This document shows, one piece after another, positions 1 through 64,000 of a DNA stretch of 64,000 nt; within the stretch, counting starts at the first letter, position 1, and every line of letters starts with the position of its first letter. The notes under the pieces are model-generated. The model did no database searches, was not told where the DNA came from, and saw only the letters and a list, made by a program, of their open reading frames with translations. This DNA comes from a virus: positions 19,914 to 83,913 of IMG/VR virus record IMGVR_UViG_3300019880_000001. One strand, written 5' to 3'. The translations under genes were made by a program, and so were the position numbers.

Positions 1-272
1 CGTTCGTCGCTGAGTTCGCCCTCGAACCTCTCTCGTTGCTTGTCGAGCTTGTCACCGAGGCTTGCGGTTACAGCTTCTTTGGAGGCTTGCAGCGCTTCGT
101 ACTGCTTCTTCTGTTCTTCGATGCGAGCCTCGAGCGCGCCGACTAGCTTCGCGTCTTTCCCGCGCATCATGCCCCACACCGCGCCGACGCCGGCGACCGC
201 CATCGTGAGCAAGTATGGCCCTATTCCATGGGTCAGGTCTTGCGCCACGTTCGGTGGAGGCGTGTCGATCAC
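1..272 (-). CDS. Membrane protein with one TM and coiled coil (holin-like?), truncated by the window edge
   Basis: GTG at 272 overlaps the stop of the upstream gene; reads VIDTPPPNVAQDLTHGIGPYLLTMAVAGVGAVWGMMRGKDAKLVGALEARIEEQKKQYE..., open to position 1. Confidence 0.6.
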   Translation of the reverse strand, partial: MIDTPPPNVAQDLTHGIGPYLLTMAVAGVGAVWGMMRGKDAKLVGALEARIEEQKKQYEALQASKEAVTASLGDKLDKQRERFEGELSDE

Positions 273-742
273 TCCGGTTCAGGCTCCGGTAACGTTGCTG
301 GGGGGATGGCTGGAGCGCTGATCCCAAGGTGCTGCTCGATCATGGCGAGCCTGATGCTTAGCGCTTGCTGCTCTGTCGAAAGCTTGTGCGAGCGGTTCCG
401 AAGCTGACGAAGCCACTTGGCGTGTTCGTCGCCGCGTTTCGCCTCGTCACGAATCAGTTTGGCGTGCTCGTCTCCACGTTGTGTTTCTCGTTGGTAGTGC
501 TCCGCGATCATGCTTCTGATGTCGTGCACCGCCAACAAGATGCGCTCGTCTCGCTTGTCGATCTGTCCGATCAAGTCCTGACGAAAGTGACCGAAAACTT
601 CGAGTACGTCTTCCACGCTGGGGGATTTGATCGGTTGGGTCTTCCCGAAACTTTCGGGAGCAGGAACTCCGGCCTCAGTTGTGCGCTCCCACGGCGGCGG
701 AACCATCTCTTCGATCGAGTCGGGGACGTGTTCGTCGCTCAT
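269..742 (-). CDS. Hypothetical coiled-coil protein
   Basis: MSDEHVPD... start; ATGA overlap with the upstream gene; internal repeat RGDEHAK x2. Confidence 0.65.
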   Translation of the reverse strand: MSDEHVPDSIEEMVPPPWERTTEAGVPAPESFGKTQPIKSPSVEDVLEVFGHFRQDLIGQIDKRDERILLAVHDIRSMIAEHYQRETQRGDEHAKLIRDEAKRGDEHAKWLRQLRNRSHKLSTEQQALSIRLAMIEQHLGISAPAIPPATLPEPEPE

Positions 743-1575
743 GTGTGGCTCGGCTCGATCTGCTGCTTGCGGGGTACGTAATAGACGATGAGCGCGCCAA
801 CAACCAGCGCGGCCGTGCCTGCGGCGGCGATCCCAGCCCAGTGGAGCGTTTTGGGTAACCCCTTCGCGGTTTCGGTGAGCCCTACGGTAGTGGCTTCTAC
901 CATATCGTGTACTTCTCCGAGCAGCTCGCCTGCGGAGTAGCCGATGAGTTCGATGACACCCTTCGTGGAGATGTAGGACCCCTCGATGCGCGCGCGGATC
1001 TCCTGTTGGAGGCTGAACGATGGCACGTCCGGGAGATGCAACGGGATGTTCCAGAGCTTCGAGAGCGCGATCAGCTCTTGCGTGTAGGGGCCGCCGACGC
1101 GCATGACGACGTCTTGGTGCCACTTGAGCATCGACGACGCGCCGGCAAGGAGATCGGCGCTCGACTTGTCCTTCCAGGCATTCCACTGCGTCAGGATGCC
1201 GCCCGGGTCCGTGTTGCTCGTACGAATGCGCGCGAGCGACAACGAGGAGCAAAACTCCTGGTTCGCGCTCGGGGGGATCTGAGCTTTGGTGAAGATGCCC
1301 GGCGGACACTGTTTCGTGTCCGGTAGGCTCTCGAGGAGGTCGGCCAAGTTCCGCCAGAGCGCGAGCTGCGCTCCGATGTACGGGTCCCACTCTTGCCGGT
1401 ACGCGAGCAAATCTCCGACGTCGCCGACCCCGACGCCACTCAGCCCCGAGTTGAGCGACGGATCGAGCGCGATGACGCGACGGCCGCCGTAGTAGATCCC
1501 CTCTGGTCGGATGATGGGGCACTCTCCGAGCCCCAACACCGGACGGCCACCGAAGGAAACGGTTTCGTTGATCAT
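739..1575 (-). CDS. Putative virion membrane protein, C-terminal TM anchor
   Basis: Starts MINETVSFGGRPVLGLGE; ends WAGIAAAGTAALVVGALIVYYVPRK; translational coupling at both ends. Confidence 0.7.
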   Translation of the reverse strand: MINETVSFGGRPVLGLGECPIIRPEGIYYGGRRVIALDPSLNSGLSGVGVGDVGDLLAYRQEWDPYIGAQLALWRNLADLLESLPDTKQCPPGIFTKAQIPPSANQEFCSSLSLARIRTSNTDPGGILTQWNAWKDKSSADLLAGASSMLKWHQDVVMRVGGPYTQELIALSKLWNIPLHLPDVPSFSLQQEIRARIEGSYISTKGVIELIGYSAGELLGEVHDMVEATTVGLTETAKGLPKTLHWAGIAAAGTAALVVGALIVYYVPRKQQIEPSHT

Positions 1576-1754
1576 CGTTTTTTCTTCTTTCGAACCTTGT
1601 GCGCGACCTCTTCGATGGCCCATCCGGCTGCCGCGCTCACAACGCTCGATGCGATCAACATCGGCCACGGTGACGCCGTCTTCGTGGTCGGCGGTGAAGG
1701 ATCGGAGCTTTCACCGAAACCGACTACGGGATGGCCGCCGTAGTGGACGATCAT
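1572..1754 (-). CDS. Small membrane protein with basic tail
   Basis: MIVHYGGHPVVGFGES..., TM, then KVRKKKKR; ATGA overlaps. Confidence 0.65.
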   Translation of the reverse strand: MIVHYGGHPVVGFGESSDPSPPTTKTASPWPMLIASSVVSAAAGWAIEEVAHKVRKKKKR

Positions 1755-2467
1755 GACTTGTCTCGCGCCCACGCCTTGAACATCATGAGCACACCCATCT
1801 CTGGGATGCCTGCGGTTGGTATTTCGGCCACGGACGTCAACGGTGCGGTTACGGGCGCGTCGACCATGTAGCGGTACGCACCAGGACCGAGATCATCGTC
1901 TTCTGGCCAGTTGGGTGGAAGCAAAGATCCTGGCGGGTACGCGACGGCGTTCAGCTCCGGCTTCGTCGCTGCCGCCGCCTCGAACATGCGACTGCCTTGG
2001 GCGATGAACTCCGGCGGGAGCGGTATGCCGCTCATCCCTGCGACTGCGACGGCGATCCGTTGTCCGGCTTTGACGGTGCTGTTCGCTTGGACTGGCTTCC
2101 ACCCCGACGCCGCCGGCGACGGTGCCGGTGTCGGCACTGGTGTTATCGGTACGGGTGACGGAGAGACTGTCGCCGCCGGCGTCGTCGATGTGGGGTTGGC
2201 TGCGCGCTCTTTCTTCGCAGCGGTGTTGACGATGTGCATGCCGACAGCGGCTCCGGCTATTACGCCCCCGAAGCCGCCTACGATCGCGCCGGCAGCCGTT
2301 CCGACGCCCGCTTTGATCATTTGCCCGACAACGGTTCCGCCGATCACACCCACGACGAGTCCGACAGCCGGCGCGACGATTATCCCCTCGAGCAGCGCCT
2401 TCTCTCCTTCTTCGTCGCCGAAACCGACAACCGACACACCGTTGAGAGAAATTCGTTCGTGCATCAT
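1751..2467 (-). CDS. Glycine-zipper membrane protein with Pro/Thr linker and C-terminal domain
   Basis: MMHERISLNGVSVVGFGDE; GxxxG-rich TM pair; ATGA overlaps. Confidence 0.7.
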   Translation of the reverse strand: MMHERISLNGVSVVGFGDEEGEKALLEGIIVAPAVGLVVGVIGGTVVGQMIKAGVGTAAGAIVGGFGGVIAGAAVGMHIVNTAAKKERAANPTSTTPAATVSPSPVPITPVPTPAPSPAASGWKPVQANSTVKAGQRIAVAVAGMSGIPLPPEFIAQGSRMFEAAAATKPELNAVAYPPGSLLPPNWPEDDDLGPGAYRYMVDAPVTAPLTSVAEIPTAGIPEMGVLMMFKAWARDKS

Positions 2468-2883
2468 GACGCGCGTCTCCAGTGAACCAATGTGGCAGTG
2501 GTCCCTACGGCGAGGCTGATCACCGTGAGGACACCGATCGTGCGGTCCAAACCCGAGCCGGACGGCGGAGCGATACCAGCCCCCTCCGACGTCCCGCCCG
2601 GGAGGTAGATGCCTGCGCTTCGGAAGCAACCCTGCACGAAGTCATTCTTCTCGTCGCGGCCCCAAGCGCGCGGCTCGACACGAATGAGCGTCGTGACGCC
2701 GGGGAGCGGGTAGCTCTCGGTCGCTCCGAGCGGCACGGAAGGATCGGCGACGATGGCTTTCGCGCGCTGCGCTAGAGCGTCCGGAATCGGACCGTCTGCG
2801 TCAGACCACGTGCGCCACCCATCCGGGGTCGGTACGACCGGACACTGAGCTGCAAGCTGGGATCCGGCGCCGAATTGGGCCAT
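2464..2883 (-). CDS. Membrane-anchored protein (domain resembles 28097-28546)
   Basis: PDGWR...ALAQRAKAI...G...IRVE domain, then C-terminal TM and RR. Confidence 0.7.
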   Translation of the reverse strand: MAQFGAGSQLAAQCPVVPTPDGWRTWSDADGPIPDALAQRAKAIVADPSVPLGATESYPLPGVTTLIRVEPRAWGRDEKNDFVQGCFRSAGIYLPGGTSEGAGIAPPSGSGLDRTIGVLTVISLAVGTTATLVHWRRAS

Positions 2884-2966
2884 CCCAGGTTAGAGTACGC
2901 GCAACGCCTTGACACGTCTACTCGCAGGGGCGTAAGTATACCCAAGGGTAAACGACGGCGAAACGG
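2884..2966. promoter_or_regulatory. Divergent promoter region
   Basis: TTGACA at 2909-2914 (+); TACTCT at 2897-2892 (-), 8 nt before ATG 2883. Confidence 0.45.
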
Positions 2967-3170
2967 ATGGTAACCCCTGTGAAGATTCCGACGAAAACCA
3001 GATTCGTAGGACTCAAATTTACCCCCGAGCAGCACCGCGAAATAGCGGAACGTGCTGGTCATTCTGGGATTCACTTGAGCGCTTGGATGCGATCGATTTT
3101 AGTCCAGGCTGCCAACCAGAAGCCACGCAAGGGGTATCTTCGTATTCGCGAGCCAGACGGAGCGACCTGA
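2967..3170 (+). CDS. Ribbon-helix-helix-like DNA-binding protein
   Basis: KTRFVGLKFTPEQHREIAERA...LSAWMRSIL, CopG/MobC-like pattern. Confidence 0.6.
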   Translation: MVTPVKIPTKTRFVGLKFTPEQHREIAERAGHSGIHLSAWMRSILVQAANQKPRKGYLRIREPDGAT

Positions 3171-3761
3171 ATGGATCCTCGCAAACTGATGGGTTTCCAA
3201 GTTCCTGGGGACCAGAAGGTGCCCATTCCGGTCCGTGACTGGAATGGGATGAAGCTCGCGCTGTGGCGCAGCAAGACGGCGTGGGAGATCGCGGCGCGAG
3301 AGGCCGCTACGATCTTGAACCAGTGCGCGCACGCGGACGGCTGCGAAGCCGTGCGGGACGAGACGAGGCCGTGCCGGTCAGACGTCTACGCAAGGGACCC
3401 TCAGGGTCCCGACGAGACGGATGAGGCGTACGCGCAGCGTCCCGGTGTTCTCGTCCAAAGCGGGTGCCCCGATCGTGAGCGCCGGATGAGCGCGCTCGTC
3501 ATCCTCAACGCCGCGCGCATGTTCGCGCCGGTCGACGTCCGGCGTCCTTCCAGCGAACCGTACTTCGCCCCGAGCCGCGAATACTTCAGTGAAGTGCTCG
3601 CAGAGCTTAGTGCCGCACAGATCGAGCTAGAGGCCCTCCGCGAAGCGCTGCGCGCAGCAGACGTGCCGGTACCCTCACCGCCCGAGCTCGCGCCGTCTAC
3701 TCTCACCGAACGCGCACCGCCCCCACAACTACCGCCCGCACCACTCGAGGAGTCACAGTGA
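3171..3761 (+). CDS. Hypothetical protein
   Basis: 196 aa ORF coupled to the downstream gene; Cys/His motif C-x-H-xxx-C. Confidence 0.6.
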   Translation: MDPRKLMGFQVPGDQKVPIPVRDWNGMKLALWRSKTAWEIAAREAATILNQCAHADGCEAVRDETRPCRSDVYARDPQGPDETDEAYAQRPGVLVQSGCPDRERRMSALVILNAARMFAPVDVRRPSSEPYFAPSREYFSEVLAELSAAQIELEALREALRAADVPVPSPPELAPSTLTERAPPPQLPPAPLEESQ

Positions 3762-4129
3762 AATTCGTACCCAGGCGCAACCAAGTCATCGGCCGTGTGG
3801 TCATCAGACGAACCCTGACGTCGATCGTTTTGGTCGACGAGTCGAAGGTCACGAAGTTCATCTTGATCGACGCGGTCGGCGAGGAAGCCGCCGCGAACGG
3901 AGTCAAGGTCGGTGACGTGATCGTGCCGTTGACGATCAACAACATCATGCTCAACAACGGCTTCCGGCCTGTGCTCGACGAGAAGAACATCGCGTTCTTC
4001 GTGACGGACATCGCGCCGGGCGAGCTCATGGTTCAGACGGACAGCGGCAGCAAGTACGTCCCACTCGATGCGGAGGACGCGGCGCAATCTCTCGGCGCGC
4101 CCAGTGTCGACCAAGAAGAGGCAGCTTGA
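3758..4129 (+). CDS. GroES/Cpn10-like co-chaperonin
   Basis: MKFVPRRNQVI...SIVL...IDAVG...VKVGDVIV...VLDEKNIAFFV aligns by eye with the Cpn10 pattern (P..DRV, GIVL, AVG, VKVGD.V, E.DILA). Confidence 0.6.
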   Translation: MKFVPRRNQVIGRVVIRRTLTSIVLVDESKVTKFILIDAVGEEAAANGVKVGDVIVPLTINNIMLNNGFRPVLDEKNIAFFVTDIAPGELMVQTDSGSKYVPLDAEDAAQSLGAPSVDQEEAA

Positions 4130-4803
4130 CGTACGGCGCTCGTGACATCATTCGGCGTCAACGCGCCGATTGCGCGTGCGAGACACCCGCACGCGCACCC
4201 GCTCGTGCGTTCGTTCGCGAAAGCGGCGGACGGATCGTACGTCCGCGCGCGTTCATGCGCGCAGAGGTCTTCGAGCGCGCCAAGACTCACCGGCCGCGCG
4301 ACGCCGAGCCGATCGTGCTCGCAGGCAAGCCCGGCTCGAAGTGTCGGCCGTTCCTCAAGGTCGAGAAGGACGCCGAGAAGTTCGCAGCGTGCAACGCGCT
4401 CGCCGACGAGCTCGGGCCCCTCAACGAGCCCGAGAAGATGTACCAGATCATCGAAGACGCCATCGGAGATGAGGTCAACGAAGTCTTCGGCGTTCTGATG
4501 CTCGACATCCACTTGCGTTTCAAGGGTCTCGCCGAGACCGGGCGCGGAGAGCCGTCGAGCGTGATGGCGCCTTTGAAGCCGACGCTTCAGATGGCGCTCA
4601 TCTCCGGTGCAGATTCGATCGTGTTGTGGCACGTGCACCCCTCCGGGATCGAAGCCGAGCCCAGCGACGCGGACAAGGAAACCACAGAAGCGTTCGCCGA
4701 AGCGTGCGAGGCCATCGACCTGCCGCTACTGGATCACTTGATCATCGGCGGTGACATTCGGAACCGTAGCTACTTCAGTTTCGCAGAGGACGGCTTACTA
4801 TGA
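4126..4803 (+). CDS. radC: JAB/MPN domain protein, RadC family
   Basis: E.FGVLMLD...HVHPSG..AEPSDAD...LLDHLII, intact JAMM metal-binding motif. Confidence 0.85.
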   Translation: MTYGARDIIRRQRADCACETPARAPARAFVRESGGRIVRPRAFMRAEVFERAKTHRPRDAEPIVLAGKPGSKCRPFLKVEKDAEKFAACNALADELGPLNEPEKMYQIIEDAIGDEVNEVFGVLMLDIHLRFKGLAETGRGEPSSVMAPLKPTLQMALISGADSIVLWHVHPSGIEAEPSDADKETTEAFAEACEAIDLPLLDHLIIGGDIRNRSYFSFAEDGLL

Positions 4804-5210
4804 ACGCGCCCGCCAACAATCAGAGGCGCTTGCCGGCGCCGAACCCGAACTCACCCGTGCTCACTCGGATGATTTCCGATCCGTTCTTCAACGAGCAGCC
4901 CGAAGCGATCACCTGGACGCTCTATGCAGATCACCCGCTCGCGACGGGCATGAAGGTGGTACGGATGTTCGTCAATCACGACGGTGTCGAAGTGTATTCG
5001 GCGCCCGCAGATCCGTCGAGACCATGCCTGCGCAACATCATTCCGATCTCGAAGGTGCGTCTCACCGAAGAATCGATGCCGTTCACCCTCTTCGCCGAAG
5101 AGCTGACCGACGCCGAAACAGAAGAAGACGATGACGACGACGACGAAGATGATCCGGAACCGGAGCCCGGTGAGAGCTCAACGGTCACGTCGGGTACCAC
5201 GTCGTCTTGA
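4800..5210 (+). CDS. Hypothetical protein with acidic C-terminus
   Basis: 136 aa, poly-D/E tail, ATGA overlap. Confidence 0.65.
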   Translation: MNAPANNQRRLPAPNPNSPVLTRMISDPFFNEQPEAITWTLYADHPLATGMKVVRMFVNHDGVEVYSAPADPSRPCLRNIIPISKVRLTEESMPFTLFAEELTDAETEEDDDDDDEDDPEPEPGESSTVTSGTTSS

Positions 5211-5227
5211 AAGCAGGACTTGTCAGA

Positions 5228-6847
5228 ATGTCTCGCGGCAGTAGAAAACGCGAGCAGGACGCAAGCGAGCGCCACTCGGGTGCAGCCGGCATACCCGCTC
5301 AAGAAGACGAAGCCGACATCTTGGAAGAGGTGGGCGGCGAACGCGACGAAGGCGGAGAGCTCATGGTAGACGAGGCGTCTGTCGTGGCCGTAGGCGCGGT
5401 CGACGCCGACAGCGTGCGCACCAATCGGCGCATGGACGCTGTCGTGAAGAAGAAGCGTGGAGGCGAGAAGCACGTCACGTTCAACACCGACGACTTGCTC
5501 ACCATGTACGAGAGCTTGATCAAGGTGTGGGCTCCGAACACGCTCGACATCAGTGTCAGGCGCATGACCGGCTCCGCAGTCACGCGGGTGATCACCAGCC
5601 GTCCTCGATCTGGGGTGGAGCTCTACGAAGCGATCAGGGCCATGCACGGCCTGTGCGAGGAGTCCGAGTACGAGGTCAAGTTCCTCGACACCAACCGCAA
5701 AATGTATCGCGGCACCGGCCGAATCACGATGCCGGACACGCGCGTTACATCGCCGCAAGGACAATCGCCCATGTACCCGCCGAACGGTGCGCCTCTAGGA
5801 TACCCTCCGCCGCAAACGTACCCGCCTCAGCAGGTGCCTCAAGCGGCCCCCGTAGGCGCTCCGCCCGGATCTGATCCGATGGCGATGATGCACCAGATGT
5901 TTCAACTGTTCCAACAGATGCAAGCGTCGGTGCAACCGCAGTCGCCGTTCCAAGCACCGCAAATGCCGGCAACCGCGCCGGTGTCTTCACCGCAAGTCGG
6001 ACCCATGGATCCGATGGCGATGATGAATCAGATGTTTCAGATGTTCCAGCAAATGCAGGGGCAGCAACCCGTGCACGCAGCTCCTCAGCCCGTAGCGGCG
6101 CCGGCGCCTGCTCCGTCGCCGCCAGGAGGGATCGATCAGTTGGCGATGCTGGAGCGGTGCTTCGAGCTCTTCCAGAAAATGCAGCCACCGCCGGCGCCGG
6201 TTAGCCGTGGGCCGTTCCAGCGCGACCCACGGGCTCCTTACTACCCGCAAGGAGAACGGGCGGGTGGCCCAGAGCGTACCGGCGCACCGCAGCAACACCA
6301 ACCGCCCCAGCGCCCTCCGTCGATGGTCGAGCAGTTCCGCGAATCGATCGGCATCGTGCGTACAGCACGGAGCATGCTCGACGAAATGGAAGGGCTGATG
6401 CCCGGAAGCTCCCAAGAGGCACCTACGGTGTCGGGCTTGGGCGACGACGATGAGGATAGCCCGATCAAGATCATCGACACCGGCGCCGGAAAGATCGTCG
6501 TCAACAAGCACGACGGCGGCATGCGCCTCTGGGAATCCGGCTTCGCGAACCTGCCCGACATCCTCAAGTGGGGTGGCGAGCAGATCCAGAAGATCAACAA
6601 GACGAACTCCGAGCGCCAACTGCAACAGCAGCAGCCACGACAGCAACTCCCGCCCGGCTACGTCGAGGTGCACCCCGGATACCGCCCACCGCCCGGGTAC
6701 GTGGCGGTCGCAGTCGATCAAGAGCAACCGCAGCAAGAGGAGAGGCTTCCTCCGCCGCCCACGAACTTGCCTCCGCCGATCCATTCGTCGCCATCGAGGG
6801 AAGCGTGGGGCGAGCCAGTGATCACCGATCAAGTCGAGAACGAGTAG
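5228..6847 (+). CDS. Pro/Gln-rich protein with DPMAMMxQMFQ repeats
   Basis: Long ORF; repeats DPMAMMHQMFQLFQQMQ, DPMAMMNQMFQMFQQMQ, DQLAMLERCFELFQKMQ; PPGYV x2; start uncertain. Confidence 0.7.
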   Translation: MSRGSRKREQDASERHSGAAGIPAQEDEADILEEVGGERDEGGELMVDEASVVAVGAVDADSVRTNRRMDAVVKKKRGGEKHVTFNTDDLLTMYESLIKVWAPNTLDISVRRMTGSAVTRVITSRPRSGVELYEAIRAMHGLCEESEYEVKFLDTNRKMYRGTGRITMPDTRVTSPQGQSPMYPPNGAPLGYPPPQTYPPQQVPQAAPVGAPPGSDPMAMMHQMFQLFQQMQASVQPQSPFQAPQMPATAPVSSPQVGPMDPMAMMNQMFQMFQQMQGQQPVHAAPQPVAAPAPAPSPPGGIDQLAMLERCFELFQKMQPPPAPVSRGPFQRDPRAPYYPQGERAGGPERTGAPQQHQPPQRPPSMVEQFRESIGIVRTARSMLDEMEGLMPGSSQEAPTVSGLGDDDEDSPIKIIDTGAGKIVVNKHDGGMRLWESGFANLPDILKWGGEQIQKINKTNSERQLQQQQPRQQLPPGYVEVHPGYRPPPGYVAVAVDQEQPQQEERLPPPPTNLPPPIHSSPSREAWGEPVITDQVENE

Positions 6848-6855
6848 AGGCCGTC

Positions 6856-7038
6856 GTGCGATACCGCATCATGATGGGCATCACGGTAGAAGCCGGCGGC
6901 GAACGCCAAGCCTACGATCAAGCCAAGAAGCTAGAGGAGCTCCTCAAGGGACCCCTGGTGAAAATGGCGGTCATGGGCGAAGGAATTCAACTTTCCGGCG
7001 ACGGGCGTCCGGTCGTACATCACCCGCAACGCGAATAG
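6856..7038 (+). CDS. Small hypothetical protein
   Basis: GTG after GAGG; VRYRIMMGITVEAGGERQAY... Confidence 0.5.
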   Translation: MRYRIMMGITVEAGGERQAYDQAKKLEELLKGPLVKMAVMGEGIQLSGDGRPVVHHPQRE

Positions 7039-7058
7039 TCGAGCCGAAAAAGCAGACA

Positions 7059-7101
7059 TTGACAACTCGTCTGGACTAGTCCCCGGCGACGCGCGTACCC
7101 T
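7059..7101 (+). promoter_or_regulatory. Promoter-like region with palindrome
   Basis: TTGACA 7059-7064, perfect palindrome GGACTAGTCC 7073-7082, TACCCT 7096-7101 six nt before ATG 7108. Confidence 0.45.
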
Positions 7102-7107
7102 TTGGGG

Positions 7108-8334
7108 ATGCGGGAGTACGTAGTTCAGGCCGGCGACAGTCCCGCGAGCATCGCCGCGAAAGACGAGATGGCCGGTTGCCCCAAGTGTGCGATCGATCTC
7201 GTCCGCGCGAATCCCCACAAGAAACCTGTCGTTCACCCGAACGGATTCGCCTCGTTCGAGAGCTTGAGGGCCGGTGAGAAGCTCAGGTTGCCCGAGAAGT
7301 GGTTCAACGGCGATTTGGAGTCTAGACCGCGCGCTTACTTCGCAGCGCTCCCCCACTACGATGGGGTGACCCCCGGCGTCGGCGCACCCAACGTGCTCAA
7401 CGATTACGCCGCGCTCGACGCCGCCGCTGCGAGAGTAGGATCTCTCGCCGCTCTCGGTGATCGAGAGTTCGCTGCCGCCGTCAACAGCGCCGCTGACGCT
7501 GTGGATGCGTCCGTTCGAGAGATAGGCGAAGCGGAAACCGTACCTACCGTCTACGCCGCCCCGTACGCGAGAGATGTGCGCGCAGCGACAGCTCAGGCGA
7601 GGCAGTACAACAACATGGTGCTCGACTCGGCTATCGCCGCCGGCGACACACAAGAGGCGTTCCAAGCACGTACCGAAATCTTGAAGAAGCTCTCGGGCGC
7701 GCTCGGGTCGGCACGCCTCGCGTTGCAATCGTTCTACGGAGACGCCGGGGCGGGCGGCGCCGAGCGACCGGCACCGCCACCGCCTGTACCTGAGATACAA
7801 GTGGATATCGGTCCGGCGACGATCGATCCGAAGCCGGTACCGCCGGCCACCGTCGTCACTTCGGCGCAAGCCGCAGCAGCCGCCATGAGCGCGGACGCCA
7901 ACTACTGCGCGTCGGTTTCTCGGCCTGGGAGCGCAGTCAATTCGGCCGTTCATGCGTTCAAAACGGCTTGGAACTCCTCGAATCCGAGCTCGCCGGTGCC
8001 CATCAACACCAGCACCTACGAGCAGGCAACGGCCGATGCGATCAGGCTCGCGATCGGAGCCGCTCCTACCGCGTGCGGCGCCGGCGCGGCGACTGCGGTC
8101 CCGTCCCCCGCCGCGCCTCCTCTAGTAGTGCCGCCACAGCCGCAAGCGGCGCGTGGGATCGGCTTTGCCGGCATCCTGGGGCTTGGGTTGCTCGGCGCCG
8201 GCGCTGTCGGCGGCGCGATCTACTACGCCACCAAAGCGAAGCCCTCTACTCGTCGTCGTGTGCGCCGAGTAAGCCCACGACGACGATCTGGACAACGCGA
8301 CACCATTGGCCCCTGGAAGAAGGATCCGTCGTGA
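7108..8334 (+). CDS. LysM-domain membrane-anchored protein
   Basis: YVVQAGDSPASIA...LVRANP...LRAGEKLRLP (LysM); Cys-bounded domain shared with 15742-17220; C-terminal TM and basic tail. Confidence 0.8.
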   Translation: MREYVVQAGDSPASIAAKDEMAGCPKCAIDLVRANPHKKPVVHPNGFASFESLRAGEKLRLPEKWFNGDLESRPRAYFAALPHYDGVTPGVGAPNVLNDYAALDAAAARVGSLAALGDREFAAAVNSAADAVDASVREIGEAETVPTVYAAPYARDVRAATAQARQYNNMVLDSAIAAGDTQEAFQARTEILKKLSGALGSARLALQSFYGDAGAGGAERPAPPPPVPEIQVDIGPATIDPKPVPPATVVTSAQAAAAAMSADANYCASVSRPGSAVNSAVHAFKTAWNSSNPSSPVPINTSTYEQATADAIRLAIGAAPTACGAGAATAVPSPAAPPLVVPPQPQAARGIGFAGILGLGLLGAGAVGGAIYYATKAKPSTRRRVRRVSPRRRSGQRDTIGPWKKDPS

Positions 8335-8987
8335 TCGATAAGCCTGTAGTGGGCGTGCAGACTGACGCGAGACCGCACCCGGCTGGAGGAAAAGGAGCTC
8401 GGCTCTCGTTGAACGAGGTCGCCGAGCGCGCGTGGAAAGCGCGGATGAGCCCGCGCCTCCGAGCGTGGGTCACGCAGGTGCTCGACAAGGCCGGCGTGTC
8501 GACCGGCGGGCGCCGTCAGAAGGCACAGGCAGTACTGGATGCCTTCCGAAAAAAGGTGCCGTACATCGCCGATCCTGTGATGGGGGAGTTCATGGCGACG
8601 CCGGAGCAGTCGCTTTGCTTGGACGAAGGTGGACTCTGTTTCGTGGGCGGTGATTGCGACGACCACTCGATCGGTCTCGCCGCCGCGATGATGTCGATCG
8701 GCATCCCCGCCATGATCATCGGCGCGAGCTACAGAGATCCGATCGATGTTCCGACGCACGTGTTCATGGCGTTCCAGGACGACTTCAAGGACTGGGTGCG
8801 CATGGACGGTACGACGAAGCAGGCGGTGGGCCGCGTGTCTCCGAGCCGAAAAGAGTTCTGGGTCGAGCCCGGAGCCACGGCGAAGGATAGTGGCGAAGGC
8901 GACTTCGTGGGCATGAGCGGAGCGTCGTCAGGAATGCTCGCGGCGCCGGTATCTCTGTCCGATCTGCGCTACCCGGGCATACGTTAG
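8331..8987 (+). CDS. Transglutaminase-like (papain-fold) Cys-His-Asp protein, putative protease
   Basis: YIADP..EF..TP, GDCDD, THVF, WVRMDGT motifs. Confidence 0.8.
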   Translation: MIDKPVVGVQTDARPHPAGGKGARLSLNEVAERAWKARMSPRLRAWVTQVLDKAGVSTGGRRQKAQAVLDAFRKKVPYIADPVMGEFMATPEQSLCLDEGGLCFVGGDCDDHSIGLAAAMMSIGIPAMIIGASYRDPIDVPTHVFMAFQDDFKDWVRMDGTTKQAVGRVSPSRKEFWVEPGATAKDSGEGDFVGMSGASSGMLAAPVSLSDLRYPGIR

Positions 8988-9417
8988 TAAAACGCGCGTA
9001 TCCCGATCGTTTAACACGCGCAGATTATTTTCAATCGCGCACTCGCGTTGATCCGACGCCGATCTCCGGATCGACGCACACACGCAACCGTTCGTTCCTG
9101 TTGGCGTTTTATCCTTACGTGCGATCGGCGCACGAAGAGAGATCGCCTCTGTAACCACGACCGCAGTTCACCGCAATGCGTGTATTGCTGGACGCTTTGA
9201 TCTCGTGTTGCGATTCTTATGGACGAACCGTGACATGGGTCTTTACGACGATCGACTGTCTCAGCTCAGCGAACCGCGGCGTAGCCGACGTCTCGCTCAG
9301 CGACGTCCCCCATTGTCACAACCCACGCGGCGCAACCCGATGTTGCGCTCAAGCCCCGCGCCGATAGCTGAAGCGCGCCGGCCGTCGGCCGTTGCACGCG
9401 AATCCAAGGAAGAGAAG

Positions 9418-10728
9418 ATGGCAAAAGCACGCAAGCGCCGCTCGAAGAAGAAGACCGCAGCACCCAAGCGTCGTCGTCGGCGCGTGCGTGCGGTCGCAGC
9501 CCCGCGTCGTCGGCGCGCCAAGAAGAAGGCAGCCGTGACTCGTCGGCGTCGTCGGCGAACCGTGCGCGTGGAAGCCAAGAGGTCTCGTCGGCGTCGTCGT
9601 GCGGCTCCCGCAGCGGCCCCGCGTCGTCGTCGGCGTCGTCGGGTGCATGCGTGGAAGGGCAACTCCGCCGGCCATGCAACGGCCGCTCGCAAGGGCCATC
9701 GGCGTCGGAAGGCACGGAAGGGCGCGAAGCGCGGTCGTCGTCGGAGTCGCAAGACTCGCGAGACCATGTACGCGGCGGCCCCGAAGCGTCGTCGTCGTTC
9801 GCGGCGGTCGTCTCACGTCATGGAGGCGAGTCGCCCTCGTCGACGTCGGCACAGCATGCACGCCTCGCGCGGCGGCATGGGCATCGGTGGGATCCTCCTC
9901 GCGACCGGGTCGGCAGGTTTCGGTTTCGTGCTGGCCGACGGTGTCGATCGATACCTAGCCACGTACTGCCCGACCGACGCGACCAAGCCGACGGACAAGT
10001 TCACGTCGGACGGTGCTGGGACTCTCGCGAACGTGCTCAACATCGCCTCGATGCCGAGCTGGAAGCGAATCGCGGCGGGTGTCGGTGTGGCAGCGGTTCC
10101 CGCTGTCGGATCGATGTTCGTCAAGAACCAGTACGGAAAGGGCGCGCTCGAAGGTCTCGCACTCGGTGCAGGCATCTCGGCGTTCAAGACGTTCTGGAAC
10201 ACCGTCCTCATGCCGATGATGGTCGGCAAGGACACGTCGGTACCGGCGCTCCAGAAGAGCTACATCGCGCGGCTCTACCCGTCCGAGGTCGCTGCTTCGA
10301 TCAACAGAGCACAGAAGCCGGCTGCTTCTGGCGCGCTGTCCGGTGCTCCGGATGTGGGCCCGTTCGCCCTCTCCGGCGACTCGCCGTACCCCGACGCGGG
10401 GCAGGCGCTTCGAAACGCCACGGGAGTTCATGGCGACTCGCCCTATCCGGATGCCGCTCAGGCACTTAGGACGGGCGTGAGCGATGACAGCCCGTACGCG
10501 GACGCGGCGCAGGCTCTTCGGCGACAGGCCGGCATGGGTGCCGGCCCCACTCCGACGGGTGGTCCGGACTCTTCGTGGAACCCGGGACCTCCCGCGGGTT
10601 TCGGTCCCGGACCTCAGGCGCGTCCTCACAAGGACTGTGGCTGCGTCGGTGACGAGAATCCGTTTCTCGGAATCGTCGGTGGCGCTCCTCTAGAGGAACC
10701 GCTGTTCGCTACGGGTACCCCCTCGTAA
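9418..10728 (+). CDS. Arg/Lys-rich putative DNA-condensing core protein with hydrophobic middle and acidic repeats
   Basis: RBS AAGGAAGAGAAG before ATG 9418; about 150 aa of poly-Arg blocks; Gly-rich hydrophobic helices; frame is also open from 9235. Confidence 0.75.
   Translation: MAKARKRRSKKKTAAPKRRRRRVRAVAAPRRRRAKKKAAVTRRRRRRTVRVEAKRSRRRRRAAPAAAPRRRRRRRVHAWKGNSAGHATAARKGHRRRKARKGAKRGRRRSRKTRETMYAAAPKRRRRSRRSSHVMEASRPRRRRHSMHASRGGMGIGGILLATGSAGFGFVLADGVDRYLATYCPTDATKPTDKFTSDGAGTLANVLNIASMPSWKRIAAGVGVAAVPAVGSMFVKNQYGKGALEGLALGAGISAFKTFWNTVLMPMMVGKDTSVPALQKSYIARLYPSEVAASINRAQKPAASGALSGAPDVGPFALSGDSPYPDAGQALRNATGVHGDSPYPDAAQALRTGVSDDSPYADAAQALRRQAGMGAGPTPTGGPDSSWNPGPPAGFGPGPQARPHKDCGCVGDENPFLGIVGGAPLEEPLFATGTPS
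10369..10533 (+). repeat. Three coding repeats (L/V)(S/H)(G/D)DSPY(P/A)DA(G/A)QALR
   Basis: Read directly in the translation of 9418-10728. Confidence 0.85.
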
Positions 10729-10730
10729 GA

Positions 10731-10847
10731 GACACCTCGCGAAACACCCCCGCCCCGGTAGGCCGAAAGAGCCCCGGGGTTGAGGTGTCGAAGGGCCCTG
10801 AGTAGCCCCTAAGACAACCGCTCGCGTCGGCCCAGGAAACGGCGAGC
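10731..10847 (+). other. Structured intergenic leader (three stem-loops)
   Basis: GACACCTC 10731-10738 / GAGGTGTC 10782-10789 enclosing CCCCGG/CCGGGG; GGGC/GCCC; GCTCGC/GCGAGC. Confidence 0.5.
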
Positions 10848-10865
10848 ATCAGGAGAAGAGAAGTC

Positions 10866-12182
10866 ATGTCCAAGAGCATCGTCGGTAGGCCCATGAAGAA
10901 GTTCGGTCAGGATCAGGAGCGCCCGAAGCGCGTTCCGTTCGGTCTCGGCGTCCCCGCAACGGACGGTACGCTGGCGGCCGATGCCGCTCAGAAGTGCCTT
11001 CGGTGCTCCTTCGGCAACATCCCCGTGATCGAGGAGGTCGTCTGGACGATCCCGCTCCCCCTCACGTCCGAGGAGGCGCTCTCGACGCTCGGTGACACGG
11101 TGAACCTGCTCTCGGGCAGCTCCAGCGTGCCTGGCGTTGCGTCGATCGACTCGACGTTCCTCATCAACGGCATTCTCCAGACGGACATTCTGGCGCAGGG
11201 CATCGGCGTCCACGTGTTCTGCGAGCCGATGAGCTTCTCGACCATCGGCAACTCTTTCGTTGCGCCGGCGACGACGGTCAACCCGCCCCCCTCGCCCGAC
11301 GTGTTCACCACGAACGATCTGACGAACCGTGCGATGAGCACGTCCGTCACGGCGACTGGCGACAACTTCGGCCCGGCCGTGTTCGAGTTCGGTGCCGACG
11401 TCTGGCGCGCAGGCTGGAACTTCATCAACGCCTACCAGTTTCAGTGGAAGACCTCGCAGCGCGAGCTCGTCCTCAATGAGCTGGCGGCCGACGTGTCGTA
11501 CTTCGGGTCCTTCGCGGATGCCGAGGCGAGCGGCACGAGCGAAGTGGCCATCATCGAGTTCGTCGCCGCGGTCAACGCGACGTACCGCTCGAAGGGCTCG
11601 TCAACGATCTTCCTGCCGGTCAACTTCCGTCGGGTCGGTTCCGTCAACAGCACGAGCGCGACCAACAACGTTGGCGTGTTCCACCCGACGCGCGACTTCG
11701 ATCTCGCGCCGGTCACCTGGGGCGGTCTCCGATGGCAGGGGTACGGCTGCAAAGGCCAGATGTACCGCCCGATCGAGAGCCCGTGCTTCCTCGAGCGCGG
11801 TATCCCCATCGGGATGCTCTTCGTCGTGCAGGACGCCGTGCACCAGGCGCTCATGCTCCAGGCCGTCACGCTCAACAACGAGCCCTTCGGCGTGAACGTC
11901 AGCGTCGACGAGAACCTCGTCGATGCAACGGCGCCCACCGCGGCGTCCGGCGTTCCCACCGCAGGCGCCATCGTCGTCGGCGGCGCGAACACCATGCTGG
12001 AGCAGACGCTCGACGCGACCCCCGTGCTCGTTCCGCAGCAAGTCAACACCTCCCGCCAGATCTTCAAGGGCGGCATCCTGAAGCTCGCGATCAAGATCAA
12101 GGGCTGGGAAATGCCCGGTGGCTGGAAGGCGTACTGCCAGTCCAACCTGCCCCAGATCATGACGGGATCTGCGTCGGTCTGA
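10866..12182 (+). CDS. Candidate major capsid protein (beta-rich, not recognisably HK97)
   Basis: Strong RBS AGGAGAAG, highly biased C/G-ending codons, followed by a terminator, beta-strand-rich; function inferred from context. Confidence 0.55.
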   Translation: MSKSIVGRPMKKFGQDQERPKRVPFGLGVPATDGTLAADAAQKCLRCSFGNIPVIEEVVWTIPLPLTSEEALSTLGDTVNLLSGSSSVPGVASIDSTFLINGILQTDILAQGIGVHVFCEPMSFSTIGNSFVAPATTVNPPPSPDVFTTNDLTNRAMSTSVTATGDNFGPAVFEFGADVWRAGWNFINAYQFQWKTSQRELVLNELAADVSYFGSFADAEASGTSEVAIIEFVAAVNATYRSKGSSTIFLPVNFRRVGSVNSTSATNNVGVFHPTRDFDLAPVTWGGLRWQGYGCKGQMYRPIESPCFLERGIPIGMLFVVQDAVHQALMLQAVTLNNEPFGVNVSVDENLVDATAPTAASGVPTAGAIVVGGANTMLEQTLDATPVLVPQQVNTSRQIFKGGILKLAIKIKGWEMPGGWKAYCQSNLPQIMTGSASV

Positions 12183-12200
12183 ACAACGGACCGAGTACGA

Positions 12201-12249
12201 CGTTATGCGGGCGGACGTGGGGTCTCTCGCGTCCGCCCGTAACGTTTTT
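12201..12249 (+). terminator. Intrinsic terminator
   Basis: GCGGGCGGACG 12207-12217 / CGTCCGCCCGT 12230-12240, followed by AACGTTTTT. Confidence 0.65.
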
Positions 12250-12260
12250 AGGCCCAAGAA

Positions 12261-12860
12261 ATGACGCAGGACGCGCTTCAACTCAGACGAGATCGTGATC
12301 GCAAATATGCGAGCGAGAAGCGCGCTTCTATGTCGAAGTTGGACAAGAAGGCGTACCTAGCCAAAGAGCGAGAACGGGGTCGCCGTCGTTATTTGGACCC
12401 CGATAAGAAGTCCGGGCGAGTGCGCACGAAAAAGAGAATCGAACAACGGAAGCTCGCAGAGGGGATCTGCGTGTCTTGTACGGAGCTAGCCACGTGCGCG
12501 CGGTTCTGCTTCTACCACTGGCTGGTGAACATCGGCGGCAAGTACGGGTTGAGGGTCAAAAACGGAGGGGTCGAGACTTTGAAAGCGCTTTGGGGCGAGC
12601 AAAACGGCCTGTGCGCGCTCACCGGAGAACTACTAGTTCCGGGGCAAAATGCTTCCGTCGATCACATTCTTCCTCGCTGCCGTAACGGCCGTAACGAAAA
12701 AAGCAATCTCCAGTGGGTGACAAAAGAGGTCAACTACTTCAAGCGCACACGAACCAGCTCGGAGCTTGTTAGAATGTCCTTGAAAGTCGCTCATCACGCC
12801 GAACGTGACGTCAGATCGAACGTCCTTCAGTTCAAGAAGACGTCAGAAGGAAAGGGTTGA
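12261..12860 (+). CDS. Free-standing HNH endonuclease
   Basis: QNGLCALTG...ASVDHILP...G.NEKSNLQWVTKEVNYFK; more AT-rich codons than its neighbours. Confidence 0.85.
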   Translation: MTQDALQLRRDRDRKYASEKRASMSKLDKKAYLAKERERGRRRYLDPDKKSGRVRTKKRIEQRKLAEGICVSCTELATCARFCFYHWLVNIGGKYGLRVKNGGVETLKALWGEQNGLCALTGELLVPGQNASVDHILPRCRNGRNEKSNLQWVTKEVNYFKRTRTSSELVRMSLKVAHHAERDVRSNVLQFKKTSEGKG

Positions 12861-13471
12861 GTCACATGCAGCCGCACGACCACCAAATTCGCAATCTTGC
12901 TTTGTACGCTCCGAAGATCGCCTTCGGGATGATGGCCGGCGTCCCCCGCGTGCCGTTCATCGCAGACATTCCGATCCAGTTCTCCTCGTCGACGGTCAAC
13001 GCGCCGCCGGTCGTTCAGAACTTCCAGAACAACCTGACGCAAGACACGGTCATCGAGCGGATTGCGTACAACCTCGGTCAGCCGAACAGCTTCCCCGGGA
13101 GCCCGTTCCAGTCGACGTACTTCAACCAGCTCAAGCAGAGCGGGCAGATCGGCGTCGGCGTGCAAATGGCCGTGTACGGCGGTCCCAAGTACAACGTCAA
13201 CGACACCTTCACCGATCTCGGCACCCTCGCAGACGTGTTCGCGGTGACGTGGCCCAACGGGTGGCCGCTCCAGAAGCAGAGCAACGTGAAGGTGAGCGCA
13301 ATCCTCACGCAGACGCCGGTGAGCGTACCGTTCAACATCACCATGACGTTCCTCGGGTGGCAGTTCCTCTCGAAGGAGCTCGACGATCTTTCAGACGAGG
13401 AAGCGCGCGCGCGGTTGCGCAAGCTCGGCGTCGAAACTCCCGACCTGAAGATTCTGCTGTCCAACGGCTGA
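12857..13471 (+). CDS. Candidate small capsid/structural protein
   Basis: Beta-rich 204 aa, biased codons; RVPF motif and terminal strand (TFLGWQ) resemble 10866-12182 (KIKGWE). Confidence 0.55.
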   Translation: MSHMQPHDHQIRNLALYAPKIAFGMMAGVPRVPFIADIPIQFSSSTVNAPPVVQNFQNNLTQDTVIERIAYNLGQPNSFPGSPFQSTYFNQLKQSGQIGVGVQMAVYGGPKYNVNDTFTDLGTLADVFAVTWPNGWPLQKQSNVKVSAILTQTPVSVPFNITMTFLGWQFLSKELDDLSDEEARARLRKLGVETPDLKILLSNG

Positions 13472-13472
13472 A

Positions 13473-14363
13473 ATGAACGAGCGCATCGACAACGTGATTC
13501 GATTGCAGGCACGCCCAGACGGCGTGGCGCCATCGATCCGTTCGATCCTCCACAACGGCCGAAACGAGATCGTCACCAACGGCCCGAACTCGGAGTTCGG
13601 GTTCATCGGAAGCGATCCGTACAACACGAACGCCTACACCGGCCTCGTCGTTCCGGCGGTACCCAGTGGGACGATCGGAAACGCGCGCTACCTCTTCGTG
13701 CTCGCGCGTCAGAGTTTCAGCACTGGAGAGCAGAGCTCGGAACACCGCGGCGTGCGCCTCGTCGGAATTCGGCAGTACGCCGAGCTCATCGCGCGTCTTC
13801 CGGCTCGTGTCGCGCCGCTTGCCGCCAGCGGCCCTCCCGCCGGCAGCACCGTCACGTTCCGCAAGGAGATCACGAGCCCGCTCTGGCACCCGCAGGACGG
13901 CAACATCTCCTGGCACGTGATGATCATCAACAAGGTGCAGCGCGATACGCGCAACCCCGCCAACACGGACGGGATCATCTACCAGGACGCGTTATCGCCC
14001 GCGCTCATCTACCAGACTTTGGCGCCGTACACGCCTCCGAACGGCGGACGCCCGTGGGGCACTCCGCTCGGCGCGAGCCTCGGCAACATCCACGAGCTTC
14101 GATACCCCTGGCGCACCGAACGGAGCGAGCGCGTGCTCGACATTCCGATTCCGGTGCCGTGCGACGTCGTGCTCTTCGCGAGCGTTCGTCAAAACGACCC
14201 GACACTCAACCCGGTCTTCACCGAGGCGACTGTTGTCACGAGGCAGTTCGCCGCGTTGTCTCCCGAAGACCAGTTCATCGCCGCGTACCCCGCGTCTGCT
14301 CAATACGGCGCCATCGCCGGCTCGCTCGTGTTCGATCAGAACCTCGGAGCGTGCGTCCCATGA
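13473..14363 (+). CDS. Candidate structural (vertex/minor capsid) protein
   Basis: Beta-rich 296 aa in the structural operon. Confidence 0.5.
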   Translation: MNERIDNVIRLQARPDGVAPSIRSILHNGRNEIVTNGPNSEFGFIGSDPYNTNAYTGLVVPAVPSGTIGNARYLFVLARQSFSTGEQSSEHRGVRLVGIRQYAELIARLPARVAPLAASGPPAGSTVTFRKEITSPLWHPQDGNISWHVMIINKVQRDTRNPANTDGIIYQDALSPALIYQTLAPYTPPNGGRPWGTPLGASLGNIHELRYPWRTERSERVLDIPIPVPCDVVLFASVRQNDPTLNPVFTEATVVTRQFAALSPEDQFIAAYPASAQYGAIAGSLVFDQNLGACVP

Positions 14364-14587
14364 TCAACGGAGGCGCGTACGTACTCTCGAGCGCGATCGG
14401 AGGCTTGGTCTCTGGCGCTATCGGTGCGTCCGTCGCCGAGTCTTCTGATTCGCATCCGGTGCTCAAGGGAGCTCTCGTTGTTGCGGCTCTCGATGCGCTT
14501 CTGGCGACCGCCATCTACGCTGCCATCTCGCAGCCCATACTCCCGCAAGCCGGCGTGAGTGGACTGCACAACCCGAGGTTCCCGTGA
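14360..14587 (+). CDS. Small 2-TM glycine-zipper protein (ends NPRFP)
   Basis: ATGA overlap; GxxxG helices. Confidence 0.7.
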   Translation: MINGGAYVLSSAIGGLVSGAIGASVAESSDSHPVLKGALVVAALDALLATAIYAAISQPILPQAGVSGLHNPRFP

Positions 14588-14817
14588 GCCGCGCCGGAGC
14601 TGCGTTCGGAAGTGCAGTCGGGCTCGCGCTCGGCGGCGCGTTTGGTGGGTACACCGTCCTCAGCCTCAAGCAAGGACGCGTTACCGACAAGACACTGTTC
14701 GACGGCGCCGTTGTAGGCGCTTTCGTCGGGACCATCATCGGTGCCGCACTCGGCGCCGGACCCAAAGAGCCAGCTCAGGTCGGAACGGGACACCCTCTTA
14801 CTCCGAGGTTCCCATGA
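14584..14817 (+). CDS. Small 2-TM glycine-zipper protein (ends TPRFP)
   Basis: GTGA overlap; GxxxG helices. Confidence 0.7.
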   Translation: MSRAGAAFGSAVGLALGGAFGGYTVLSLKQGRVTDKTLFDGAVVGAFVGTIIGAALGAGPKEPAQVGTGHPLTPRFP

Positions 14818-15032
14818 ACCGCACGGGAGCCGCTTTGCTCGGTCTCGCAATAGGAGGCGTCATCGGTGAAATCGCCGGGCGCTCCCTCGAGAAAGGGCAC
14901 GGAGAGGATGCCGAGCTCGAAGGCGCCCTTGGCGGCGGTGTGCTCGGTGCGGCGCTCGGTTCCGTTCTCTTCGCCACTGTGGCATCTCCTCCGCAACAGC
15001 AGACGCATGTCTCGCAGGCAGGGTTTCCATGA
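14814..15032 (+). CDS. Small 2-TM glycine-zipper protein (ends AGFP)
   Basis: ATGA overlap; GxxxG helices. Confidence 0.7.
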   Translation: MNRTGAALLGLAIGGVIGEIAGRSLEKGHGEDAELEGALGGGVLGAALGSVLFATVASPPQQQTHVSQAGFP

Positions 15033-15742
15033 CAACGCCGGCGCAAGCGTACGGGCATCCGACTCTCGACGACGTCCCCGTTTCCGGACCGACCGATCCG
15101 GGGATCCTCAAAGCGGACTGCTGGTTCGCTCAACACGTTTTACCGACACCGCAACAGGCCGCGTGCGTCGACTGTAAAGGACCAATTCCAATGTGGGCAA
15201 AAACCTCGGGCGTGGGTGAGCAGATTTCGTTCGGCGGAGCGCGCGCTCGCGGCTTCTCGCTCGCCGCACCAGGCGACCCGGACGCTTGGGTTCAACTCAC
15301 GCCGGCGCAGCAGACGTGGGTCGTGAACTCGATCCGAACGCTCGACTCGAAGATCCGAGAGCAGACGCACACCACGTGCCCTGGCATGCAGACGCCGAGC
15401 ATCACGGGCATGGCGGGGTGTTTTCAGAACTGGTTCAACGGCGCGCACCTCGGGCTGACGAACCGCGCCGGCGCCCCCGTCGTGCTCCGCACCGACGGCG
15501 TCTTCGATCAGGACACGCTCGACGCGCTTCGCACCGTCACTTCGCTCGACGCGAAGAACTACCCCACCCCGTTCCCGGGTACGGAAGCGGCGGGCATCGC
15601 CCCCGCATCCAAGAAGCTTTCCACCGGCGCCATGGTCGGTATCGCCGCTGCTGGCGCGACCGTTCTCGGTGGGATCGCCTACGTCGCCATGCACGGCAAG
15701 AGCAAACGCAAGGGTCGTCGGACTCGAAGGAGCAAGCGGTAA
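15029..15742 (+). CDS. Peptidoglycan-binding-like protein with C-terminal TM anchor
   Basis: FQNWFN...LRTDGVFDQDTLDAL (PG_binding_1-like); KKLSTGA, TM, basic tail. Confidence 0.7.
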   Translation: MTTPAQAYGHPTLDDVPVSGPTDPGILKADCWFAQHVLPTPQQAACVDCKGPIPMWAKTSGVGEQISFGGARARGFSLAAPGDPDAWVQLTPAQQTWVVNSIRTLDSKIREQTHTTCPGMQTPSITGMAGCFQNWFNGAHLGLTNRAGAPVVLRTDGVFDQDTLDALRTVTSLDAKNYPTPFPGTEAAGIAPASKKLSTGAMVGIAAAGATVLGGIAYVAMHGKSKRKGRRTRRSKR

Positions 15743-17220
15743 TGTCGTTCTACAGAGTCACGCCGGGGGAGTCCCCGGCCATGATCGCACGCAAGCTCGG
15801 CACGTCGGTGTCGGCCCTCATCGGCGCCAACGGCCACAAGCCGACAACGGTCGTCGCCGGCAAGCGCACGTTCCAAGCGCTGCGCTTCAACGAGCTCTTG
15901 CACAAGCCTCGTGCAGGCGTCGGAGCGCTCGGTGAGCCCGGCACGCTCGGAGTCACGCCGGCGGATCCGGCAGCTCCGCACGCGCTGATCGCGCAAGGAA
16001 GCAGCGGCTCGGACGTCGCGCTCTGGCAGAAGATCATCGGCGTCACGGCCGATGGTTCGTTCGGATCGGGAACTGCCGCAGCAACCAAGTCGTGGCAGAC
16101 CGCTCACGGGCTCAACCCAGACGGCGTCGTCGGCCCCAACACGTGGGCGAAAGCGCTCGGCAACGCCTCGAGCGCACCGGTGCCTGCTCCCGTCGCATCC
16201 GGCGCGAGCCTCGCAATGGCGGCCGGCGCCGCGTACTCGGCTCTGAACCTGGATCCGAACTACTGCACGAACGTCGCTCGCGCAGGCACTCCGGTGAACA
16301 CGGCCGTCCACAACTTCAAGGCAGCGTGGAACGCCGCCAACCCGAGCCGCGCAGTGCCCATCGGCACCGGCAAGTACGAGCCAGTCGTGGCTTCTGCGCT
16401 CTCGTCGGCGCTCGGCGGAGTGACCGTACCTGCCGGTTGCGGCGCCGGGGCGGCGCAGCCTGCCCCCGCGGCCCCCTCGACGCCGGCGGCTCCGGTCCCC
16501 ATGCCGGAACCGACCGTCACCCCCGCCCCCACACCGGCTCCGACGGCCTCGAGCGCCTACAGCGGCGCACAGATCGCCGCTGCCACGGCGATGAACTCGG
16601 CGCTCTCAGCGCACGGCTACAAGCAGGCCGATCAAGGGCTGTACGCGGCGTTCCAGCGCTCGATGGGGATCACGGCCGACGGGTACCCCGGAACCGGCAC
16701 GATGGGGAAGCTCAAGGCGGTGCTCGCCTCCGCCGGCATCCCCATGGCCGCGGTACCCGTGTACCCGTGGCGCGCGGGCGCCTACGATGGCGTGAACGCT
16801 CCCACGCAGAGCTCGTGGTCGGGAGCGTCCGCAACGCCCGCGCCCCCCGCCGTCGCTCCGCCCCCGCCTCCCTCGAGCGGCGGTATCGCCCCTCCCCCTC
16901 CGGCACCTTCTGGCGGCGGCACGGCCCCTGCGGCTTCTGCCCCCGCAGCAGGAGGAAGCACGGCTCCCGTGCCCGTTGCCGCCGGCGGCGGCGCCATCGT
17001 GTCTCCCGCGGCGCCTGCATCGAAGAAGTTGAGCACCGGCGCGATCGTGGTCGGCGCGATCGGCGCGGCGGCACTCGTCGGGCTGATCGCCATGGCGGCG
17101 ACCGGTAAGAAGGGGCACCGCGGAGCTCGAGGCGCGCGAGGGCCGTCTCGTCGCAGCAAGCACAAGAAGCCCGCGCATCACGCGCACAAGCCGAAGCGCA
17201 AGAGGAAGTCGAAGCGGTAA
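15742..17220 (+). CDS. LysM and peptidoglycan-binding repeat protein with C-terminal TM anchor
   Basis: YRVTPGESPAMIA (LysM); GSSGSDVALWQ..ADGSFG..T...WQ..HGL.PDGVVGPNTW (PG_binding_1); KKLSTGA, TM, basic tail. Confidence 0.85.
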   Translation: MSFYRVTPGESPAMIARKLGTSVSALIGANGHKPTTVVAGKRTFQALRFNELLHKPRAGVGALGEPGTLGVTPADPAAPHALIAQGSSGSDVALWQKIIGVTADGSFGSGTAAATKSWQTAHGLNPDGVVGPNTWAKALGNASSAPVPAPVASGASLAMAAGAAYSALNLDPNYCTNVARAGTPVNTAVHNFKAAWNAANPSRAVPIGTGKYEPVVASALSSALGGVTVPAGCGAGAAQPAPAAPSTPAAPVPMPEPTVTPAPTPAPTASSAYSGAQIAAATAMNSALSAHGYKQADQGLYAAFQRSMGITADGYPGTGTMGKLKAVLASAGIPMAAVPVYPWRAGAYDGVNAPTQSSWSGASATPAPPAVAPPPPPSSGGIAPPPPAPSGGGTAPAASAPAAGGSTAPVPVAAGGGAIVSPAAPASKKLSTGAIVVGAIGAAALVGLIAMAATGKKGHRGARGARGPSRRSKHKKPAHHAHKPKRKRKSKR

Positions 17221-17226
17221 TCCCCC

Positions 17227-17475
17227 ATGCGAGTCGTGATCGACAACGCGGCGCTCAGGAGGAACCGTTCCTGTAAGGGCGCCTACACCAACCGGGAATG
17301 GGATCCTGCATTGCAGGCGCTCGTGTTCCCGAATTGGGAAGAGTCGGTCAAAGAGCTGCTGTCGACTCCGAAGGGGCTCGCTCGTCTCGAATGGTACGTC
17401 CGGCACAATCTCGTGCCGATGACGATGTCTGAATTCATCGCGGCGAAAGCCGCACGTGGAGGCTCCAGTGAGTGA
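17227..17475 (+). CDS. Hypothetical protein
   Basis: 82 aa ORF in the operon. Confidence 0.55.
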   Translation: MRVVIDNAALRRNRSCKGAYTNREWDPALQALVFPNWEESVKELLSTPKGLARLEWYVRHNLVPMTMSEFIAAKAARGGSSE

Positions 17476-17974
17476 GTTCGTCGGACGTACAGGATCGATG
17501 CGTGTTTACTCGTACCCGGAAACTCGACGCAGCGGCAGCGATCCGCTGACGGCGTTCGCGCGGAACTTCGCGACGGGCACGAAGGGCAGCAATACGGTCG
17601 GGCCTGACGGCCTGGATATCGTGTGGAACGCGATCGACGTCGGAGTCGATCCTGACAACGACGTCCCGATCACTCCAAAAGCCACCGGGCAGTTGCTCAT
17701 CACCGGCGTCATCACGCTCACCAACGGAACCGGCGCGCCGATAGACGCCGTCGTTACGGTGCATCTCGACGGTGTCGCCGCCGGACCGTCTTTCGCTACG
17801 ATGACGATCCCCGCAGGCGCTACGGCCGCCATTCCTTTCATGGCAGAGACCGAAGTCATCTCGCCGCTCAACGAGGAGCACTTGATCCAAGTTTTCGTCG
17901 ACGGCGACGGTTTGACCACCGTATCCGACGGCTCGGTGATCAACGTTCAAGAGGTCGTACTCTCGACCGGTTGA
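17468..17974 (+). CDS. Beta-sandwich virion protein with divergent N-terminal tag
   Basis: GTG after GGAGG; MSEFVGRTGSMRVYSYPE; beta-rich body. Confidence 0.65.
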   Translation: MSEFVGRTGSMRVYSYPETRRSGSDPLTAFARNFATGTKGSNTVGPDGLDIVWNAIDVGVDPDNDVPITPKATGQLLITGVITLTNGTGAPIDAVVTVHLDGVAAGPSFATMTIPAGATAAIPFMAETEVISPLNEEHLIQVFVDGDGLTTVSDGSVINVQEVVLSTG

Positions 17975-17985
17975 AGGAGACGCGC

Positions 17986-18168
17986 ATGCCCAAGCTGATT
18001 CACCAGGAGACGATGTGCTGCGGGTACAAGAAGTGCCCGGAGCTCAAGATCTTCGAAGACGGCTCCGTCGAACTCAGCGACAACGACGAGGAGATCGGTT
18101 CGGTCGGAACCCTCAAGCTTCGTCCCGAAGTGATGTCTCGCCTCGTCGAGATCTACTCGAAAATCTGA
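17986..18168 (+). CDS. Small Cys-containing protein (DUF397-like pattern)
   Basis: RBS AAGGAG; CCGYKKCPEL...GSVELSD. Confidence 0.55.
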   Translation: MPKLIHQETMCCGYKKCPELKIFEDGSVELSDNDEEIGSVGTLKLRPEVMSRLVEIYSKI

Positions 18169-18171
18169 ACC

Positions 18172-19347
18172 ATGACCCGCATCATCGGTAGGGGCAGGTA
18201 CGCCACGAGCGTATACCCGAGCAGTCCAAGCGGCGGCTCGGGCGCTGGCGGCGAAGTACTGCCCTTCTCGAATTTGCGCTACCTCGATCCGGCAACGACA
18301 CACGCGGCGCCGCACACGGGATCGGTCAGTAACCCGTGCGTGACGGTCGCCGAGATCGCCGCGCTGACCCCCGGGTTCATGGTGATCCAGGTCGCCGGAA
18401 GCCCAACGGACGACCCGGCGCTGATCCCCGCCGGAACGTTGTGCGGCATCACGGGAATGCCGCAGGTCGGTTTCTTCTTTCCGTCGATGACGCTCGAAGC
18501 GAGCGCGAATGTTTCGATGCGTGACGTGTACTTCGTCAACATCGGCGAGCAAGAGGGCGGCGGAGCGGCGCAGCTCAATGTCGTGCTCGCCCTCGACCCG
18601 TCGGAATCGACCTCGTTCGCGAATCAGATTCGCCAGATAGATCTCCCGAACTCTCAGGTCTCGCTGACTCGTTGCAACGTCTACTCGTCGACTAGCGCGA
18701 CGTTCTTGACGCTCTACCAGTGTCGTATTTCGAATCTCGGTGGAAACCCCGCGCCTGACATCACGATGAACAACGGCGGGTTTTTCTACGCCGAAGGCAC
18801 CGTGTTCAGTTCTTCTGTGCCGTCCACCATCACGCTCGACACGAGCGGAGGACGATTCGTCGAATGCACGTTCACCGGAGCCGTGACGATCGACAATGCG
18901 ACTGGGATCGCGACGTTCGATCAAATTTCGTTGGATAGCCTCAACGCGGCGGGGGGTACTATCACTACTCCCGAGAACCTGGCTCTGTCTCCGGCGTCGT
19001 TGATCGTTCCTATGATCGGAACGCAGACCGTCGCGGCCAGCGCCGTTCTCACGATCGGAGCTAACGCTTCTGCCGTACCTCAGTACGCATCCAAAGCGAC
19101 CGCATTCATCCCGCAGGCCGCCGCCGTCGGAGAGTCATTGGCGATCACGCTCGTCATCGCGGGAGGCGCCGTGATCGGGTCAGTGACCGTAGACGATACG
19201 ACTCCCGCCGGCGCCGTAGACATTCCGCTCATAACGCCGAAAGTTCCGATTCCGTCGGCCGGGGTGCTCCTTGCCGATCTCAACTACACGGCCGGAGGCG
19301 GCCCAACGCCACTTGCCGCAACCGTTGTCCGCGTCGATTTGATTTGA
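18172..19347 (+). CDS. Spike/receptor-binding protein candidate (beta-helix-like), GRGRY tag
   Basis: [16 protein letters not shown]; YLDP...GSVSNPCVTV cap motif typical before pectin-lyase-like helices. Confidence 0.7.
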   Translation: MTRIIGRGRYATSVYPSSPSGGSGAGGEVLPFSNLRYLDPATTHAAPHTGSVSNPCVTVAEIAALTPGFMVIQVAGSPTDDPALIPAGTLCGITGMPQVGFFFPSMTLEASANVSMRDVYFVNIGEQEGGGAAQLNVVLALDPSESTSFANQIRQIDLPNSQVSLTRCNVYSSTSATFLTLYQCRISNLGGNPAPDITMNNGGFFYAEGTVFSSSVPSTITLDTSGGRFVECTFTGAVTIDNATGIATFDQISLDSLNAAGGTITTPENLALSPASLIVPMIGTQTVAASAVLTIGANASAVPQYASKATAFIPQAAAVGESLAITLVIAGGAVIGSVTVDDTTPAGAVDIPLITPKVPIPSAGVLLADLNYTAGGGPTPLAATVVRVDLI

Positions 19348-19360
19348 AAGAGGTATTCCA

Positions 19361-20590
19361 ATGAGCCGAGTCATAGGTCGAGGTCGCTACGCCACCGAAA
19401 CGTACCCGTCAGGCCCCGGAGGCGGAGGCGGCGCCGGCGGCGCGAGCGTTCCGTTCGCTCGGCAGCGTTTCATCGACGGGGATACGGCGCAGACCGGATT
19501 GAACGGATCGGCCGCGGAACCGTACGAGACCATCGAGCAGTTCATGACTGCGCGGGACAACACCATCTCGGCGGCTGATTCTGCGGCGAACTTCGTCGGG
19601 TGGCTCATGCCGGCGCTCGCCGGGTACGTGGAAGACGTTGCATTCCGCGCTCGGTGCTCGACGGAGCTCCGAGCCGATTCCATGTCGGTGCCTGGTACCG
19701 GCGGCGTGACCATCGACGGTGATATTTCGTGGACCAACACGTCAGGTACCGCGGCGGCGCCGGCGGCCATTGCTTCGCTTCACAACATCAACGTGACGGG
19801 CACCATTACGGTGACCGACAACGCCGAGTCTCCCGAATTGCTATTCTCCATCAGCGGAGACGAAGAGCCTGGAGGATCCTCTGCGGTCATAGGCGGGTTC
19901 GATTCCAGCACGACCACGACGTTGGCGTCGATATCGCTCAACAACGCGCAGTGCACCGGCGATCTCACCGCAGGGGTCGCGGCCGACAGCGCTGTGGTGA
20001 TCCTCACAGGCGGATCTATAATTACCGGAGACATCACCGCAAAAGCACTTCAATGCAACAACGCGGTCATCGACGGAGCCGTTACGGTAAACGCGGCTGG
20101 ATTTGCGATTTTCCGCGCTTCTGCTTTCGCAGGGGCATGTGCGCTCACGGCTGCCACCTCATCGTTCGATGGGGACTCCTGGCTTAGCTTCTTGGCAAAC
20201 GGCGGAACTCGTGTTGCAGGAACGACTGTGCTCGTCACAGGAGGCGCCAGTACCGCTCTCGTAGAAGGTGCGGCTCTGACAGGCGCGTCTACGAACGTGT
20301 CTCTGAACGGCACGGGAGCAACGGCTGGTTTCACTGGCGCTAACTCCGGCAACCACTACACGACGTCGAACGGGACCCCGACCACCGTCACACTCAAAAC
20401 CGGCGGCGGAGAGTTGGTGGGCGACACGATGCTCATCACGAAGACGGATCTCGGCGCGAACGTTGTAGCGGTCAAGAACAACGCCGGAGCGCAGATCGCA
20501 TCGATCCCAACGCTCGCCAAAGGGTTCGTGCTCGCACGATTCAATGGCTCCGACTGGGTCTTCGTGTCGGGAGGTTCGATGCTGGCATGA
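19361..20590 (+). CDS. Spike/receptor-binding protein candidate, GRGRY tag
   Basis: [16 protein letters not shown]; FIDG...GSAAEPYETI; C-terminal ARFNGSDW as in fibre tips. Confidence 0.75.
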   Translation: MSRVIGRGRYATETYPSGPGGGGGAGGASVPFARQRFIDGDTAQTGLNGSAAEPYETIEQFMTARDNTISAADSAANFVGWLMPALAGYVEDVAFRARCSTELRADSMSVPGTGGVTIDGDISWTNTSGTAAAPAAIASLHNINVTGTITVTDNAESPELLFSISGDEEPGGSSAVIGGFDSSTTTTLASISLNNAQCTGDLTAGVAADSAVVILTGGSIITGDITAKALQCNNAVIDGAVTVNAAGFAIFRASAFAGACALTAATSSFDGDSWLSFLANGGTRVAGTTVLVTGGASTALVEGAALTGASTNVSLNGTGATAGFTGANSGNHYTTSNGTPTTVTLKTGGGELVGDTMLITKTDLGANVVAVKNNAGAQIASIPTLAKGFVLARFNGSDWVFVSGGSMLA

Positions 20591-20922
20591 GCGGATTCCT
20601 GCTCATCTCAGCGCTCGTCGGCGCAACTCTTCTCGTCGTACGCAGCACCCTCTTTGATCCGATTCGTCGGATTTGGCCCGCGCTCTTGCGATGCTCCCAG
20701 TGTTTCGGCACGTGGGTAGGCATCGCCGCGAGCGCGAGTGGCGTCGTGCCGGTAGGGCACGGGCGGATTCTTGACGCGCTCATCGTCGGAGCGGCGACAA
20801 GCTTCTTGTCGCTGCTAGCCGATGCTGTACTCTTGTATTTGCTCGGCGATCCGAGCGAGGAGCCCGAATCCCATGCGCCGAAAACTGACGACTCTGAAAG
20901 CAAAGATGGGGCACAGCCATAA
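20587..20922 (+). CDS. Membrane protein (DUF1360-like CxxC..W)
   Basis: LFDPIR...LLRCSQCFGTWVG, three hydrophobic segments. Confidence 0.6.
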   Translation: MSGFLLISALVGATLLVVRSTLFDPIRRIWPALLRCSQCFGTWVGIAASASGVVPVGHGRILDALIVGAATSFLSLLADAVLLYLLGDPSEEPESHAPKTDDSESKDGAQP

Positions 20923-21168
20923 CGGTTGCGCTCGCGCGCTCGCGGACATCTCGCTCTACCGAGAGCACCGAAACAACCACAACGTGCACGCCAACGTCGG
21001 CGGTGCGGTTTCGCCTCACTACGACACTGGTTTTAGCGGATGGTCGAACGCCTCTCGCCCGAGAGACAGCGCCATCTCTTTGCGATCCGTTACGGCACTC
21101 AGCTAGTTCGATCGGAGTAAGCCGAAAAATATTCAGTCGGCGATTTTTCGTCGAATCGAAAGCCTGAA

Positions 21169-22289
<1,121 letters not shown>

Positions 22290-22293
<4 letters not shown>

Positions 22294-23021
22294 GCACCGC
22301 GGGCAACGGAAACAACACCAAGTACCTTCAAGACAACGCGAACCTAGGCACTTTCAACGGCGCGTGCTCGGTGTGTTTTTGGGTATGCCCCTCCGGCAAC
22401 ACATTCGGCCCCGGCACGGACGGGTTCGTCACCGTTCTCGATCTCGGCGTGAACGGCGGCGGCGGCAACTTCGACTGGCAATTCTACTTTGACATTTCTC
22501 CGAACAACCTCACGCTGCACTACACGAACTACACAAGCGGGACGCCGACCGTCGATCAAGTAGTAGGCACACTCAGCGCGACAGTGATGTCCTTCGTCGC
22601 ACTGACACACGACCCGGCTGCCGCCGGTGGCACCACGAAATTGTACCTAGGAACCGGACCAGGATCCGCCTTGTCGTTGGTTGCTACGCTTACCGGCGAT
22701 GTGTGGACCGGCACCATGGGGAACCTCACGCTCTTCAACTGGTTCGGAGACACCGAACCGCTGAACGGCGAAATGACGGGCTGGCGCCAATGGTCCGTAG
22801 TGCTCACGCAGACGGAGCTCGAGAACGAGTACTCCTCGATCAAACCGAAGAGCCGAATATCGAATCTCGTACGGTTCTACCCGTGGCTCAACGAGCCGCA
22901 GGACAACATCGACCAGTCGGGGAGCGGCTTCAACATGACGAAGACGGGCACGCTCGCCACCGCACGCCGTATGCCGTCGGTCCCGTGGGGTTCGCCTCCG
23001 GTCGCGATGGGCTACGGTTAA
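22290..23021 (+). CDS. LamG/concanavalin A-like lectin domain protein
   Basis: SVCFWV...FVALTHD...KLYL...[20 protein letters not shown]...LVRFYP...DQSGSG. Confidence 0.8.
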
Positions 23022-24097
23022 CGCGTTATCCCCGCGTACCAACTCGGACTAGAGATCATGTCGAAATATTGCTCGTACAGCGGGGCCACGTTGCCCATCG
23101 TGTAGATCTGAGCGTTCTCTAGACACCGCTCAGGAGATATTTGATCTACGTGCATCGCGGCGTTCAAGAACTGCTTGAAGCTCCGACATCGAAATCCGGT
23201 GATTCCGTGCGCGACCGTTTCTGGGAACGCACCCCAATCGCTTGTGATGACCGGGGTTCCGGAAAAACCAGCCTCGACAACGACACCGCCGAACGGCTCG
23301 AGGTAGTGTGTTGGCACGAAGAGAGCCTTGGCACCCGCTAGCAGCTCGCGCCGCTTCGCGACGTCTGCGATGCCGGCGTACTCGACGTGATCGTCTTTTG
23401 ACGGTTTCTCACCGGGGGCACCGGCGATGACGAGTTTCGCCCCGAGCTCGCGCGTGACGTCGACGGCGATCTGATACCCCTTTTGGTGCGTCATTCGCCC
23501 TAAAAACAGAAAGTAGTCGCTCTTCTTCGCGCGAAACTCGAAATCGCCGGGGTCGAAGTAGTTGGGGACGACCGCGTCGTACCAAATACCGGTGCGCTGC
23601 GCTTGAAGACCGTACACGTGATGCATCCAAGCGTACGACTCGAAGCACCGTCGTTGCGTAAACACACCCTCGTAGCCCACACCGAACTCGACGGCGGCGG
23701 TACCGTTCAAAGCGTGCGCGATACTCTCTTGCCCGCGTCCCATGATCAAACAGAGAAATTCGTCTGGACGCCCGACGATGCGTTTCCGAGCTCGCCGGAC
23801 GGCCTTGTTATTCCAAAGATTGACGTGATGTCCGCTCAACGGAGCGGCGTGCCAGATCTTCTTCTCGTACCACTCTTGGCCGCCGAAGAGCCTGTCCTGA
23901 TCTTCTACCGAGAACACCTCGACGTGTTCCGTCAGCTCGCCGAGATCGTCCGAGCCCTCGTTACCGTAGTGGATCACTTCGTGGCCACGCTCACTCATCA
24001 TTTTGCAGAAACGCTGCACTTTGCCGGTGTACGCACATAGACCGTACTTCTTGTTCGACACGGTGTGCGCGAGAGCAAAAACGTGCAGCCTGGCCAT
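23018..24097 (-). CDS. Glycosyltransferase family 4 (GT-B)
   Basis: FLFLGRMTHQKG...EPFGGVVVEAGFSGTPVITSDWGAFPETV. Confidence 0.9.
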   Translation of the reverse strand: MARLHVFALAHTVSNKKYGLCAYTGKVQRFCKMMSERGHEVIHYGNEGSDDLGELTEHVEVFSVEDQDRLFGGQEWYEKKIWHAAPLSGHHVNLWNNKAVRRARKRIVGRPDEFLCLIMGRGQESIAHALNGTAAVEFGVGYEGVFTQRRCFESYAWMHHVYGLQAQRTGIWYDAVVPNYFDPGDFEFRAKKSDYFLFLGRMTHQKGYQIAVDVTRELGAKLVIAGAPGEKPSKDDHVEYAGIADVAKRRELLAGAKALFVPTHYLEPFGGVVVEAGFSGTPVITSDWGAFPETVAHGITGFRCRSFKQFLNAAMHVDQISPERCLENAQIYTMGNVAPLYEQYFDMISSPSWYAGITR

Positions 24098-24714
24098 CAG
24101 AGAACCCCCCGCACGGCACTGTATGCACGCCCAAAGCACCCGTCATGCGAGAGCACGGTGACGTCGCCCCCGGACCAGTTCTCGTTGCTCCCCTCGTCCA
24201 GCCACTCGTCCAAGCTAGACGCGGTGAGCATATGTGGGTGGCCGTCGTGAGGCGGAAGATCAATCCACTCGAAGATGCGAACTCGTCGCCCGAGCGTCAT
24301 CGCGTTTCGAATGATCAGCTTCGGGTCTTCGACGTGCTGGAGGCAATTGTAGATCCACACCTCATCGAAAGGCTTGTGCCCCCCATCGAGAACGTTCTGG
24401 AAACGCTCGATCACGGTCTCGCCTGGGTCGTGCAGAGCCTCGATACCGGTCATGGCGTACCGCAAGTAGACCCACGCCGGATACTGCAACGGGTCGGTCA
24501 CGACACGCCTCTTGGCCCCTCGAGTCTTCAAGAGCATCGAGGCGGGCCCCGCGCCGATGTCCAAGATGTGAGAGTGCTCCGGTACCACGAAATCCCAGTG
24601 CTGGCGCTTGATCCCCATGAGAGAAGCGTACACGTAGTGCTTGCGCTCCTCGTAGAAGGTGTTGCTGCAATCCCCCCAAAAAGCCGCCTCAAAGTCCTGC
24701 GCCGGGTTTCCCAT
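24097..24714 (-). CDS. Class I SAM-dependent methyltransferase
   Basis: ILDIGAGP, FDEVWIYNCLQHVEDP. Confidence 0.85.
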   Translation of the reverse strand: MGNPAQDFEAAFWGDCSNTFYEERKHYVYASLMGIKRQHWDFVVPEHSHILDIGAGPASMLLKTRGAKRRVVTDPLQYPAWVYLRYAMTGIEALHDPGETVIERFQNVLDGGHKPFDEVWIYNCLQHVEDPKLIIRNAMTLGRRVRIFEWIDLPPHDGHPHMLTASSLDEWLDEGSNENWSGGDVTVLSHDGCFGRAYSAVRGVL

Positions 24715-24790
24715 TGTTTTACGTTCGTATACTCCACGATCGCCGAACGAGTGTCCAGATCAGGTGTCGTGGTACCCTTCCGGACGAGCC

Positions 24791-25345
24791 ATGGCGCGTC
24801 GAATCCCCTGGAAAGCCATTGCGATAGGCGGTGCCGTCGCTGGGGGTGTCAGCGCTATTGTACTTGCCAGCCGCAAAAAGCTTCCCTCGTCTTTGCCGGC
24901 CCGGCGCGTGGCGCTCATCGGAGACTCGTACGCGGTAGGGCTCGGGCCGGAGCTCCAAAAGCTCCTCCCCGACTTCAAATATGAGGGGCACGTTGGGAAC
25001 ACCACTGCGGCGTGGGCTGCGCACAGCGCAAGCTGCGGCACGTGCGGCGACTGGCTCACGACGTTCAAGCCCGACGTCGTGCTCGTGTCTCTCGGAGTCA
25101 ACGACGGCGTCTCGCCGAACCGAAAGAACTACAACGACATCGTGAGCGCGCTGCACGGCATCGGTGCTCGAGTTGTTTGGATCGAACCTCCGGCAGGTGT
25201 CATCATCCCGGCGATACGCGCCGCTATCACCTCGCTCGGCGTGACGACGGTGCCTCCCACTCAAACACCTCTCGCCGGCGACGGACTGCATCCGCAAAGC
25301 TACGGACCGTGGGCTCAAGAAGTCTTCCAGGCGGTGCGCCAATGA
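24791..25345 (+). CDS. SGNH/GDSL hydrolase with N-terminal TM
   Basis: LIGDSY, SLGVND, DGLHP blocks. Confidence 0.85.
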   Translation: MARRIPWKAIAIGGAVAGGVSAIVLASRKKLPSSLPARRVALIGDSYAVGLGPELQKLLPDFKYEGHVGNTTAAWAAHSASCGTCGDWLTTFKPDVVLVSLGVNDGVSPNRKNYNDIVSALHGIGARVVWIEPPAGVIIPAIRAAITSLGVTTVPPTQTPLAGDGLHPQSYGPWAQEVFQAVRQ

Positions 25346-25575
25346 TGCTCAACGGACGCCCGACGATCGGGTTCGGAGACGAGCACACCGTCCCGCCGCT
25401 AGAGCTCCGTACGGCCTACACCGTGAAGGGGCTCGGCATCGGCGCCGGGGGACTCATCGGTTACCTCACCTTCGGGCCCTTGGGGATGGTTCTCCTTGGA
25501 GGCGCCGGCTGGTACGTGGGCAACCGCGTCGCCGTCAACGCCGAGAAGAAATTCGTAGAAGGACAACACACATGA
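25342..25575 (+). CDS. Small membrane protein
   Basis: MMLNGRPTIGFGDE; Gly-rich TM; ATGA overlaps. Confidence 0.65.
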   Translation: MMLNGRPTIGFGDEHTVPPLELRTAYTVKGLGIGAGGLIGYLTFGPLGMVLLGGAGWYVGNRVAVNAEKKFVEGQHT

Positions 25576-27392
25576 GGATCATCGGCAGAGGACGTTACGT
25601 CTACGGAACGTACCCAACGACAAGCGCGTCGGCAACGAGCGGGCCCCCCAGCGGCCCCGCCGGCGGAGACCTGGGGGCTACGTACCCAGACCCAACCGTC
25701 GTGGCGCTCGAGGAAACGAGCACGCCGGCGAGGCTCGCGATCGGCGCAATCCCAGACGGCGAATTGCTCATGCGTTCGGGGCTGGCGGTCATCGGCGCAG
25801 GCGCCGCCATGGGAGCCGCCATCACAGTGCGTCGGATCAGCGACAGCAACCTTGGCGGCACGAAGCTGGTCGACATAGCGACCACCAGCCTACGCGACGG
25901 CACGATCTCGTGGGTCTACAGCGTCGGAGCCCTCTTTCAGCTCGTGAAAGCGCCGAGCGCGGCACTTCTCGCGGCGGTCGACGGGATCACCGTCGTCGCG
26001 TCTACCGCAACCGCAGGATCCGTGTGGGTACGTCTCGAGGCCACGGCAAACCAGCGGTTTGGGGTCGAGCCGCCGCTCTTCATCGATCCTTCCGCCGGCA
26101 GCGACGACAACGACGGACTCCTCGTCGGAAACCCACTCAAGAGCGCCGACGAATGGTCCCGCCGAACCAACGGCGTCACCATGCTCGCGTCTTTCACGGT
26201 CACCTGCGCCGCCGGCGACGTCGGTAGCTTCTTCGGCAAACAATACTTCGACAACCGCAGCACAGCGGTCACGATCAGCATCGTCGGCACGAAGAGCCTC
26301 AGCGCTACCATGACGGTCTCTTCGATCACGCCGGAGAACAGCGCACCCGGAGTACAACAAGAATTCTGGATGGTAAAAACCGGAGGTCCGGTGCTCACCG
26401 GCGCGGAGCGACTTCGGATACTTACGAGTTCTATTCCGGCGAACGTCGGAGCCACAGGATGCGTGCGGGGGTTCGAGGGAAGCGATCCGACGCATCCGTA
26501 TACCTCCACGTGGAGCAACGGCGCGACCTCACTGGCAAACCTCTTCCCCGCTGCGGGCGACACGTTCGCGGTCGAGACACTGCTCACCACGTTCCGCGCG
26601 GACGACATGGACACGCGCAACATCGGCCAAGGTTGCATCCTGTCGTTCATCGACATGGTTCATCCGGCGACCACCAGCGTACCTGGCATCTCCCCAAGCT
26701 CCAACAACGCGCGCGTTACCCCGTCGGGGGACCACCTGTTCATCTCGTGCATCTTCGGCACCACAGGGGGCGGGATCGTTCGTATCGACAACGATCAGCT
26801 CTGGTTCCGCGGATGCGAGTTCAAGTCGCAAGTCCATTTCGTTGGCGGCGGCCCCTCAGGAATCGTGGCCTATCAATGCACGTTCCGTGTAGGCGCGGTC
26901 ATAAATTGTTCGTTCTCTCAAACAGGATGCGTATTCGAAGGTGTCACCTCGACCGCCACTTTCTGGTCCAACACCGGAGACGCCCTGTTCTCGCGCATCA
27001 CAGGCACCGCGTTCGGGGTGGGAGGCGTGTTTGCAACTGTCCTAGGCAGAGTTTGGACGCCGCTCGCCGGAGCTCGCAGCGCGGTGACGATTGGAATCAG
27101 CGTCTCCACCGGCGGTACCCTGAACTCCCAAACGTTCGCGCAGATCAACGATAGTATTTCAGCATCAACGGGCGCCATAGTCATGAACGGGATCGTCGTA
27201 CACGGGTACACCGTCGATCCGAACGCGAATTCTCGCGTGCAGTCGGTCAACACCACGATAGGTGCGCTGATCTACATTCACGACATCGCTGGAGATCCGG
27301 TGAACCCACCCGTGTCGGGGTGCTTCCAATACTCAGTCGCCGGGCAAATGCGTCTGATGAATCCCGCCGGGGTTGTCACACCACTCAACTGA
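25572..27392 (+). CDS. Large spike/depolymerase-like protein, GRGRY tag
   Basis: MRIIGRGRYVYGTYP; AGGDLGATYPDPTV fibre motif; FIDPSAGSDDNDG..NPLKS cap; beta-helix-like F..C.F repeats. Confidence 0.75.
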   Translation: MRIIGRGRYVYGTYPTTSASATSGPPSGPAGGDLGATYPDPTVVALEETSTPARLAIGAIPDGELLMRSGLAVIGAGAAMGAAITVRRISDSNLGGTKLVDIATTSLRDGTISWVYSVGALFQLVKAPSAALLAAVDGITVVASTATAGSVWVRLEATANQRFGVEPPLFIDPSAGSDDNDGLLVGNPLKSADEWSRRTNGVTMLASFTVTCAAGDVGSFFGKQYFDNRSTAVTISIVGTKSLSATMTVSSITPENSAPGVQQEFWMVKTGGPVLTGAERLRILTSSIPANVGATGCVRGFEGSDPTHPYTSTWSNGATSLANLFPAAGDTFAVETLLTTFRADDMDTRNIGQGCILSFIDMVHPATTSVPGISPSSNNARVTPSGDHLFISCIFGTTGGGIVRIDNDQLWFRGCEFKSQVHFVGGGPSGIVAYQCTFRVGAVINCSFSQTGCVFEGVTSTATFWSNTGDALFSRITGTAFGVGGVFATVLGRVWTPLAGARSAVTIGISVSTGGTLNSQTFAQINDSISASTGAIVMNGIVVHGYTVDPNANSRVQSVNTTIGALIYIHDIAGDPVNPPVSGCFQYSVAGQMRLMNPAGVVTPLN

Positions 27393-27395
27393 AAA

Positions 27396-28100
27396 ATGCA
27401 GATCGAAACCTCACTGCTCGCGCTCCCTGGAATCGGCACCGTCACGCCGACGTTCCTGTGCTCGCTCGTGGGCATGGCCGTGCGCCACGGTTGGGATCCG
27501 AACGGCATCGCGCTCGTCATCAGCGAAGAGAGCCTCTTCAACCCCTCCGCGAAGAACCCCCACAGCTCGGCCAGCGGCCTGATCCAGTTCATCGATTCGA
27601 CGGCAGCGTCCCTCGGGACTACGACCGCCCAGATCCGCGCCATGAGTGCCGAAGAGCAACTCCCGCTCGTGGAACGCTTCTTCCAGACGAGCCTCAACGG
27701 GAAAATCCCCGCTCGCATCGAAGACTATTTTCTCTCGGTGCTCGGGCGCCCCGATCTCATCGGGAAACCAGACGACACGCCGGTCTTCGTCAGAGGTTCG
27801 GGCGGCTACGCCGGCAACCCACAGATCGACATCGGCGGGGACGGCGTCATCACGGTCGGCGACACGCGCGCGTACATGCAGCGAGTGCTCCAACGGGCGA
27901 AAGGCACGGTCGGCACTTACCCCGCGATCTGTTACGAGAACGTCACGGCGCCTTCGACGCGAAGCAACGGCACGCTTGCTGCTTTTGCGCTCGGTACGAT
28001 CATGGCCGCTGTGGGGTACGGCACCTACAAGGTGTTGAGCGCGTTGAGCCCGAGACCAGAATCCACGGCTCTACCGCCGCCGGCTTTCAGGCGCACATGA
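27396..28100 (+). CDS. Lytic transglycosylase (SLT-like) with C-terminal TM
   Basis: ISEESLFNPSAKNPHSSASGLIQF; EF-hand-like DIGGDGVITVGD; TM near the C-terminus. Confidence 0.85.
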   Translation: MQIETSLLALPGIGTVTPTFLCSLVGMAVRHGWDPNGIALVISEESLFNPSAKNPHSSASGLIQFIDSTAASLGTTTAQIRAMSAEEQLPLVERFFQTSLNGKIPARIEDYFLSVLGRPDLIGKPDDTPVFVRGSGGYAGNPQIDIGGDGVITVGDTRAYMQRVLQRAKGTVGTYPAICYENVTAPSTRSNGTLAAFALGTIMAAVGYGTYKVLSALSPRPESTALPPPAFRRT

Positions 28101-28546
28101 CGAACAAGACGCTCCTCTGGCTCTCGGCAGGCGGAGCCGCCGCGGGGGCCGCCATCCTCCTCTGGAAAAGGACGGGAGTGGATGTACCCACAACTCCGTC
28201 CATTCCTGTGGCAGCGCCCGGCGAGGCCACGAAAGTCACGCTCGCGGTACCCGCAGGTTGGCGTCGCGTCACCGGATCCGAAGTGTCCGCGCTCCCCGAG
28301 CTCGCATCGCAAGCGAACTCGCTCATGAACACGCCGGGTTTCACGTCGATGCGGTACGGAACGCTCGCCCCGTTCGTAGCTTCCGATGGCAACACGTACG
28401 CGACGTGGATCGAACAGCACTACCATGAGCCGGGTGGCTCTACGAAGCTGTGGGGGCTACACCATGGGGTGACGGTACTAGCCCAAGCGAGCGCGCCCTC
28501 GGTTCTCGCCGACGAGTGGCCCGGCGTCAGACGTGGAAGCACATGA
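28097..28546 (+). CDS. Membrane-anchored protein (domain resembles 2464-2883)
   Basis: N-terminal TM; PAGWRR...LASQANSL...WIEQH...HHGVTVL. Confidence 0.7.
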   Translation: MTNKTLLWLSAGGAAAGAAILLWKRTGVDVPTTPSIPVAAPGEATKVTLAVPAGWRRVTGSEVSALPELASQANSLMNTPGFTSMRYGTLAPFVASDGNTYATWIEQHYHEPGGSTKLWGLHHGVTVLAQASAPSVLADEWPGVRRGST

Positions 28547-29127
28547 TCCTCCGCCCCAATATTCTCACCAAGCACACTTCGTTCGAGGTACTGCGCGCCT
28601 ACAGCATCGCGCACGTTCGCGTGTTCACAACGCCCATCACCGGCACGCTCGCCGAGATGCTCACCGCGTGGAGTGCGTTCGAGACCTGGTTTTGGAAACT
28701 CTGTCACGACGACAATCTCACGAACATGCGCGGCACGTGGCGAGGCAACGGTACGACGTTCAAAGCGAGCGAGATCGACGCGCACGGCAAGGAGATCTTC
28801 TTGCCCCCGAGCGCGACGAACGTCTTTCGCGCCTACACGGACTCCCCCGGAGTGCCGGCAATAGTCGCCTCCGCTGAGGACAACATCCGTTTCGTCGGTA
28901 CGGCGAGCAACCCCAGCGTGCGCCCGAATCGTTACCAAGAAGCGTGGGATGCGGCCCAGCGAGGCGACGTCGAAGGCTTCGTGATGGGGCTCGCGGAACC
29001 GAAGCTCCCCGGCGTCGAACACGTGCCCGGCTTCTTCACCGCGAACCCGCGCGTGTACCTAGCGGGGGTGCAGCATTGCCTCGACACGCTCAGGCCCGAC
29101 TTCGATACGTACGAAAGAGCACCGTGA
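28543..29127 (+). CDS. Glucosaminidase (GH73)-like muralytic enzyme
   Basis: FET...DNLTNMRG...FRAY...RY..AW...GFFTANPRVY pattern. Confidence 0.6.
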   Translation: MILRPNILTKHTSFEVLRAYSIAHVRVFTTPITGTLAEMLTAWSAFETWFWKLCHDDNLTNMRGTWRGNGTTFKASEIDAHGKEIFLPPSATNVFRAYTDSPGVPAIVASAEDNIRFVGTASNPSVRPNRYQEAWDAAQRGDVEGFVMGLAEPKLPGVEHVPGFFTANPRVYLAGVQHCLDTLRPDFDTYERAP

Positions 29128-29330
29128 TCGCGCGATTGATCTGCTTGCTCCTCGGGCATTCACTCGATGAGCTCGCGGTGCTCGAGGGAGCCCAACCCCC
29201 TATCTACGTGACGCACGGCAGGTGCGCTCGGTGCAAGACGCCCGTCATCACGGTGCGTGATCTTCGCGACGAAAAAGACCAGCAAGCGGACGTCGATACG
29301 GTCGACGAGCGCTCAGACCGGTTGAAGTAG
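29124..29330 (+). CDS. Small Zn-binding-like protein
   Basis: RLICLLLGH...CARC. Confidence 0.5.
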   Translation: MIARLICLLLGHSLDELAVLEGAQPPIYVTHGRCARCKTPVITVRDLRDEKDQQADVDTVDERSDRLK

Positions 29331-29873
29331 GCTCGTGAGCGGCTGAACGAGCCCGGCGCCGCTGAGACGTCTGCACTGTAGGGCGTTCGGCGCCGGAAGA
29401 TCGTTCACCAAGTCGGCTTGGCTGAGGTAGGTCAACCGCACTACCGGAACGGACGGCAGTGCCACAGAGAATACGGTAGCCGCGCTGAAAACCTCAGCGG
29501 CGCCTGCGGGGTTGCTGTTGAAAACACACGAGACCGGCGGTCCGGAGCCGCCGTCAATGTAGTTCCAAGTTGTGCCGCCGTCCAAACTCACTTCGACACG
29601 TATTACGAGATTGATCGAGCCTGCTTGTGAGCTCGCTATCGTGAACACGAGAGCTCCGTCTAGAACATCGTCCGCTTCCCAGTCGGTGAACGTGATGACG
29701 ACGTTTCCGCCCACACCCGGCACCGGTGTGAAGTCGCCCACCGGATCCAAGTTGCCTGAAGCGGTGTAGGCCGTTCCGTACTGCAACAGCAACGGGTCAC
29801 TGCCGCCTGCCGCAGCGGGCTTCTCTGGGTACGTTTCGGTCGCGTACCGGCCTCTGCCCATGAGCCTGCTCAT
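29313..29873 (-). CDS. Beta-sandwich virion protein, GRGRY tag
   Basis: [16 protein letters not shown]; VEVSLDGGTTW. Confidence 0.75.
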   Translation of the reverse strand: MSRLMGRGRYATETYPEKPAAAGGSDPLLLQYGTAYTASGNLDPVGDFTPVPGVGGNVVITFTDWEADDVLDGALVFTIASSQAGSINLVIRVEVSLDGGTTWNYIDGGSGPPVSCVFNSNPAGAAEVFSAATVFSVALPSVPVVRLTYLSQADLVNDLPAPNALQCRRLSGAGLVQPLTSLLQPV

Positions 29874-29982
29874 GGGTACCGAGTGTATCAGAGCCGTCGG
29901 GCATTCCGCAAAAACCAGCAGAATTCACGTACTTACTCGATCGTTTCCGAGCGCGTTGTTGGGTCTGATAGGCTCTTGACCC
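29874..29982. promoter_or_regulatory. Divergent pair of extended -10 promoters
   Basis: TGA-TACACT (-) and TGA-TAGGCT (+), each 8 nt before an ATG. Confidence 0.5.
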
Positions 29983-31332
29983 ATGACCCTGTCCTATGCG
30001 CCGTACCCGCAGGCAGTAGCCGGATCACTCGGAGACGTGGGGCTCGGCGTGTTGACGTACCCGTCGTGGATCCCGCAGACCTGCAAAAACTGTAGCGACT
30101 CCACGCTGGCGCGTTGGAAGGCCCAGATAGCTTTCGCGATGGGCTGGTACGACATTTTTCGCAACCTAGAGAAGTTTCCGACCCCCGCTCAAGCGGAACG
30201 TTTCAAACGGTTCGGTACGTACGGGAAACCCGAGTTCGCCATGGACCCGAACAACGCGTTCTGGGCTTCAACTCCTGAGCGCGTCGCAGACCACGCAGAC
30301 ATCGTGAGGCAAGCTCTGCGTCACGGCTCTTTTCACTCGAGCACGTCGTTCGATCCCGGCGGGGCTATCAAGAGCGCCATCAACACGGTCACGCACATCC
30401 CCGTCATGTCGTTGGTGAACCCCATCGACGCCGTCGTGCACAAGATCGTCGGGGACAAGGTGTACTACGCCGTCGCGAAAGCCATCGGTGGCGACAAGGT
30501 CGAAGCCGCATTGAAAGCCGGCAACCATTCGCTCTCCGATCTCTCGAAAGGATCGACGCGCGCCGAGCTCATAAATCAAGGTGTAGCGGTCGCCAAGACG
30601 GCGGTTCAGGAGAAACTCACCCCCGATCAGGTGAAGGCGGTGCTCGATTCGTTGCCTCCGGAGACCGCTCAGGCGGCTCGAGACGCACTCGCCGGCAAGA
30701 ACCCCGCGAGCGCGCCGGCGGCCCCCGCAGCCGCCCCCGCGCCGGCTCAACTACGGACGCTCGACCCGCCCAAGCGGCCCGCGGCGGCGCCTGCGCCCGC
30801 TCCCTTGAAGACGCTCGACCCCCCGAAGAGGCCAGCAGCCGCAGCGGCACCGGCCCCTTTGAAGACGCTCGATCCTCCCAAGAAGGCGCCGGTGGCTCCG
30901 GCGAAGACGGTTTCGGCAACCGTGGTCGCGCCTGCCGCGCCGGGCGCTTTCGTGTACGCCCCCTACCCGAAAAACGGCGCTCTCGGGGCGCCTCCGCCGC
31001 ACGGAGGGCACGGACACGGCGGGGGAGGTCATCACGGGGGAGGCCACGGAGGAGGGCACGTACACCCCTTCGCTCGAGGCGGCGGCGGAGGCCGAGGGTG
31101 GCGCGGCGGTCCGTGGGACTACGAGGTCATCACGACGGTCGAGACCTGCCGCACGTGGGGCGATCCGATCGACATGATGCCGGTGGAGATGTTGACCGCG
31201 GTGCGGACGGTGCTCGGCACCTCCGGCGGACGCCCGACGACCATTCGCGGGCCAGACGGTGTTCTTTACCTGATCGCGATCGAAGGCAAAGCCGTTACGG
31301 CTCGGCCGTGCATCGCTGTCGCCGCAAGCTAG
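29983..31332 (+). CDS. Modular low-complexity protein (YAPYP x2, LxTLDPPK x3, His/Gly tract)
   Basis: 449 aa ORF; repeats read directly. Confidence 0.7.
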   Translation: MTLSYAPYPQAVAGSLGDVGLGVLTYPSWIPQTCKNCSDSTLARWKAQIAFAMGWYDIFRNLEKFPTPAQAERFKRFGTYGKPEFAMDPNNAFWASTPERVADHADIVRQALRHGSFHSSTSFDPGGAIKSAINTVTHIPVMSLVNPIDAVVHKIVGDKVYYAVAKAIGGDKVEAALKAGNHSLSDLSKGSTRAELINQGVAVAKTAVQEKLTPDQVKAVLDSLPPETAQAARDALAGKNPASAPAAPAAAPAPAQLRTLDPPKRPAAAPAPAPLKTLDPPKRPAAAAAPAPLKTLDPPKKAPVAPAKTVSATVVAPAAPGAFVYAPYPKNGALGAPPPHGGHGHGGGGHHGGGHGGGHVHPFARGGGGGRGWRGGPWDYEVITTVETCRTWGDPIDMMPVEMLTAVRTVLGTSGGRPTTIRGPDGVLYLIAIEGKAVTARPCIAVAAS

Positions 31333-31360
31333 TCGCCGACACGAAAGAAGAAAGAAGCAT

Positions 31361-31954
31361 ATGAAGAAGTGGTTCTCGTTTGTCGCATTTGCCCTCGCCA
31401 TCGTGGCTATTTCCTCGATCGCAACCGCGGACGGACCCCCGTTCACGATCACGACATTCCACTCCTTCGCGACGCTCACGCCGACCAGTGTGACGCCGAC
31501 TGTATGCAAACACTCGGATGGTACGTACACGAACGTACACATTTTGAGTCAGGGGCCGATCACTTCAAACGATCAGCGAATGGTCGGAACGTTTCACGGC
31601 GATGCGATGATCTTGACGAACGCTCAGGGAATCGGCGTGTCACGAGATAAGTGGACCATCACCGACACGGCCACCGGTGCCGTCAAAGTAACGGGGGTGG
31701 CGCAGGCTCTCGACGCGGACGCAACAGGCCCGATCCACTCGGTGGTCACCGCGCGTTTTTCAGACGGCAGTTTCATGTCGACCATGGCCGTCGTTAGATT
31801 GCCTCCTCCCGGCGTTCCAGGCGCGATCACTGTGGAGTACGGCGGCGCTGTACCGTCCGATCCCGGACGCGGTGTCGTGATCAGTCGAGACTGCGGCGGG
31901 TACTTCGAAGCTGACGCGCGTGGGTACAAGATTCGCGGCGCCGGCGGCGATTGA
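31361..31954 (+). CDS. Secreted beta-rich protein
   Basis: Signal peptide MKKWFSFVAFALAIVAISSIATA. Confidence 0.7.
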   Translation: MKKWFSFVAFALAIVAISSIATADGPPFTITTFHSFATLTPTSVTPTVCKHSDGTYTNVHILSQGPITSNDQRMVGTFHGDAMILTNAQGIGVSRDKWTITDTATGAVKVTGVAQALDADATGPIHSVVTARFSDGSFMSTMAVVRLPPPGVPGAITVEYGGAVPSDPGRGVVISRDCGGYFEADARGYKIRGAGGD

Positions 31955-31964
31955 ATCGACTCCA

Positions 31965-32411
31965 ATGGCCCAAAAAACAGATCTTCCAGGCTGGTTCCCG
32001 TTCGCCGTCGTGGCCTCATTCCTCGTGATGGTCGGCGCCGGCATGAAATCGGGCTGGAAGATCTCCGGCAACGAGCCCCCGCCCCCTCCCCCTCCGATAC
32101 CACCGGGAACGCCGCAAGTGAAGCAGGCGGGCGCTCTGCAAGACTGGGGGCTCGGTTCGTCGGGCAGGTGGTTCTTCTGGTACGTGCTCCCCGTCGGAGC
32201 GACCGCGTACGGTGCGAAGGGCCCCGAGTACCTGACCGATCAAGGCGCGTTTCAGCTCGAGTTCGACACGCGCTCCGCATCGCTCGGAGTGCAGCTCTAC
32301 CGTTACGTGTGGATTCCAGCGCTAGGAGTATGGGTCTACGACTCGCGCAACGAGCCTTCGCTCCTAGCATCGCGTGAAATACGCGATCAGCAGGGCGCCG
32401 TAGTCGGATAA
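31965..32411 (+). CDS. Membrane-anchored protein
   Basis: N-terminal TM, poly-Pro linker, Trp/Tyr-rich domain. Confidence 0.65.
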   Translation: MAQKTDLPGWFPFAVVASFLVMVGAGMKSGWKISGNEPPPPPPPIPPGTPQVKQAGALQDWGLGSSGRWFFWYVLPVGATAYGAKGPEYLTDQGAFQLEFDTRSASLGVQLYRYVWIPALGVWVYDSRNEPSLLASREIRDQQGAVVG

Positions 32412-32462
32412 CGGGGCAATTCGCCTCGCCCTCTCAGGCCGGAGCGAGGCTACGCTTCGAAG

Positions 32463-32675
32463 ATGCTCGCACTCCTTTTCAGCCTGCTCGTGCTCGCCAT
32501 TCTGATTTGGGGTGGCGATCGACTGCTCGCGCTCGCGCCAGGTTCTCCGAAGCTCATAGCGGCAATCCGCATCATCGCGATCGTGTGTGTTGCGCTCTAC
32601 GTGCTCTCGCTGATCGCCGGCTTCTTCGGCGTAGCGGTGCCTCTGTTTCCTACCGTCGTCCGTAGTCGGCATTGA
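32463..32675 (+). CDS. Small 2-TM membrane protein
   Basis: Two hydrophobic helices; TACGCT 6 nt upstream. Confidence 0.65.
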   Translation: MLALLFSLLVLAILIWGGDRLLALAPGSPKLIAAIRIIAIVCVALYVLSLIAGFFGVAVPLFPTVVRSRH

Positions 32676-32773
32676 GCGATCCCGCCGCGAGTACGGACAA
32701 CGTCATCAGCATGCCTCGGGCTCGGCGGAAGCGAGCGACGGGGTCGTAGCGCGACCAGAACTTGGGGTGCATT

Positions 32774-33019
32774 TCACCGGCAGGCTTGACGCTCTTCGAG
32801 CCAGCGAAGCGTAGCCGCGTCTGCGTCGGGGCAATCCTCAGCGTTGCCGGCCTGCACGCATGCGAGGACGGCGGGGATGACCTGAGACGTCATCTCGGCG
32901 CGCTGGAGCTCGACCTGCGCTGCGGAACAGTGCCCGATGCCAAAGCGGGGCGGGGGCGTTCCTTTGGAGCAAGCCGAAATCGCGAGAGCCCAAATACCGA
33001 TGCCGATCAGGTGTTTCAT
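32774..33019 (-). CDS. Small lipoprotein
   Basis: MKHLIGIGIWALAISAC lipobox. Confidence 0.55.
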   Translation of the reverse strand: MKHLIGIGIWALAISACSKGTPPPRFGIGHCSAAQVELQRAEMTSQVIPAVLACVQAGNAEDCPDADAATLRWLEERQACR

Positions 33020-33045
33020 GTTCTTCCTTTTTACCACGGATGCTC

Positions 33046-33405
33046 TCACCGTTCCCACGGCAACTTGACCTTCGCAGCTCGCGCGCGTTGTTCCGCCTGA
33101 CGTTCGGGCGAAAGATTCGAGAACAGGTTCGCCGGCTTCTCGTCAGGCGCCCCGCGCTTTCGAAGATCAGCCAGATGCCAAATCTCTGCTATCTTGTCGC
33201 GTTGCGCTTGCGAAAAAACGGGAGGGGAGATGTCGTCCATGCTCGCGATGAATCGACGCTCCCACCCAGAGAAGTGAGTGCCGCCGCGTTCAGGCGAGAC
33301 GTTCGCGAGCACCACTAGATCTTCGAGTTGCTTCAGAGCGGCCGTGTCGTTGCGGAGCTCGAGGATGGTAGGGCAGTCTTCGGTTGTCGGTTTTCGCTTG
33401 TTCAC
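33046..33405 (-). CDS. Hypothetical protein
   Basis: GTG after GGAGG; FSGWERRFIASM...FSQAQRDKI motif. Confidence 0.55.
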   Translation of the reverse strand: MNKRKPTTEDCPTILELRNDTAALKQLEDLVVLANVSPERGGTHFSGWERRFIASMDDISPPVFSQAQRDKIAEIWHLADLRKRGAPDEKPANLFSNLSPERQAEQRARAAKVKLPWER

Positions 33406-33686
33406 GAAGCCTCCTTCTTGAAGTGATCCTCGCAGATGTTGAGGAGATGATCCTTCTTTCCGTGTTGAATCACCTGTCTCGTCGCCATGTTCGGGCATGC
33501 ACGCCACCGTTTCGTACCATCCGAGTCGATGTGCGGTTTGTCGGGCGGATCGAGGCACAACTCGCAAAAGTTGATGTCCCACCAGCGGGATTCTCCTCGA
33601 TCTAGACGATCCTCGCATTTGTGACAGCCCCAGCTCGCACCGGCTTTGGCGTCGAGCCTACCGCACGCAGGACACCGCTCTGTCAC
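33402..33686 (-). CDS. Cys-rich Zn-finger-like protein
   Basis: CPAC, CHKC, CELC, CEDH. Confidence 0.45.
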   Translation of the reverse strand: MTERCPACGRLDAKAGASWGCHKCEDRLDRGESRWWDINFCELCLDPPDKPHIDSDGTKRWRACPNMATRQVIQHGKKDHLLNICEDHFKKEAS

Positions 33687-33841
33687 GGCGGTGGGGCTAT
33701 CCTGATCGCAGCAGACCCATCTTTTCGGAGCTCCACGTCGCAGCGTACGACTTCGGTGAGCTCGATCATCCCACCGCGTTGAGCCCACACGATGAGGGCC
33801 TCTTTCACCTGCAATGGCGTCAGCAGTGCTGTTTTCTTCAT
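33683..33841 (-). CDS. Small hypothetical protein
   Basis: MKKTALLTPLQV..., coupled overlaps. Confidence 0.45.
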   Translation of the reverse strand: MKKTALLTPLQVKEALIVWAQRGGMIELTEVVRCDVELRKDGSAAIRIAPPP

Positions 33842-33866
33842 TTTTCGACTTTCGTTTCTTCGCGAG

Positions 33867-34070
33867 TCATCGCCGGTCCGTCGCCCCACTTCGGAAGCGT
33901 TGGATGAACCAATCGATCGACCATTGTGGTGGAAGAACCCCATCGTTCACTGCGGCAAGAATGTTCGCAGCGGCTTGTGCCGCGAACGGCGCCCACCCTA
34001 ATGCGATGCACTCCAACTCCGCGCGCTCTTCGGGCGTGATGATGTCGAGCCCGGTACCGCAGGGGATCAT
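33867..34070 (-). CDS. Small hypothetical protein
   Basis: ATGA overlap with the ATPase stop. Confidence 0.45.
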   Translation of the reverse strand: MIPCGTGLDIITPEERAELECIALGWAPFAAQAAANILAAVNDGVLPPQWSIDWFIQRFRSGATDRR

Positions 34071-35815
34071 CCGAGCTCCTCGGGCAATCGAAGCTCTCCG
34101 CGCCCTTCGACCAGCTCCAGCGTTCGCATTCGAGACAGGTAGGTCGAGAACGTTCCACTGCGATGAGAGATACCCGCCGCTTCGCCGAGTTGTTCGTTCG
34201 TCAGGCTTCTTGGGTAGACTTCGGCGAGCGCCGCCAGCATTCGACTAGCCCCGCCGCCGAGCTCGTGAAGCCAATACCGCAACAACTCGCGGCCTTCCGG
34301 TAGCGGCTCGAAGTTTCCCAGTGCCTCGCGTCCAAGTGCCGTCAGCGAGCGCGTGTCTCCTTGATCGGCGATCCAACCCTCCGAGCGCCCGCGCGAGAGA
34401 TACGTTGAGAAAGTCCCTGAGCGTGACGAGAGCCCTGCTCGAACGCCGAGTTGACGGTTCGTCAGACCCGGCCGTTGAGCGAGAGCGATCATCATACGCC
34501 TCAGGCCGCCGCCAACGGTAGACGCACCGGAGTACGGTTTCGCTGCACTGCCGTTCGTTTTCGTCACGAGGTTCTTTGCGGCTTCGTGTTCCACGCGCGC
34601 AGTGACCGGCGGAGGTTGTGCCTTCGCGAGTTGACTGGAGTTTCTCGGCAACGCCCTACGGGCTTTGGCCTCGGCTGTTTTCACCAGCGCGTTCGCGCCG
34701 GAGATCGCACCGGACAAACTGCTCAACACCATACGGGCCTGGTCGAGCGCCGGCATGATAGCCACGATCGCCGCGACCGTTTCTGCGTCCGTAGTCGGAA
34801 CTTGAATGATCTTCGCGGGACCCGACGGGCCGGGCGATGGCGTCTTCTTCAGTGTTTTTTCGTACTCTACGATCTGTTTGCCCAACTCGATGATCCGCCT
34901 GCGAAGCTCCTTCGGGTCTTCGGCCTTCGCCCGCTCGACGACGTCGGCCATCGCCGCGGTGAGCCCCTTCAAGTCGATCGGCGTCAGCTTCTTTTGCTTG
35001 AATGCTTTCCCGCCGACCTTCGGCGTCGCCGACGTATCGAGCGTCTCGATCGGAAGGATGCGTACGATCTTCGAGATCTTGAGCCACTGCGGGCTCCACA
35101 CATACGGGGCTCCTACCTCGAGCGTCGGGAGGACGTCCGCCAGCTTTCCCTCGAACCCCTTGTCGCTCAACCAGTACTGGAGCGCTTTTCGTTCGTGAGG
35201 ACCGTTCATTTGAAATGCGAACACGCACTCGGCCTGGTTGAGCGCTTTCTTAGAGATCTCCTGAGGCCGCTGCGAGATGAAGCTGATCCCAACACCGTGC
35301 GGGCGCCCCTGCTTCGCGAGCCGTTGAAACTCGTGAAGCATTTGCTCTTCTCCGCGTTGGCAATTCTCTGGAACGAAATCTTGGCACTCCTCGAGCACCA
35401 GATGTACGGCGCCGGGCGCCGCCTTCTTTCGTTGGAAAAAGCGACGAGCGAAAGCCGTCGCGAACCGGGTGCGTTCGGCGTCGAGCATTTGGCTCACGTC
35501 GAGCACTACGCTGATGCCGCGATCGACGATCAAGTTGGCTACGAGCTCGCCAGCGGCGGGCTCTAGCGGAATGTCCCCGTGCAGGCCGCCGAACACTGGG
35601 ATCTTGAATGCCTTCGGACCGAGACGGAGGCCCGCCCATCCACCGGACCCGTCCAAGACCACGACCTGCGCCTTGGCACGCAGCATTTGCTCGACCATGC
35701 GCTTGCACCCGAACGTCTTCCCCGATCCGGTTCTGCCGAGGTACGCGAGCTTTTGCGTGACCGCATCGAGCGGAAGCGCGAGTGTACTGGAGATTCGAAG
35801 CGTGCTTGCTCTCAT
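34067..35815 (-). CDS. HerA/FtsK-superfamily ATPase (DUF87-like) with two C-terminal winged-HTH repeats
   Basis: Walker A GRTGSGKT, Walker B LVLEECQDF, R..G and SQRP; SGTFSTYLSR x2. Confidence 0.85.
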   Translation of the reverse strand: MRASTLRISSTLALPLDAVTQKLAYLGRTGSGKTFGCKRMVEQMLRAKAQVVVLDGSGGWAGLRLGPKAFKIPVFGGLHGDIPLEPAAGELVANLIVDRGISVVLDVSQMLDAERTRFATAFARRFFQRKKAAPGAVHLVLEECQDFVPENCQRGEEQMLHEFQRLAKQGRPHGVGISFISQRPQEISKKALNQAECVFAFQMNGPHERKALQYWLSDKGFEGKLADVLPTLEVGAPYVWSPQWLKISKIVRILPIETLDTSATPKVGGKAFKQKKLTPIDLKGLTAAMADVVERAKAEDPKELRRRIIELGKQIVEYEKTLKKTPSPGPSGPAKIIQVPTTDAETVAAIVAIMPALDQARMVLSSLSGAISGANALVKTAEAKARRALPRNSSQLAKAQPPPVTARVEHEAAKNLVTKTNGSAAKPYSGASTVGGGLRRMMIALAQRPGLTNRQLGVRAGLSSRSGTFSTYLSRGRSEGWIADQGDTRSLTALGREALGNFEPLPEGRELLRYWLHELGGGASRMLAALAEVYPRSLTNEQLGEAAGISHRSGTFSTYLSRMRTLELVEGRGELRLPEELG

Positions 35816-35826
35816 CAACGACTCCT

Positions 35827-36045
35827 TCACGTCACAGGTTCTTCGCGCGTGCGATCCACGACCCATCGCACATCGGCTACGCTGACGCCGGCGAGCGCGA
35901 TCAGCGACGGTGAGTAGAGATCGCCACCGACGAGCTGCCAGATCCGACGCTCTTGGTAGAGCACCGTGCCGTACTGCGAATGCTCGCCGGTATCCCAACC
36001 CTTCGCGAAGAAGAGCCGCATGGCCCACTTGAACGCGGTGCTCAC
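35827..36045 (-). CDS. Hypothetical protein
   Basis: Coupled small ORF. Confidence 0.45.
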   Translation of the reverse strand: MSTAFKWAMRLFFAKGWDTGEHSQYGTVLYQERRIWQLVGGDLYSPSLIALAGVSVADVRWVVDRTREEPVT

Positions 36046-36209
36046 CGGGAAGCCTCGAGCATGTACCAGATCAACTGGACGCTGCCGACAGCACCGGACT
36101 TCGTCGAGAATTCAATGTACGGCGCGCCGTTAGCTCCCGCCACGACGTAGGCGACGATGACACCGTCGTCTTGCAGGCGCTTCAGGATTCGTTCGAAGAT
36201 CTCAATCAT
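36042..36209 (-). CDS. Hypothetical protein
   Basis: MIEIFERILK..., coupled. Confidence 0.45.
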   Translation of the reverse strand: MIEIFERILKRLQDDGVIVAYVVAGANGAPYIEFSTKSGAVGSVQLIWYMLEASR

Positions 36210-36489
36210 CGTCGAGCTCCGGTTCGTAGAAGATCTTCGTGACGGGACACTTCGCTGCGCGCGCGCGAGCCTTGTGGAATTGAACGCCACACTTCTTCGA
36301 CGTCGCCTCCTTAGGCGCGCAAGGTTGCCCCGGAAGCGCGAGACACGTCTTGCACGAGTAGGACATCACGCGAACGACGTACTGCGCGAAAGTCTCCTTG
36401 TTCTTGTCGAGCCTCCGCTTCATTTCTTGCGAGGGTTCGAACGTCACTGCACGTTCGACGCAGCGGAGGAAGACGGAAGTGTCGTTCAT
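36202..36489 (-). CDS. Zn-finger-like protein
   Basis: CKTCLALPGQPC...FHKAR. Confidence 0.55.
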   Translation of the reverse strand: MNDTSVFLRCVERAVTFEPSQEMKRRLDKNKETFAQYVVRVMSYSCKTCLALPGQPCAPKEATSKKCGVQFHKARARAAKCPVTKIFYEPELDDD

Positions 36490-37556
36490 CGTTTCGGCCC
36501 CCGAGCAATAGCCTCGTCGATCAGCCCGCGCGCAGCAGACTCTTCGATGAGGCCGGCACGGCGGATGTACCCGCGCATTTGTTTCACCGACTGGTGCCCC
36601 GTCGCTTCCATGATGTCTGCCTCGGGGCGCCCCATCCTGTGCGCTGTGGAGATGAACCCGCTGCGCAGCGAGTGGCCTCCAAAGTCGGCCGGATCGAGCC
36701 CGAGCCGTTTCACGTAGTGCTGCACGCGTTTCGCGACACCTTCGGGGGCGAGGCCGGCTTCCGAGACCTTTCCGGTGTTGATGTCAACCCCCCTGAACAT
36801 TGGCCCCGTTTCGATCTTCGAAAGGTCGAGCCAACGCCGTAGAGCGCGCACGGCGCAGTACCGCTCGTCGGCGGCGGGCGTCAGCGCAACGACGAGCCCC
36901 TTGCCGGTCTGATCGGCCTTGCTGCGGGGGATGCGCCACCGAATGCCCCCCTCGACGTCCTCGAAGTGCTCGACGCGCGCGGCGGTGATCTCGCTCCGCC
37001 GCCGACCGCCGCCCTGCCAACCGACGAGTAGCATCGCGCGATCTCTAACGCCGCGAAGGTCGTCGCTTATCAAGTCGCACACCCGAAGCAGCAACGCCTC
37101 TCCGTGTGCGCCTAGATCGCGCTTCTGCTTTTTCGGCGCGGTTCCCTTCGTTCGCGCCAGCGTGTCACGTGTCGACTCGATAAGTGGGTGCTTCCAGATA
37201 CTTGCGTGCCCGGCTTTCTGATTGCTCCGGCAGATCGCTGCGAGGGCACGCATCAACGCACTGTGGCCGAGCGGCCCCTTCACCTTGCCGCTCGGTACGT
37301 CCTCGGGGGAACGCCCACGCTCGGCGAGCTCTTGCAGGTAGATCCGAACGACGCGGGGCTCGGCCGGCGTCGGGCGAAGGCCGTGGCGAGCGCACCAGGA
37401 GGCAAAGCAGGCCAGATCGAGCTCGTAGGCTCTCCTGGTGTTCGCGGGGACCGCGGCATCGGCCGCCTCCTCCGCTCGCGCGTCGAGCGCGAGAAGCTCG
37501 CTTTGCGCTTCTGTGAGCTCGTGCTCGGTAGTTTTGGTTATCTGGTTATCAGCCAC
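36486..37556 (-). CDS. Tyrosine recombinase (Cre-like, SAM-like N-domain)
   Basis: NTRRAY..D...F..WC; RDRAMLL..RRSEI, RSKADQ, GHSLRSG, TGHQS, GYIR: full R-K-H-R-H-Y set. Confidence 0.95.
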   Translation of the reverse strand: MADNQITKTTEHELTEAQSELLALDARAEEAADAAVPANTRRAYELDLACFASWCARHGLRPTPAEPRVVRIYLQELAERGRSPEDVPSGKVKGPLGHSALMRALAAICRSNQKAGHASIWKHPLIESTRDTLARTKGTAPKKQKRDLGAHGEALLLRVCDLISDDLRGVRDRAMLLVGWQGGGRRRSEITAARVEHFEDVEGGIRWRIPRSKADQTGKGLVVALTPAADERYCAVRALRRWLDLSKIETGPMFRGVDINTGKVSEAGLAPEGVAKRVQHYVKRLGLDPADFGGHSLRSGFISTAHRMGRPEADIMEATGHQSVKQMRGYIRRAGLIEESAARGLIDEAIARGPKR

Positions 37557-37563
37557 GCGAAGC

Positions 37564-37597
37564 CCCGTACGTGAGAACCAGGCTTATCACGTACGGG
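37564..37597. other. lox/dif-like recombination site
   Basis: CCCGTACGTGAGAA-ccaggc-TTATCACGTACGGG: 14-bp arms (1 mismatch), 6-bp spacer, 7 bp upstream of the recombinase start. Confidence 0.7.
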
Positions 37598-37778
37598 TTT
37601 CGGACGTCCAGCGTCCTCCAAATCGGGCCCATACAGGCCGATTACACACGCGCGTCGCGCAGGGACCCCGGTTCTTCACACGGCCCGGACATGGCGTTTA
37701 CGTGGCGTCGACACGGTGTTTTACACGGACCGTCCGGTGTCACCCCCTAGGACACGTCCCCCGGTGTACCCTCTGGGC

Positions 37779-39269
37779 ATGGCCGATCAGCTCGTGCTCG
37801 CGTGGACCGTCGACGTCACTAACACCACTCTCGGCCCCGCGGCGGCTGCGACAGCGCTCGGAGCGGTGCCTCTCTACCTGAACGCGACCACCGACCCGGT
37901 GCTCGGGCAAATGTTCGGCCTCACCGTCGCCAGCGACGTCGTCAGTACGCCCGGAGGGGCCATCGCGAAGCGCACGCTGACGCTAAACATGACGCACGCA
38001 CACACGCCGACTGCACCGCCCCCATTCCCGTGCAGCCCACGCACCACGACGCCGCCCGTACTCCCGTACCCGCTGCGCTCGACGAAGACGCTCCCCGGTT
38101 CGTTCTTCGTCACGCAGGGATCGACGGCCGTTCCGACGACGATGACGCAGCTTCCTTCGCTCTCCACCGGCGACAGCATCCAGTTTCTCTCTCAGCCAGG
38201 CGTCTTCTACACGGTCGCAGGCGGATCGACGGCGACTGCGATCAACATCACGGCGCCGTACACCGGCACGACAGGCAACACCGGCGCCTTCAAAGAAATC
38301 TCAGACCCCGTTTCGATCGCGGCGATCTATTCGACCTCGGATCTCGACACCGCCGGCGTCGCGACCGTCCCTGCAATCCCAGCGGGCTCTGGAGCCCGAA
38401 CGGTAGCCATCACGTACACGGACTCGACCGGAGCCACAGGCCGAGCCGCGACTGCTTCGCTCACCGGCAGACGCCCGGCCGCTATCGCGTTCACGAACGG
38501 GAACGGCATCATCAGCGCGATCGAAAACATCGCCATCGCAACCACCGGCGCGTTCCACAACAACATCGGCGAGATCACGATCGTCGAACTCTCGAGCGCG
38601 CTCCCCGCAATCCCCGCGAACGCAACGCCCGGCACCGGTGTCGGCGCGGGGCAAGGGGATCGCACGTTCTTCGTGCTCACCGACGAGGCGCAGATGCTCA
38701 TCACGCGCTCGCTCGCGTACTTGCCTCCGAGCTACTTTGCGCTCGCACAGCAAGGGGCGAGCAACCCGCAACGTCGGGGCGACTTCATCGTCACGACGGG
38801 CTCGAAGAACGTACCCACGACGATCGATCAGACGGACGCGCTAGGTGTCAGCGCCGTCATTCGATTCGCCTCTCAGCCGGACAAGGACTACACGGTCGCG
38901 CAAGTAACCGCGAAGATCGTGACGCTCACCGAAGAGTACACGGGCATCGACGACAACTTCACGGGCCCCAAGAACGTCGGAACGAACAGCAACAACGGGA
39001 CGATGGGCAACATTGGGACCGAGGTCATCAACAAGAAGACCGGCGCGATCCTTATCACCCCGTCAGCGGCGGCAGAACCGACGCACGATCAACTCGCGGG
39101 GCTGATGGCACAGTTCGTCCAAACCGCGACCGCCGCGCCCCCGTTGAACCCGCCGCTCACCCCCTCGACGATCCCAGCGCCCACATTCTTGAGCGGGCTC
39201 TTCACGCGCCAGCTCCAGCTCGCGATTGCCGGAGTGCCGGTCGTACCCCAAACGATCACGTTCCTCTAA
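37779..39269 (+). CDS. Thr/Ala/Gly-rich structural-like protein with duplicated beta module
   Basis: GSFFVTQGSTAVPTT..Q...IQFLSQP..YTV and GDFIVTTGSKNVPTT..Q...IRFASQP..YTV; TACCCT 6 nt before ATG. Confidence 0.7.
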   Translation: MADQLVLAWTVDVTNTTLGPAAAATALGAVPLYLNATTDPVLGQMFGLTVASDVVSTPGGAIAKRTLTLNMTHAHTPTAPPPFPCSPRTTTPPVLPYPLRSTKTLPGSFFVTQGSTAVPTTMTQLPSLSTGDSIQFLSQPGVFYTVAGGSTATAINITAPYTGTTGNTGAFKEISDPVSIAAIYSTSDLDTAGVATVPAIPAGSGARTVAITYTDSTGATGRAATASLTGRRPAAIAFTNGNGIISAIENIAIATTGAFHNNIGEITIVELSSALPAIPANATPGTGVGAGQGDRTFFVLTDEAQMLITRSLAYLPPSYFALAQQGASNPQRRGDFIVTTGSKNVPTTIDQTDALGVSAVIRFASQPDKDYTVAQVTAKIVTLTEEYTGIDDNFTGPKNVGTNSNNGTMGNIGTEVINKKTGAILITPSAAAEPTHDQLAGLMAQFVQTATAAPPLNPPLTPSTIPAPTFLSGLFTRQLQLAIAGVPVVPQTITFL

Positions 39270-39546
39270 ACGACTTCGAGCGCCCCGCCGACTCGTCGGA
39301 TCTGCACACGAAAGATCCGCTCTCCCCCGAGGACGGCCCAAGAAACATGGGGCTGCGCGTCCTTCTCTCCTTGCCGCCAAAGCTCGACGAGCCGTTTGGC
39401 GACCGCATGTTCCTGATCGACCGGTTCAGGAAGATCGCTCGAAGGGACGGGTTTACCGCTCGCGAGCGCATGCACCCGCGTCAGAAGCTTCGATGCGATG
39501 CGAAGAGGGTGGCCTTCTTTGATTGAAATCACGGTTGTCGCCTCCA

Positions 39547-39732
39547 CTACGCTTTTAGCACACGCCGTCGGAGAGAAGCTCGGACTTGTGCGACGGCCTT
39601 TTCCATGCGGCGCATATCGACGTCGTCGTCGCACTCGTCCTCGAGCACCCCTAGGTCTACGTTGTGCTCGAGTTCGGCAAGAAGGCGCTCCCAGATCGCA
39701 CGGCGCGCATCGACGACTTTGCAGAACTTCAT
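39547..39732 (-). CDS. Hypothetical protein
   Basis: Coupled small ORF. Confidence 0.45.
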   Translation of the reverse strand: MKFCKVVDARRAIWERLLAELEHNVDLGVLEDECDDDVDMRRMEKAVAQVRASLRRRVLKA

Positions 39733-39941
39733 AGCTCGCGCTTCGCGGTCCAGTAGATCTCGAGCTCCGCTCGGCACTTGTCACACCGCGGACCACCGGT
39801 GGATCTGTTAGAGCACTTTTTGCCGTGGGGGCACACGTGCTCTTCCAACTTACCGTCGTGAGTGCGCACGTCGCGTGTGAGGCAACGCATGCACTGACGA
39901 CGAGAGTCAGTTTTCGACGACTTTTTACGCGACACGGTCAC
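39729..39941 (-). CDS. Small Cys-rich protein
   Basis: CMRC, HVCPHG, CDKC. Confidence 0.45.
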   Translation of the reverse strand: MTVSRKKSSKTDSRRQCMRCLTRDVRTHDGKLEEHVCPHGKKCSNRSTGGPRCDKCRAELEIYWTAKREL

Positions 39942-40480
39942 CGAATGCCTCGAAGAAGCGAAGCCAGTTCTTCGCGTGCGCGCTTGCGTGTTTCTCCTTC
40001 CGCTCTCGGCGGCTCGCGTTCGATGATGCACGCTAGGTTCGGAGCGCAAACGGAAAGCATCGTGAGCTCTTCTTCGGTGAGCTCAGGCGGTCTGATCGGC
40101 GCCGTGAAAAACGGATCGTTCGGCGGCAGCGTGCGCTCCTCGTAAGGAATCCCCTCATTCGAGTACCGCGTCTCCGCGAACGCCATACCGTCAGAGATCC
40201 CAAGGTCCACGTAGAAAACGTGGTGCACCATCGTAGAAATGCCGTGAATGCGAGCACCATTTCTAAAGACCGGCTGCGTCACGTTCCGCCACGCAAGCCC
40301 CGCCTCGATACCAAGTGTGCGTTCGATAGGATCATTGTCGTCGAGCGCGTCGGTGAGCATTCGATGCGAAGCATATGGGCTCTCGCCCCGGTTGATGCAA
40401 TCTCGGATGCAGCTCCGGAGGTAGCGCTTGTTGCGCTCGACGTCGCCCTTGAACGGACTCTCGATAATGACGAGCTTCAT
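39938..40480 (-). CDS. Nucleoside deoxyribosyltransferase-like phage protein
   Basis: VIIESPFKGDVERN..Y.R.C..DC..RGESPYASH...D.GIS.GM. Confidence 0.55.
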   Translation of the reverse strand: MKLVIIESPFKGDVERNKRYLRSCIRDCINRGESPYASHRMLTDALDDNDPIERTLGIEAGLAWRNVTQPVFRNGARIHGISTMVHHVFYVDLGISDGMAFAETRYSNEGIPYEERTLPPNDPFFTAPIRPPELTEEELTMLSVCAPNLACIIEREPPRAEGETRKRAREELASLLRGIR

Positions 40481-40482
40481 GT

Positions 40483-41388
40483 TCACGCCCCCCTGTAGAT
40501 GTCTTCGCCTGGAATCAGTTTTCGGTATTGAACCCACCCCTCAACGTTCCCGAGGAAGTGACGGTATCTCCCCGTCGACACGAACTCCGATTTGTCCCAC
40601 ACGAACTCCGGATGCCCGAAGAGCGCGAGCTCCCGCTGACTCATCGGACGGAGCGCGTGCTCTAGCGGCGACATGTGCCCGTTCGCGACGAGGCCATCGC
40701 AACGGGTCGCGGCTTTCTCCAAATCTGACTTCGACGATTGCCGTTCGTAGCTGACGGCGGCGCAACGACCGACCGAGACCTTCACGGGATCGATACCGTT
40801 TACGCGCATGTTATGCTCGGCCGCAAACGGCGGCTCGTCACCGACGCCGCGCACGTACGGCAAGTGCCAATCCCCGTAAGAGACAACCAGCGGAGCGCTA
40901 GCAAGGCGCACCTCGCGCGCCATGCCGGCGATCTTGTACATCTCGGGCTGGGCCATCTTGCTAACGCGAAGCGCATCCCAATTGTCCCACTCGGTCGCCG
41001 TGACGACCGCCGTGTGCCACGTGAATGGCTCCAGAATGCGGTTCGCGTGCTGCTTGTGAACTTCTAGCTTCGAGCAGAGCTCGGCGGTCATTGCCGACTG
41101 TTCCGCTATGTCCAACCACAGTTGGCGCGCCTCATCTTGCTCTAAAAGCTCTTCGGAGTGCTGCATACCGCTTTGGTTTTTGCCGAATGACTCGGGTACG
41201 AACGGGGTTTCCCGAACTTGCGCGATCCTCTTCGAGACGGGTATGGCCCGACTCGAAGCGCTGTTCCTCGAGAGCACGCGGTGCGTGTTGGCTTCCGCGA
41301 GAATGAACCGCGGGAACGTCCACTCCATGGACGTGACACGGTACCCGTCTGGGGAAATAGAATCTGCAAGAATTTTCGCGTCGTACAT
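40483..41388 (-). CDS. thyX: Flavin-dependent thymidylate synthase (phage type)
   Basis: PRFILAEANTHRVLSRNSASSRAIP; HKQ.ANRILEPF; H.SPLEH. Confidence 0.8.
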   Translation of the reverse strand: MYDAKILADSISPDGYRVTSMEWTFPRFILAEANTHRVLSRNSASSRAIPVSKRIAQVRETPFVPESFGKNQSGMQHSEELLEQDEARQLWLDIAEQSAMTAELCSKLEVHKQHANRILEPFTWHTAVVTATEWDNWDALRVSKMAQPEMYKIAGMAREVRLASAPLVVSYGDWHLPYVRGVGDEPPFAAEHNMRVNGIDPVKVSVGRCAAVSYERQSSKSDLEKAATRCDGLVANGHMSPLEHALRPMSQRELALFGHPEFVWDKSEFVSTGRYRHFLGNVEGWVQYRKLIPGEDIYRGA

Positions 41389-41686
41389 TCTGTCTCCTAT
41401 CGATTGAATTCGCAGTCACAGAAACACCAGCCACTACAATCTACGTGAGCGCCTCGACCGCACGCGCCGCAAAGACGGCGTTTGCTCGCCGACGTCGAGA
41501 ACGCTCCCTCGAGCCCCACGCAACGACTGTGACAACCGAACTGGATCACGCCGTTGATCAGCAGCGAGTTGTGGTACCTGTACGGCGCGCCGGGCAGACA
41601 AGTTCCGCCTCTAGAGGGCCAAAAGTGATCGTACTTCGAGCAGCGCCACACGACGCTGTCGCACGAAGTGAAAACCACTCTGATCT

Positions 41687-42241
41687 TCATTTGCTATCGC
41701 GCCCCATCGTCATGCGCGCCTCTTCGACGCGACGATCGAGCTCTTCTTCGCGCAGTTGAGCTTCGGTTTTCTCTTCGGGGCGCCGTTCGGGGTACGTGAA
41801 GATCGCGCCACGATTGTCGTCTTCGAACCGCCTACGCTGCTCTTCGTCCCACACTCGGCGAGCAGCCACCGCAGCGGCATTGGATCTGTCAAGCGCCGAT
41901 CGTCGTTCGTATTCCTTGTGCACGACGTACCACTCTTCGTTACCCAAAGGCGTACCTTCCGGATAATACAGCCACCCAACCGAAGCCTGACAATACGCGG
42001 GGCTCCCGTAATCCACACACCTACGATATCGTCTCCCCCCAAAAACAATCTCATCCCACCCGTCGAGGTGGAGTACCGACATCACGGCCGGGTCGACCTC
42101 CTTTTCTTCTTCCGGCGGCCCCTCAACTTCTAACCGATCGCCTACGGCCCCCTCCGCTGCGAACTTGAGCGCCCAGCGCGTCACCAACGTCCCACAGACG
42201 ATCAAGACGACCAGAACAGCAGCAACGATCGCGGCGGTCAT
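41687..42241 (-). CDS. Membrane-anchored hypothetical protein
   Basis: N-terminal TM; coupled. Confidence 0.55.
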   Translation of the reverse strand: MTAAIVAAVLVVLIVCGTLVTRWALKFAAEGAVGDRLEVEGPPEEEKEVDPAVMSVLHLDGWDEIVFGGRRYRRCVDYGSPAYCQASVGWLYYPEGTPLGNEEWYVVHKEYERRSALDRSNAAAVAARRVWDEEQRRRFEDDNRGAIFTYPERRPEEKTEAQLREEELDRRVEEARMTMGRDSK

Positions 42242-42660
42242 CGAACCCTCACGAGCCACGCGCCACAGTCGAGAGTGAGGTTTTCCATATCGGCAGTCCC
42301 GTCGTCTCCGAGGAACGCGACGGTGCCGTCGGGCTCGAAGCTTGCGAACATTCTACGGTTGCGATTCTTCCCCGCTTCGCCTTTCTCGGTTTCCCAAAGC
42401 GCCTTGAACTTGGAGCAAGAGACACCTCGAGACTCGGCCCACTCGCGCGCGAGGAGATCGGCGCCGGGGGCTTCGCCTTCGGCGATCTCGCTCGGCCGAA
42501 GGAGATCGAGAGCCTCGAAGAGACGGGCTCGTTCGGCGGCCACTCGCAACCCGTCCTTTTCCTGGTTGGCCCCCTCGTTCGGGCGCCCGTACCATCGCCC
42601 ACCGCAAACGATGATGCGTTTGCCCTTCGGCGCCTGCTCGAGTTTCAATAAACCTTTCAT
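42238..42660 (-). CDS. SLOG/YspA-like (DUF2493) protein
   Basis: RIIVCGGR, GEAPGADLLAREWA, AG..RNRRM, F.G..GT. Confidence 0.8.
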   Translation of the reverse strand: MKGLLKLEQAPKGKRIIVCGGRWYGRPNEGANQEKDGLRVAAERARLFEALDLLRPSEIAEGEAPGADLLAREWAESRGVSCSKFKALWETEKGEAGKNRNRRMFASFEPDGTVAFLGDDGTADMENLTLDCGAWLVRVR

Positions 42661-45287
42661 CCGAAATCGCTCCAGCGTTGGCCGATCTTGAGATCGATTG
42701 GCATGACGAACTTTCTCGCGCCGTCTTCGACACGCAACGAAGAACCGTACCCGTTCGCCGGAATGATCACCGGCTCCTCCCACGTCGTCTTGACGAGCGC
42801 GCTGACGTGTTCGACGTGACGCTCAGGTACCTCCAGGATCGCAGCGTCGTGAATCTGCGCAACAACGCAGGCGCCCCGGGGCAGTTGACTGGAAATGGAC
42901 GGGAGGCGTACGTTCATCAACGAGGCGATACCGCCCTGGATCGGTCGGTTCGCTACGTCGCTGATCCCGGCGTGCCACCCGAGCCACGAGATGCGCCCCG
43001 ACAGTGCGCACCGCATGTGCCCGACCTTGTCGACGATGCGCTTGTTCATCTCCACGTGCCTGAAGTAGACCGAGAACGTCTGCCTGAGCATGTCATGCAC
43101 GTACACGACGTCGCGCATCTCGACGGGAAGGCCCTTGCTGCGAACGAACCCGAAGATGGTCGCGGGCTCGGCCCAGTAGATGGCTCCGAAGATGCTGTTC
43201 TTCTCGACGTCCCGGAACGGCTTTCCGGCACCTTTGGGATCTTGTCGGATTAGCTCCGCCTCGCTGGGGAAGAGCTTCATCGCCGTTGTCGTGTGCACGT
43301 CACCGGACTCGCACGCCTCGATGAAGTTCGGGTCGCCGGAGAGGTAAGCCGCGAATCGGAGCTCTGCCTGAGAGAGATCGAAGTACACGAGCTTGCAGCC
43401 TGGCTTCGCGACGTAGAACTCGCGAACGCGCGTCTCGAGCACGATCGACTTGTCTTTCAAGTACTCAGCTCTAGGCGCCGATTGCAAACGACAGGAGTAA
43501 CGGCCGCTGCCTGCCCCGTAGCTTCGCCAGTTGACGTGCGTTCTCGCGACGGTCGGGTGCTTCTTCGAGGGCTTGTCGATGGTCTGCGTTTTCACGTAGA
43601 CGTAAGTGCCGTCGATCTTCGCAGCGCCGCGCCATTGCAACAGCAGGTCGGCGAAACGCCCCGCGCGCGTCGGGCTGCTCTTGAGCCGTTCGAGCGTGGT
43701 CTGACTCGTGGAGGGCAACCCCGACGAAGTCGGATCGGAAGCCGACATCGGCGCCCGGAGCGTCGTGAAGAGCGCTTTTCGGACCGCTGCGAGCTGCATC
43801 GGGTGAAAGTTCGGGCGCTTGAGTAGCGCGCGCATCTTCTCGAGAAGCACGACCTGCTTCTTCAAGATCTCTTCGTGCAACCAGGTACGCCGCTCGAGGT
43901 CGACGCCGATACCGTCGATGATCATGCCTCGGCAAAGACGCGCGTTCTCCTTGTCGACCGTGTAGACCGCAAGCTCGTCTGCGAGATCGCCCTTCATCCC
44001 CTTGCGTGTGCGCGCTTGAATTCGCGCGTCGGCAGCGTTGTACTTGCAAAGATCTTCGCCGCTCAACTTCTCGGGCGGGAGCCCCTTCTCGGTCGCGCCT
44101 CCGGTGCCTTGCTTGAACGTGACCTTCCACGGCCCGACATCGCAGAACAGGCTCGCCACGTGGGAGAGGCGTTGCGGCATATGGCTCGCGAACGTATGAT
44201 GTGCGATGAGCGTGTCCTCGAGCTTTTCTTCGATGGGCTCGAACGGCACGTCGTACCGATCGAGCACGATCTGGTCGAAGTTGTACCCGTTGTGCATCCC
44301 GACCGTACGCGCGCGCTTGAGAGCGGTGTTCAAGAGCGGAGCGAACGTCTTTCGCCACGGCCAGATGACGACCGTGTGATCACCGTCCGAGATACCGACG
44401 CAGAGGAGCCGATTGCGCAACGGATCGGCACCATCTTTCCCGCCCTCCGTGCTCGCACCGGTTTCGACGTCGACGTCGATGTCGGGCCCGAGCTTCTTGA
44501 GCTCCCGTCGAATGTCGTCACGCTTCGAGGCGACTACGTATGGGCCGTTGTCGAGCAGTTTCTTGTGCGTCAGCTTCCCGCGCACCCAACGGGCGATGCG
44601 ATCGAGGTCGATCTTCAAGACCGGCAGCCAGGTATCGCTCCGGAGCACGAACGCAGGATGTACGGTCGGCAGCACCGTCCTGCCGGCGAGCTTGCTTCGG
44701 CCCTCCGTGATCTGAGCTTTCAGCCAAAGCTCTTTCCACTTCGGCGCGCCGCGGGTCTTCGCCTTTTTCGCTTTGCTCCAGGCAGGCCCCGGGTCGAGCT
44801 CTCGAGCGGTCCAAACGAACCCCCTCGAGTTCATGATCGAGCGCACGCCGAGCACGCTCAGGGTGCTCGACCTGCCGAACGTGACGATGGGGACCTTGGA
44901 ATCGAACTCGGCGAGCTCACGGAGCAGACGAGGCGCGCAGCAAACGCTCGCCTCGTCGTTCTCGCGATCGATGTTCGATCGGCAGAGCGCACTGTTCGTG
45001 AGGTGCGCCGAGAGAATGTCGAGATCGACCTCACGGCAGAGCCCTTTGAGGAAAACGCCGGTCTGCCCGATGAACGGCGTTCCGAAGATCTCTTCTTTGC
45101 GCCCCGGAGCCTCGCCGACGAACACGACCTTCGTCGAGCGCGGCGATGCTTTCGGCGGGACGACAGTGTTGCCCTTCAACGGGCAAAGATCGCAGCGAGC
45201 GCCGGCTTTCACCGGATCGTACTCTTGCACGACGGGGAGAGCCTTCGCTGTCACGTTGTGCGCGCCGCTCTCGAAGTCATGGGGCAC
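42657..45287 (-). CDS. polA: Family A DNA polymerase with N-terminal uracil-DNA-glycosylase-like domain and 3'-5' exonuclease
   Basis: UDG: CDLCPL, VGEAPG..E..G.PFIG..G, HPAFVLR; exo: DVET, HNGYNFD, YNAAD; pol: DLSQAELR, KNSIFGAIY, NRPIQG, QIHD. Confidence 0.92.
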   Translation of the reverse strand: MPHDFESGAHNVTAKALPVVQEYDPVKAGARCDLCPLKGNTVVPPKASPRSTKVVFVGEAPGRKEEIFGTPFIGQTGVFLKGLCREVDLDILSAHLTNSALCRSNIDRENDEASVCCAPRLLRELAEFDSKVPIVTFGRSSTLSVLGVRSIMNSRGFVWTARELDPGPAWSKAKKAKTRGAPKWKELWLKAQITEGRSKLAGRTVLPTVHPAFVLRSDTWLPVLKIDLDRIARWVRGKLTHKKLLDNGPYVVASKRDDIRRELKKLGPDIDVDVETGASTEGGKDGADPLRNRLLCVGISDGDHTVVIWPWRKTFAPLLNTALKRARTVGMHNGYNFDQIVLDRYDVPFEPIEEKLEDTLIAHHTFASHMPQRLSHVASLFCDVGPWKVTFKQGTGGATEKGLPPEKLSGEDLCKYNAADARIQARTRKGMKGDLADELAVYTVDKENARLCRGMIIDGIGVDLERRTWLHEEILKKQVVLLEKMRALLKRPNFHPMQLAAVRKALFTTLRAPMSASDPTSSGLPSTSQTTLERLKSSPTRAGRFADLLLQWRGAAKIDGTYVYVKTQTIDKPSKKHPTVARTHVNWRSYGAGSGRYSCRLQSAPRAEYLKDKSIVLETRVREFYVAKPGCKLVYFDLSQAELRFAAYLSGDPNFIEACESGDVHTTTAMKLFPSEAELIRQDPKGAGKPFRDVEKNSIFGAIYWAEPATIFGFVRSKGLPVEMRDVVYVHDMLRQTFSVYFRHVEMNKRIVDKVGHMRCALSGRISWLGWHAGISDVANRPIQGGIASLMNVRLPSISSQLPRGACVVAQIHDAAILEVPERHVEHVSALVKTTWEEPVIIPANGYGSSLRVEDGARKFVMPIDLKIGQRWSDFG

Positions 45288-45437
45288 ACAAGCGGCAGAC
45301 CCACCGCCCTTCGATCTTCACCCACCCGACTGCTCTGCGGTGATTGGGTGGGTGCGCGAAACGCCTGAGCTTCTTGCACATCGGACATCTCTTTCGAAGT
45401 CCGTGCGTTCCGCGTTTGGGCCGAAGATTCTCTTCTG

Positions 45438-46103
45438 TCACGGTGCGCCCGGCGCCTGACTCGACCGCCACGTGTTGAAGTTCGCCCACTGCTCCGCTTC
45501 GGCGCAACGCTGCCACGTGAGCGCGTATCCCAGATTCGCGTCGACGACGGCCGGCACCTCCGAGAACACGTGGTAGAGGAGCTTCCCCGTAGCCTCAGCG
45601 TCGACCTCCGCGTCGTGCGCGCCGCCCTTGAGCTTGATCCCACGCCGCTTGCACGCAGATTCGAGCGTGTGCCGCTGTTTGCCTTTCACGTACCGATCGA
45701 CCTGGCGCACTGCCACCAGCGGGTCGAGCCAGGGCCACGTCCAATCCTCGAACGCGCACGCCGGCACGAACCTCTGATCGAAGTGCGCGTTGTACGCCGC
45801 CGGCTGCGCCCCCAAGAGTAGCTTCTGCACCTCCTTGGACTTGACGACGACGTCGATAGCAGCCGCCTTCGCAACCATCTTGTCGGTAATCCCATGCACC
45901 GCCGTCGCCTCCGCCGGGATCTTGCGGTCGGGCCCCGGGTTCACGAGCGCCGAGAATTTACCGACAACTTTTCGCGCCTCGAAGCGTACGAACGCGACCT
46001 GCACGATCGCGTCGACGCCAGGAACAACCCCGGTCGTCTCCACATCGATGACAGTGATCGGAACTTCGCCCCACGGGCGGTTGAAGAGCGCGATCATTCT
46101 CAA
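45438..46103 (-). CDS. DEDDh 3'-5' exonuclease (DnaQ-like)
   Basis: IDVETTG, AYNAHFD, HDAEVDA. Confidence 0.9.
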   Translation of the reverse strand: MRMIALFNRPWGEVPITVIDVETTGVVPGVDAIVQVAFVRFEARKVVGKFSALVNPGPDRKIPAEATAVHGITDKMVAKAAAIDVVVKSKEVQKLLLGAQPAAYNAHFDQRFVPACAFEDWTWPWLDPLVAVRQVDRYVKGKQRHTLESACKRRGIKLKGGAHDAEVDAEATGKLLYHVFSEVPAVVDANLGYALTWQRCAEAEQWANFNTWRSSQAPGAP

Positions 46104-46540
46104 GTGTTCCCGAGCGATGAGCTCGAGGTCATTTCGAGCTCTTGGATCGCGTTGTCGAGCGCGTCGAACATGCCGTCGAAGTTTCCGTCAAGGAGATAGA
46201 CCAGGAACTCGCCGAGCAACGAGTCTTCGTTTTCGCTTCGGATGACGCGCTTGGCGAGCGCACGCCACACGACGGCGGTCTTCGATTCCGGTTCGTCGTC
46301 GAGATCGTACAGATCGATTCGGTCTTCCTCGCGCTTGGTGTACCACCGCGCCGACTTGAGATCGCGGAGCGGCGTCTCGGTCGCTTTAAGGCCACAGCGC
46401 CAGACATACTTCACAGCGTTTCCGAAGTTCGTCGGTAGGTGCTCGATGAGCTCGATTGTCTCTATGCCGCTGGGCGACTGGTTGTAGTGGCGAGGATGTT
46501 CGACTCTCTCGTTCGGGTCTGCGCTCTGCGTTGTTGCCAT
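46100..46540 (-). CDS. DUF3310 (T7 gp1.7-like) protein
   Basis: VEHPRHY..GIETIE...GNAVKYVWR.G.K...DLKSARWY. Confidence 0.85.
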   Translation of the reverse strand: MATTQSADPNERVEHPRHYNQSPSGIETIELIEHLPTNFGNAVKYVWRCGLKATETPLRDLKSARWYTKREEDRIDLYDLDDEPESKTAVVWRALAKRVIRSENEDSLLGEFLVYLLDGNFDGMFDALDNAIQELEMTSSSSLGNT

Positions 46541-46550
46541 CGTCGGGCTC

Positions 46551-46799
46551 CTACTCGGGATCTATTTGAGGGAGGTACGCTTTCAAAATCTCGGCTATTC
46601 GGCGTGCGAGATATTCCGTCGGGTTCGCCGGTACGCGCCCTCTCGGCAGGGTCTCTTCGTGGAGAATTCGCACGCGGTCTATGTCGATGCGTATCCTGTA
46701 CCCGGCATTGCAGCGAATGTTCGATACGCCTTCGGTTTTTGGGCTGATCTCTTCGAGCTCTCGGAACCCTTCGATCGACAAGTCGAGCCGGTGAGTCAC
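46551..46799 (-). CDS. Hypothetical protein
   Basis: GTGA overlap. Confidence 0.45.
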   Translation of the reverse strand: MTHRLDLSIEGFRELEEISPKTEGVSNIRCNAGYRIRIDIDRVRILHEETLPRGRVPANPTEYLARRIAEILKAYLPQIDPE

Positions 46800-47152
46800 C
46801 TTGGCCTCCCCGACTGAGCGAACTTCTCTTGAGCCTCGATGGCGAGGTCGAGACACTCGAGCACGTCGAAACCCAAGTCGTCGACCCAGCGGATCGTCGA
46901 GAAGATGATGTTGCCGAACTCCTTCTTGAGTTCCTGTCGACGCTCTTTCCAAACAGCATCGACATGAGGCGCCGGCGCATCACGAGCCAGGCGTGCAATG
47001 TCGCCGACCCCGACCATCAACCGAATCACGATCTCTGGGAACGTGTGCCGCGTGTCGCCCCAGATCTGCCGCCCTTGAACGCGAAGGGCTGCGACGCCGG
47101 CGTGCACCGCCTCCCGTGTCCCCGCGTACATCCTCATGTCGACGCGCATCAT
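46796..47152 (-). CDS. MazG-like all-alpha NTP pyrophosphatase (degenerate)
   Basis: LMVGVGDIAR...ELKKEFGNIIF...LGFD. Confidence 0.5.
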   Translation of the reverse strand: MMRVDMRMYAGTREAVHAGVAALRVQGRQIWGDTRHTFPEIVIRLMVGVGDIARLARDAPAPHVDAVWKERRQELKKEFGNIIFSTIRWVDDLGFDVLECLDLAIEAQEKFAQSGRPR

Positions 47153-47613
47153 CGGTACTCCACCTTTCTCTCATGTCGAAGACGCTCGGCGATCTTCACC
47201 GCCTCTTCGATCGATCGGGCTATGACGCCAGCACCCGTGAGAAGCTCGACGCCGCTCGGGTCACGGTACGCCTCCCCGTAGGTCACGCAGGTGATCCCCA
47301 CGTTGATGATGCACTTCGCGCACATTCGGCACGGCGAGTGCGTGAGGTACATGTGCTTCTCTTTCGAGAAGTTGAAGTCGAGTTTGATGAGCGCGTTGAT
47401 CTCGGCGTGGATGAACCCGCTCTGTCCCGGCTCCGGAGACTCGTGCTCGTTCGGGCCGCCGGCGTAGTTCCCGTTGTAGCCGCCCGAGAGCATCTGCGTG
47501 TTGTCGGAAGAAACGACGATCGCGCCGACCTTGAGCCGGGGGTCGCAAGACCGAGCGGCGATCGTACGCGCGATGGCCATCCACGTTTCCGGCCAGGTCG
47601 GTCGATCATTCAT
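47149..47613 (-). CDS. dCMP deaminase
   Basis: RS.D..KVGA, GYNG, HAEINAL, SPCRMC. Confidence 0.92.
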   Translation of the reverse strand: MNDRPTWPETWMAIARTIAARSCDPRLKVGAIVVSSDNTQMLSGGYNGNYAGGPNEHESPEPGQSGFIHAEINALIKLDFNFSKEKHMYLTHSPCRMCAKCIINVGITCVTYGEAYRDPSGVELLTGAGVIARSIEEAVKIAERLRHERKVEYR

Positions 47614-47787
47614 CGTTTCCACTCCCGTCGTCAAACCCCTCGCACCTGCCGCAAGCACACCCGCCTTCGGTGTGCTTGCGTCGCTCGCACAAGCATCGTT
47701 CGCAGACGTCGCCGCCCGAAGGCGCAGCTCGCTCGTCTATTTCGACGAGATCGTCGTCTTCGAGCAGCGATCGTCTACGACGCGGGC

Positions 47788-48426
47788 TCATCGCTTCGAC
47801 TTGCCGTTGCCGCCGTTGCTGTTCTTGTTCGAGGAGGTCTTCTTCTTGGCGCCACGAGCCGGTTCACGCGCCGGAGCTCTCTCGTCGCGATCCTCGTCCT
47901 CGTCCTCGTCGTCGTCGTCGCCGGCAGCGCTGAGGGTTCTGTTCGGATCCCGAAACATGAGCTCGGAGACGACCTCTCCGGTGTCCTTGCGGGCCTGAAG
48001 TTTGGTCCACGCCTTAAACTTCTTGCCCTCGAGCGCACGGATGAGCGGCTCGAGATCGGTCTCGGGGTCTTCGATCACCTTGGGGATGAGATCCAGATCG
48101 ACGTCGGCGGCCTCGCAAACCTCGCGGATGCGAAGCTTGGCCATACGCTCGCCGCGCGGGGTCTTGGCGCCGAACACCAGGAACGTACTGAGCTCGGTGC
48201 CGAGCGCTTTCTGGAACTGCTCGTCGTCCTCGTCCGTCTTGTCGAGGCGGATCGGAACGATGATCATCGGGAAGTGCTCCTCTCTGGTCGGCTGCACTTT
48301 GCACTTCCCGCGGGGGATCGACACATCCCACTCGCCCGCCGGCGCGTCGGGTGCGATCTCGTTCACGTCGAACTGGACGCGCTTGTATTCCAGTTTCTTG
48401 CCCTGATTCGTGTCTGTTCTGGCCAT
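47788..48426 (-). CDS. ssDNA-binding-like protein with acidic/basic tail
   Basis: Lies next to the AAA gene; P.GEW.V, acidic C-terminal tract. Confidence 0.5.
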   Translation of the reverse strand: MARTDTNQGKKLEYKRVQFDVNEIAPDAPAGEWDVSIPRGKCKVQPTREEHFPMIIVPIRLDKTDEDDEQFQKALGTELSTFLVFGAKTPRGERMAKLRIREVCEAADVDLDLIPKVIEDPETDLEPLIRALEGKKFKAWTKLQARKDTGEVVSELMFRDPNRTLSAAGDDDDEDEDEDRDERAPAREPARGAKKKTSSNKNSNGGNGKSKR

Positions 48427-48439
48427 GCTGATTTACTTT

Positions 48440-49219
48440 CTACTTTCGTTGCTGGTTCGGACGTTTGGTTTCGATCTTCGGAGAAGAGCCAGACTTGCTG
48501 ACCTTCTCGAATTCTTCGTGCAGCACACCGACGTCGGCCTCGAGCTCGTGTGTCCCTGGGAGATCCAGGCAGCTCGGTCCGTAGACACCGATCGGATTGA
48601 TGAAAAAGCTCCGCTTCGCCTTGTCCTTCGTACTCGGAGCCATGAAGACGATGTTGGCGAAGTTGCCGGGGATCTCTTTGCGCGCGGCGCCTCCGAACAG
48701 CGGAGCGACCCCTTGCCCGGTCTTTTCGGTCTGACCGTCGATGAGCCCCGTGCCGGTTTCGATGTAGTGGCTGACGACGTAGAAGTGCGCCTTGAAGTCA
48801 AACCCGCGCACTAGAATGTTGATCAGACGTTTCCGGTACTCGCGCCAGAACCGGCGACCGTCTGCTTCGCCCTTGTTGTTGCGCGTCTGATCTTCGAGTG
48901 CGACCTCTAGCCAACTCCCGTAGAGATTGAAGTCGTCCACAACGACCCACTTGTACGTGCCGTCTCTGCACCCTCGACGCGCTTCTTTCATCGCGTCTTC
49001 CATCTGCGTTTCGTCGCGGATGATGTCGTACTTGAACTTTTTCGATCTACGAGATGCGTCCAGCAGCCCTGTCGCCTTGCCGCAATTGAGCACGTAGCCC
49101 ATTCCAAACGCTTGAGCTGCGCTCGCTACGATCGACGTGGACTTCCCGATGTGAGGGTCCCCCAGAAAGAGGACGCGATCGTACGGCTCGCGCTCCAGCG
49201 CGGACGCATCCTGCGGCAT
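48440..49219 (-). CDS. AAA_24/Sak4-like P-loop protein
   Basis: LGDPHIGKST, VVVDDF, D.R..W, VVSH, P.FGG. Confidence 0.75.
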   Translation of the reverse strand: MPQDASALEREPYDRVLFLGDPHIGKSTSIVASAAQAFGMGYVLNCGKATGLLDASRRSKKFKYDIIRDETQMEDAMKEARRGCRDGTYKWVVVDDFNLYGSWLEVALEDQTRNNKGEADGRRFWREYRKRLINILVRGFDFKAHFYVVSHYIETGTGLIDGQTEKTGQGVAPLFGGAARKEIPGNFANIVFMAPSTKDKAKRSFFINPIGVYGPSCLDLPGTHELEADVGVLHEEFEKVSKSGSSPKIETKRPNQQRK

Positions 49220-49529
49220 ATGTCAGACGCTTTCTCTTGCCCGCTGTCACCTTCGAGCGGTGACCCTTCGACGTTGGGCAGGGATCAGCTTTTACCGAAC
49301 TGAAAACGAAAGTGCAACCCCCAAAAGGGAACGGCAGCCCCCGTCGAAAGAGGCTGCCGTCGGGAGCGATTCGGGAGGATCAGCTCTGAGGGGAAAGATA
49401 AAGCTTTCGGTGCGTGTTGTCCAGCGTGGCACCGAGCACCAGACGACCGACCGTCCAGTGATCGTGCATCTTCCGCAGAGAACACGGCCTTCGCGCTTCA
49501 ACGCCTCAGAACAGAAGATCGATTTTGCC

Positions 49530-50027
49530 TCACCTGAGCGCGCCGGTTTTGCCCGGCTGGCTCTCGTCGTAGTCAGCGGGCGGCGCTTCGAGCGCCTCGC
49601 GCTTCTCGTGCTGCCGGCGCCGACACCGATCGATGACTTCCGAATTTTGAATACGTTTGAGCTCCGCCTCGAACTCCAAATCGGCGTCGACCTTGAGTGC
49701 TGCGGCCATCGCGTACAAGGTCACCATAGTGCCCGCGATCTCTTGTGCGGGTCTCCCGGCAGGGCGGCCCATCACGTAGTCGACGAGCCGGTGAAGCGTC
49801 GCGGTGTCGGCGCCACACGCTTGAGCCAGCTCGAGAGCTTCTTCGGCGGTACGTAGAGAACGCTCCAGCGTGTCGTCGGCTTCCTTGTCGGTAAATACTT
49901 CTTTCACCCACCTGGTGATGCGATCTTGTTTGGAAAGCGCCTCGAGCGCAGCCTCGAAAAGCGCTAAATCGCCGAAAAGACCAGTCACACGGTGCCGTAG
50001 ACGCTGTTTCAATATCTCGACGATCAC
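49530..50027 (-). CDS. MazG-like nucleotide pyrophosphohydrolase
   Basis: W...F...ERSLR.AEEALEL.Q...GRP.G.P.QEIAG..VTL. Confidence 0.6.
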   Translation of the reverse strand: MIVEILKQRLRHRVTGLFGDLALFEAALEALSKQDRITRWVKEVFTDKEADDTLERSLRTAEEALELAQACGADTATLHRLVDYVMGRPAGRPAQEIAGTMVTLYAMAAALKVDADLEFEAELKRIQNSEVIDRCRRRQHEKREALEAPPADYDESQPGKTGALR

Positions 50028-50314
50028 GCGAGCCCCACTTTCTGTTTTCCGAAGATGAGATCGTAGCCTTCCCTGTACGCGGGGGTCGCGACCTGCGCTG
50101 GCCCGGATTTGTAGACGCTGGTGAGCGTGTGCCACCCGTCTTCGCACGCTTCGTCCACGTGCGCGACCTCCGAGCCGGGAGAGAGCGGGGCGCCGTCGCG
50201 CATCGGCATGATCGCCACTTGCCTGACCTCACCGTCCGGAGACCGGCGTGCGGCCACGTGAACGCCGGGGGCGATCTCGGGTCCGAACGCGATCTTGTCG
50301 TTTTCGTCTTTCAT
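50024..50314 (-). CDS. Hypothetical protein
   Basis: GPAQVATPAYREGYDLIFG C-terminal motif; coupled. Confidence 0.6.
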   Translation of the reverse strand: MKDENDKIAFGPEIAPGVHVAARRSPDGEVRQVAIMPMRDGAPLSPGSEVAHVDEACEDGWHTLTSVYKSGPAQVATPAYREGYDLIFGKQKVGLA

Positions 50315-50345
50315 TGAGTGCCTTCCGCGCTAACTCGAGCGCAGC

Positions 50346-50927
50346 TCACGAATCAGAGCTGCCAGCTCGTGCCAATAGATGTTCTGTGGAGGCCGCTCCT
50401 TGAAGATCATCGCGAGCCTCGGGTACTTCGACCAAACGATCGTTTCCTTCAAGTGCCGCGCCGCTTCCGTCTTCGCCGCCTCCTCCGCGTCCTTCATGCG
50501 CCTCCGGATTGTAGATTGCAAAGCGCCGTCGCTGCTGACGGTACGTCAGCGAACGGAAGCGCTCGTTGTCGCCGCGACACGCATCGTCGAGCGTGTCGAT
50601 ATTGTCGAGGAGCGCCCACAGCCCATCGCGTTGCTTGCGTAGCTCGTCGATCGTCTTCGTTGAATTCGCTTTCAGCGAAGGAGGCACCAACATCGAACGA
50701 CGCTTCAAGCAGTCGGAGATGTCGTCAGCCATCACTTCTATGCCGGCGTTGAAACCGTCTCGATAAGCCGCCTGAGTGGCTGCAATCCAAGAATCGGTCA
50801 GCCCCCTTCTCTTCAACTCGAACTCTTCGGTGATGCGAACGAACTCGCTCTTCATCGAAAGGCGTTCGGCCTCGAGCGCGCGGGCGACGGCGGCGTCGCG
50901 TTCTTCTTTCAGGTCTCGGTACCTCAT
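50346..50927 (-). CDS. Hypothetical coiled-coil protein
   Basis: ATGA overlap with the nuclease stop; C-terminal part may not be real. Confidence 0.45.
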   Translation of the reverse strand: MRYRDLKEERDAAVARALEAERLSMKSEFVRITEEFELKRRGLTDSWIAATQAAYRDGFNAGIEVMADDISDCLKRRSMLVPPSLKANSTKTIDELRKQRDGLWALLDNIDTLDDACRGDNERFRSLTYRQQRRRFAIYNPEAHEGRGGGGEDGSGAALEGNDRLVEVPEARDDLQGAASTEHLLARAGSSDS

Positions 50928-52123
50928 TTTTGGGCCACCAACATCTCGCGCGTCGCTTCTCGGATAACACCTTTTTTCCGGAGCTGCATGAGCAACTTCT
51001 CGCCGGCGACTTTTCCGAGGGCCTCGATGACGCTCTTCTTCGAAAGTGTCTCGTAGGTCTGCTCTTGGATCTCGAGCACCTTTCCGTCTTTCGTCTCGAT
51101 GACCGATCCGAGACGCACGAGACGCTTCAACTCGGCAGAGCCGGCTTTCTCGAGCTCACGGAACCGCTTCAACATGTCGTAGAGCGCGCCGGCACGTACC
51201 TCGAGCATCCCCTCCGGCGGGGGCTCGGTCGGAAGCGCGCAGAGCGCGTTCGGGTCGACGGGCTCCAGCATGAGCTTGTTCGCGGCCTCGGTGAGCACCG
51301 CCGCGCTTTCGACGAGGAGGTACGCCGCAGCGGCAGGGCAACCGATACGCGCCGGGCAGCGCTTGCAGTACTCGTCGGGGCGAAGAAAGCCACCTCCGAT
51401 GCGATCGAACGCGGCGTGCAGCTCTTTTGCGTGAGCTCGCTGGTCTTCGATCTCGTACGGCTCCGCGTAGACGATAGGGAGCCCTTTCCGATCTGCATGG
51501 AAGATCCCGAGCTCGCCATGTAGCGACCCAGCAGCGAGCCCGAGCGTACGGAGCTGCGATACCGTCGAAGGTCGAGCGAACCGCGCGTTCTCGTCGTTCG
51601 CGATCCAACTTTCGAACAACCCCGTCTTGTGATCAATGACGACCCGCCGCTTTCGGTTGGCGTTGCGCGCGATGAGATCGACGGTACCCGGCAACTCATC
51701 GTCGGCGACAGCGTACACGTGGTCCTCATCGTGTGCCTCGATGGTGCGCGCCTTCCAGGTACCGTCCGATTTAGCACTCACCGCGTACGCCGTTTCAATC
51801 TCAGCGATCTCTAGCTTCTCGCGGGTGAGCCAGTTGCGGAGCACCTTCACGCTGCTCTTGACGTGTCCGGCGAGCTCCTCGCGCGCTTCCTTGACGTCGT
51901 AGCGCTTGGCGGCGCGGTCGATCTCCTTCGCGTAGGCACCGGCGCTCTTCTCGAGCGGCTTCTTCACGGGCGAGCGAAGGCACGCGGCGATTACCTGATG
52001 AAACGCCGATCCGTACCTCGCTGGTTCGCCGGGCTCATCGGGTTCGGCTACGAGCCCGGGGTCGAACGGGCGCGGGCACAGAAGAAGCAGTTCGGTTTTC
52101 GACGCGGACGGTTGAAGACCCAT
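50924..52123 (-). CDS. Cas4-like PD-(D/E)XK nuclease
   Basis: CP, GSAFH, GTVDLI, IDHKTG, QL, CKRCPARIGCP. Confidence 0.8.
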   Translation of the reverse strand: MGLQPSASKTELLLLCPRPFDPGLVAEPDEPGEPARYGSAFHQVIAACLRSPVKKPLEKSAGAYAKEIDRAAKRYDVKEAREELAGHVKSSVKVLRNWLTREKLEIAEIETAYAVSAKSDGTWKARTIEAHDEDHVYAVADDELPGTVDLIARNANRKRRVVIDHKTGLFESWIANDENARFARPSTVSQLRTLGLAAGSLHGELGIFHADRKGLPIVYAEPYEIEDQRAHAKELHAAFDRIGGGFLRPDEYCKRCPARIGCPAAAAYLLVESAAVLTEAANKLMLEPVDPNALCALPTEPPPEGMLEVRAGALYDMLKRFRELEKAGSAELKRLVRLGSVIETKDGKVLEIQEQTYETLSKKSVIEALGKVAGEKLLMQLRKKGVIREATREMLVAQK

Positions 52124-52558
52124 CTCACCCTACCTTTCGAGATTCGAGCGCGATGCAACGATGCTCTGGGGCCCGCGCGCCACACGTGACGCATTGCCCG
52201 ATCTTCTCTCGAAGCTCTCTCGAAAGCGGCGTTGTTCTAGGCTGTCGACGGTAACGCTCTCGGTTGGCAGTACGTTGACGTTCCAACTCATTGACCGTGA
52301 GCGCACGGTAGGGACGGTGCGGCAAGCAGGTGAAATTTTCTGGCGGAGCCCTGTCTGAAAATGGGCAGCGATGCTCCGAAGCCAACGAACCGCACAGCTC
52401 ACAGCGATAGACGGATCCGCCGTTCCCGCGTCGCACAGTGAACGAGTCTCGCTCGGCGTACGAACAAAAGTAGCTCGACTGTTGTTGGGCTTCGCCGAAC
52501 AGCTCGAGGATTCCGACTTGGAGATCGATCAATAAAGTGCTCCTTCGACGGCCACCGG

Positions 52559-52671
52559 ACCTCCAACCCTCCAACCGAAATTCGAGACGAGGCACCCCCC
52601 ACTCATTTCCCAGTACCCTTCTGATCACTACCCCCACTAGGACCCCTATTTTTGGTTGGAGGTTTGGAGGT
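52559..52671. repeat. Inverted repeat of doubled CCTCCAA units; candidate replication origin
   Basis: CCTCCAACCCTCCAACC 52560-52576 vs GGTTGGAGGTTTGGAGG 52654-52670 (1 mismatch), straddling the helicase 3' end. Confidence 0.6.
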
Positions 52672-53922
52672 AGTAGAAGAGTGCTCTTTGGGAGCTTCGG
52701 CGGGAAAATAGCGGCGGACGTCGTCCGTGCCCCGCACAATCCTCGTCCAGCCGATTGCCCGGAGCGCCTTGCCGGCTAGGGCCTGCGCTGCCCGGTTCTG
52801 CTTGTCCTTGGTCACGTCCACGGCGTTGGTGAGCAGGTCGGTGATGGTTACCCCGCCCTTCCGATAGAGCGCCCGATTCATTGACAGGTACTCCTTGAAG
52901 TGAGTTTCCCACGGCTCGGGTTCTCGCCGCTCTTCAGCTTCGGCCGCCGCCGAAGCGAGCAGCTTCTCGTCCCGCATGTGCCACTTCTCGTTTTTTCTGT
53001 ACCGAGCGAACGCCTCCGCCCAAATCTGATCGCGCTCTTCACGTACGATCTTGAGATCGATCTTGCTGGCGATCAGAACAGGATTGAACCGCCTAGCGCC
53101 GGTCGTGTCATTCAAGTACCCGGCGCCGTTCGGGTTGACGGTTCCGGCGAATACGTTCTGCCTAGGGAAGTCGATCGTCGTTTTCCCATACGAGGGGCGG
53201 TAGCTGTCCTTCACCGACGAGATGAAAGCTTTGACTCGCGCAAGGTCGGCGCTGTTGAGAGCATCGAGCTCACTGAACTCGACGATCCACTTTCTTCTAA
53301 GCGCCTGGTAGCCGTCCTTGCCTCCAATGTTGAAGACCGTATCCAAAAACCAATCGTCGGATGCGAGGATGCGGAGGAAAGTAGACTTGTGAGCGCCTTG
53401 CGCTCCTTCGAGAATGAGTACCGTGTCGACCTGCACACCAGGCCGCATCACACGCGCGACAGCACCTAGGAAAAAGTTCTTGGTGACGGCTCGAGTGTAA
53501 AGTGTGTCAGGGGCCCCTCCGACACGAATGAGCAAGTCGTCAACGCGCGTTTTATTGTCCCACTTAGGAATCTCGTTCAAGTAGTCGCGCACCGGATGGA
53601 TCGACCACCTTTCCGAAACGAGCTGCACCGCCTCGTCGACGACGGACGAGTAGAAAGAACACTGGTACTCGTTCGAGAGCCACACGGCGGCACGCGCCGA
53701 ATCACTCTGCGTCCAGTCTCCGACGTCCTTGTTTTCGGGCGCCAGATCGTCGGACCATGGCGGCAACTTCTTCTTGACGATCACGCCGGCGAACGCATCG
53801 AACGCGATGACGTTGTGCCACTCCTTTCGGTGCGTGAGGATCGCGACGGCGTTCGCCAAACACGGCAAGTACATGCCCTGCTTGTTCTTGAGGAGACACG
53901 TATCCCAGCTCGCGGTAGGCAA
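52603..53922 (-). CDS. VapE/VirE-family SF3-like helicase
   Basis: HPVRDYL..W D..R; LILEGAQGAHKST; WIVEFSEL; KAFISS..D.YRPSYG; FAGTVN; YLND.TG.RRF. Confidence 0.9.
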   Translation of the reverse strand: MPTASWDTCLLKNKQGMYLPCLANAVAILTHRKEWHNVIAFDAFAGVIVKKKLPPWSDDLAPENKDVGDWTQSDSARAAVWLSNEYQCSFYSSVVDEAVQLVSERWSIHPVRDYLNEIPKWDNKTRVDDLLIRVGGAPDTLYTRAVTKNFFLGAVARVMRPGVQVDTVLILEGAQGAHKSTFLRILASDDWFLDTVFNIGGKDGYQALRRKWIVEFSELDALNSADLARVKAFISSVKDSYRPSYGKTTIDFPRQNVFAGTVNPNGAGYLNDTTGARRFNPVLIASKIDLKIVREERDQIWAEAFARYRKNEKWHMRDEKLLASAAAEAEERREPEPWETHFKEYLSMNRALYRKGGVTITDLLTNAVDVTKDKQNRAAQALAGKALRAIGWTRIVRGTDDVRRYFPAEAPKEHSSTTSKPPTKNRGPSGGSDQKGTGK

Positions 53923-53978
53923 TGGCGGGCCTTCTTTTCGACGGTTCGACGAGTTTTCAGTTTCGACGGTGAGGGGCG

Positions 53979-54043
53979 ATGCTAGCCTTCGAGGAGGCCG
54001 CCCGTCAAGGGGCCTTGTCGGACATCGTCGGTGAGACTAGATT
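53979..54043. promoter_or_regulatory. Back-to-back sigma70-type promoters
   Basis: (-) TTGACG 54008-54003, N18, TAGCAT; (+) TTGTCG 54015-54020, N17, TAGATT, 7 nt before ATG 54051. Confidence 0.6.
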
Positions 54044-54050
54044 CGCCGTC

Positions 54051-54230
54051 ATGGAAACAAAAGTCGACGTGCGGCTGTCTCGCGAGTTGCGGAAAGCCCT
54101 CGAACGTGAGCGGTTGCGCATGAGCAAAGCGCTCGGCTCCGAGGTGAAGACGAGCTTCGTCGTACGCTCGCTTCTCGAGCGCGCTCTACGCCCCAAGCGT
54201 CGAACCTCCGCGATCGAGCGCGCAGCGTGA
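54051..54230 (+). CDS. Ribbon-helix-helix-like regulator
   Basis: KVDVRLSRELRKALE...TSFVVRSLLERAL. Confidence 0.7.
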   Translation: METKVDVRLSRELRKALERERLRMSKALGSEVKTSFVVRSLLERALRPKRRTSAIERAA

Positions 54231-54765
54231 GATCACCCAGGCTCACTTCGCTGTCGGAACTCTTCGACACGCCGAGCGGGGTGTTCAAGTGGTCCACCGA
54301 ACTCAACGTAGACGTCGAGAAACTATTCGGAGAAAAGAAGCGTCCGTCAACGAGACGCAGTCCCACCGCCGGCAACCGCGGGCAAGGAAGCAACTGGCTG
54401 AACCGCGCAACGAGATTGCGTATCTACGAACGAGACGGCTGGCGATGCGTGTGGTGCTGCTGTGAGGTCGAGCGTCCGACGCTCCCCGAAGACGGGATCC
54501 TCGTAGCTGGTGGCGCATTCGCCAAGCTTCGATCGATCACGTCGTCTCTCGCTCGCGCGGAGGCTCGAACCGCCCGAGTAACCTCATCACGTGCTGCGCA
54601 GAGTGCAACGCGAAACGAGGCCGCCTCAGTGTTCCGAAGTTCTCGAAAATGATCTGCGACGCGACCGGCGTGAACCACGACGGCTTCTACCTCTCACCGT
54701 CGAAAATAGTACGGCGTGTCCGCGCCGCGCAAAAACGAAAGCTACCTTCAAGGAGAACCAGTTGA
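54227..54765 (+). pseudogene. HNH endonuclease split by a frameshift
   Basis: Frame 1 RLRIYERDGWRCVWC; the -1 frame continues ASIDHVVSRSRGGSNRPSNLITCCAECNAKR to TGA 54763-54765, which overlaps the next ATG. Confidence 0.75.
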
Positions 54766-54995
54766 TGCGCGATGAACTAGTCGGTCGTTTCGTGTTCGTC
54801 GGTACCAAACCGGGGACCGTCATGTCGGTCACACCAGGAACCCCGGCAACAGACAAGACGCCCGCAACGCCGGCGATGATCAAGGTGAAGCTGCACGACG
54901 TGCCGACCAAGATGCGCGACGGCAACGAGATCGTAGAAATAGAACGCGCGTCGTCCGCCTGGCGCTTGAAGTACCCAGGAGAGAAACGAGCATGA
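54765..54995 (+). CDS. Small hypothetical protein
   Basis: RBS AAGGAG; MRDELVGRFVFVG. Confidence 0.55.
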   Translation: MRDELVGRFVFVGTKPGTVMSVTPGTPATDKTPATPAMIKVKLHDVPTKMRDGNEIVEIERASSAWRLKYPGEKRA

Positions 54996-55228
54996 AAGAT
55001 CACTGGATGGCCGTCGCAGGGATCATTTTGCTGTTCGTGATCGCCGAACTCCTTCGTCCCTACCGGCTCCGGGTAGAAGCCAGCGCTCGAAAGTGGGAGC
55101 GAGACAGGTACGAGAAGATGGCCCGACGAGAAGAAGAGAAGGCAGCTCTCGAAGAGAACCGCCCCCACCGTCACATCTACCTGGACACCGCCGCGTTCTA
55201 CCGGGACCTCGCGAAGAACGTACGATGA
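54992..55228 (+). CDS. Small membrane protein
   Basis: N-terminal TM; ATGA overlap. Confidence 0.55.
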   Translation: MKDHWMAVAGIILLFVIAELLRPYRLRVEASARKWERDRYEKMARREEEKAALEENRPHRHIYLDTAAFYRDLAKNVR

Positions 55229-55269
55229 CCGAAAAACTTTCACGTAACTAAAAAGTGAGGAATAGAAAA

Positions 55270-56424
55270 ATGAAACCCATCAAAATACTGTACATCGCGC
55301 TCATCGCGTCGTTGGTTGGATGCGCACCATCCGAAACCACCGACACGCTTACTGCCACAAGGAGCGCGCTCGAGACAGACGCCTCCCCACCGATCACGGT
55401 GTCCGTGTCGCCGAACGCGGCTACCGTTCAACTAGGGACTGACTTTCAATTTTCAGCTACCGTCACGAACGCACAAGACACTTCCGTTGTCTGGTCTATC
55501 TTGGAGAGCCCGGGGTGCGGGACGATTTCGTCATCCGGCTTGTACTCAGCTCCGACTAGCGCACGCAGCCCATGCCACGTCGTAGCTACGTCTAACCAAG
55601 ACCCGTCGAAGAGCGACTCGGCAGGTATCACGATGTCTTCGGGAAACGGGATGAGCTCGGGGTGCGGGCTCACCGGGATGCGAACCGGCACGTTCCACGT
55701 AGCCACGAGAGACGGTAACGCCGTTCGCCGTGATTTCATGGTCGTGGTTCCTGCGACGTACAACCCGACAGTCCCCCTCGATCTCACGTTCGTGTACCAC
55801 GGCTTGAACCAGAACGAAGCCATCGCTGCGAGCTGGGGCGTACAAGACACGCCGGGTGCCGCTAACGCGAGCATCTTCGTATTCCCGCAAGGGCGCCAAG
55901 TCGGCACCGACGGCATCGGTTGGGACGACTCCTGCGGCGGGCGCGACATGCCCTTCTTCGACCACATGATGTCGATCCTCGAGAGTAGCTACTGCATCAA
56001 CACCCAGAAAATATTCGCCGCCGGGTTCTCTTGGGGCTGCGATCAGACCGTAGCGCTCTCGTGCTGTCGCGGTGACGTCATTCGCGCGGTCGGAGCGGCG
56101 TCGTGCTCGTACGCCTTCAACGATCCGAGCGACTACACGACGTACATGAACCTCACGTGCCCCACCGCCACCGACGCGGCCTACCGCTTCACGCACGATT
56201 CAAACTCCGATGGCGCGTACACGCTCCAGCAGTTTCAATCTACGAGCGCGCTGATGCGATCCTTCAATTCGTGCGCGGCGACGGCCACACCGACGTCTCC
56301 GAGTCCGTGCGTGTCCTACGACACGTGCGCTCATCCAGTCGTCGAGTGCGCTTACCCCAGTCTCGGGCACCAGCTCCCGTCAGGCTGGGGCGCTGATACC
56401 TGGAACTTCTTCAACAGCCTCTAG
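55270..56424 (+). CDS. Lipoprotein: Ig-like domain plus alpha/beta-hydrolase (PHB-depolymerase/feruloyl-esterase-like)
   Basis: Lipobox LVGC; VSVSPNAATV..QFSATV; VYHG, FPQG, GFSWG nucleophile elbow, GHQLP. Confidence 0.8.
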   Translation: MKPIKILYIALIASLVGCAPSETTDTLTATRSALETDASPPITVSVSPNAATVQLGTDFQFSATVTNAQDTSVVWSILESPGCGTISSSGLYSAPTSARSPCHVVATSNQDPSKSDSAGITMSSGNGMSSGCGLTGMRTGTFHVATRDGNAVRRDFMVVVPATYNPTVPLDLTFVYHGLNQNEAIAASWGVQDTPGAANASIFVFPQGRQVGTDGIGWDDSCGGRDMPFFDHMMSILESSYCINTQKIFAAGFSWGCDQTVALSCCRGDVIRAVGAASCSYAFNDPSDYTTYMNLTCPTATDAAYRFTHDSNSDGAYTLQQFQSTSALMRSFNSCAATATPTSPSPCVSYDTCAHPVVECAYPSLGHQLPSGWGADTWNFFNSL

Positions 56425-56499
56425 CAGACACGAACGGCGCGAGCAGGTGTCGTTCTGCTCGCGCCGTTCTCCGACCCGAAGGAGAAAAGGGAAACCACG

Positions 56500-57660
56500 T
56501 TGACAGCGTCTTCAACACTCTCGGTGACTCTCTGGCGTTCGTTCTCACGAGGCCGACGCGAGGAGAGAACCTGGAGCTCGTTCATCGACACGTTCGTTCG
56601 AGAGCCCGAGGTCGTGCGCGACAAGCGGAAGGTCGCCGGCTTCTCGCTCGCGTCCTTCCTCGAGAACCGGCGGTCTCTACCTCGAGTCGAGCGGGTCCAC
56701 GCGCTCATTCTCGACTTCGACGAGGGTGACACGACGGTGCGTCAGGCTGAGACGCTACTGCCCGGCGTGCACGGCGTGACGTACACGACGTTCAGACACA
56801 CGATCGAATATCCGAAGCTGCGGGTCATCTTTCCGTTCGACAGGCCCGTCGACGCGGACGAGTACGCGCGGATCTGGACTTGGGTCGCCGACAAGATCAC
56901 GAAGACGAAACGGATCCTCGACGAGTCGACGAGGGACGCGAGCCGATTCTGGTACCTGCCGAGCCACCCACCGGGGGCGACGTACGAGTGGAAAGAGATC
57001 GGCGGGAAAGCGCTCGATGTGGCGCGGGCGTTGAAGGAATCGAAATCCCCCCACTTCCGTTCTTTCCTGGTGAAATCTGCCAAGGCGCCCGCGAAACCCA
57101 AGGGAAAAGAACGGGTTGTGTGTGATCCTTCTGATCAGACTTTCTTTGGACGTGCGTTCGAACGCGCCAACATGTCCTTTGGTCTTCTCGATAATGGCGC
57201 TCTAGCTGTCGCTTGTCCGTGGTCCACGCAACACACCGGCGGCGTAGACGGGGATTCATCGACGGTAGTTTTTCCGGCGACGACTGCCGCAGGCTGGGGT
57301 CATTTTCATTGCTCTCACGCACATTGTGTTGAACGAACGACGTTCGATCTCCTCGACGTCTTGCCCCCCAAAGCGCTTGAAGAGGCTCGGCGAGAACACG
57401 GTTCGGGTTTGGTTCGCGCAAAGATTCGAGCCGGCTTTACGCAACACTTCGAAGCGAAGGTGGGCTTCGATGCACTCGATCGTTTCGTTCTTCGATGTTA
57501 CCCGAACGGCAACGGGGCCCCTCTCGTTTGGACTGTGAAGATTGGAAGCCGAGCGCATGTTGAGGGGCTCGATGCCCAGCCTCTTGTGGCTCTTCGTGGG
57601 CGCATGGTCGATCTTGCGTTACGGGGACGTGAGATCACTTGGGGGCGTTTCGCATGTTGA
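56500..57660 (+). CDS. Primase-like (AEP-type) protein with Zn-binding domain
   Basis: LILDFD, YTTFRH..PKLRVIFP, D..TRD.SRFWYLP; CPW..H...FHCSHAHC. Confidence 0.75.
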   Translation: MTASSTLSVTLWRSFSRGRREERTWSSFIDTFVREPEVVRDKRKVAGFSLASFLENRRSLPRVERVHALILDFDEGDTTVRQAETLLPGVHGVTYTTFRHTIEYPKLRVIFPFDRPVDADEYARIWTWVADKITKTKRILDESTRDASRFWYLPSHPPGATYEWKEIGGKALDVARALKESKSPHFRSFLVKSAKAPAKPKGKERVVCDPSDQTFFGRAFERANMSFGLLDNGALAVACPWSTQHTGGVDGDSSTVVFPATTAAGWGHFHCSHAHCVERTTFDLLDVLPPKALEEARREHGSGLVRAKIRAGFTQHFEAKVGFDALDRFVLRCYPNGNGAPLVWTVKIGSRAHVEGLDAQPLVALRGRMVDLALRGREITWGRFAC

Positions 57661-58178
57661 AAAAACGGGTGTGTCGTTACTGTCAAAAAGAGTTCGCACC
57701 GTCTAGCGATTCGACCGTGTACTGTTCTGTCGAATGTGCGCAAGACTCTGTGACGTCGGATGAACGGCGTGCGGCAGAACGTGTTTTCGCTCGACGTATT
57801 GCGAGAAGCATAGCGCGGTATCGAGAATGCATTCGACACGCACGGAGACGGCGAGCACGTAGCTTCGAACCGGTAGTCGAACGGGTGAGGTGCAGATCTC
57901 ACCTTCCGGAAAGTTGTCCGGTCTGTTGCCGCCCTTGGCGAAAGTTTTTGTACAAAACGCGCGGCGGGTTGTGGCGTTGTTTTGTCCGCTACCACTACGA
58001 TACCCCATTCGGAGACGATTTGATCAAGGCTAAATTGGCGGGCACGGCCACGTGGATTTACACGTGTAGAAGTTGTAATCAGCTTGAGAAAACGATTCGG
58101 CGAAGATCACCGGAGCGTTGGCCTTACGGGATTCCGCCTTTGGAGCTGAGTCGAATGTTGGAGCAATTTTCAAAGTGA
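57654..58178 (+). CDS. Cys-rich Zn-finger protein
   Basis: CRYCQKEF..YCSVEC, CPVC, CRSCN. Confidence 0.55.
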   Translation: MLKKRVCRYCQKEFAPSSDSTVYCSVECAQDSVTSDERRAAERVFARRIARSIARYRECIRHARRRRARSFEPVVERVRCRSHLPESCPVCCRPWRKFLYKTRGGLWRCFVRYHYDTPFGDDLIKAKLAGTATWIYTCRSCNQLEKTIRRRSPERWPYGIPPLELSRMLEQFSK

Positions 58179-58513
58179 ACCATCTCCTCGCCGAAGCCGA
58201 AGAGCCGATCCGTCAGGCGCTCGAACGTCTCATCGAAAAAGGCGAAGAGCGGCACCCGTTCGTTGTCGTCGACAAGGTCGGTCGTCGTTCCGTATTCGTC
58301 CAGTTCGCTCGAACGCGCGGCACGCTTCATTTCGACGTGCCGGCTCTCAGGATCTCGCTCGAGGAGGTGACACCCGAGACGGGCGCCGCGCGAGCCGTCG
58401 AAGAGTTGACCGTGCTCGGCGTCTTGCCTGACGAGCGGGTTCTCATCCACGAAGAGGAAGACGAAGCTCCGTGGAAGGGCGACGTCGTACTGAAGAGGCC
58501 CCGATTCGCATGA
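58175..58513 (+). CDS. Hypothetical protein
   Basis: GTGA overlap; FVQF motif. Confidence 0.5.
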   Translation: MNHLLAEAEEPIRQALERLIEKGEERHPFVVVDKVGRRSVFVQFARTRGTLHFDVPALRISLEEVTPETGAARAVEELTVLGVLPDERVLIHEEEDEAPWKGDVVLKRPRFA

Positions 58514-58725
58514 GACCTCCGCTCATGCAGATCATGCTCGGGCGCTCGGGAGCCGTCATCCCGATGAACCCGAACGCCGAGCAGATCGACTTGGCGTGGG
58601 CCTGTCTTCGCCATCTTCGGACGGGAGAACCTCTTTCGTTCGAATCCAGATTGGATCTTCTGGCGTTCGCCGAAGCTGAACGCGACTACTCGCGCCGGCG
58701 GGAAGAAGGTGTTGACAACGGTTAA
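58510..58725 (+). CDS. Hypothetical protein
   Basis: ATGA overlap. Confidence 0.45.
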   Translation: MRPPLMQIMLGRSGAVIPMNPNAEQIDLAWACLRHLRTGEPLSFESRLDLLAFAEAERDYSRRREEGVDNG

Positions 58726-58749
58726 CGGAGGTTGTACCTCCAAAAGGCG

Positions 58750-59004
58750 ATGGCTACGAAAGACGAGAAGACGAAAGACATGTGGGTCGGCTGGACGCGC
58801 GATGCGCTGGCCGTGTACGAGGAGCCTGACGACGAAGACGTCGACGTGGTCGACGACATGGCAGCTTTCGCCTCCGAATACGCCGACGCGATGCTCGAGG
58901 AGTTCGCGCACAGGTTCGAGAGCGGCACCGCCAGAAAACGTCGCAAAGGCAAGCGTCGTCGTAGGGCCGCCGACGATGACGACGATGATGACGACGACGA
59001 CTGA
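58750..59004 (+). CDS. Small acidic protein
   Basis: Preceded by TTGACA-N17-TACCTC; D/E-rich with a basic patch. Confidence 0.6.
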   Translation: MATKDEKTKDMWVGWTRDALAVYEEPDDEDVDVVDDMAAFASEYADAMLEEFAHRFESGTARKRRKGKRRRRAADDDDDDDDDD

Positions 59005-59167
59005 AACGTCCGGGGGCGGGCTCCTCGGAACCCTCGTCCTGCTTGTTCTGGTCGGTATCCCGACGGCCTACGCGGTCGGGCTCTGGTGGATAGTGTTCGG
59101 TCGCGTAGAAACGCGATCCAATCAGACGGATGAAGACGTCGCGGTCACACGCGAGAAAGAATGAGCC

Positions 59168-59311
59168 ATGGCCTCCAAGAAGAAAAAGAAGAAGCCCGCG
59201 AAGAAGAAGGCGAAGGTCGCCAAGGGCTCCGCGAAGAAGAAGTGCACCGTGTGCCGCAAGCCCGGCCACAACGCGCGCAGTCATCGATCGGGTGCCGAGA
59301 ATCCGCTGTGA
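59168..59311 (+). CDS. Lys-rich zinc-knuckle microprotein (not in the ORF track)
   Basis: MASKKKKKKPAKKKAKVAKGSAKKKCTVCRKPGHNARSHRSGAENPL; stop overlaps the next GTG. Confidence 0.7.
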   Translation: MASKKKKKKPAKKKAKVAKGSAKKKCTVCRKPGHNARSHRSGAENPL

Positions 59312-59610
59312 GCGTGTTCATCGGCGACGTGAAGGGGCCGCGCCACAACAGTCCGCGTAAGGCGGCAGATGTGTGGTGCAGCCCCGGGCAGGTCGAGCTT
59401 AACGTGTGGATCGACGATCCTCGCCCTCCGGATCCGTCCGGTGTCGTTGCCGCAGCTCTCTCGAAGACTTTGGACCCGATCGCTGCGCGGAACCTCGCCG
59501 CGCTTCTCGTGCGCGCGTCTGAAGAGGCCGAGCGCATGGCCCCTCGAAGAGAGCGCGAGATGCAAGCCGACAGAGACACCGTGCTCGGCAGAACGGATAT
59601 CGCACGATGA
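59308..59610 (+). CDS. Hypothetical protein
   Basis: GTGA and ATGA coupling. Confidence 0.5.
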   Translation: MSVFIGDVKGPRHNSPRKAADVWCSPGQVELNVWIDDPRPPDPSGVVAAALSKTLDPIAARNLAALLVRASEEAERMAPRREREMQADRDTVLGRTDIAR

Positions 59611-59891
59611 GCATGAGCAGACGTCAGAAGGTCAAAGACCTCATCAAACTCGCTCTCGACGGTGACAATAACGACAACGAGCGGATGGCCGCAGCGCTGC
59701 GCGCCGTGAAGATTATCGACAAGTACGATCTTCTTTCGAGCCCCCTCGATGGGTTGCTCAGTAGCGACAACGAGACCGTCCAGGCGGCGACCGACATCTT
59801 CTCTCGAATCACAGACCCGAGCCTCGTGCGCAGCGTGAGGAAGATCGCGGATCAAGTCGGTCGCGCTCGGCAGCGTCGTCGGAGTCGTTGA
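59607..59891 (+). CDS. DUF2786-like helical protein
   Basis: KVKDLIKLA...NE..AA...A.KII.KY.L. Confidence 0.55.
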   Translation: MSMSRRQKVKDLIKLALDGDNNDNERMAAALRAVKIIDKYDLLSSPLDGLLSSDNETVQAATDIFSRITDPSLVRSVRKIADQVGRARQRRRSR

Positions 59892-59967
59892 TCAGTGGAG
59901 CTCTGGCTCGCGCTTCCGATCGCAATCCCATTCGCCTTGCTGTTCTTTCGTCTTTGGCGGCGTCGAT

Positions 59968-60228
59968 CTACTCGCGCTCGACGATAACGGACGACACGCG
60001 CAGCGCTTCGGCGTAGGCACGCTCGGGGAACGGGAGGCCGTCGCCTGGGAGATCGACTACCGAATCGAACGGATCGCCGTAGGTACCTTCGCAGCAAAGA
60101 CGCGGGACGGTTTCTCCAGGAGGGATGACCAAAGCGACTCCCGCCGGACCGTCGTACGCATCGTTGGTCTCGCGCAGCATCTCGCGGATCTCCGTGAGCG
60201 TGAGAAAGTCACCGCCGGTTTTCTTCAC
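59968..60228 (-). CDS. Hypothetical protein
   Basis: GTGA overlap. Confidence 0.45.
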   Translation of the reverse strand: MKKTGGDFLTLTEIREMLRETNDAYDGPAGVALVIPPGETVPRLCCEGTYGDPFDSVVDLPGDGLPFPERAYAEALRVSSVIVERE

Positions 60229-60470
60229 GGCTTCAAGCTCTCTTTTTTCTTCGGGGGAGGGGTGTGGATCACGGCTCCGAACGTGTACTCGGTGACCGTC
60301 GCGTCGACGTTCTTGGCCCAAGCGACGATGCCCTCGAGCGGTTCTTTTCGGATGAAGCTGTGCTCACCACTCAACCAGATCACGAACCAGATCTTGGGCG
60401 GGAGTCCGGGGGCGGCTGTTCCCCCGGAGGGAGTCATGCGTGGGGTGGGTGGTTTCGGGGGCGTGTTCAT
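60225..60470 (-). CDS. Hypothetical protein
   Basis: ATGA overlap. Confidence 0.5.
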   Translation of the reverse strand: MNTPPKPPTPRMTPSGGTAAPGLPPKIWFVIWLSGEHSFIRKEPLEGIVAWAKNVDATVTEYTFGAVIHTPPPKKKESLKP

Positions 60471-61087
60471 CGGATTCCTACGTCATCGATCAAAAGGGTC
60501 ACGGGCCCCGAAGCGTTCAACGCGAACCCGAAGATCTGAACGTCTTTCGGAGCGAAGCCGGGCGTTGACGGAGCATCGAAGCTGAACTCGAAGCACGTCC
60601 AGTCTCCCGGCGTGATCGTGACTTCCCGATCGGCTCCGTAGTCATCTCCGTTCGATACGTAAGCGAGCACGTTGAGGGGGCCTCCCGCCTCGAGCTTGAG
60701 CCATACCGAGCCCGTGCGCCCGCGCATGTCGCCCTGGGGGGTCGGGAGCACGAGCCACCCGTGGGGCGCGTCTGGGGTCTCGAATCGAACCGAGCCGCCG
60801 GCGGAGTGCCCCTCTGGGCTCCAGGCCGCTGTTTCGAGGTAGGGCGGCCGGTACTCCCACTGCTCGAGACCCTGATCGAAGCCCCAGTGCTGCACAACGG
60901 GTTCTCCGGAGCAGCCGAGCGCCGGCCCGACGGGTGCGGCTTCGACGAGGAGCGCCCCGCCGTCCGGCGCAGCCGTCTGTACGACGGCTCCGTCGGGCGC
61001 GTTGAGCTCGGCCTCGAGCCCCATAGGGTAGTACCCGACGCGCCCACAACCGAGGGCGAGAAGGGCCAGGAGGCTCGCGCGTGGCAT
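60467..61087 (-). CDS. Lipoprotein with carbohydrate-binding-like beta sandwich
   Basis: LLALLALGC lipobox; WGFDQGLEQW...SVWLK...GDWT.F.F...LLIDDV. Confidence 0.65.
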   Translation of the reverse strand: MPRASLLALLALGCGRVGYYPMGLEAELNAPDGAVVQTAAPDGGALLVEAAPVGPALGCSGEPVVQHWGFDQGLEQWEYRPPYLETAAWSPEGHSAGGSVRFETPDAPHGWLVLPTPQGDMRGRTGSVWLKLEAGGPLNVLAYVSNGDDYGADREVTITPGDWTCFEFSFDAPSTPGFAPKDVQIFGFALNASGPVTLLIDDVGIR

Positions 61088-61092
61088 GTCGT

Positions 61093-61380
61093 TCAATTTT
61101 CTCCTACCGGTTCGCATCGATCGACGAACCACCCGCAGGTGCATCGATAGTTGAACCGCTTGCCGGCGATCTCGGTAGGGCCCGCCTGACGGCGGTCGAG
61201 TGTTCGTGTGAGCACATGCCGGGCACTCGGCGAGCCGTCTCTTTTTGGGCAAATGCCGGCGTCTATTTTCGCGTCCTCAGCCTTCATGTCACGAATAGCG
61301 CTGTCAGCTTCGGCTTCGGACACCCCGCCGGCGAGCAGACCGGCTCGGTAGTTGTCGTACTTGTCTCCGCGGAAGGTCAT
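61093..61380 (-). CDS. Small Zn-ribbon protein
   Basis: ICPK...YRCTCGW. Confidence 0.5.
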   Translation of the reverse strand: MTFRGDKYDNYRAGLLAGGVSEAEADSAIRDMKAEDAKIDAGICPKRDGSPSARHVLTRTLDRRQAGPTEIAGKRFNYRCTCGWFVDRCEPVGEN

Positions 61381-61519
61381 AGTTTCTTCTTCGCTGCTGC
61401 GAGCTCCGCTTCGAGTTCGGCAACGCGCGCCTTCAACGTCGCCACTTCGGTACGTAGATTCGTGATCTCGCGGGCGCGGCGCTCGAGGAGCGGGGTTGTA
61501 GTTTGGCGGCTAGAACTTT

Positions 61520-61702
61520 TCATCGTTTCCTCTTTTCGGCGCGTTCCGCGCCTTGTGTGACGAATAGGCGAATCACTTCGGAGCGGGTGATGGGGCTCAT
61601 GCCCGCTTGAGACAACTTCTCGGCGATCTTGTCGACGCGCTTCAAGAGTGTCTCGGGGAGACGGATTGCCGTCTGGATCTGCTGTTCTTGTTTTTCGGCC
61701 AC
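61520..61702 (-). CDS. Ribbon-helix-helix (CopG-like) regulator
   Basis: TAIRLPETLLKRVDKIA...TRSEVIR. Confidence 0.75.
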   Translation of the reverse strand: MAEKQEQQIQTAIRLPETLLKRVDKIAEKLSQAGMSPITRSEVIRLFVTQGAERAEKRKR

Positions 61703-61707
61703 GGGTT

Positions 61708-62184
61708 TCAACTCTCCTTGCGATTCGAGATTCTCGTTTGGGCTTCGTCGCATGCGCGTTTCAAAACTTCCAGAGCGAACCCCTCGCGCTTGAGCTGATT
61801 GAGCGTGTGAACGATCCGATCCGACGCCTCTTTCACGTCTGGAGGTATGACGGGCGTCTTCGTCTGAATGGCAGCGGGCCGGAGCTCGATGCGCTCGACG
61901 GCCTTCTTGTTGTCCCGGCGCCATTTTATGAGGCCAGCCGAGTGTTCGTGACGGAGCGCTTGCCGCTCGTCCCCGTCGTTTCGAGCGATCTGGGCTTTCG
62001 CCTCTTCGATCGCGATGTCGATGTCGGTCTGATTTACTTTCATGCCGGAGGTGGTCAGAATAGCCGCCACCCGTCCCCCAGGGAGCTTCGACTCGCACGC
62101 GCGGCAGAAGTGGATGGCCGCGGACGGCACCGGGTTCGCGCAATAGCGGCAGGTGGGGCGCGGGGCGGTGCTGGGGAGGCTCAC
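61708..62184 (-). CDS. Zn-finger hypothetical protein
   Basis: CRYC...FCRAC. Confidence 0.55.
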   Translation of the reverse strand: MSLPSTAPRPTCRYCANPVPSAAIHFCRACESKLPGGRVAAILTTSGMKVNQTDIDIAIEEAKAQIARNDGDERQALRHEHSAGLIKWRRDNKKAVERIELRPAAIQTKTPVIPPDVKEASDRIVHTLNQLKREGFALEVLKRACDEAQTRISNRKES

Positions 62185-62636
62185 GGGTTGCCTCCGTTGA
62201 ACCGGATGATCGTCGCGGCTTGCCCGTAGACGTCTTGGACATCACCTCCGAAGAGCAGTTTCGGGCCTTCGGCGGTCCTGAGGACGATCTGAAACTTGCC
62301 CGTCGCGCTCATGCGGGTGTCGTACGAACACCCAGGGTTGTTTCGCATCCATCCCGTGAGCGTCTCCAGGCCGTCGGCGGCGGCTTTGGACATCGCGCGT
62401 TGGATGCGCTCCTCCGACGTCGGCAACGCCGTGATCATGAGCCCTCGCTTCTGGAGTTCACTGACGAACCTGAACGCGAGGTCGGTGAAAGTGTCCTCTG
62501 GATCCTCTTCGAGGGCGGTGCCCGCCGTTGCGGTAATCACGTCGCGGAGGCCGGCGGCGAGATCGCGCATTGTGCTGTCGAGGCGCCCGTTCTTGCGGGT
62601 GGGCTTGGCTTGATCGGTCGATTTATTGGTGTTCAT
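62181..62636 (-). CDS. Hypothetical protein
   Basis: RBS AGGAG; 151 aa. Confidence 0.6.
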   Translation of the reverse strand: MNTNKSTDQAKPTRKNGRLDSTMRDLAAGLRDVITATAGTALEEDPEDTFTDLAFRFVSELQKRGLMITALPTSEERIQRAMSKAAADGLETLTGWMRNNPGCSYDTRMSATGKFQIVLRTAEGPKLLFGGDVQDVYGQAATIIRFNGGNP

Positions 62637-62645
62637 TTGAATCTC

Positions 62646-62858
62646 CTACGGAAGTTCCTTTTGGTACCCGCAACGCGGGCAATCGATCTGATTCGCGGTG
62701 ATCTTGTTTCGACGCGCTTCGGCGAGATCGGCTCGAACCGCGTCGAGTTCGGCTAGAATCTCGCTGGCGGGGCCCATAAGGGCCCAATCGATGTACGTAT
62801 CGATGAGCCGCCGCACCTCTGCTTCGCGCGCGATGGTCATTCGAGGGGCCGTTTTCAC
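62646..62858 (-). CDS. Small hypothetical protein with CPRCG
   Basis: GTGA overlap with the rhomboid stop. Confidence 0.5.
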   Translation of the reverse strand: MKTAPRMTIAREAEVRRLIDTYIDWALMGPASEILAELDAVRADLAEARRNKITANQIDCPRCGYQKELP

Positions 62859-63424
62859 GTCGCCTCCAAGGCTTCGCTGTCGGTCGCCCGAAGAAGAACG
62901 ACGACGAGGAAGCCGACAATGAACCCGCCGATGTGGCAGCCGAAAGAGACGTTCCCGGAACCTCCCGTGAAGGCGTTCCAGATGTTGAGGCCGGCGAACG
63001 CGGCGACGAACCCGAGGAGGCGGGGGTAGAGCGCCCCGGCCACGGCGAGGACCCCGAAGATGGCCCCGGAGGCGCCCACGAGGGGGTCGGTCGAGCCGGG
63101 GGCGACGAGGACGTGCATGAGGCCCCCAAAGACGCCGGCAGCCAGGTAGAGGGCCAAGAAACGGAGGTGTCCGAGGCGCCCCTCCACGAGGGTCCCGAAA
63201 AGGGCCAAAAAGACCATGTTCCCGGCGATGTGGGTGAGAGCCCCCGGGTCGTGCAGAAAGAGGCTCGTGAGGAGGGGGCTGAGGATGCCCGTCGACATAA
63301 GAGCCTTCGGAACCAGGCCGTAGGTCTCGCAGGCCGACAGGCCGCCGGCGCCGAGCTCGAGGGAGTAGGCGACCAAGTTCGCGGCTACGAGGAGGAGCGT
63401 GAAAAGAGGGGCTCGGGGGCGCAT
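62855..63424 (-). CDS. Rhomboid intramembrane serine protease
   Basis: SLFLH...HIAGNM.FL..FG..VE..LG..RF..LYL; VGASGAIFG (Ser); HIGG (His). Confidence 0.92.
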   Translation of the reverse strand: MRPRAPLFTLLLVAANLVAYSLELGAGGLSACETYGLVPKALMSTGILSPLLTSLFLHDPGALTHIAGNMVFLALFGTLVEGRLGHLRFLALYLAAGVFGGLMHVLVAPGSTDPLVGASGAIFGVLAVAGALYPRLLGFVAAFAGLNIWNAFTGGSGNVSFGCHIGGFIVGFLVVVLLRATDSEALEAT

Positions 63425-63560
63425 GTCGTGTTCTACGGAACATATCACGCCGGTATCCCCCGTCAAACGTTGGTTGACGTTCTTCCAACAGGGGTGGAAG
63501 ATAGGGATTCGATGGTTGACGGGGGATACCGGTGGGATACGTTACGTAGGACCCAGCATG
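63422..63560. promoter_or_regulatory. Mirror-image twin promoters (17-bp perfect inverted repeat within 45-bp imperfect repeat)
   Basis: TTGACGGGGGATACCGG at 63516-63532 (+) and 63466-63450 (-); each TTGACG is followed after 16 nt by TA(C/T)GTT, then ATG 14 nt later. Confidence 0.75.
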
Positions 63561-63857
63561 GCCCCCCAGAACGCCCCTCGCCCCACCATCATTGGGGTCG
63601 CTCCCCCGAAATCGGGAAGCGCCCCAGAACCTACCCGGAGCCTGACCCCTACGGGGCGCTACCGGTTGAAACTCGAGGGCGCTCCCGCGGCGCTCGACCG
63701 GAAGCTTCGCTCGACCGCCGACGAAGCCGGCAAGAGCTACGACCCCGATGCGCGTGCCATCGCGGCGGTGCTGGTGCGCCACTACGGCGACGAGGCAGAG
63801 GCGGTCCTCAAGCGGGCAGCTCAGTTTTTGGACGACGCGCGAAAGGGGAAACGATGA
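63558..63857 (+). CDS. Hypothetical protein
   Basis: ATG positioned symmetrically to the rhomboid ATG. Confidence 0.55.
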   Translation: MAPQNAPRPTIIGVAPPKSGSAPEPTRSLTPTGRYRLKLEGAPAALDRKLRSTADEAGKSYDPDARAIAAVLVRHYGDEAEAVLKRAAQFLDDARKGKR

Positions 63858-64000
63858 TCTCGTGGTTCTGCGCCCTCGCGATTCCCGCTGCTCTTTGGGG
63901 CCTCTACTACGTGATCGTCTGGCAGCCTCATTCGCACCAGATCGCCCAGAAGCTCACCAGGGCCCAGTACGAGCACGCCGAGTGGATCGCCCGGTGCCTC
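63854..64000 (+). CDS. Membrane protein, truncated by the window edge
   Basis: ATGA overlap; MISWFCALAIPAALWGLYYVIVW. Confidence 0.5.
   Translation, partial: MISWFCALAIPAALWGLYYVIVWQPHSHQIAQKLTRAQYEHAEWIARCL

Follow-up and report, generated by a model that had tools for sequence, protein, structure and literature searches.

A short N-terminal peptide common to unrelated fibre- and spike-like proteins in a lineage of uncultured viruses

We have studied a short peptide that stands at the N-terminus of several otherwise unrelated proteins of an uncultured IMG/VR virus. The analyzed window of 64,000 nucleotides comprises most of the 83.9-kb genome, which is rated 100% complete. On translation, the pattern M-x-R-[IVL]-[IM]-GRGRY-x4-YP opens five ORFs, 18172, 19361, 21169 and 25572 on the plus strand and 29873 on the minus strand, and we refer to it as the tag. 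On balance we favour the explanation that the tag is a virion-attachment plug for exchangeable fibres and spikes, with its socket most likely at the five-fold vertex. That the tag serves for docking, that it does so at the vertex, and which protein is the socket are all three what we infer from the comparisons presented below. Docking by a peptide is in principle already familiar, both in adenovirus fibres and in the receptor-binding proteins of podophages; what is new is this peptide family and the virus lineage that carries it. The genes concerned are collected in Table 1, and ORFs are named by their start positions.

Table 1. Tagged proteins, small companions, capsid and vertex candidates and enzymes in the window
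Feature	Length	Coordinates	Strand	Remarks
Transglutaminase-fold enzyme		7968-8987		papain-like
Candidate major capsid protein (10866)	438 aa	10866..12182	+	GC3 0.90; present in all tag-bearing records tested
c204, beta-rich protein	204 aa	12857..13471	+	between capsid candidate and c296
c296, conserved jelly-roll protein	296 aa	13473..14363	+	penton candidate
Variant-tag protein	168 aa	17468..17974	+	GTG start; N-terminus VSEFVGRTGSMRVYSYP
c65, small conserved Cys-containing protein	60 aa	17986..18168	+	always immediately 5' of the tag-gene cluster
Tagged protein 1	391 aa	18172..19347	+	tag 18172-18219; Gly/Ser linker; body starting VLPFSNLRYLD
Tagged protein 2	409 aa	19361..20590	+	tag 19361-19408; Gly linker; right-handed beta-helix body
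tm111, small membrane protein	111 aa	20587..20922	+	2-3 hydrophobic helices (hydropathy); inside the tag-gene cluster
Tagged protein 3	374 aa	21169..22293	+	tag 21169-21216; collagen-like GPT repeat stalk; C-terminal globular domain
Tagged protein 4	606 aa	25572..27392	+	tag 25572-25616, MRIIGRGRYVYGTYP; Ser/Thr/Pro linker; large body
SLT lysozyme		27396-28100		matches PHROGs with baseplate-hub or tail annotation
Tagged protein 5	186 aa	29313..29873	-	tag 29826-29873
FtsK/HerA-type ATPase, possibly for DNA packaging		34067-36028		HerA/DUF87 and TrwB; phrog_2666 'terminase large subunit', 9e-21

The tag and the proteins that carry it

The initial annotation of this DNA had reported five ORFs with a nearly identical N-terminal peptide, and translation reproduces exactly the N-termini that it quoted. 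A six-frame scan, taken over the window and over the whole genome, finds GRGRY-x4-YP at the starts of those five ORFs only. A degenerate DNA pattern gave 5 matches, where 0.00 were expected from 100 dinucleotide-preserving shuffles. The 16-residue consensus is M-S-R-[IV]-I-G-R-G-R-Y-A-[RT]-E-T-Y-P, within which E-T-Y-P and the arginine at position 9 are the most conserved residues. The hydrophobic-hydrophobic-Gly-basic start is preserved in most variants, and Gly8 is substituted in variants (RNRT, IGRK). The tyrosine at position 10 is replaced by Thr, His or Asn even inside one genome, and thus part of the motif is no strict specificity determinant. Searches of Pfam, PHROGs and the literature gave no named family for the peptide, as the annotation had also stated.

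The tag is conserved as a peptide. Its arginine codons among the five copies are CGA, AGA, AGG, CGC, CGT and CGG, and pairs of copies share 8-12 identical residues, 2-8 of which are differently encoded. Since the codons differ between copies, selection is deduced to act at the peptide level, in agreement with the earlier claim. The shared start might instead be a feature of the nucleic acid, such as the boundary of a recombination cassette, a translation-initiation element or the trace of recent gene conversion, with no function for the peptide. The tags do mark the boundaries of modules at which one body is swapped for another, and several of the codons are Arg and Ile codons that are rare (AGG, AGA, ATA) in a genome of 62% GC. 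But the copies are identical in 24-31 of 39 bases where 8-12 of 13 residues are the same, with many synonymous differences; alternative tags found in L091 and in L092 and L093 (see below) likewise differ at synonymous sites, and the tag peptide is kept in genomes spanning 59-73% GC. We consider such an origin highly improbable.

Each tag is followed by a linker of Gly, Ser, Pro or Ala residues, and the five bodies beyond it are mutually unrelated by BLASTP. Of the body types that had been claimed, a collagen is borne out in 21169 and a beta-helix in 19361. The Gly-X-Y repeats of 21169 match Pfam Collagen (PF01391) above threshold (2.7e-16, 59.5 bits, cut-off 27.2), and the protein also matches tail-fibre PHROGs, down to 3.6e-36. 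The ESM Atlas model of 19361 predicts a right-handed, pectate-lyase-like beta-helix for its body, with a TM of about 0.6. Among the tagged proteins of the lineage, 19361 is the most widely conserved, with 13 orthologues and a body cluster of 8. The 18172 protein has no match in Pfam or PHROG and has a tagged orthologue in L078, while 25572, for which Pfam, PHROG and PDB gave no sequence match, has a relative of its body in L080. The minus-strand copy had been said to possess a promoter of its own. The divergent intergenic region of 109 bp at this gene showed no sigma-70-like site, so that the proposal was not confirmed, a result that neither supports nor refutes it.

The ORF at 17468, described earlier as a divergent sixth member, does belong to the group. 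Its GTG start codon is preceded by GGAGG, and its orthologues carry the variant N-terminus MGEFRIGR[KR][YF]AQHTYP. The same type of body, recognized by a FARNFA motif, bears the canonical tag in the metagenome contigs L129 and L134, and a further variant occurs in L079. The family is conserved, and its position is fixed directly before the small gene c65.

Distribution of the tag and its companion genes

The complete tagged proteins of this genome and its relatives, 44 in all, fall into about 30 unrelated body clusters, with 1-5 copies of the tag per genome. In JGI metagenomes all 73 occurrences of the tag (73/73) are at the start of an ORF, 3-6 codons past the start codon, and the true occurrences in IMG/VR all lie at that same distance. 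A linker comes after the tag in every case. The initial annotation had called for a pattern search and a test of co-occurrence with homologues of 10866; all of the 11 tag-bearing viral records tested contain a copy of this capsid candidate, 68-80% identical. Core genes of the lineage were found in 28 of 53 tag-bearing metagenome loci, most of which are short, and the tag was absent from the cultured phages searched. As far as tested, these sequence comparisons indicate that the tag is confined to one virus lineage with a common set of capsid genes.

The comparative data strongly support a modular pattern, as judged from sequence, in which one tag is combined with exchangeable bodies. The annotation had interpreted this as a plug-in system. 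The same tag with interchangeable bodies stands; the docking onto a capsid or vertex that it also proposed is a matter of interpretation, as is the identity of the socket, and both are taken up below.

Sister clades have other N-terminal peptides, each again common to several genes. Two genes of L091 share the N-terminal sequence MG..[LT]G.KNRSP.TYE, and in each of L092 and L093 there are 2-4 genes that start with [IV][SF][RF].G.R.V.GFG[LIV]G. Such a concerted change of tag within a genome fits the idea that several proteins may be tracking one partner. The orientation of the tagged proteins is seen in L098, where a collagen-like protein, at least 1869 aa long, bears one tag variant at its N-terminal end. 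At its C-terminal end are two tandem bodies of the 19361 type (46-47% identity, E 8e-92 and 2e-81). With the bodies at one end of the collagen and the tag at the other, the tag is the proximal end.

Two small genes accompany the tag genes. The c65 gene moves along with the tag genes where the block is relocated, and it is present in 24 of the 53 short tag-bearing metagenome loci. It is lineage-specific (79 clusters), with no Pfam match and no family assigned, and is a candidate for an adaptor, an assembly factor or a regulator. The other, tm111, was found in every relative tested (44-72% identity), and we regard it as a candidate membrane component beneath the vertex. Hydropathy indicates hydrophobic anchors in many proteins of the module.

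Capsid candidates and the type of particle

The capsid candidate 10866 is the most conserved and most codon-biased structural protein, and it falls into 173 representative clusters. Its AF2 model (pLDDT 83.4) contains two beta sandwiches, each with a helix, so that a jelly-roll fold rather than HK97 is predicted. The best structural match found with VIA was PRD1 P3 (Z 5.7 over 164 residues), which is weak and tied with generic jelly rolls; Foldseek gave no significant match for the models of capsid candidates. The adjacent c204 is also highly conserved, with a mean column identity of 63%. It has no PDB, Pfam or PHROG match and no profile similarity to the capsid candidate, and it is a candidate for a second capsid-shell protein and hence an alternative socket.

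The next gene, c296, is retained down to relatives in which the capsid candidate is only 43-45% identical. The best match of its AF2 model (pLDDT 72.8) is HHIV-2 6h82 chain b, with Z 9.0 over 120 of 135 residues and an rmsd of 5.8, where the next best match has Z 6.2. We infer this chain to be the HHIV-2 penton from its residue range (42-173) and the text of PMC6414509. There is in addition a weak match to picornavirus VP1 (E 0.014), and no sequence similarity was found to HHIV-2, HCIV-1, SH1 or PRD1. On the basis of the model, c296 is the best candidate for the penton at the vertex, and hence for the socket.

Taken with the predicted folds, the virus appears to be tailless and icosahedral with a jelly-roll capsid, and probably has an internal membrane. 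We have weighed this against a very divergent tailed phage, in which the tag would anchor fibres or tailspikes to a baseplate or adaptor in the anchor-branch manner of podophages. The folds of the bodies are those classically seen in tail fibres and tailspikes, since spikes of beta-helix type and fibres of collagen are typical of tailed phages too, and the SLT lysozyme matches PHROGs of baseplate hubs and tails; transglycosylases are, however, also present in tailless PRD1-type virions. The concept of a peptide anchor is moreover established for tailed phages (PMC6872550). Against this, no terminase, HK97 capsid, portal, tape measure, sheath or tube was found in a genome rated complete. Terminase_6N, TerL_ATPase and Phage_capsid gave no six-frame match at E <= 1 under conditions in which control genomes were matched, although very divergent genes could escape, and the proteins that were compared with Pfam or PHROGs included no portal, tape measure, sheath or tube. 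The leading structural protein is predicted to be a jelly roll, and its neighbour c296 best matches the penton of a tailless membrane virus. We judge a tailed phage improbable. This assignment of the virion type is nevertheless provisional, since a homologue of the packaging-type ATPase is absent from three complete or near-complete relatives (G002, G006 and G009).

Docking as a probable function of the tag

In the explanation that we favour, every fibre or spike would have the tag as its proximal end, joined by a flexible Gly/Ser/Pro linker to a distal body that would recognize or degrade the host surface and may consist of a collagen stalk, of a beta-helix or of small beta domains. The particle would offer one kind of socket, which all of the tagged proteins of one virus would share or compete for, so that a new specificity could be added by placing about 50 bp ahead of any body. 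With a particle that is apparently tailless and built of jelly rolls, the five-fold vertex is the most likely location of the socket. The penton-like c296 might accommodate the tag by strand addition; alternatively, a vertex complex that includes the small companions of the tag genes, c65 and the membrane protein tm111, might be the socket.

The tag could alternatively be a signal for processing, modification or assisted assembly and not a docking surface, much as the initial annotation had also considered a sorting or modification signal; it might be cleaved by the enzyme at 7968-8987 or recognized by c65 as a chaperone or loader. Adenovirus protease sites have the form (M/I/L)-X-G-X-G, and we take the stretch [IV]-I-G-R-G of the tag to resemble these adenain sites. 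The transglutaminase-fold protein is a core gene beside the capsid candidate in every relative, c65 always adjoins the tag genes, and the part of the tag that most variants preserve is its hydrophobic-hydrophobic-Gly-basic start. Yet E-T-Y-P and R9, where conservation is strongest, lie downstream of the putative cut and would therefore be retained after maturation, cleavage by itself would not call for as many as 16 conserved residues, and the residue that follows the cut is Gly8, which the variants replace. Neither a protease activity nor a processed form is known. On this evidence a signal of this kind seems to us unlikely, in its cleavage and its chaperone forms alike.

Docking by a short N-terminal peptide has well-studied counterparts. 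In Klebsiella phages of the KP32, KP34, Menlow and PhiK64-1 types, and in K1-5, K1E and SP6, such peptides dock second receptor-binding proteins; this anchor-branch peptide has from 7 to a few tens of residues, differs between virus groups and acts as the plug for depolymerases or spikes that can be interchanged (PMC6872550). A docking-peptide interaction of phages has been validated experimentally (PMC13352976). As in our virus, one short N-terminal peptide is common to several unrelated spikes; with five canonical tags and one variant here, and 1-5 copies in relatives, the tag is likewise found on at least two unrelated spikes. The anchor-branch phages differ in being tailed, and the docking site of their peptide is a T4gp10-like branching domain in the primary tail spike or in an adaptor. 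When the module proteins were scanned with Pfam and PHROG, no T4gp10-like domain was revealed; no tail genes were found, the sequence motif bears no relation to theirs, and one tag is carried by as many as five or six proteins.

Some adenoviruses encode two different fibres with an identical tail. In the N-terminal tail of the adenovirus fibre, the motif FNPVYPY binds the penton base, a jelly-roll protein of a tailless icosahedral capsid (PMC3457955, PMC8156859). The tagged proteins resemble this fibre in that a basic N-terminal stretch and an aromatic ...YP motif precede a shaft with a knob at its distal end: the sequence of tag, linker and collagen or beta-helix body has the tail-shaft-head order of adenovirus, with the tag proximal in the L098 fibre. 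They differ from it in the motif, which is IGRGRY-x4-YP here and not FNPVYPY, in the bacterial host and in the many more body types per tag, and Pfam gave no adenovirus fibre match.

A third comparison is with the internal-membrane viruses HCIV-1 and HHIV-2. Their penton has been termed a 'universal adaptor'; spike proteins insert a terminal strand beside its strand G, and a small membrane protein lies beneath it (PMC6414509). By analogy with spike anchoring in these viruses and in SH1 and PRD1, the tag, c296 and tm111 might form a corresponding trio. Those viruses have one fixed spike complex, in contrast to a family of exchangeable tagged proteins. Their genomes are about 15-31 kb, against 60-125 kb here.

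Short docking peptides make receptor-binding proteins exchangeable, so that host recognition can be changed or widened by module swaps, and they serve as handles in plug-and-play work on phage specificity. The present family lies outside Pfam and PHROGs, with 73 occurrences in one metagenome scan and about 30 bodies, in a lineage without a cultured member or recognizable tailed-phage genes and with genomes that exceed those of the known tailless viruses of bacteria several-fold. Should the penton be the socket, this would be a highly modular bacterial-virus counterpart of the adenovirus-style joint of fibre and penton, and the tag would be a simple sequence marker for host-recognition genes across the whole lineage.

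A joint reading of all of these observations is put forward more tentatively. It would describe a lineage of 60-125 kb, hitherto undescribed, of tailless jelly-roll viruses that probably contain a membrane and infect bacteria of soil and sediment, in which the penton may be the universal socket for up to five or six tagged fibres, spikes and enzymes, with the short N-terminal peptides forming families that would co-evolve. Some clades would have two orthogonal tag systems, and we suggest with the same reserve that these might be IGRGR..ETYP beside c65 and the membrane gene, and ..GR.V.GFGLG beside the capsid genes.

The N-terminal tag and the proteins that carry it

Translation reproduced the N-termini quoted in the initial annotation for four plus-strand ORFs and one minus-strand ORF, all encoding spike- or fibre-like proteins that begin with a common 16-residue peptide, the tag. 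Across all six frames of the complete genome the motif GRGRY-x4-YP was found solely at these five ORF starts, and the degenerate DNA pattern of the tag gave 5 matches, compared with 0.00 expected from 100 shuffles. The five DNA copies have 24-31 of 39 bases in common vs 8-12 of 13 residues, and arginine is spelled in six ways. The earlier claim that the copies differ at synonymous sites and are conserved as peptides is thus borne out. Since residues are shared far more than bases, and six arginine codons are used, selection acts on the peptide; the alternative that the shared start is a nucleic-acid-level feature is rejected, being ruled out by the synonymous variation. Rare codons (AGG, AGA, CGA, ATA and GGT) are frequent in the tags though the genome GC3 is near 0.75, and may influence how the first codons are translated. 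A promoter scan near 29873 found nothing. As first stated, the tag belongs to no named family, neither Pfam nor PHROGs having one for this region; a literature search with the motif string surfaced only primer codes.

Scanning IMG/VR with the DNA pattern revealed the tag at ORF starts in a dozen or so high-GC contigs, 37-125 kb long, frequently in multiple copies. The suggested co-occurrence with homologues of the 438-aa protein at 10866, our capsid candidate, was seen in every case, as all 11 of the 11 tag-bearing IMG/VR records carry one that is 68-80% identical. Eight full genomes contain one to five copies each, always N-terminal. A stricter pattern applied to JGI metagenomes picked up 73 tags at 53 loci, and every tag (73/73) sits 3-6 codons past a start codon; core genes of the lineage are also found on 28 of the 53 loci, though most are just 1-6 kb long. 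Neither the tagged protein searched nor the capsid candidate had a relative among the cultured phages of INPHARED, and a word-index search with residues 1-40 of protein 19361 returned only its orthologues.

The consensus reads M-S-R-[IV]-I-G-R-G-R-Y-A-[RT]-E-T-Y-P; after it come x-x-P and a linker rich in Gly/Ser. No variation was seen at G6, R9, Y15 or P16 and almost none at R7 and G8, in part because the search patterns enforced these residues. Behind the linker lie the bodies, which form about 30 clusters among 44 distinct complete tagged proteins. Protein 21169 has collagen repeats and PHROG matches to tail fibres, and the Atlas model of 19361 forms a right-handed parallel beta-helix like those of pectate lyases or tailspikes (TM about 0.6). 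For the 606-aa tagged protein, sequence and profile searches of the PDB gave nothing usable. The initial view that the same tag precedes differing bodies therefore stands; the docking, the place on the particle and the socket that accompanied it we infer.

The polarity of these proteins is suggested by a long collagen-like ORF in the related locus L098 (table), whose capsid candidate is 79% identical to that of this genome. Its two C-terminal bodies match that of 19361 with 46-47% identity (E 8e-92 and 2e-81). With a tag variant at the N-terminus and 19361 bodies at the C-terminus, the sequence indicates a proximal position for the tag, with the beta-helix as the distal, working part. A 19361-type body can thus either follow the tag immediately or cap a long stalk.

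The ORF at 17468 had been described as a divergent sixth tag. It starts with GTG, with GGAGG ahead of it, and is part of a conserved family whose genes are invariably followed directly by a small conserved gene of 60 aa (17986). Its orthologues begin MGEFRIGR[KR][YF]AQHTYP, and the same body bears the canonical tag in some metagenome contigs and a further variant in locus L079. The orthologue N-termini and the canonical tag on this body elsewhere agree with the description, and mark the ORF as a true, diverged member of the family.

Positions of the tags and of associated features (window positions unless a related locus, L0xx, is named)
Feature	Position	Strand	Remarks
Tag of ORF 18172	18172-18219	+	translation
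Tag of ORF 19361	19361-19408	+	translation
Tag of ORF 21169	21169-21216	+	translation
Tag of ORF 25572	25572-25616	+	translation
Tag of ORF 29873	29826-29873	-	translation
Second N-terminal peptide, [IV][SF][RF].G.R.V.GFG[LIV]G[DE]	L092:15070-19359, L093:14828-16017		directly after capsid-gene block
Collagen-like ORF, at least 1869 aa	L098:15750-21356		single N-terminal tag variant MAHIAGSRGRVVHGETYP; two tandem 19361 bodies at C-end
Similar collagen protein, at least 1448 aa	L079:16973-21316
GroES-like and RadC/JAB-like genes	3758-4803		morphogenesis block; RadC/JAB-like protein phrog_10276, 1.5e-25, with H-x-H-P-S-G metalloprotease-type motif
507-aa protein	9205-10728		about 200 residues Arg/Lys/Ala-rich; two hydrophobic segments; three DSPY.DA.QALR repeats
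199-aa ORF	12261-12860		HNH-endonuclease-like motif
Concanavalin-A-like lectin domain protein	22290-23021		among tag genes
Glycosyltransferase	23018-24139	-	phrog_3408, 4e-91; among tag genes
Membrane-anchored SGNH/GDSL hydrolase	24659-25345		among tag genes
HerA/FtsK-type ATPase, 653 aa	34067-36028	-	DUF87, TrwB; phrog_2666 'terminase large subunit', 9e-21

Tag variants and gene order

When related loci were searched with relaxed criteria and de novo, the variants GRGRH, GRGRT, GRNRT and GRGRN came up, together with SRGRVVHGETYP and a form with an insertion, GRRGRYHGETYP. Two other peptides are plainly distinct: MG..[LT]G.KNRSP.TYE occurs twice in L091, and [IV][SF][RF].G.R.V.GFG[LIV]G in four ORFs of L092 and two of L093. 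Their copies likewise differ at synonymous sites. Such a concerted switch of N-termini by several proteins would be expected if all track one partner. Genomes of the GFG[LIV]G type also keep, elsewhere, a gene of the IGR[GN]RTARETYP type beside the 60-aa and membrane protein genes, and therefore two tag systems can coexist. Identity tables comparing tag type with core proteins were uninformative, the type-A genomes at equal capsid distance being equally divergent. Carriers of the second peptide in L092 and L093 include one SGNH hydrolase and one lectin-like protein.

The gene order is conserved in all relatives from a 196-aa gene through the tag genes. The 196-aa gene is followed by GroES-like, RadC/JAB-like, Gln/Pro-rich 546-aa, transglutaminase-fold and Arg-rich 507-aa genes, and the 438-aa capsid candidate; then come the 204-aa (12857), 296-aa (13473) and 237-aa membrane-anchored genes, the variant-tag gene, the 60-aa gene, tag genes, a 111-aa membrane protein (20587) and more tag genes. 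The block of 60-aa, membrane protein and tag genes is relocated or inverted in the genomes G001, G007 and L092-L094, yet stays together. The 60-aa protein falls into 79 clusters in a collection of 5.8 billion proteins, all unnamed and without Pfam domains.

Other members of this region have features of their own. The GroES-like gene, judged by eye and without a family match, and its RadC/JAB-like neighbor make an odd pairing beside capsid genes that is kept in all relatives. The 507-aa protein, whose gene immediately precedes that of the capsid candidate, may serve in the core to condense the genome. The 199-aa ORF separates the capsid candidate from the 204-aa gene; as these are only about 100 bp apart in relatives, it looks like a genome-specific mobile insertion.

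The kind of virus

The record, from IMG/VR, is 83,913 bp long, with the window at bases 19914-83913, and CheckV puts its completeness at 100%. About 68 bases from position 33 of the record recur at its end (record positions 1-100 vs 83814-83913), and the sequence is therefore circular or terminally redundant, yet IMG/VR labels it 'linear'. No tRNA genes were found. Pfam and PHROG searches of the main predicted proteins revealed no portal, large terminase, HK97 capsid, tape measure, sheath or tube, and a six-frame search of the whole genome at E <= 1 gave no match to Terminase_6N, TerL_ATPase or Phage_capsid, whereas the control genomes did match.

Codon bias is strongest (GC3 0.90) and conservation highest in the capsid candidate, which has 173 representative clusters among 1.84 billion proteins. 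Its AlphaFold model comprises two beta sandwiches (pLDDT 83.4, pTM 0.83). The best structural match, to the PRD1 capsid protein P3 (Z 5.7, 164 residues), is weak, because both other capsid proteins with jelly rolls and unrelated jelly rolls score alongside it. The model of the 296-aa penton candidate (pLDDT 72.8) was best matched by HHIV-2 virion chain b (Z 9.0, 120/135 residues, rmsd 5.8; next 6.2), which the residue range and description in PMC6414509 indicate to be the penton protein. At E <= 0.001 Foldseek returned nothing for the capsid model in PDB and BFVD, or for the 296-aa model in PDB. Sequence and profile searches of the PDB gave nothing usable for the capsid candidate and the 204-aa protein, and the ESM Atlas held no model or match for the 296-aa protein. 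Profile-profile comparison showed no similarity of the 204- and 296-aa proteins to the capsid family (probability 0.2-0.3%), leaving the 438- and 204-aa proteins unsupported as paralogues.

Many proteins of the virion module, at window positions 1-32500, have hydrophobic anchor segments. The HerA/FtsK-type ATPase hits a PHROG whose annotation is large terminase, but its homologues occur in only 4 of the 7 related full genomes compared, being missing from three. Taken together, these findings favor, though they do not prove, a tailless icosahedral virus with a jelly-roll capsid; the virion would probably have an internal membrane. A very divergent tailed phage, with its baseplate as socket, is less likely, as the fold results speak against it. 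Genomes of the lineage measure 60-125 kb, which would make them unusually large among tailless viruses of bacteria; some have terminal repeats, and one is classified as a provirus. Capsid homologues were also located, without accompanying tags, on short contigs binned with Polyangiaceae and Ca. Binatia MAGs, which is only a hint of hosts.

A proposed plug-and-socket model

The best-supported reading is that the tag would be a plug fastening interchangeable fibres, spikes and small beta proteins to one socket on the particle. We propose that the socket would lie at the five-fold vertex, with the penton-like 296-aa protein as the leading candidate, and the 60-aa and membrane proteins that travel with the tag genes next in line. 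A complex prediction for two 296-aa chains and a 36-residue tag alignment scored 0.00, run without controls, and speaks neither for nor against binding. The tag could instead be a signal for processing, modification or chaperone recognition. A transglutaminase-fold enzyme is a core neighbor, and the start of the tag presumably resembles adenovirus protease sites; against this, the best-conserved tag residues would stay on the product.

Docking through a terminal peptide has precedents. HCIV-1 and HHIV-2 anchor the spike by a terminal strand that inserts alongside strand G of the penton, with a small membrane protein beneath, and the authors term the penton a universal adaptor (PMC6414509). This joint is a direct structural precedent for the plug model. 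Adenovirus fibres attach to the penton base via an N-terminal tail motif (PMC3457955, PMC8156859), and the docking of secondary spikes in Klebsiella, K1-5 and SP6 phages relies on N-terminal peptides that are 7-11 residues at their shortest and vary from one phage group to another (PMC6872550; PMC13352976). The docking-peptide principle is thus already known; the peptide family, with its approximately 30 bodies and several orthogonal variants, and the lineage carrying it are undescribed in the libraries and papers searched.

The lectin, glycosyltransferase and hydrolase encoded among the tag genes may modify or degrade surface sugars, and may be linked to host recognition.
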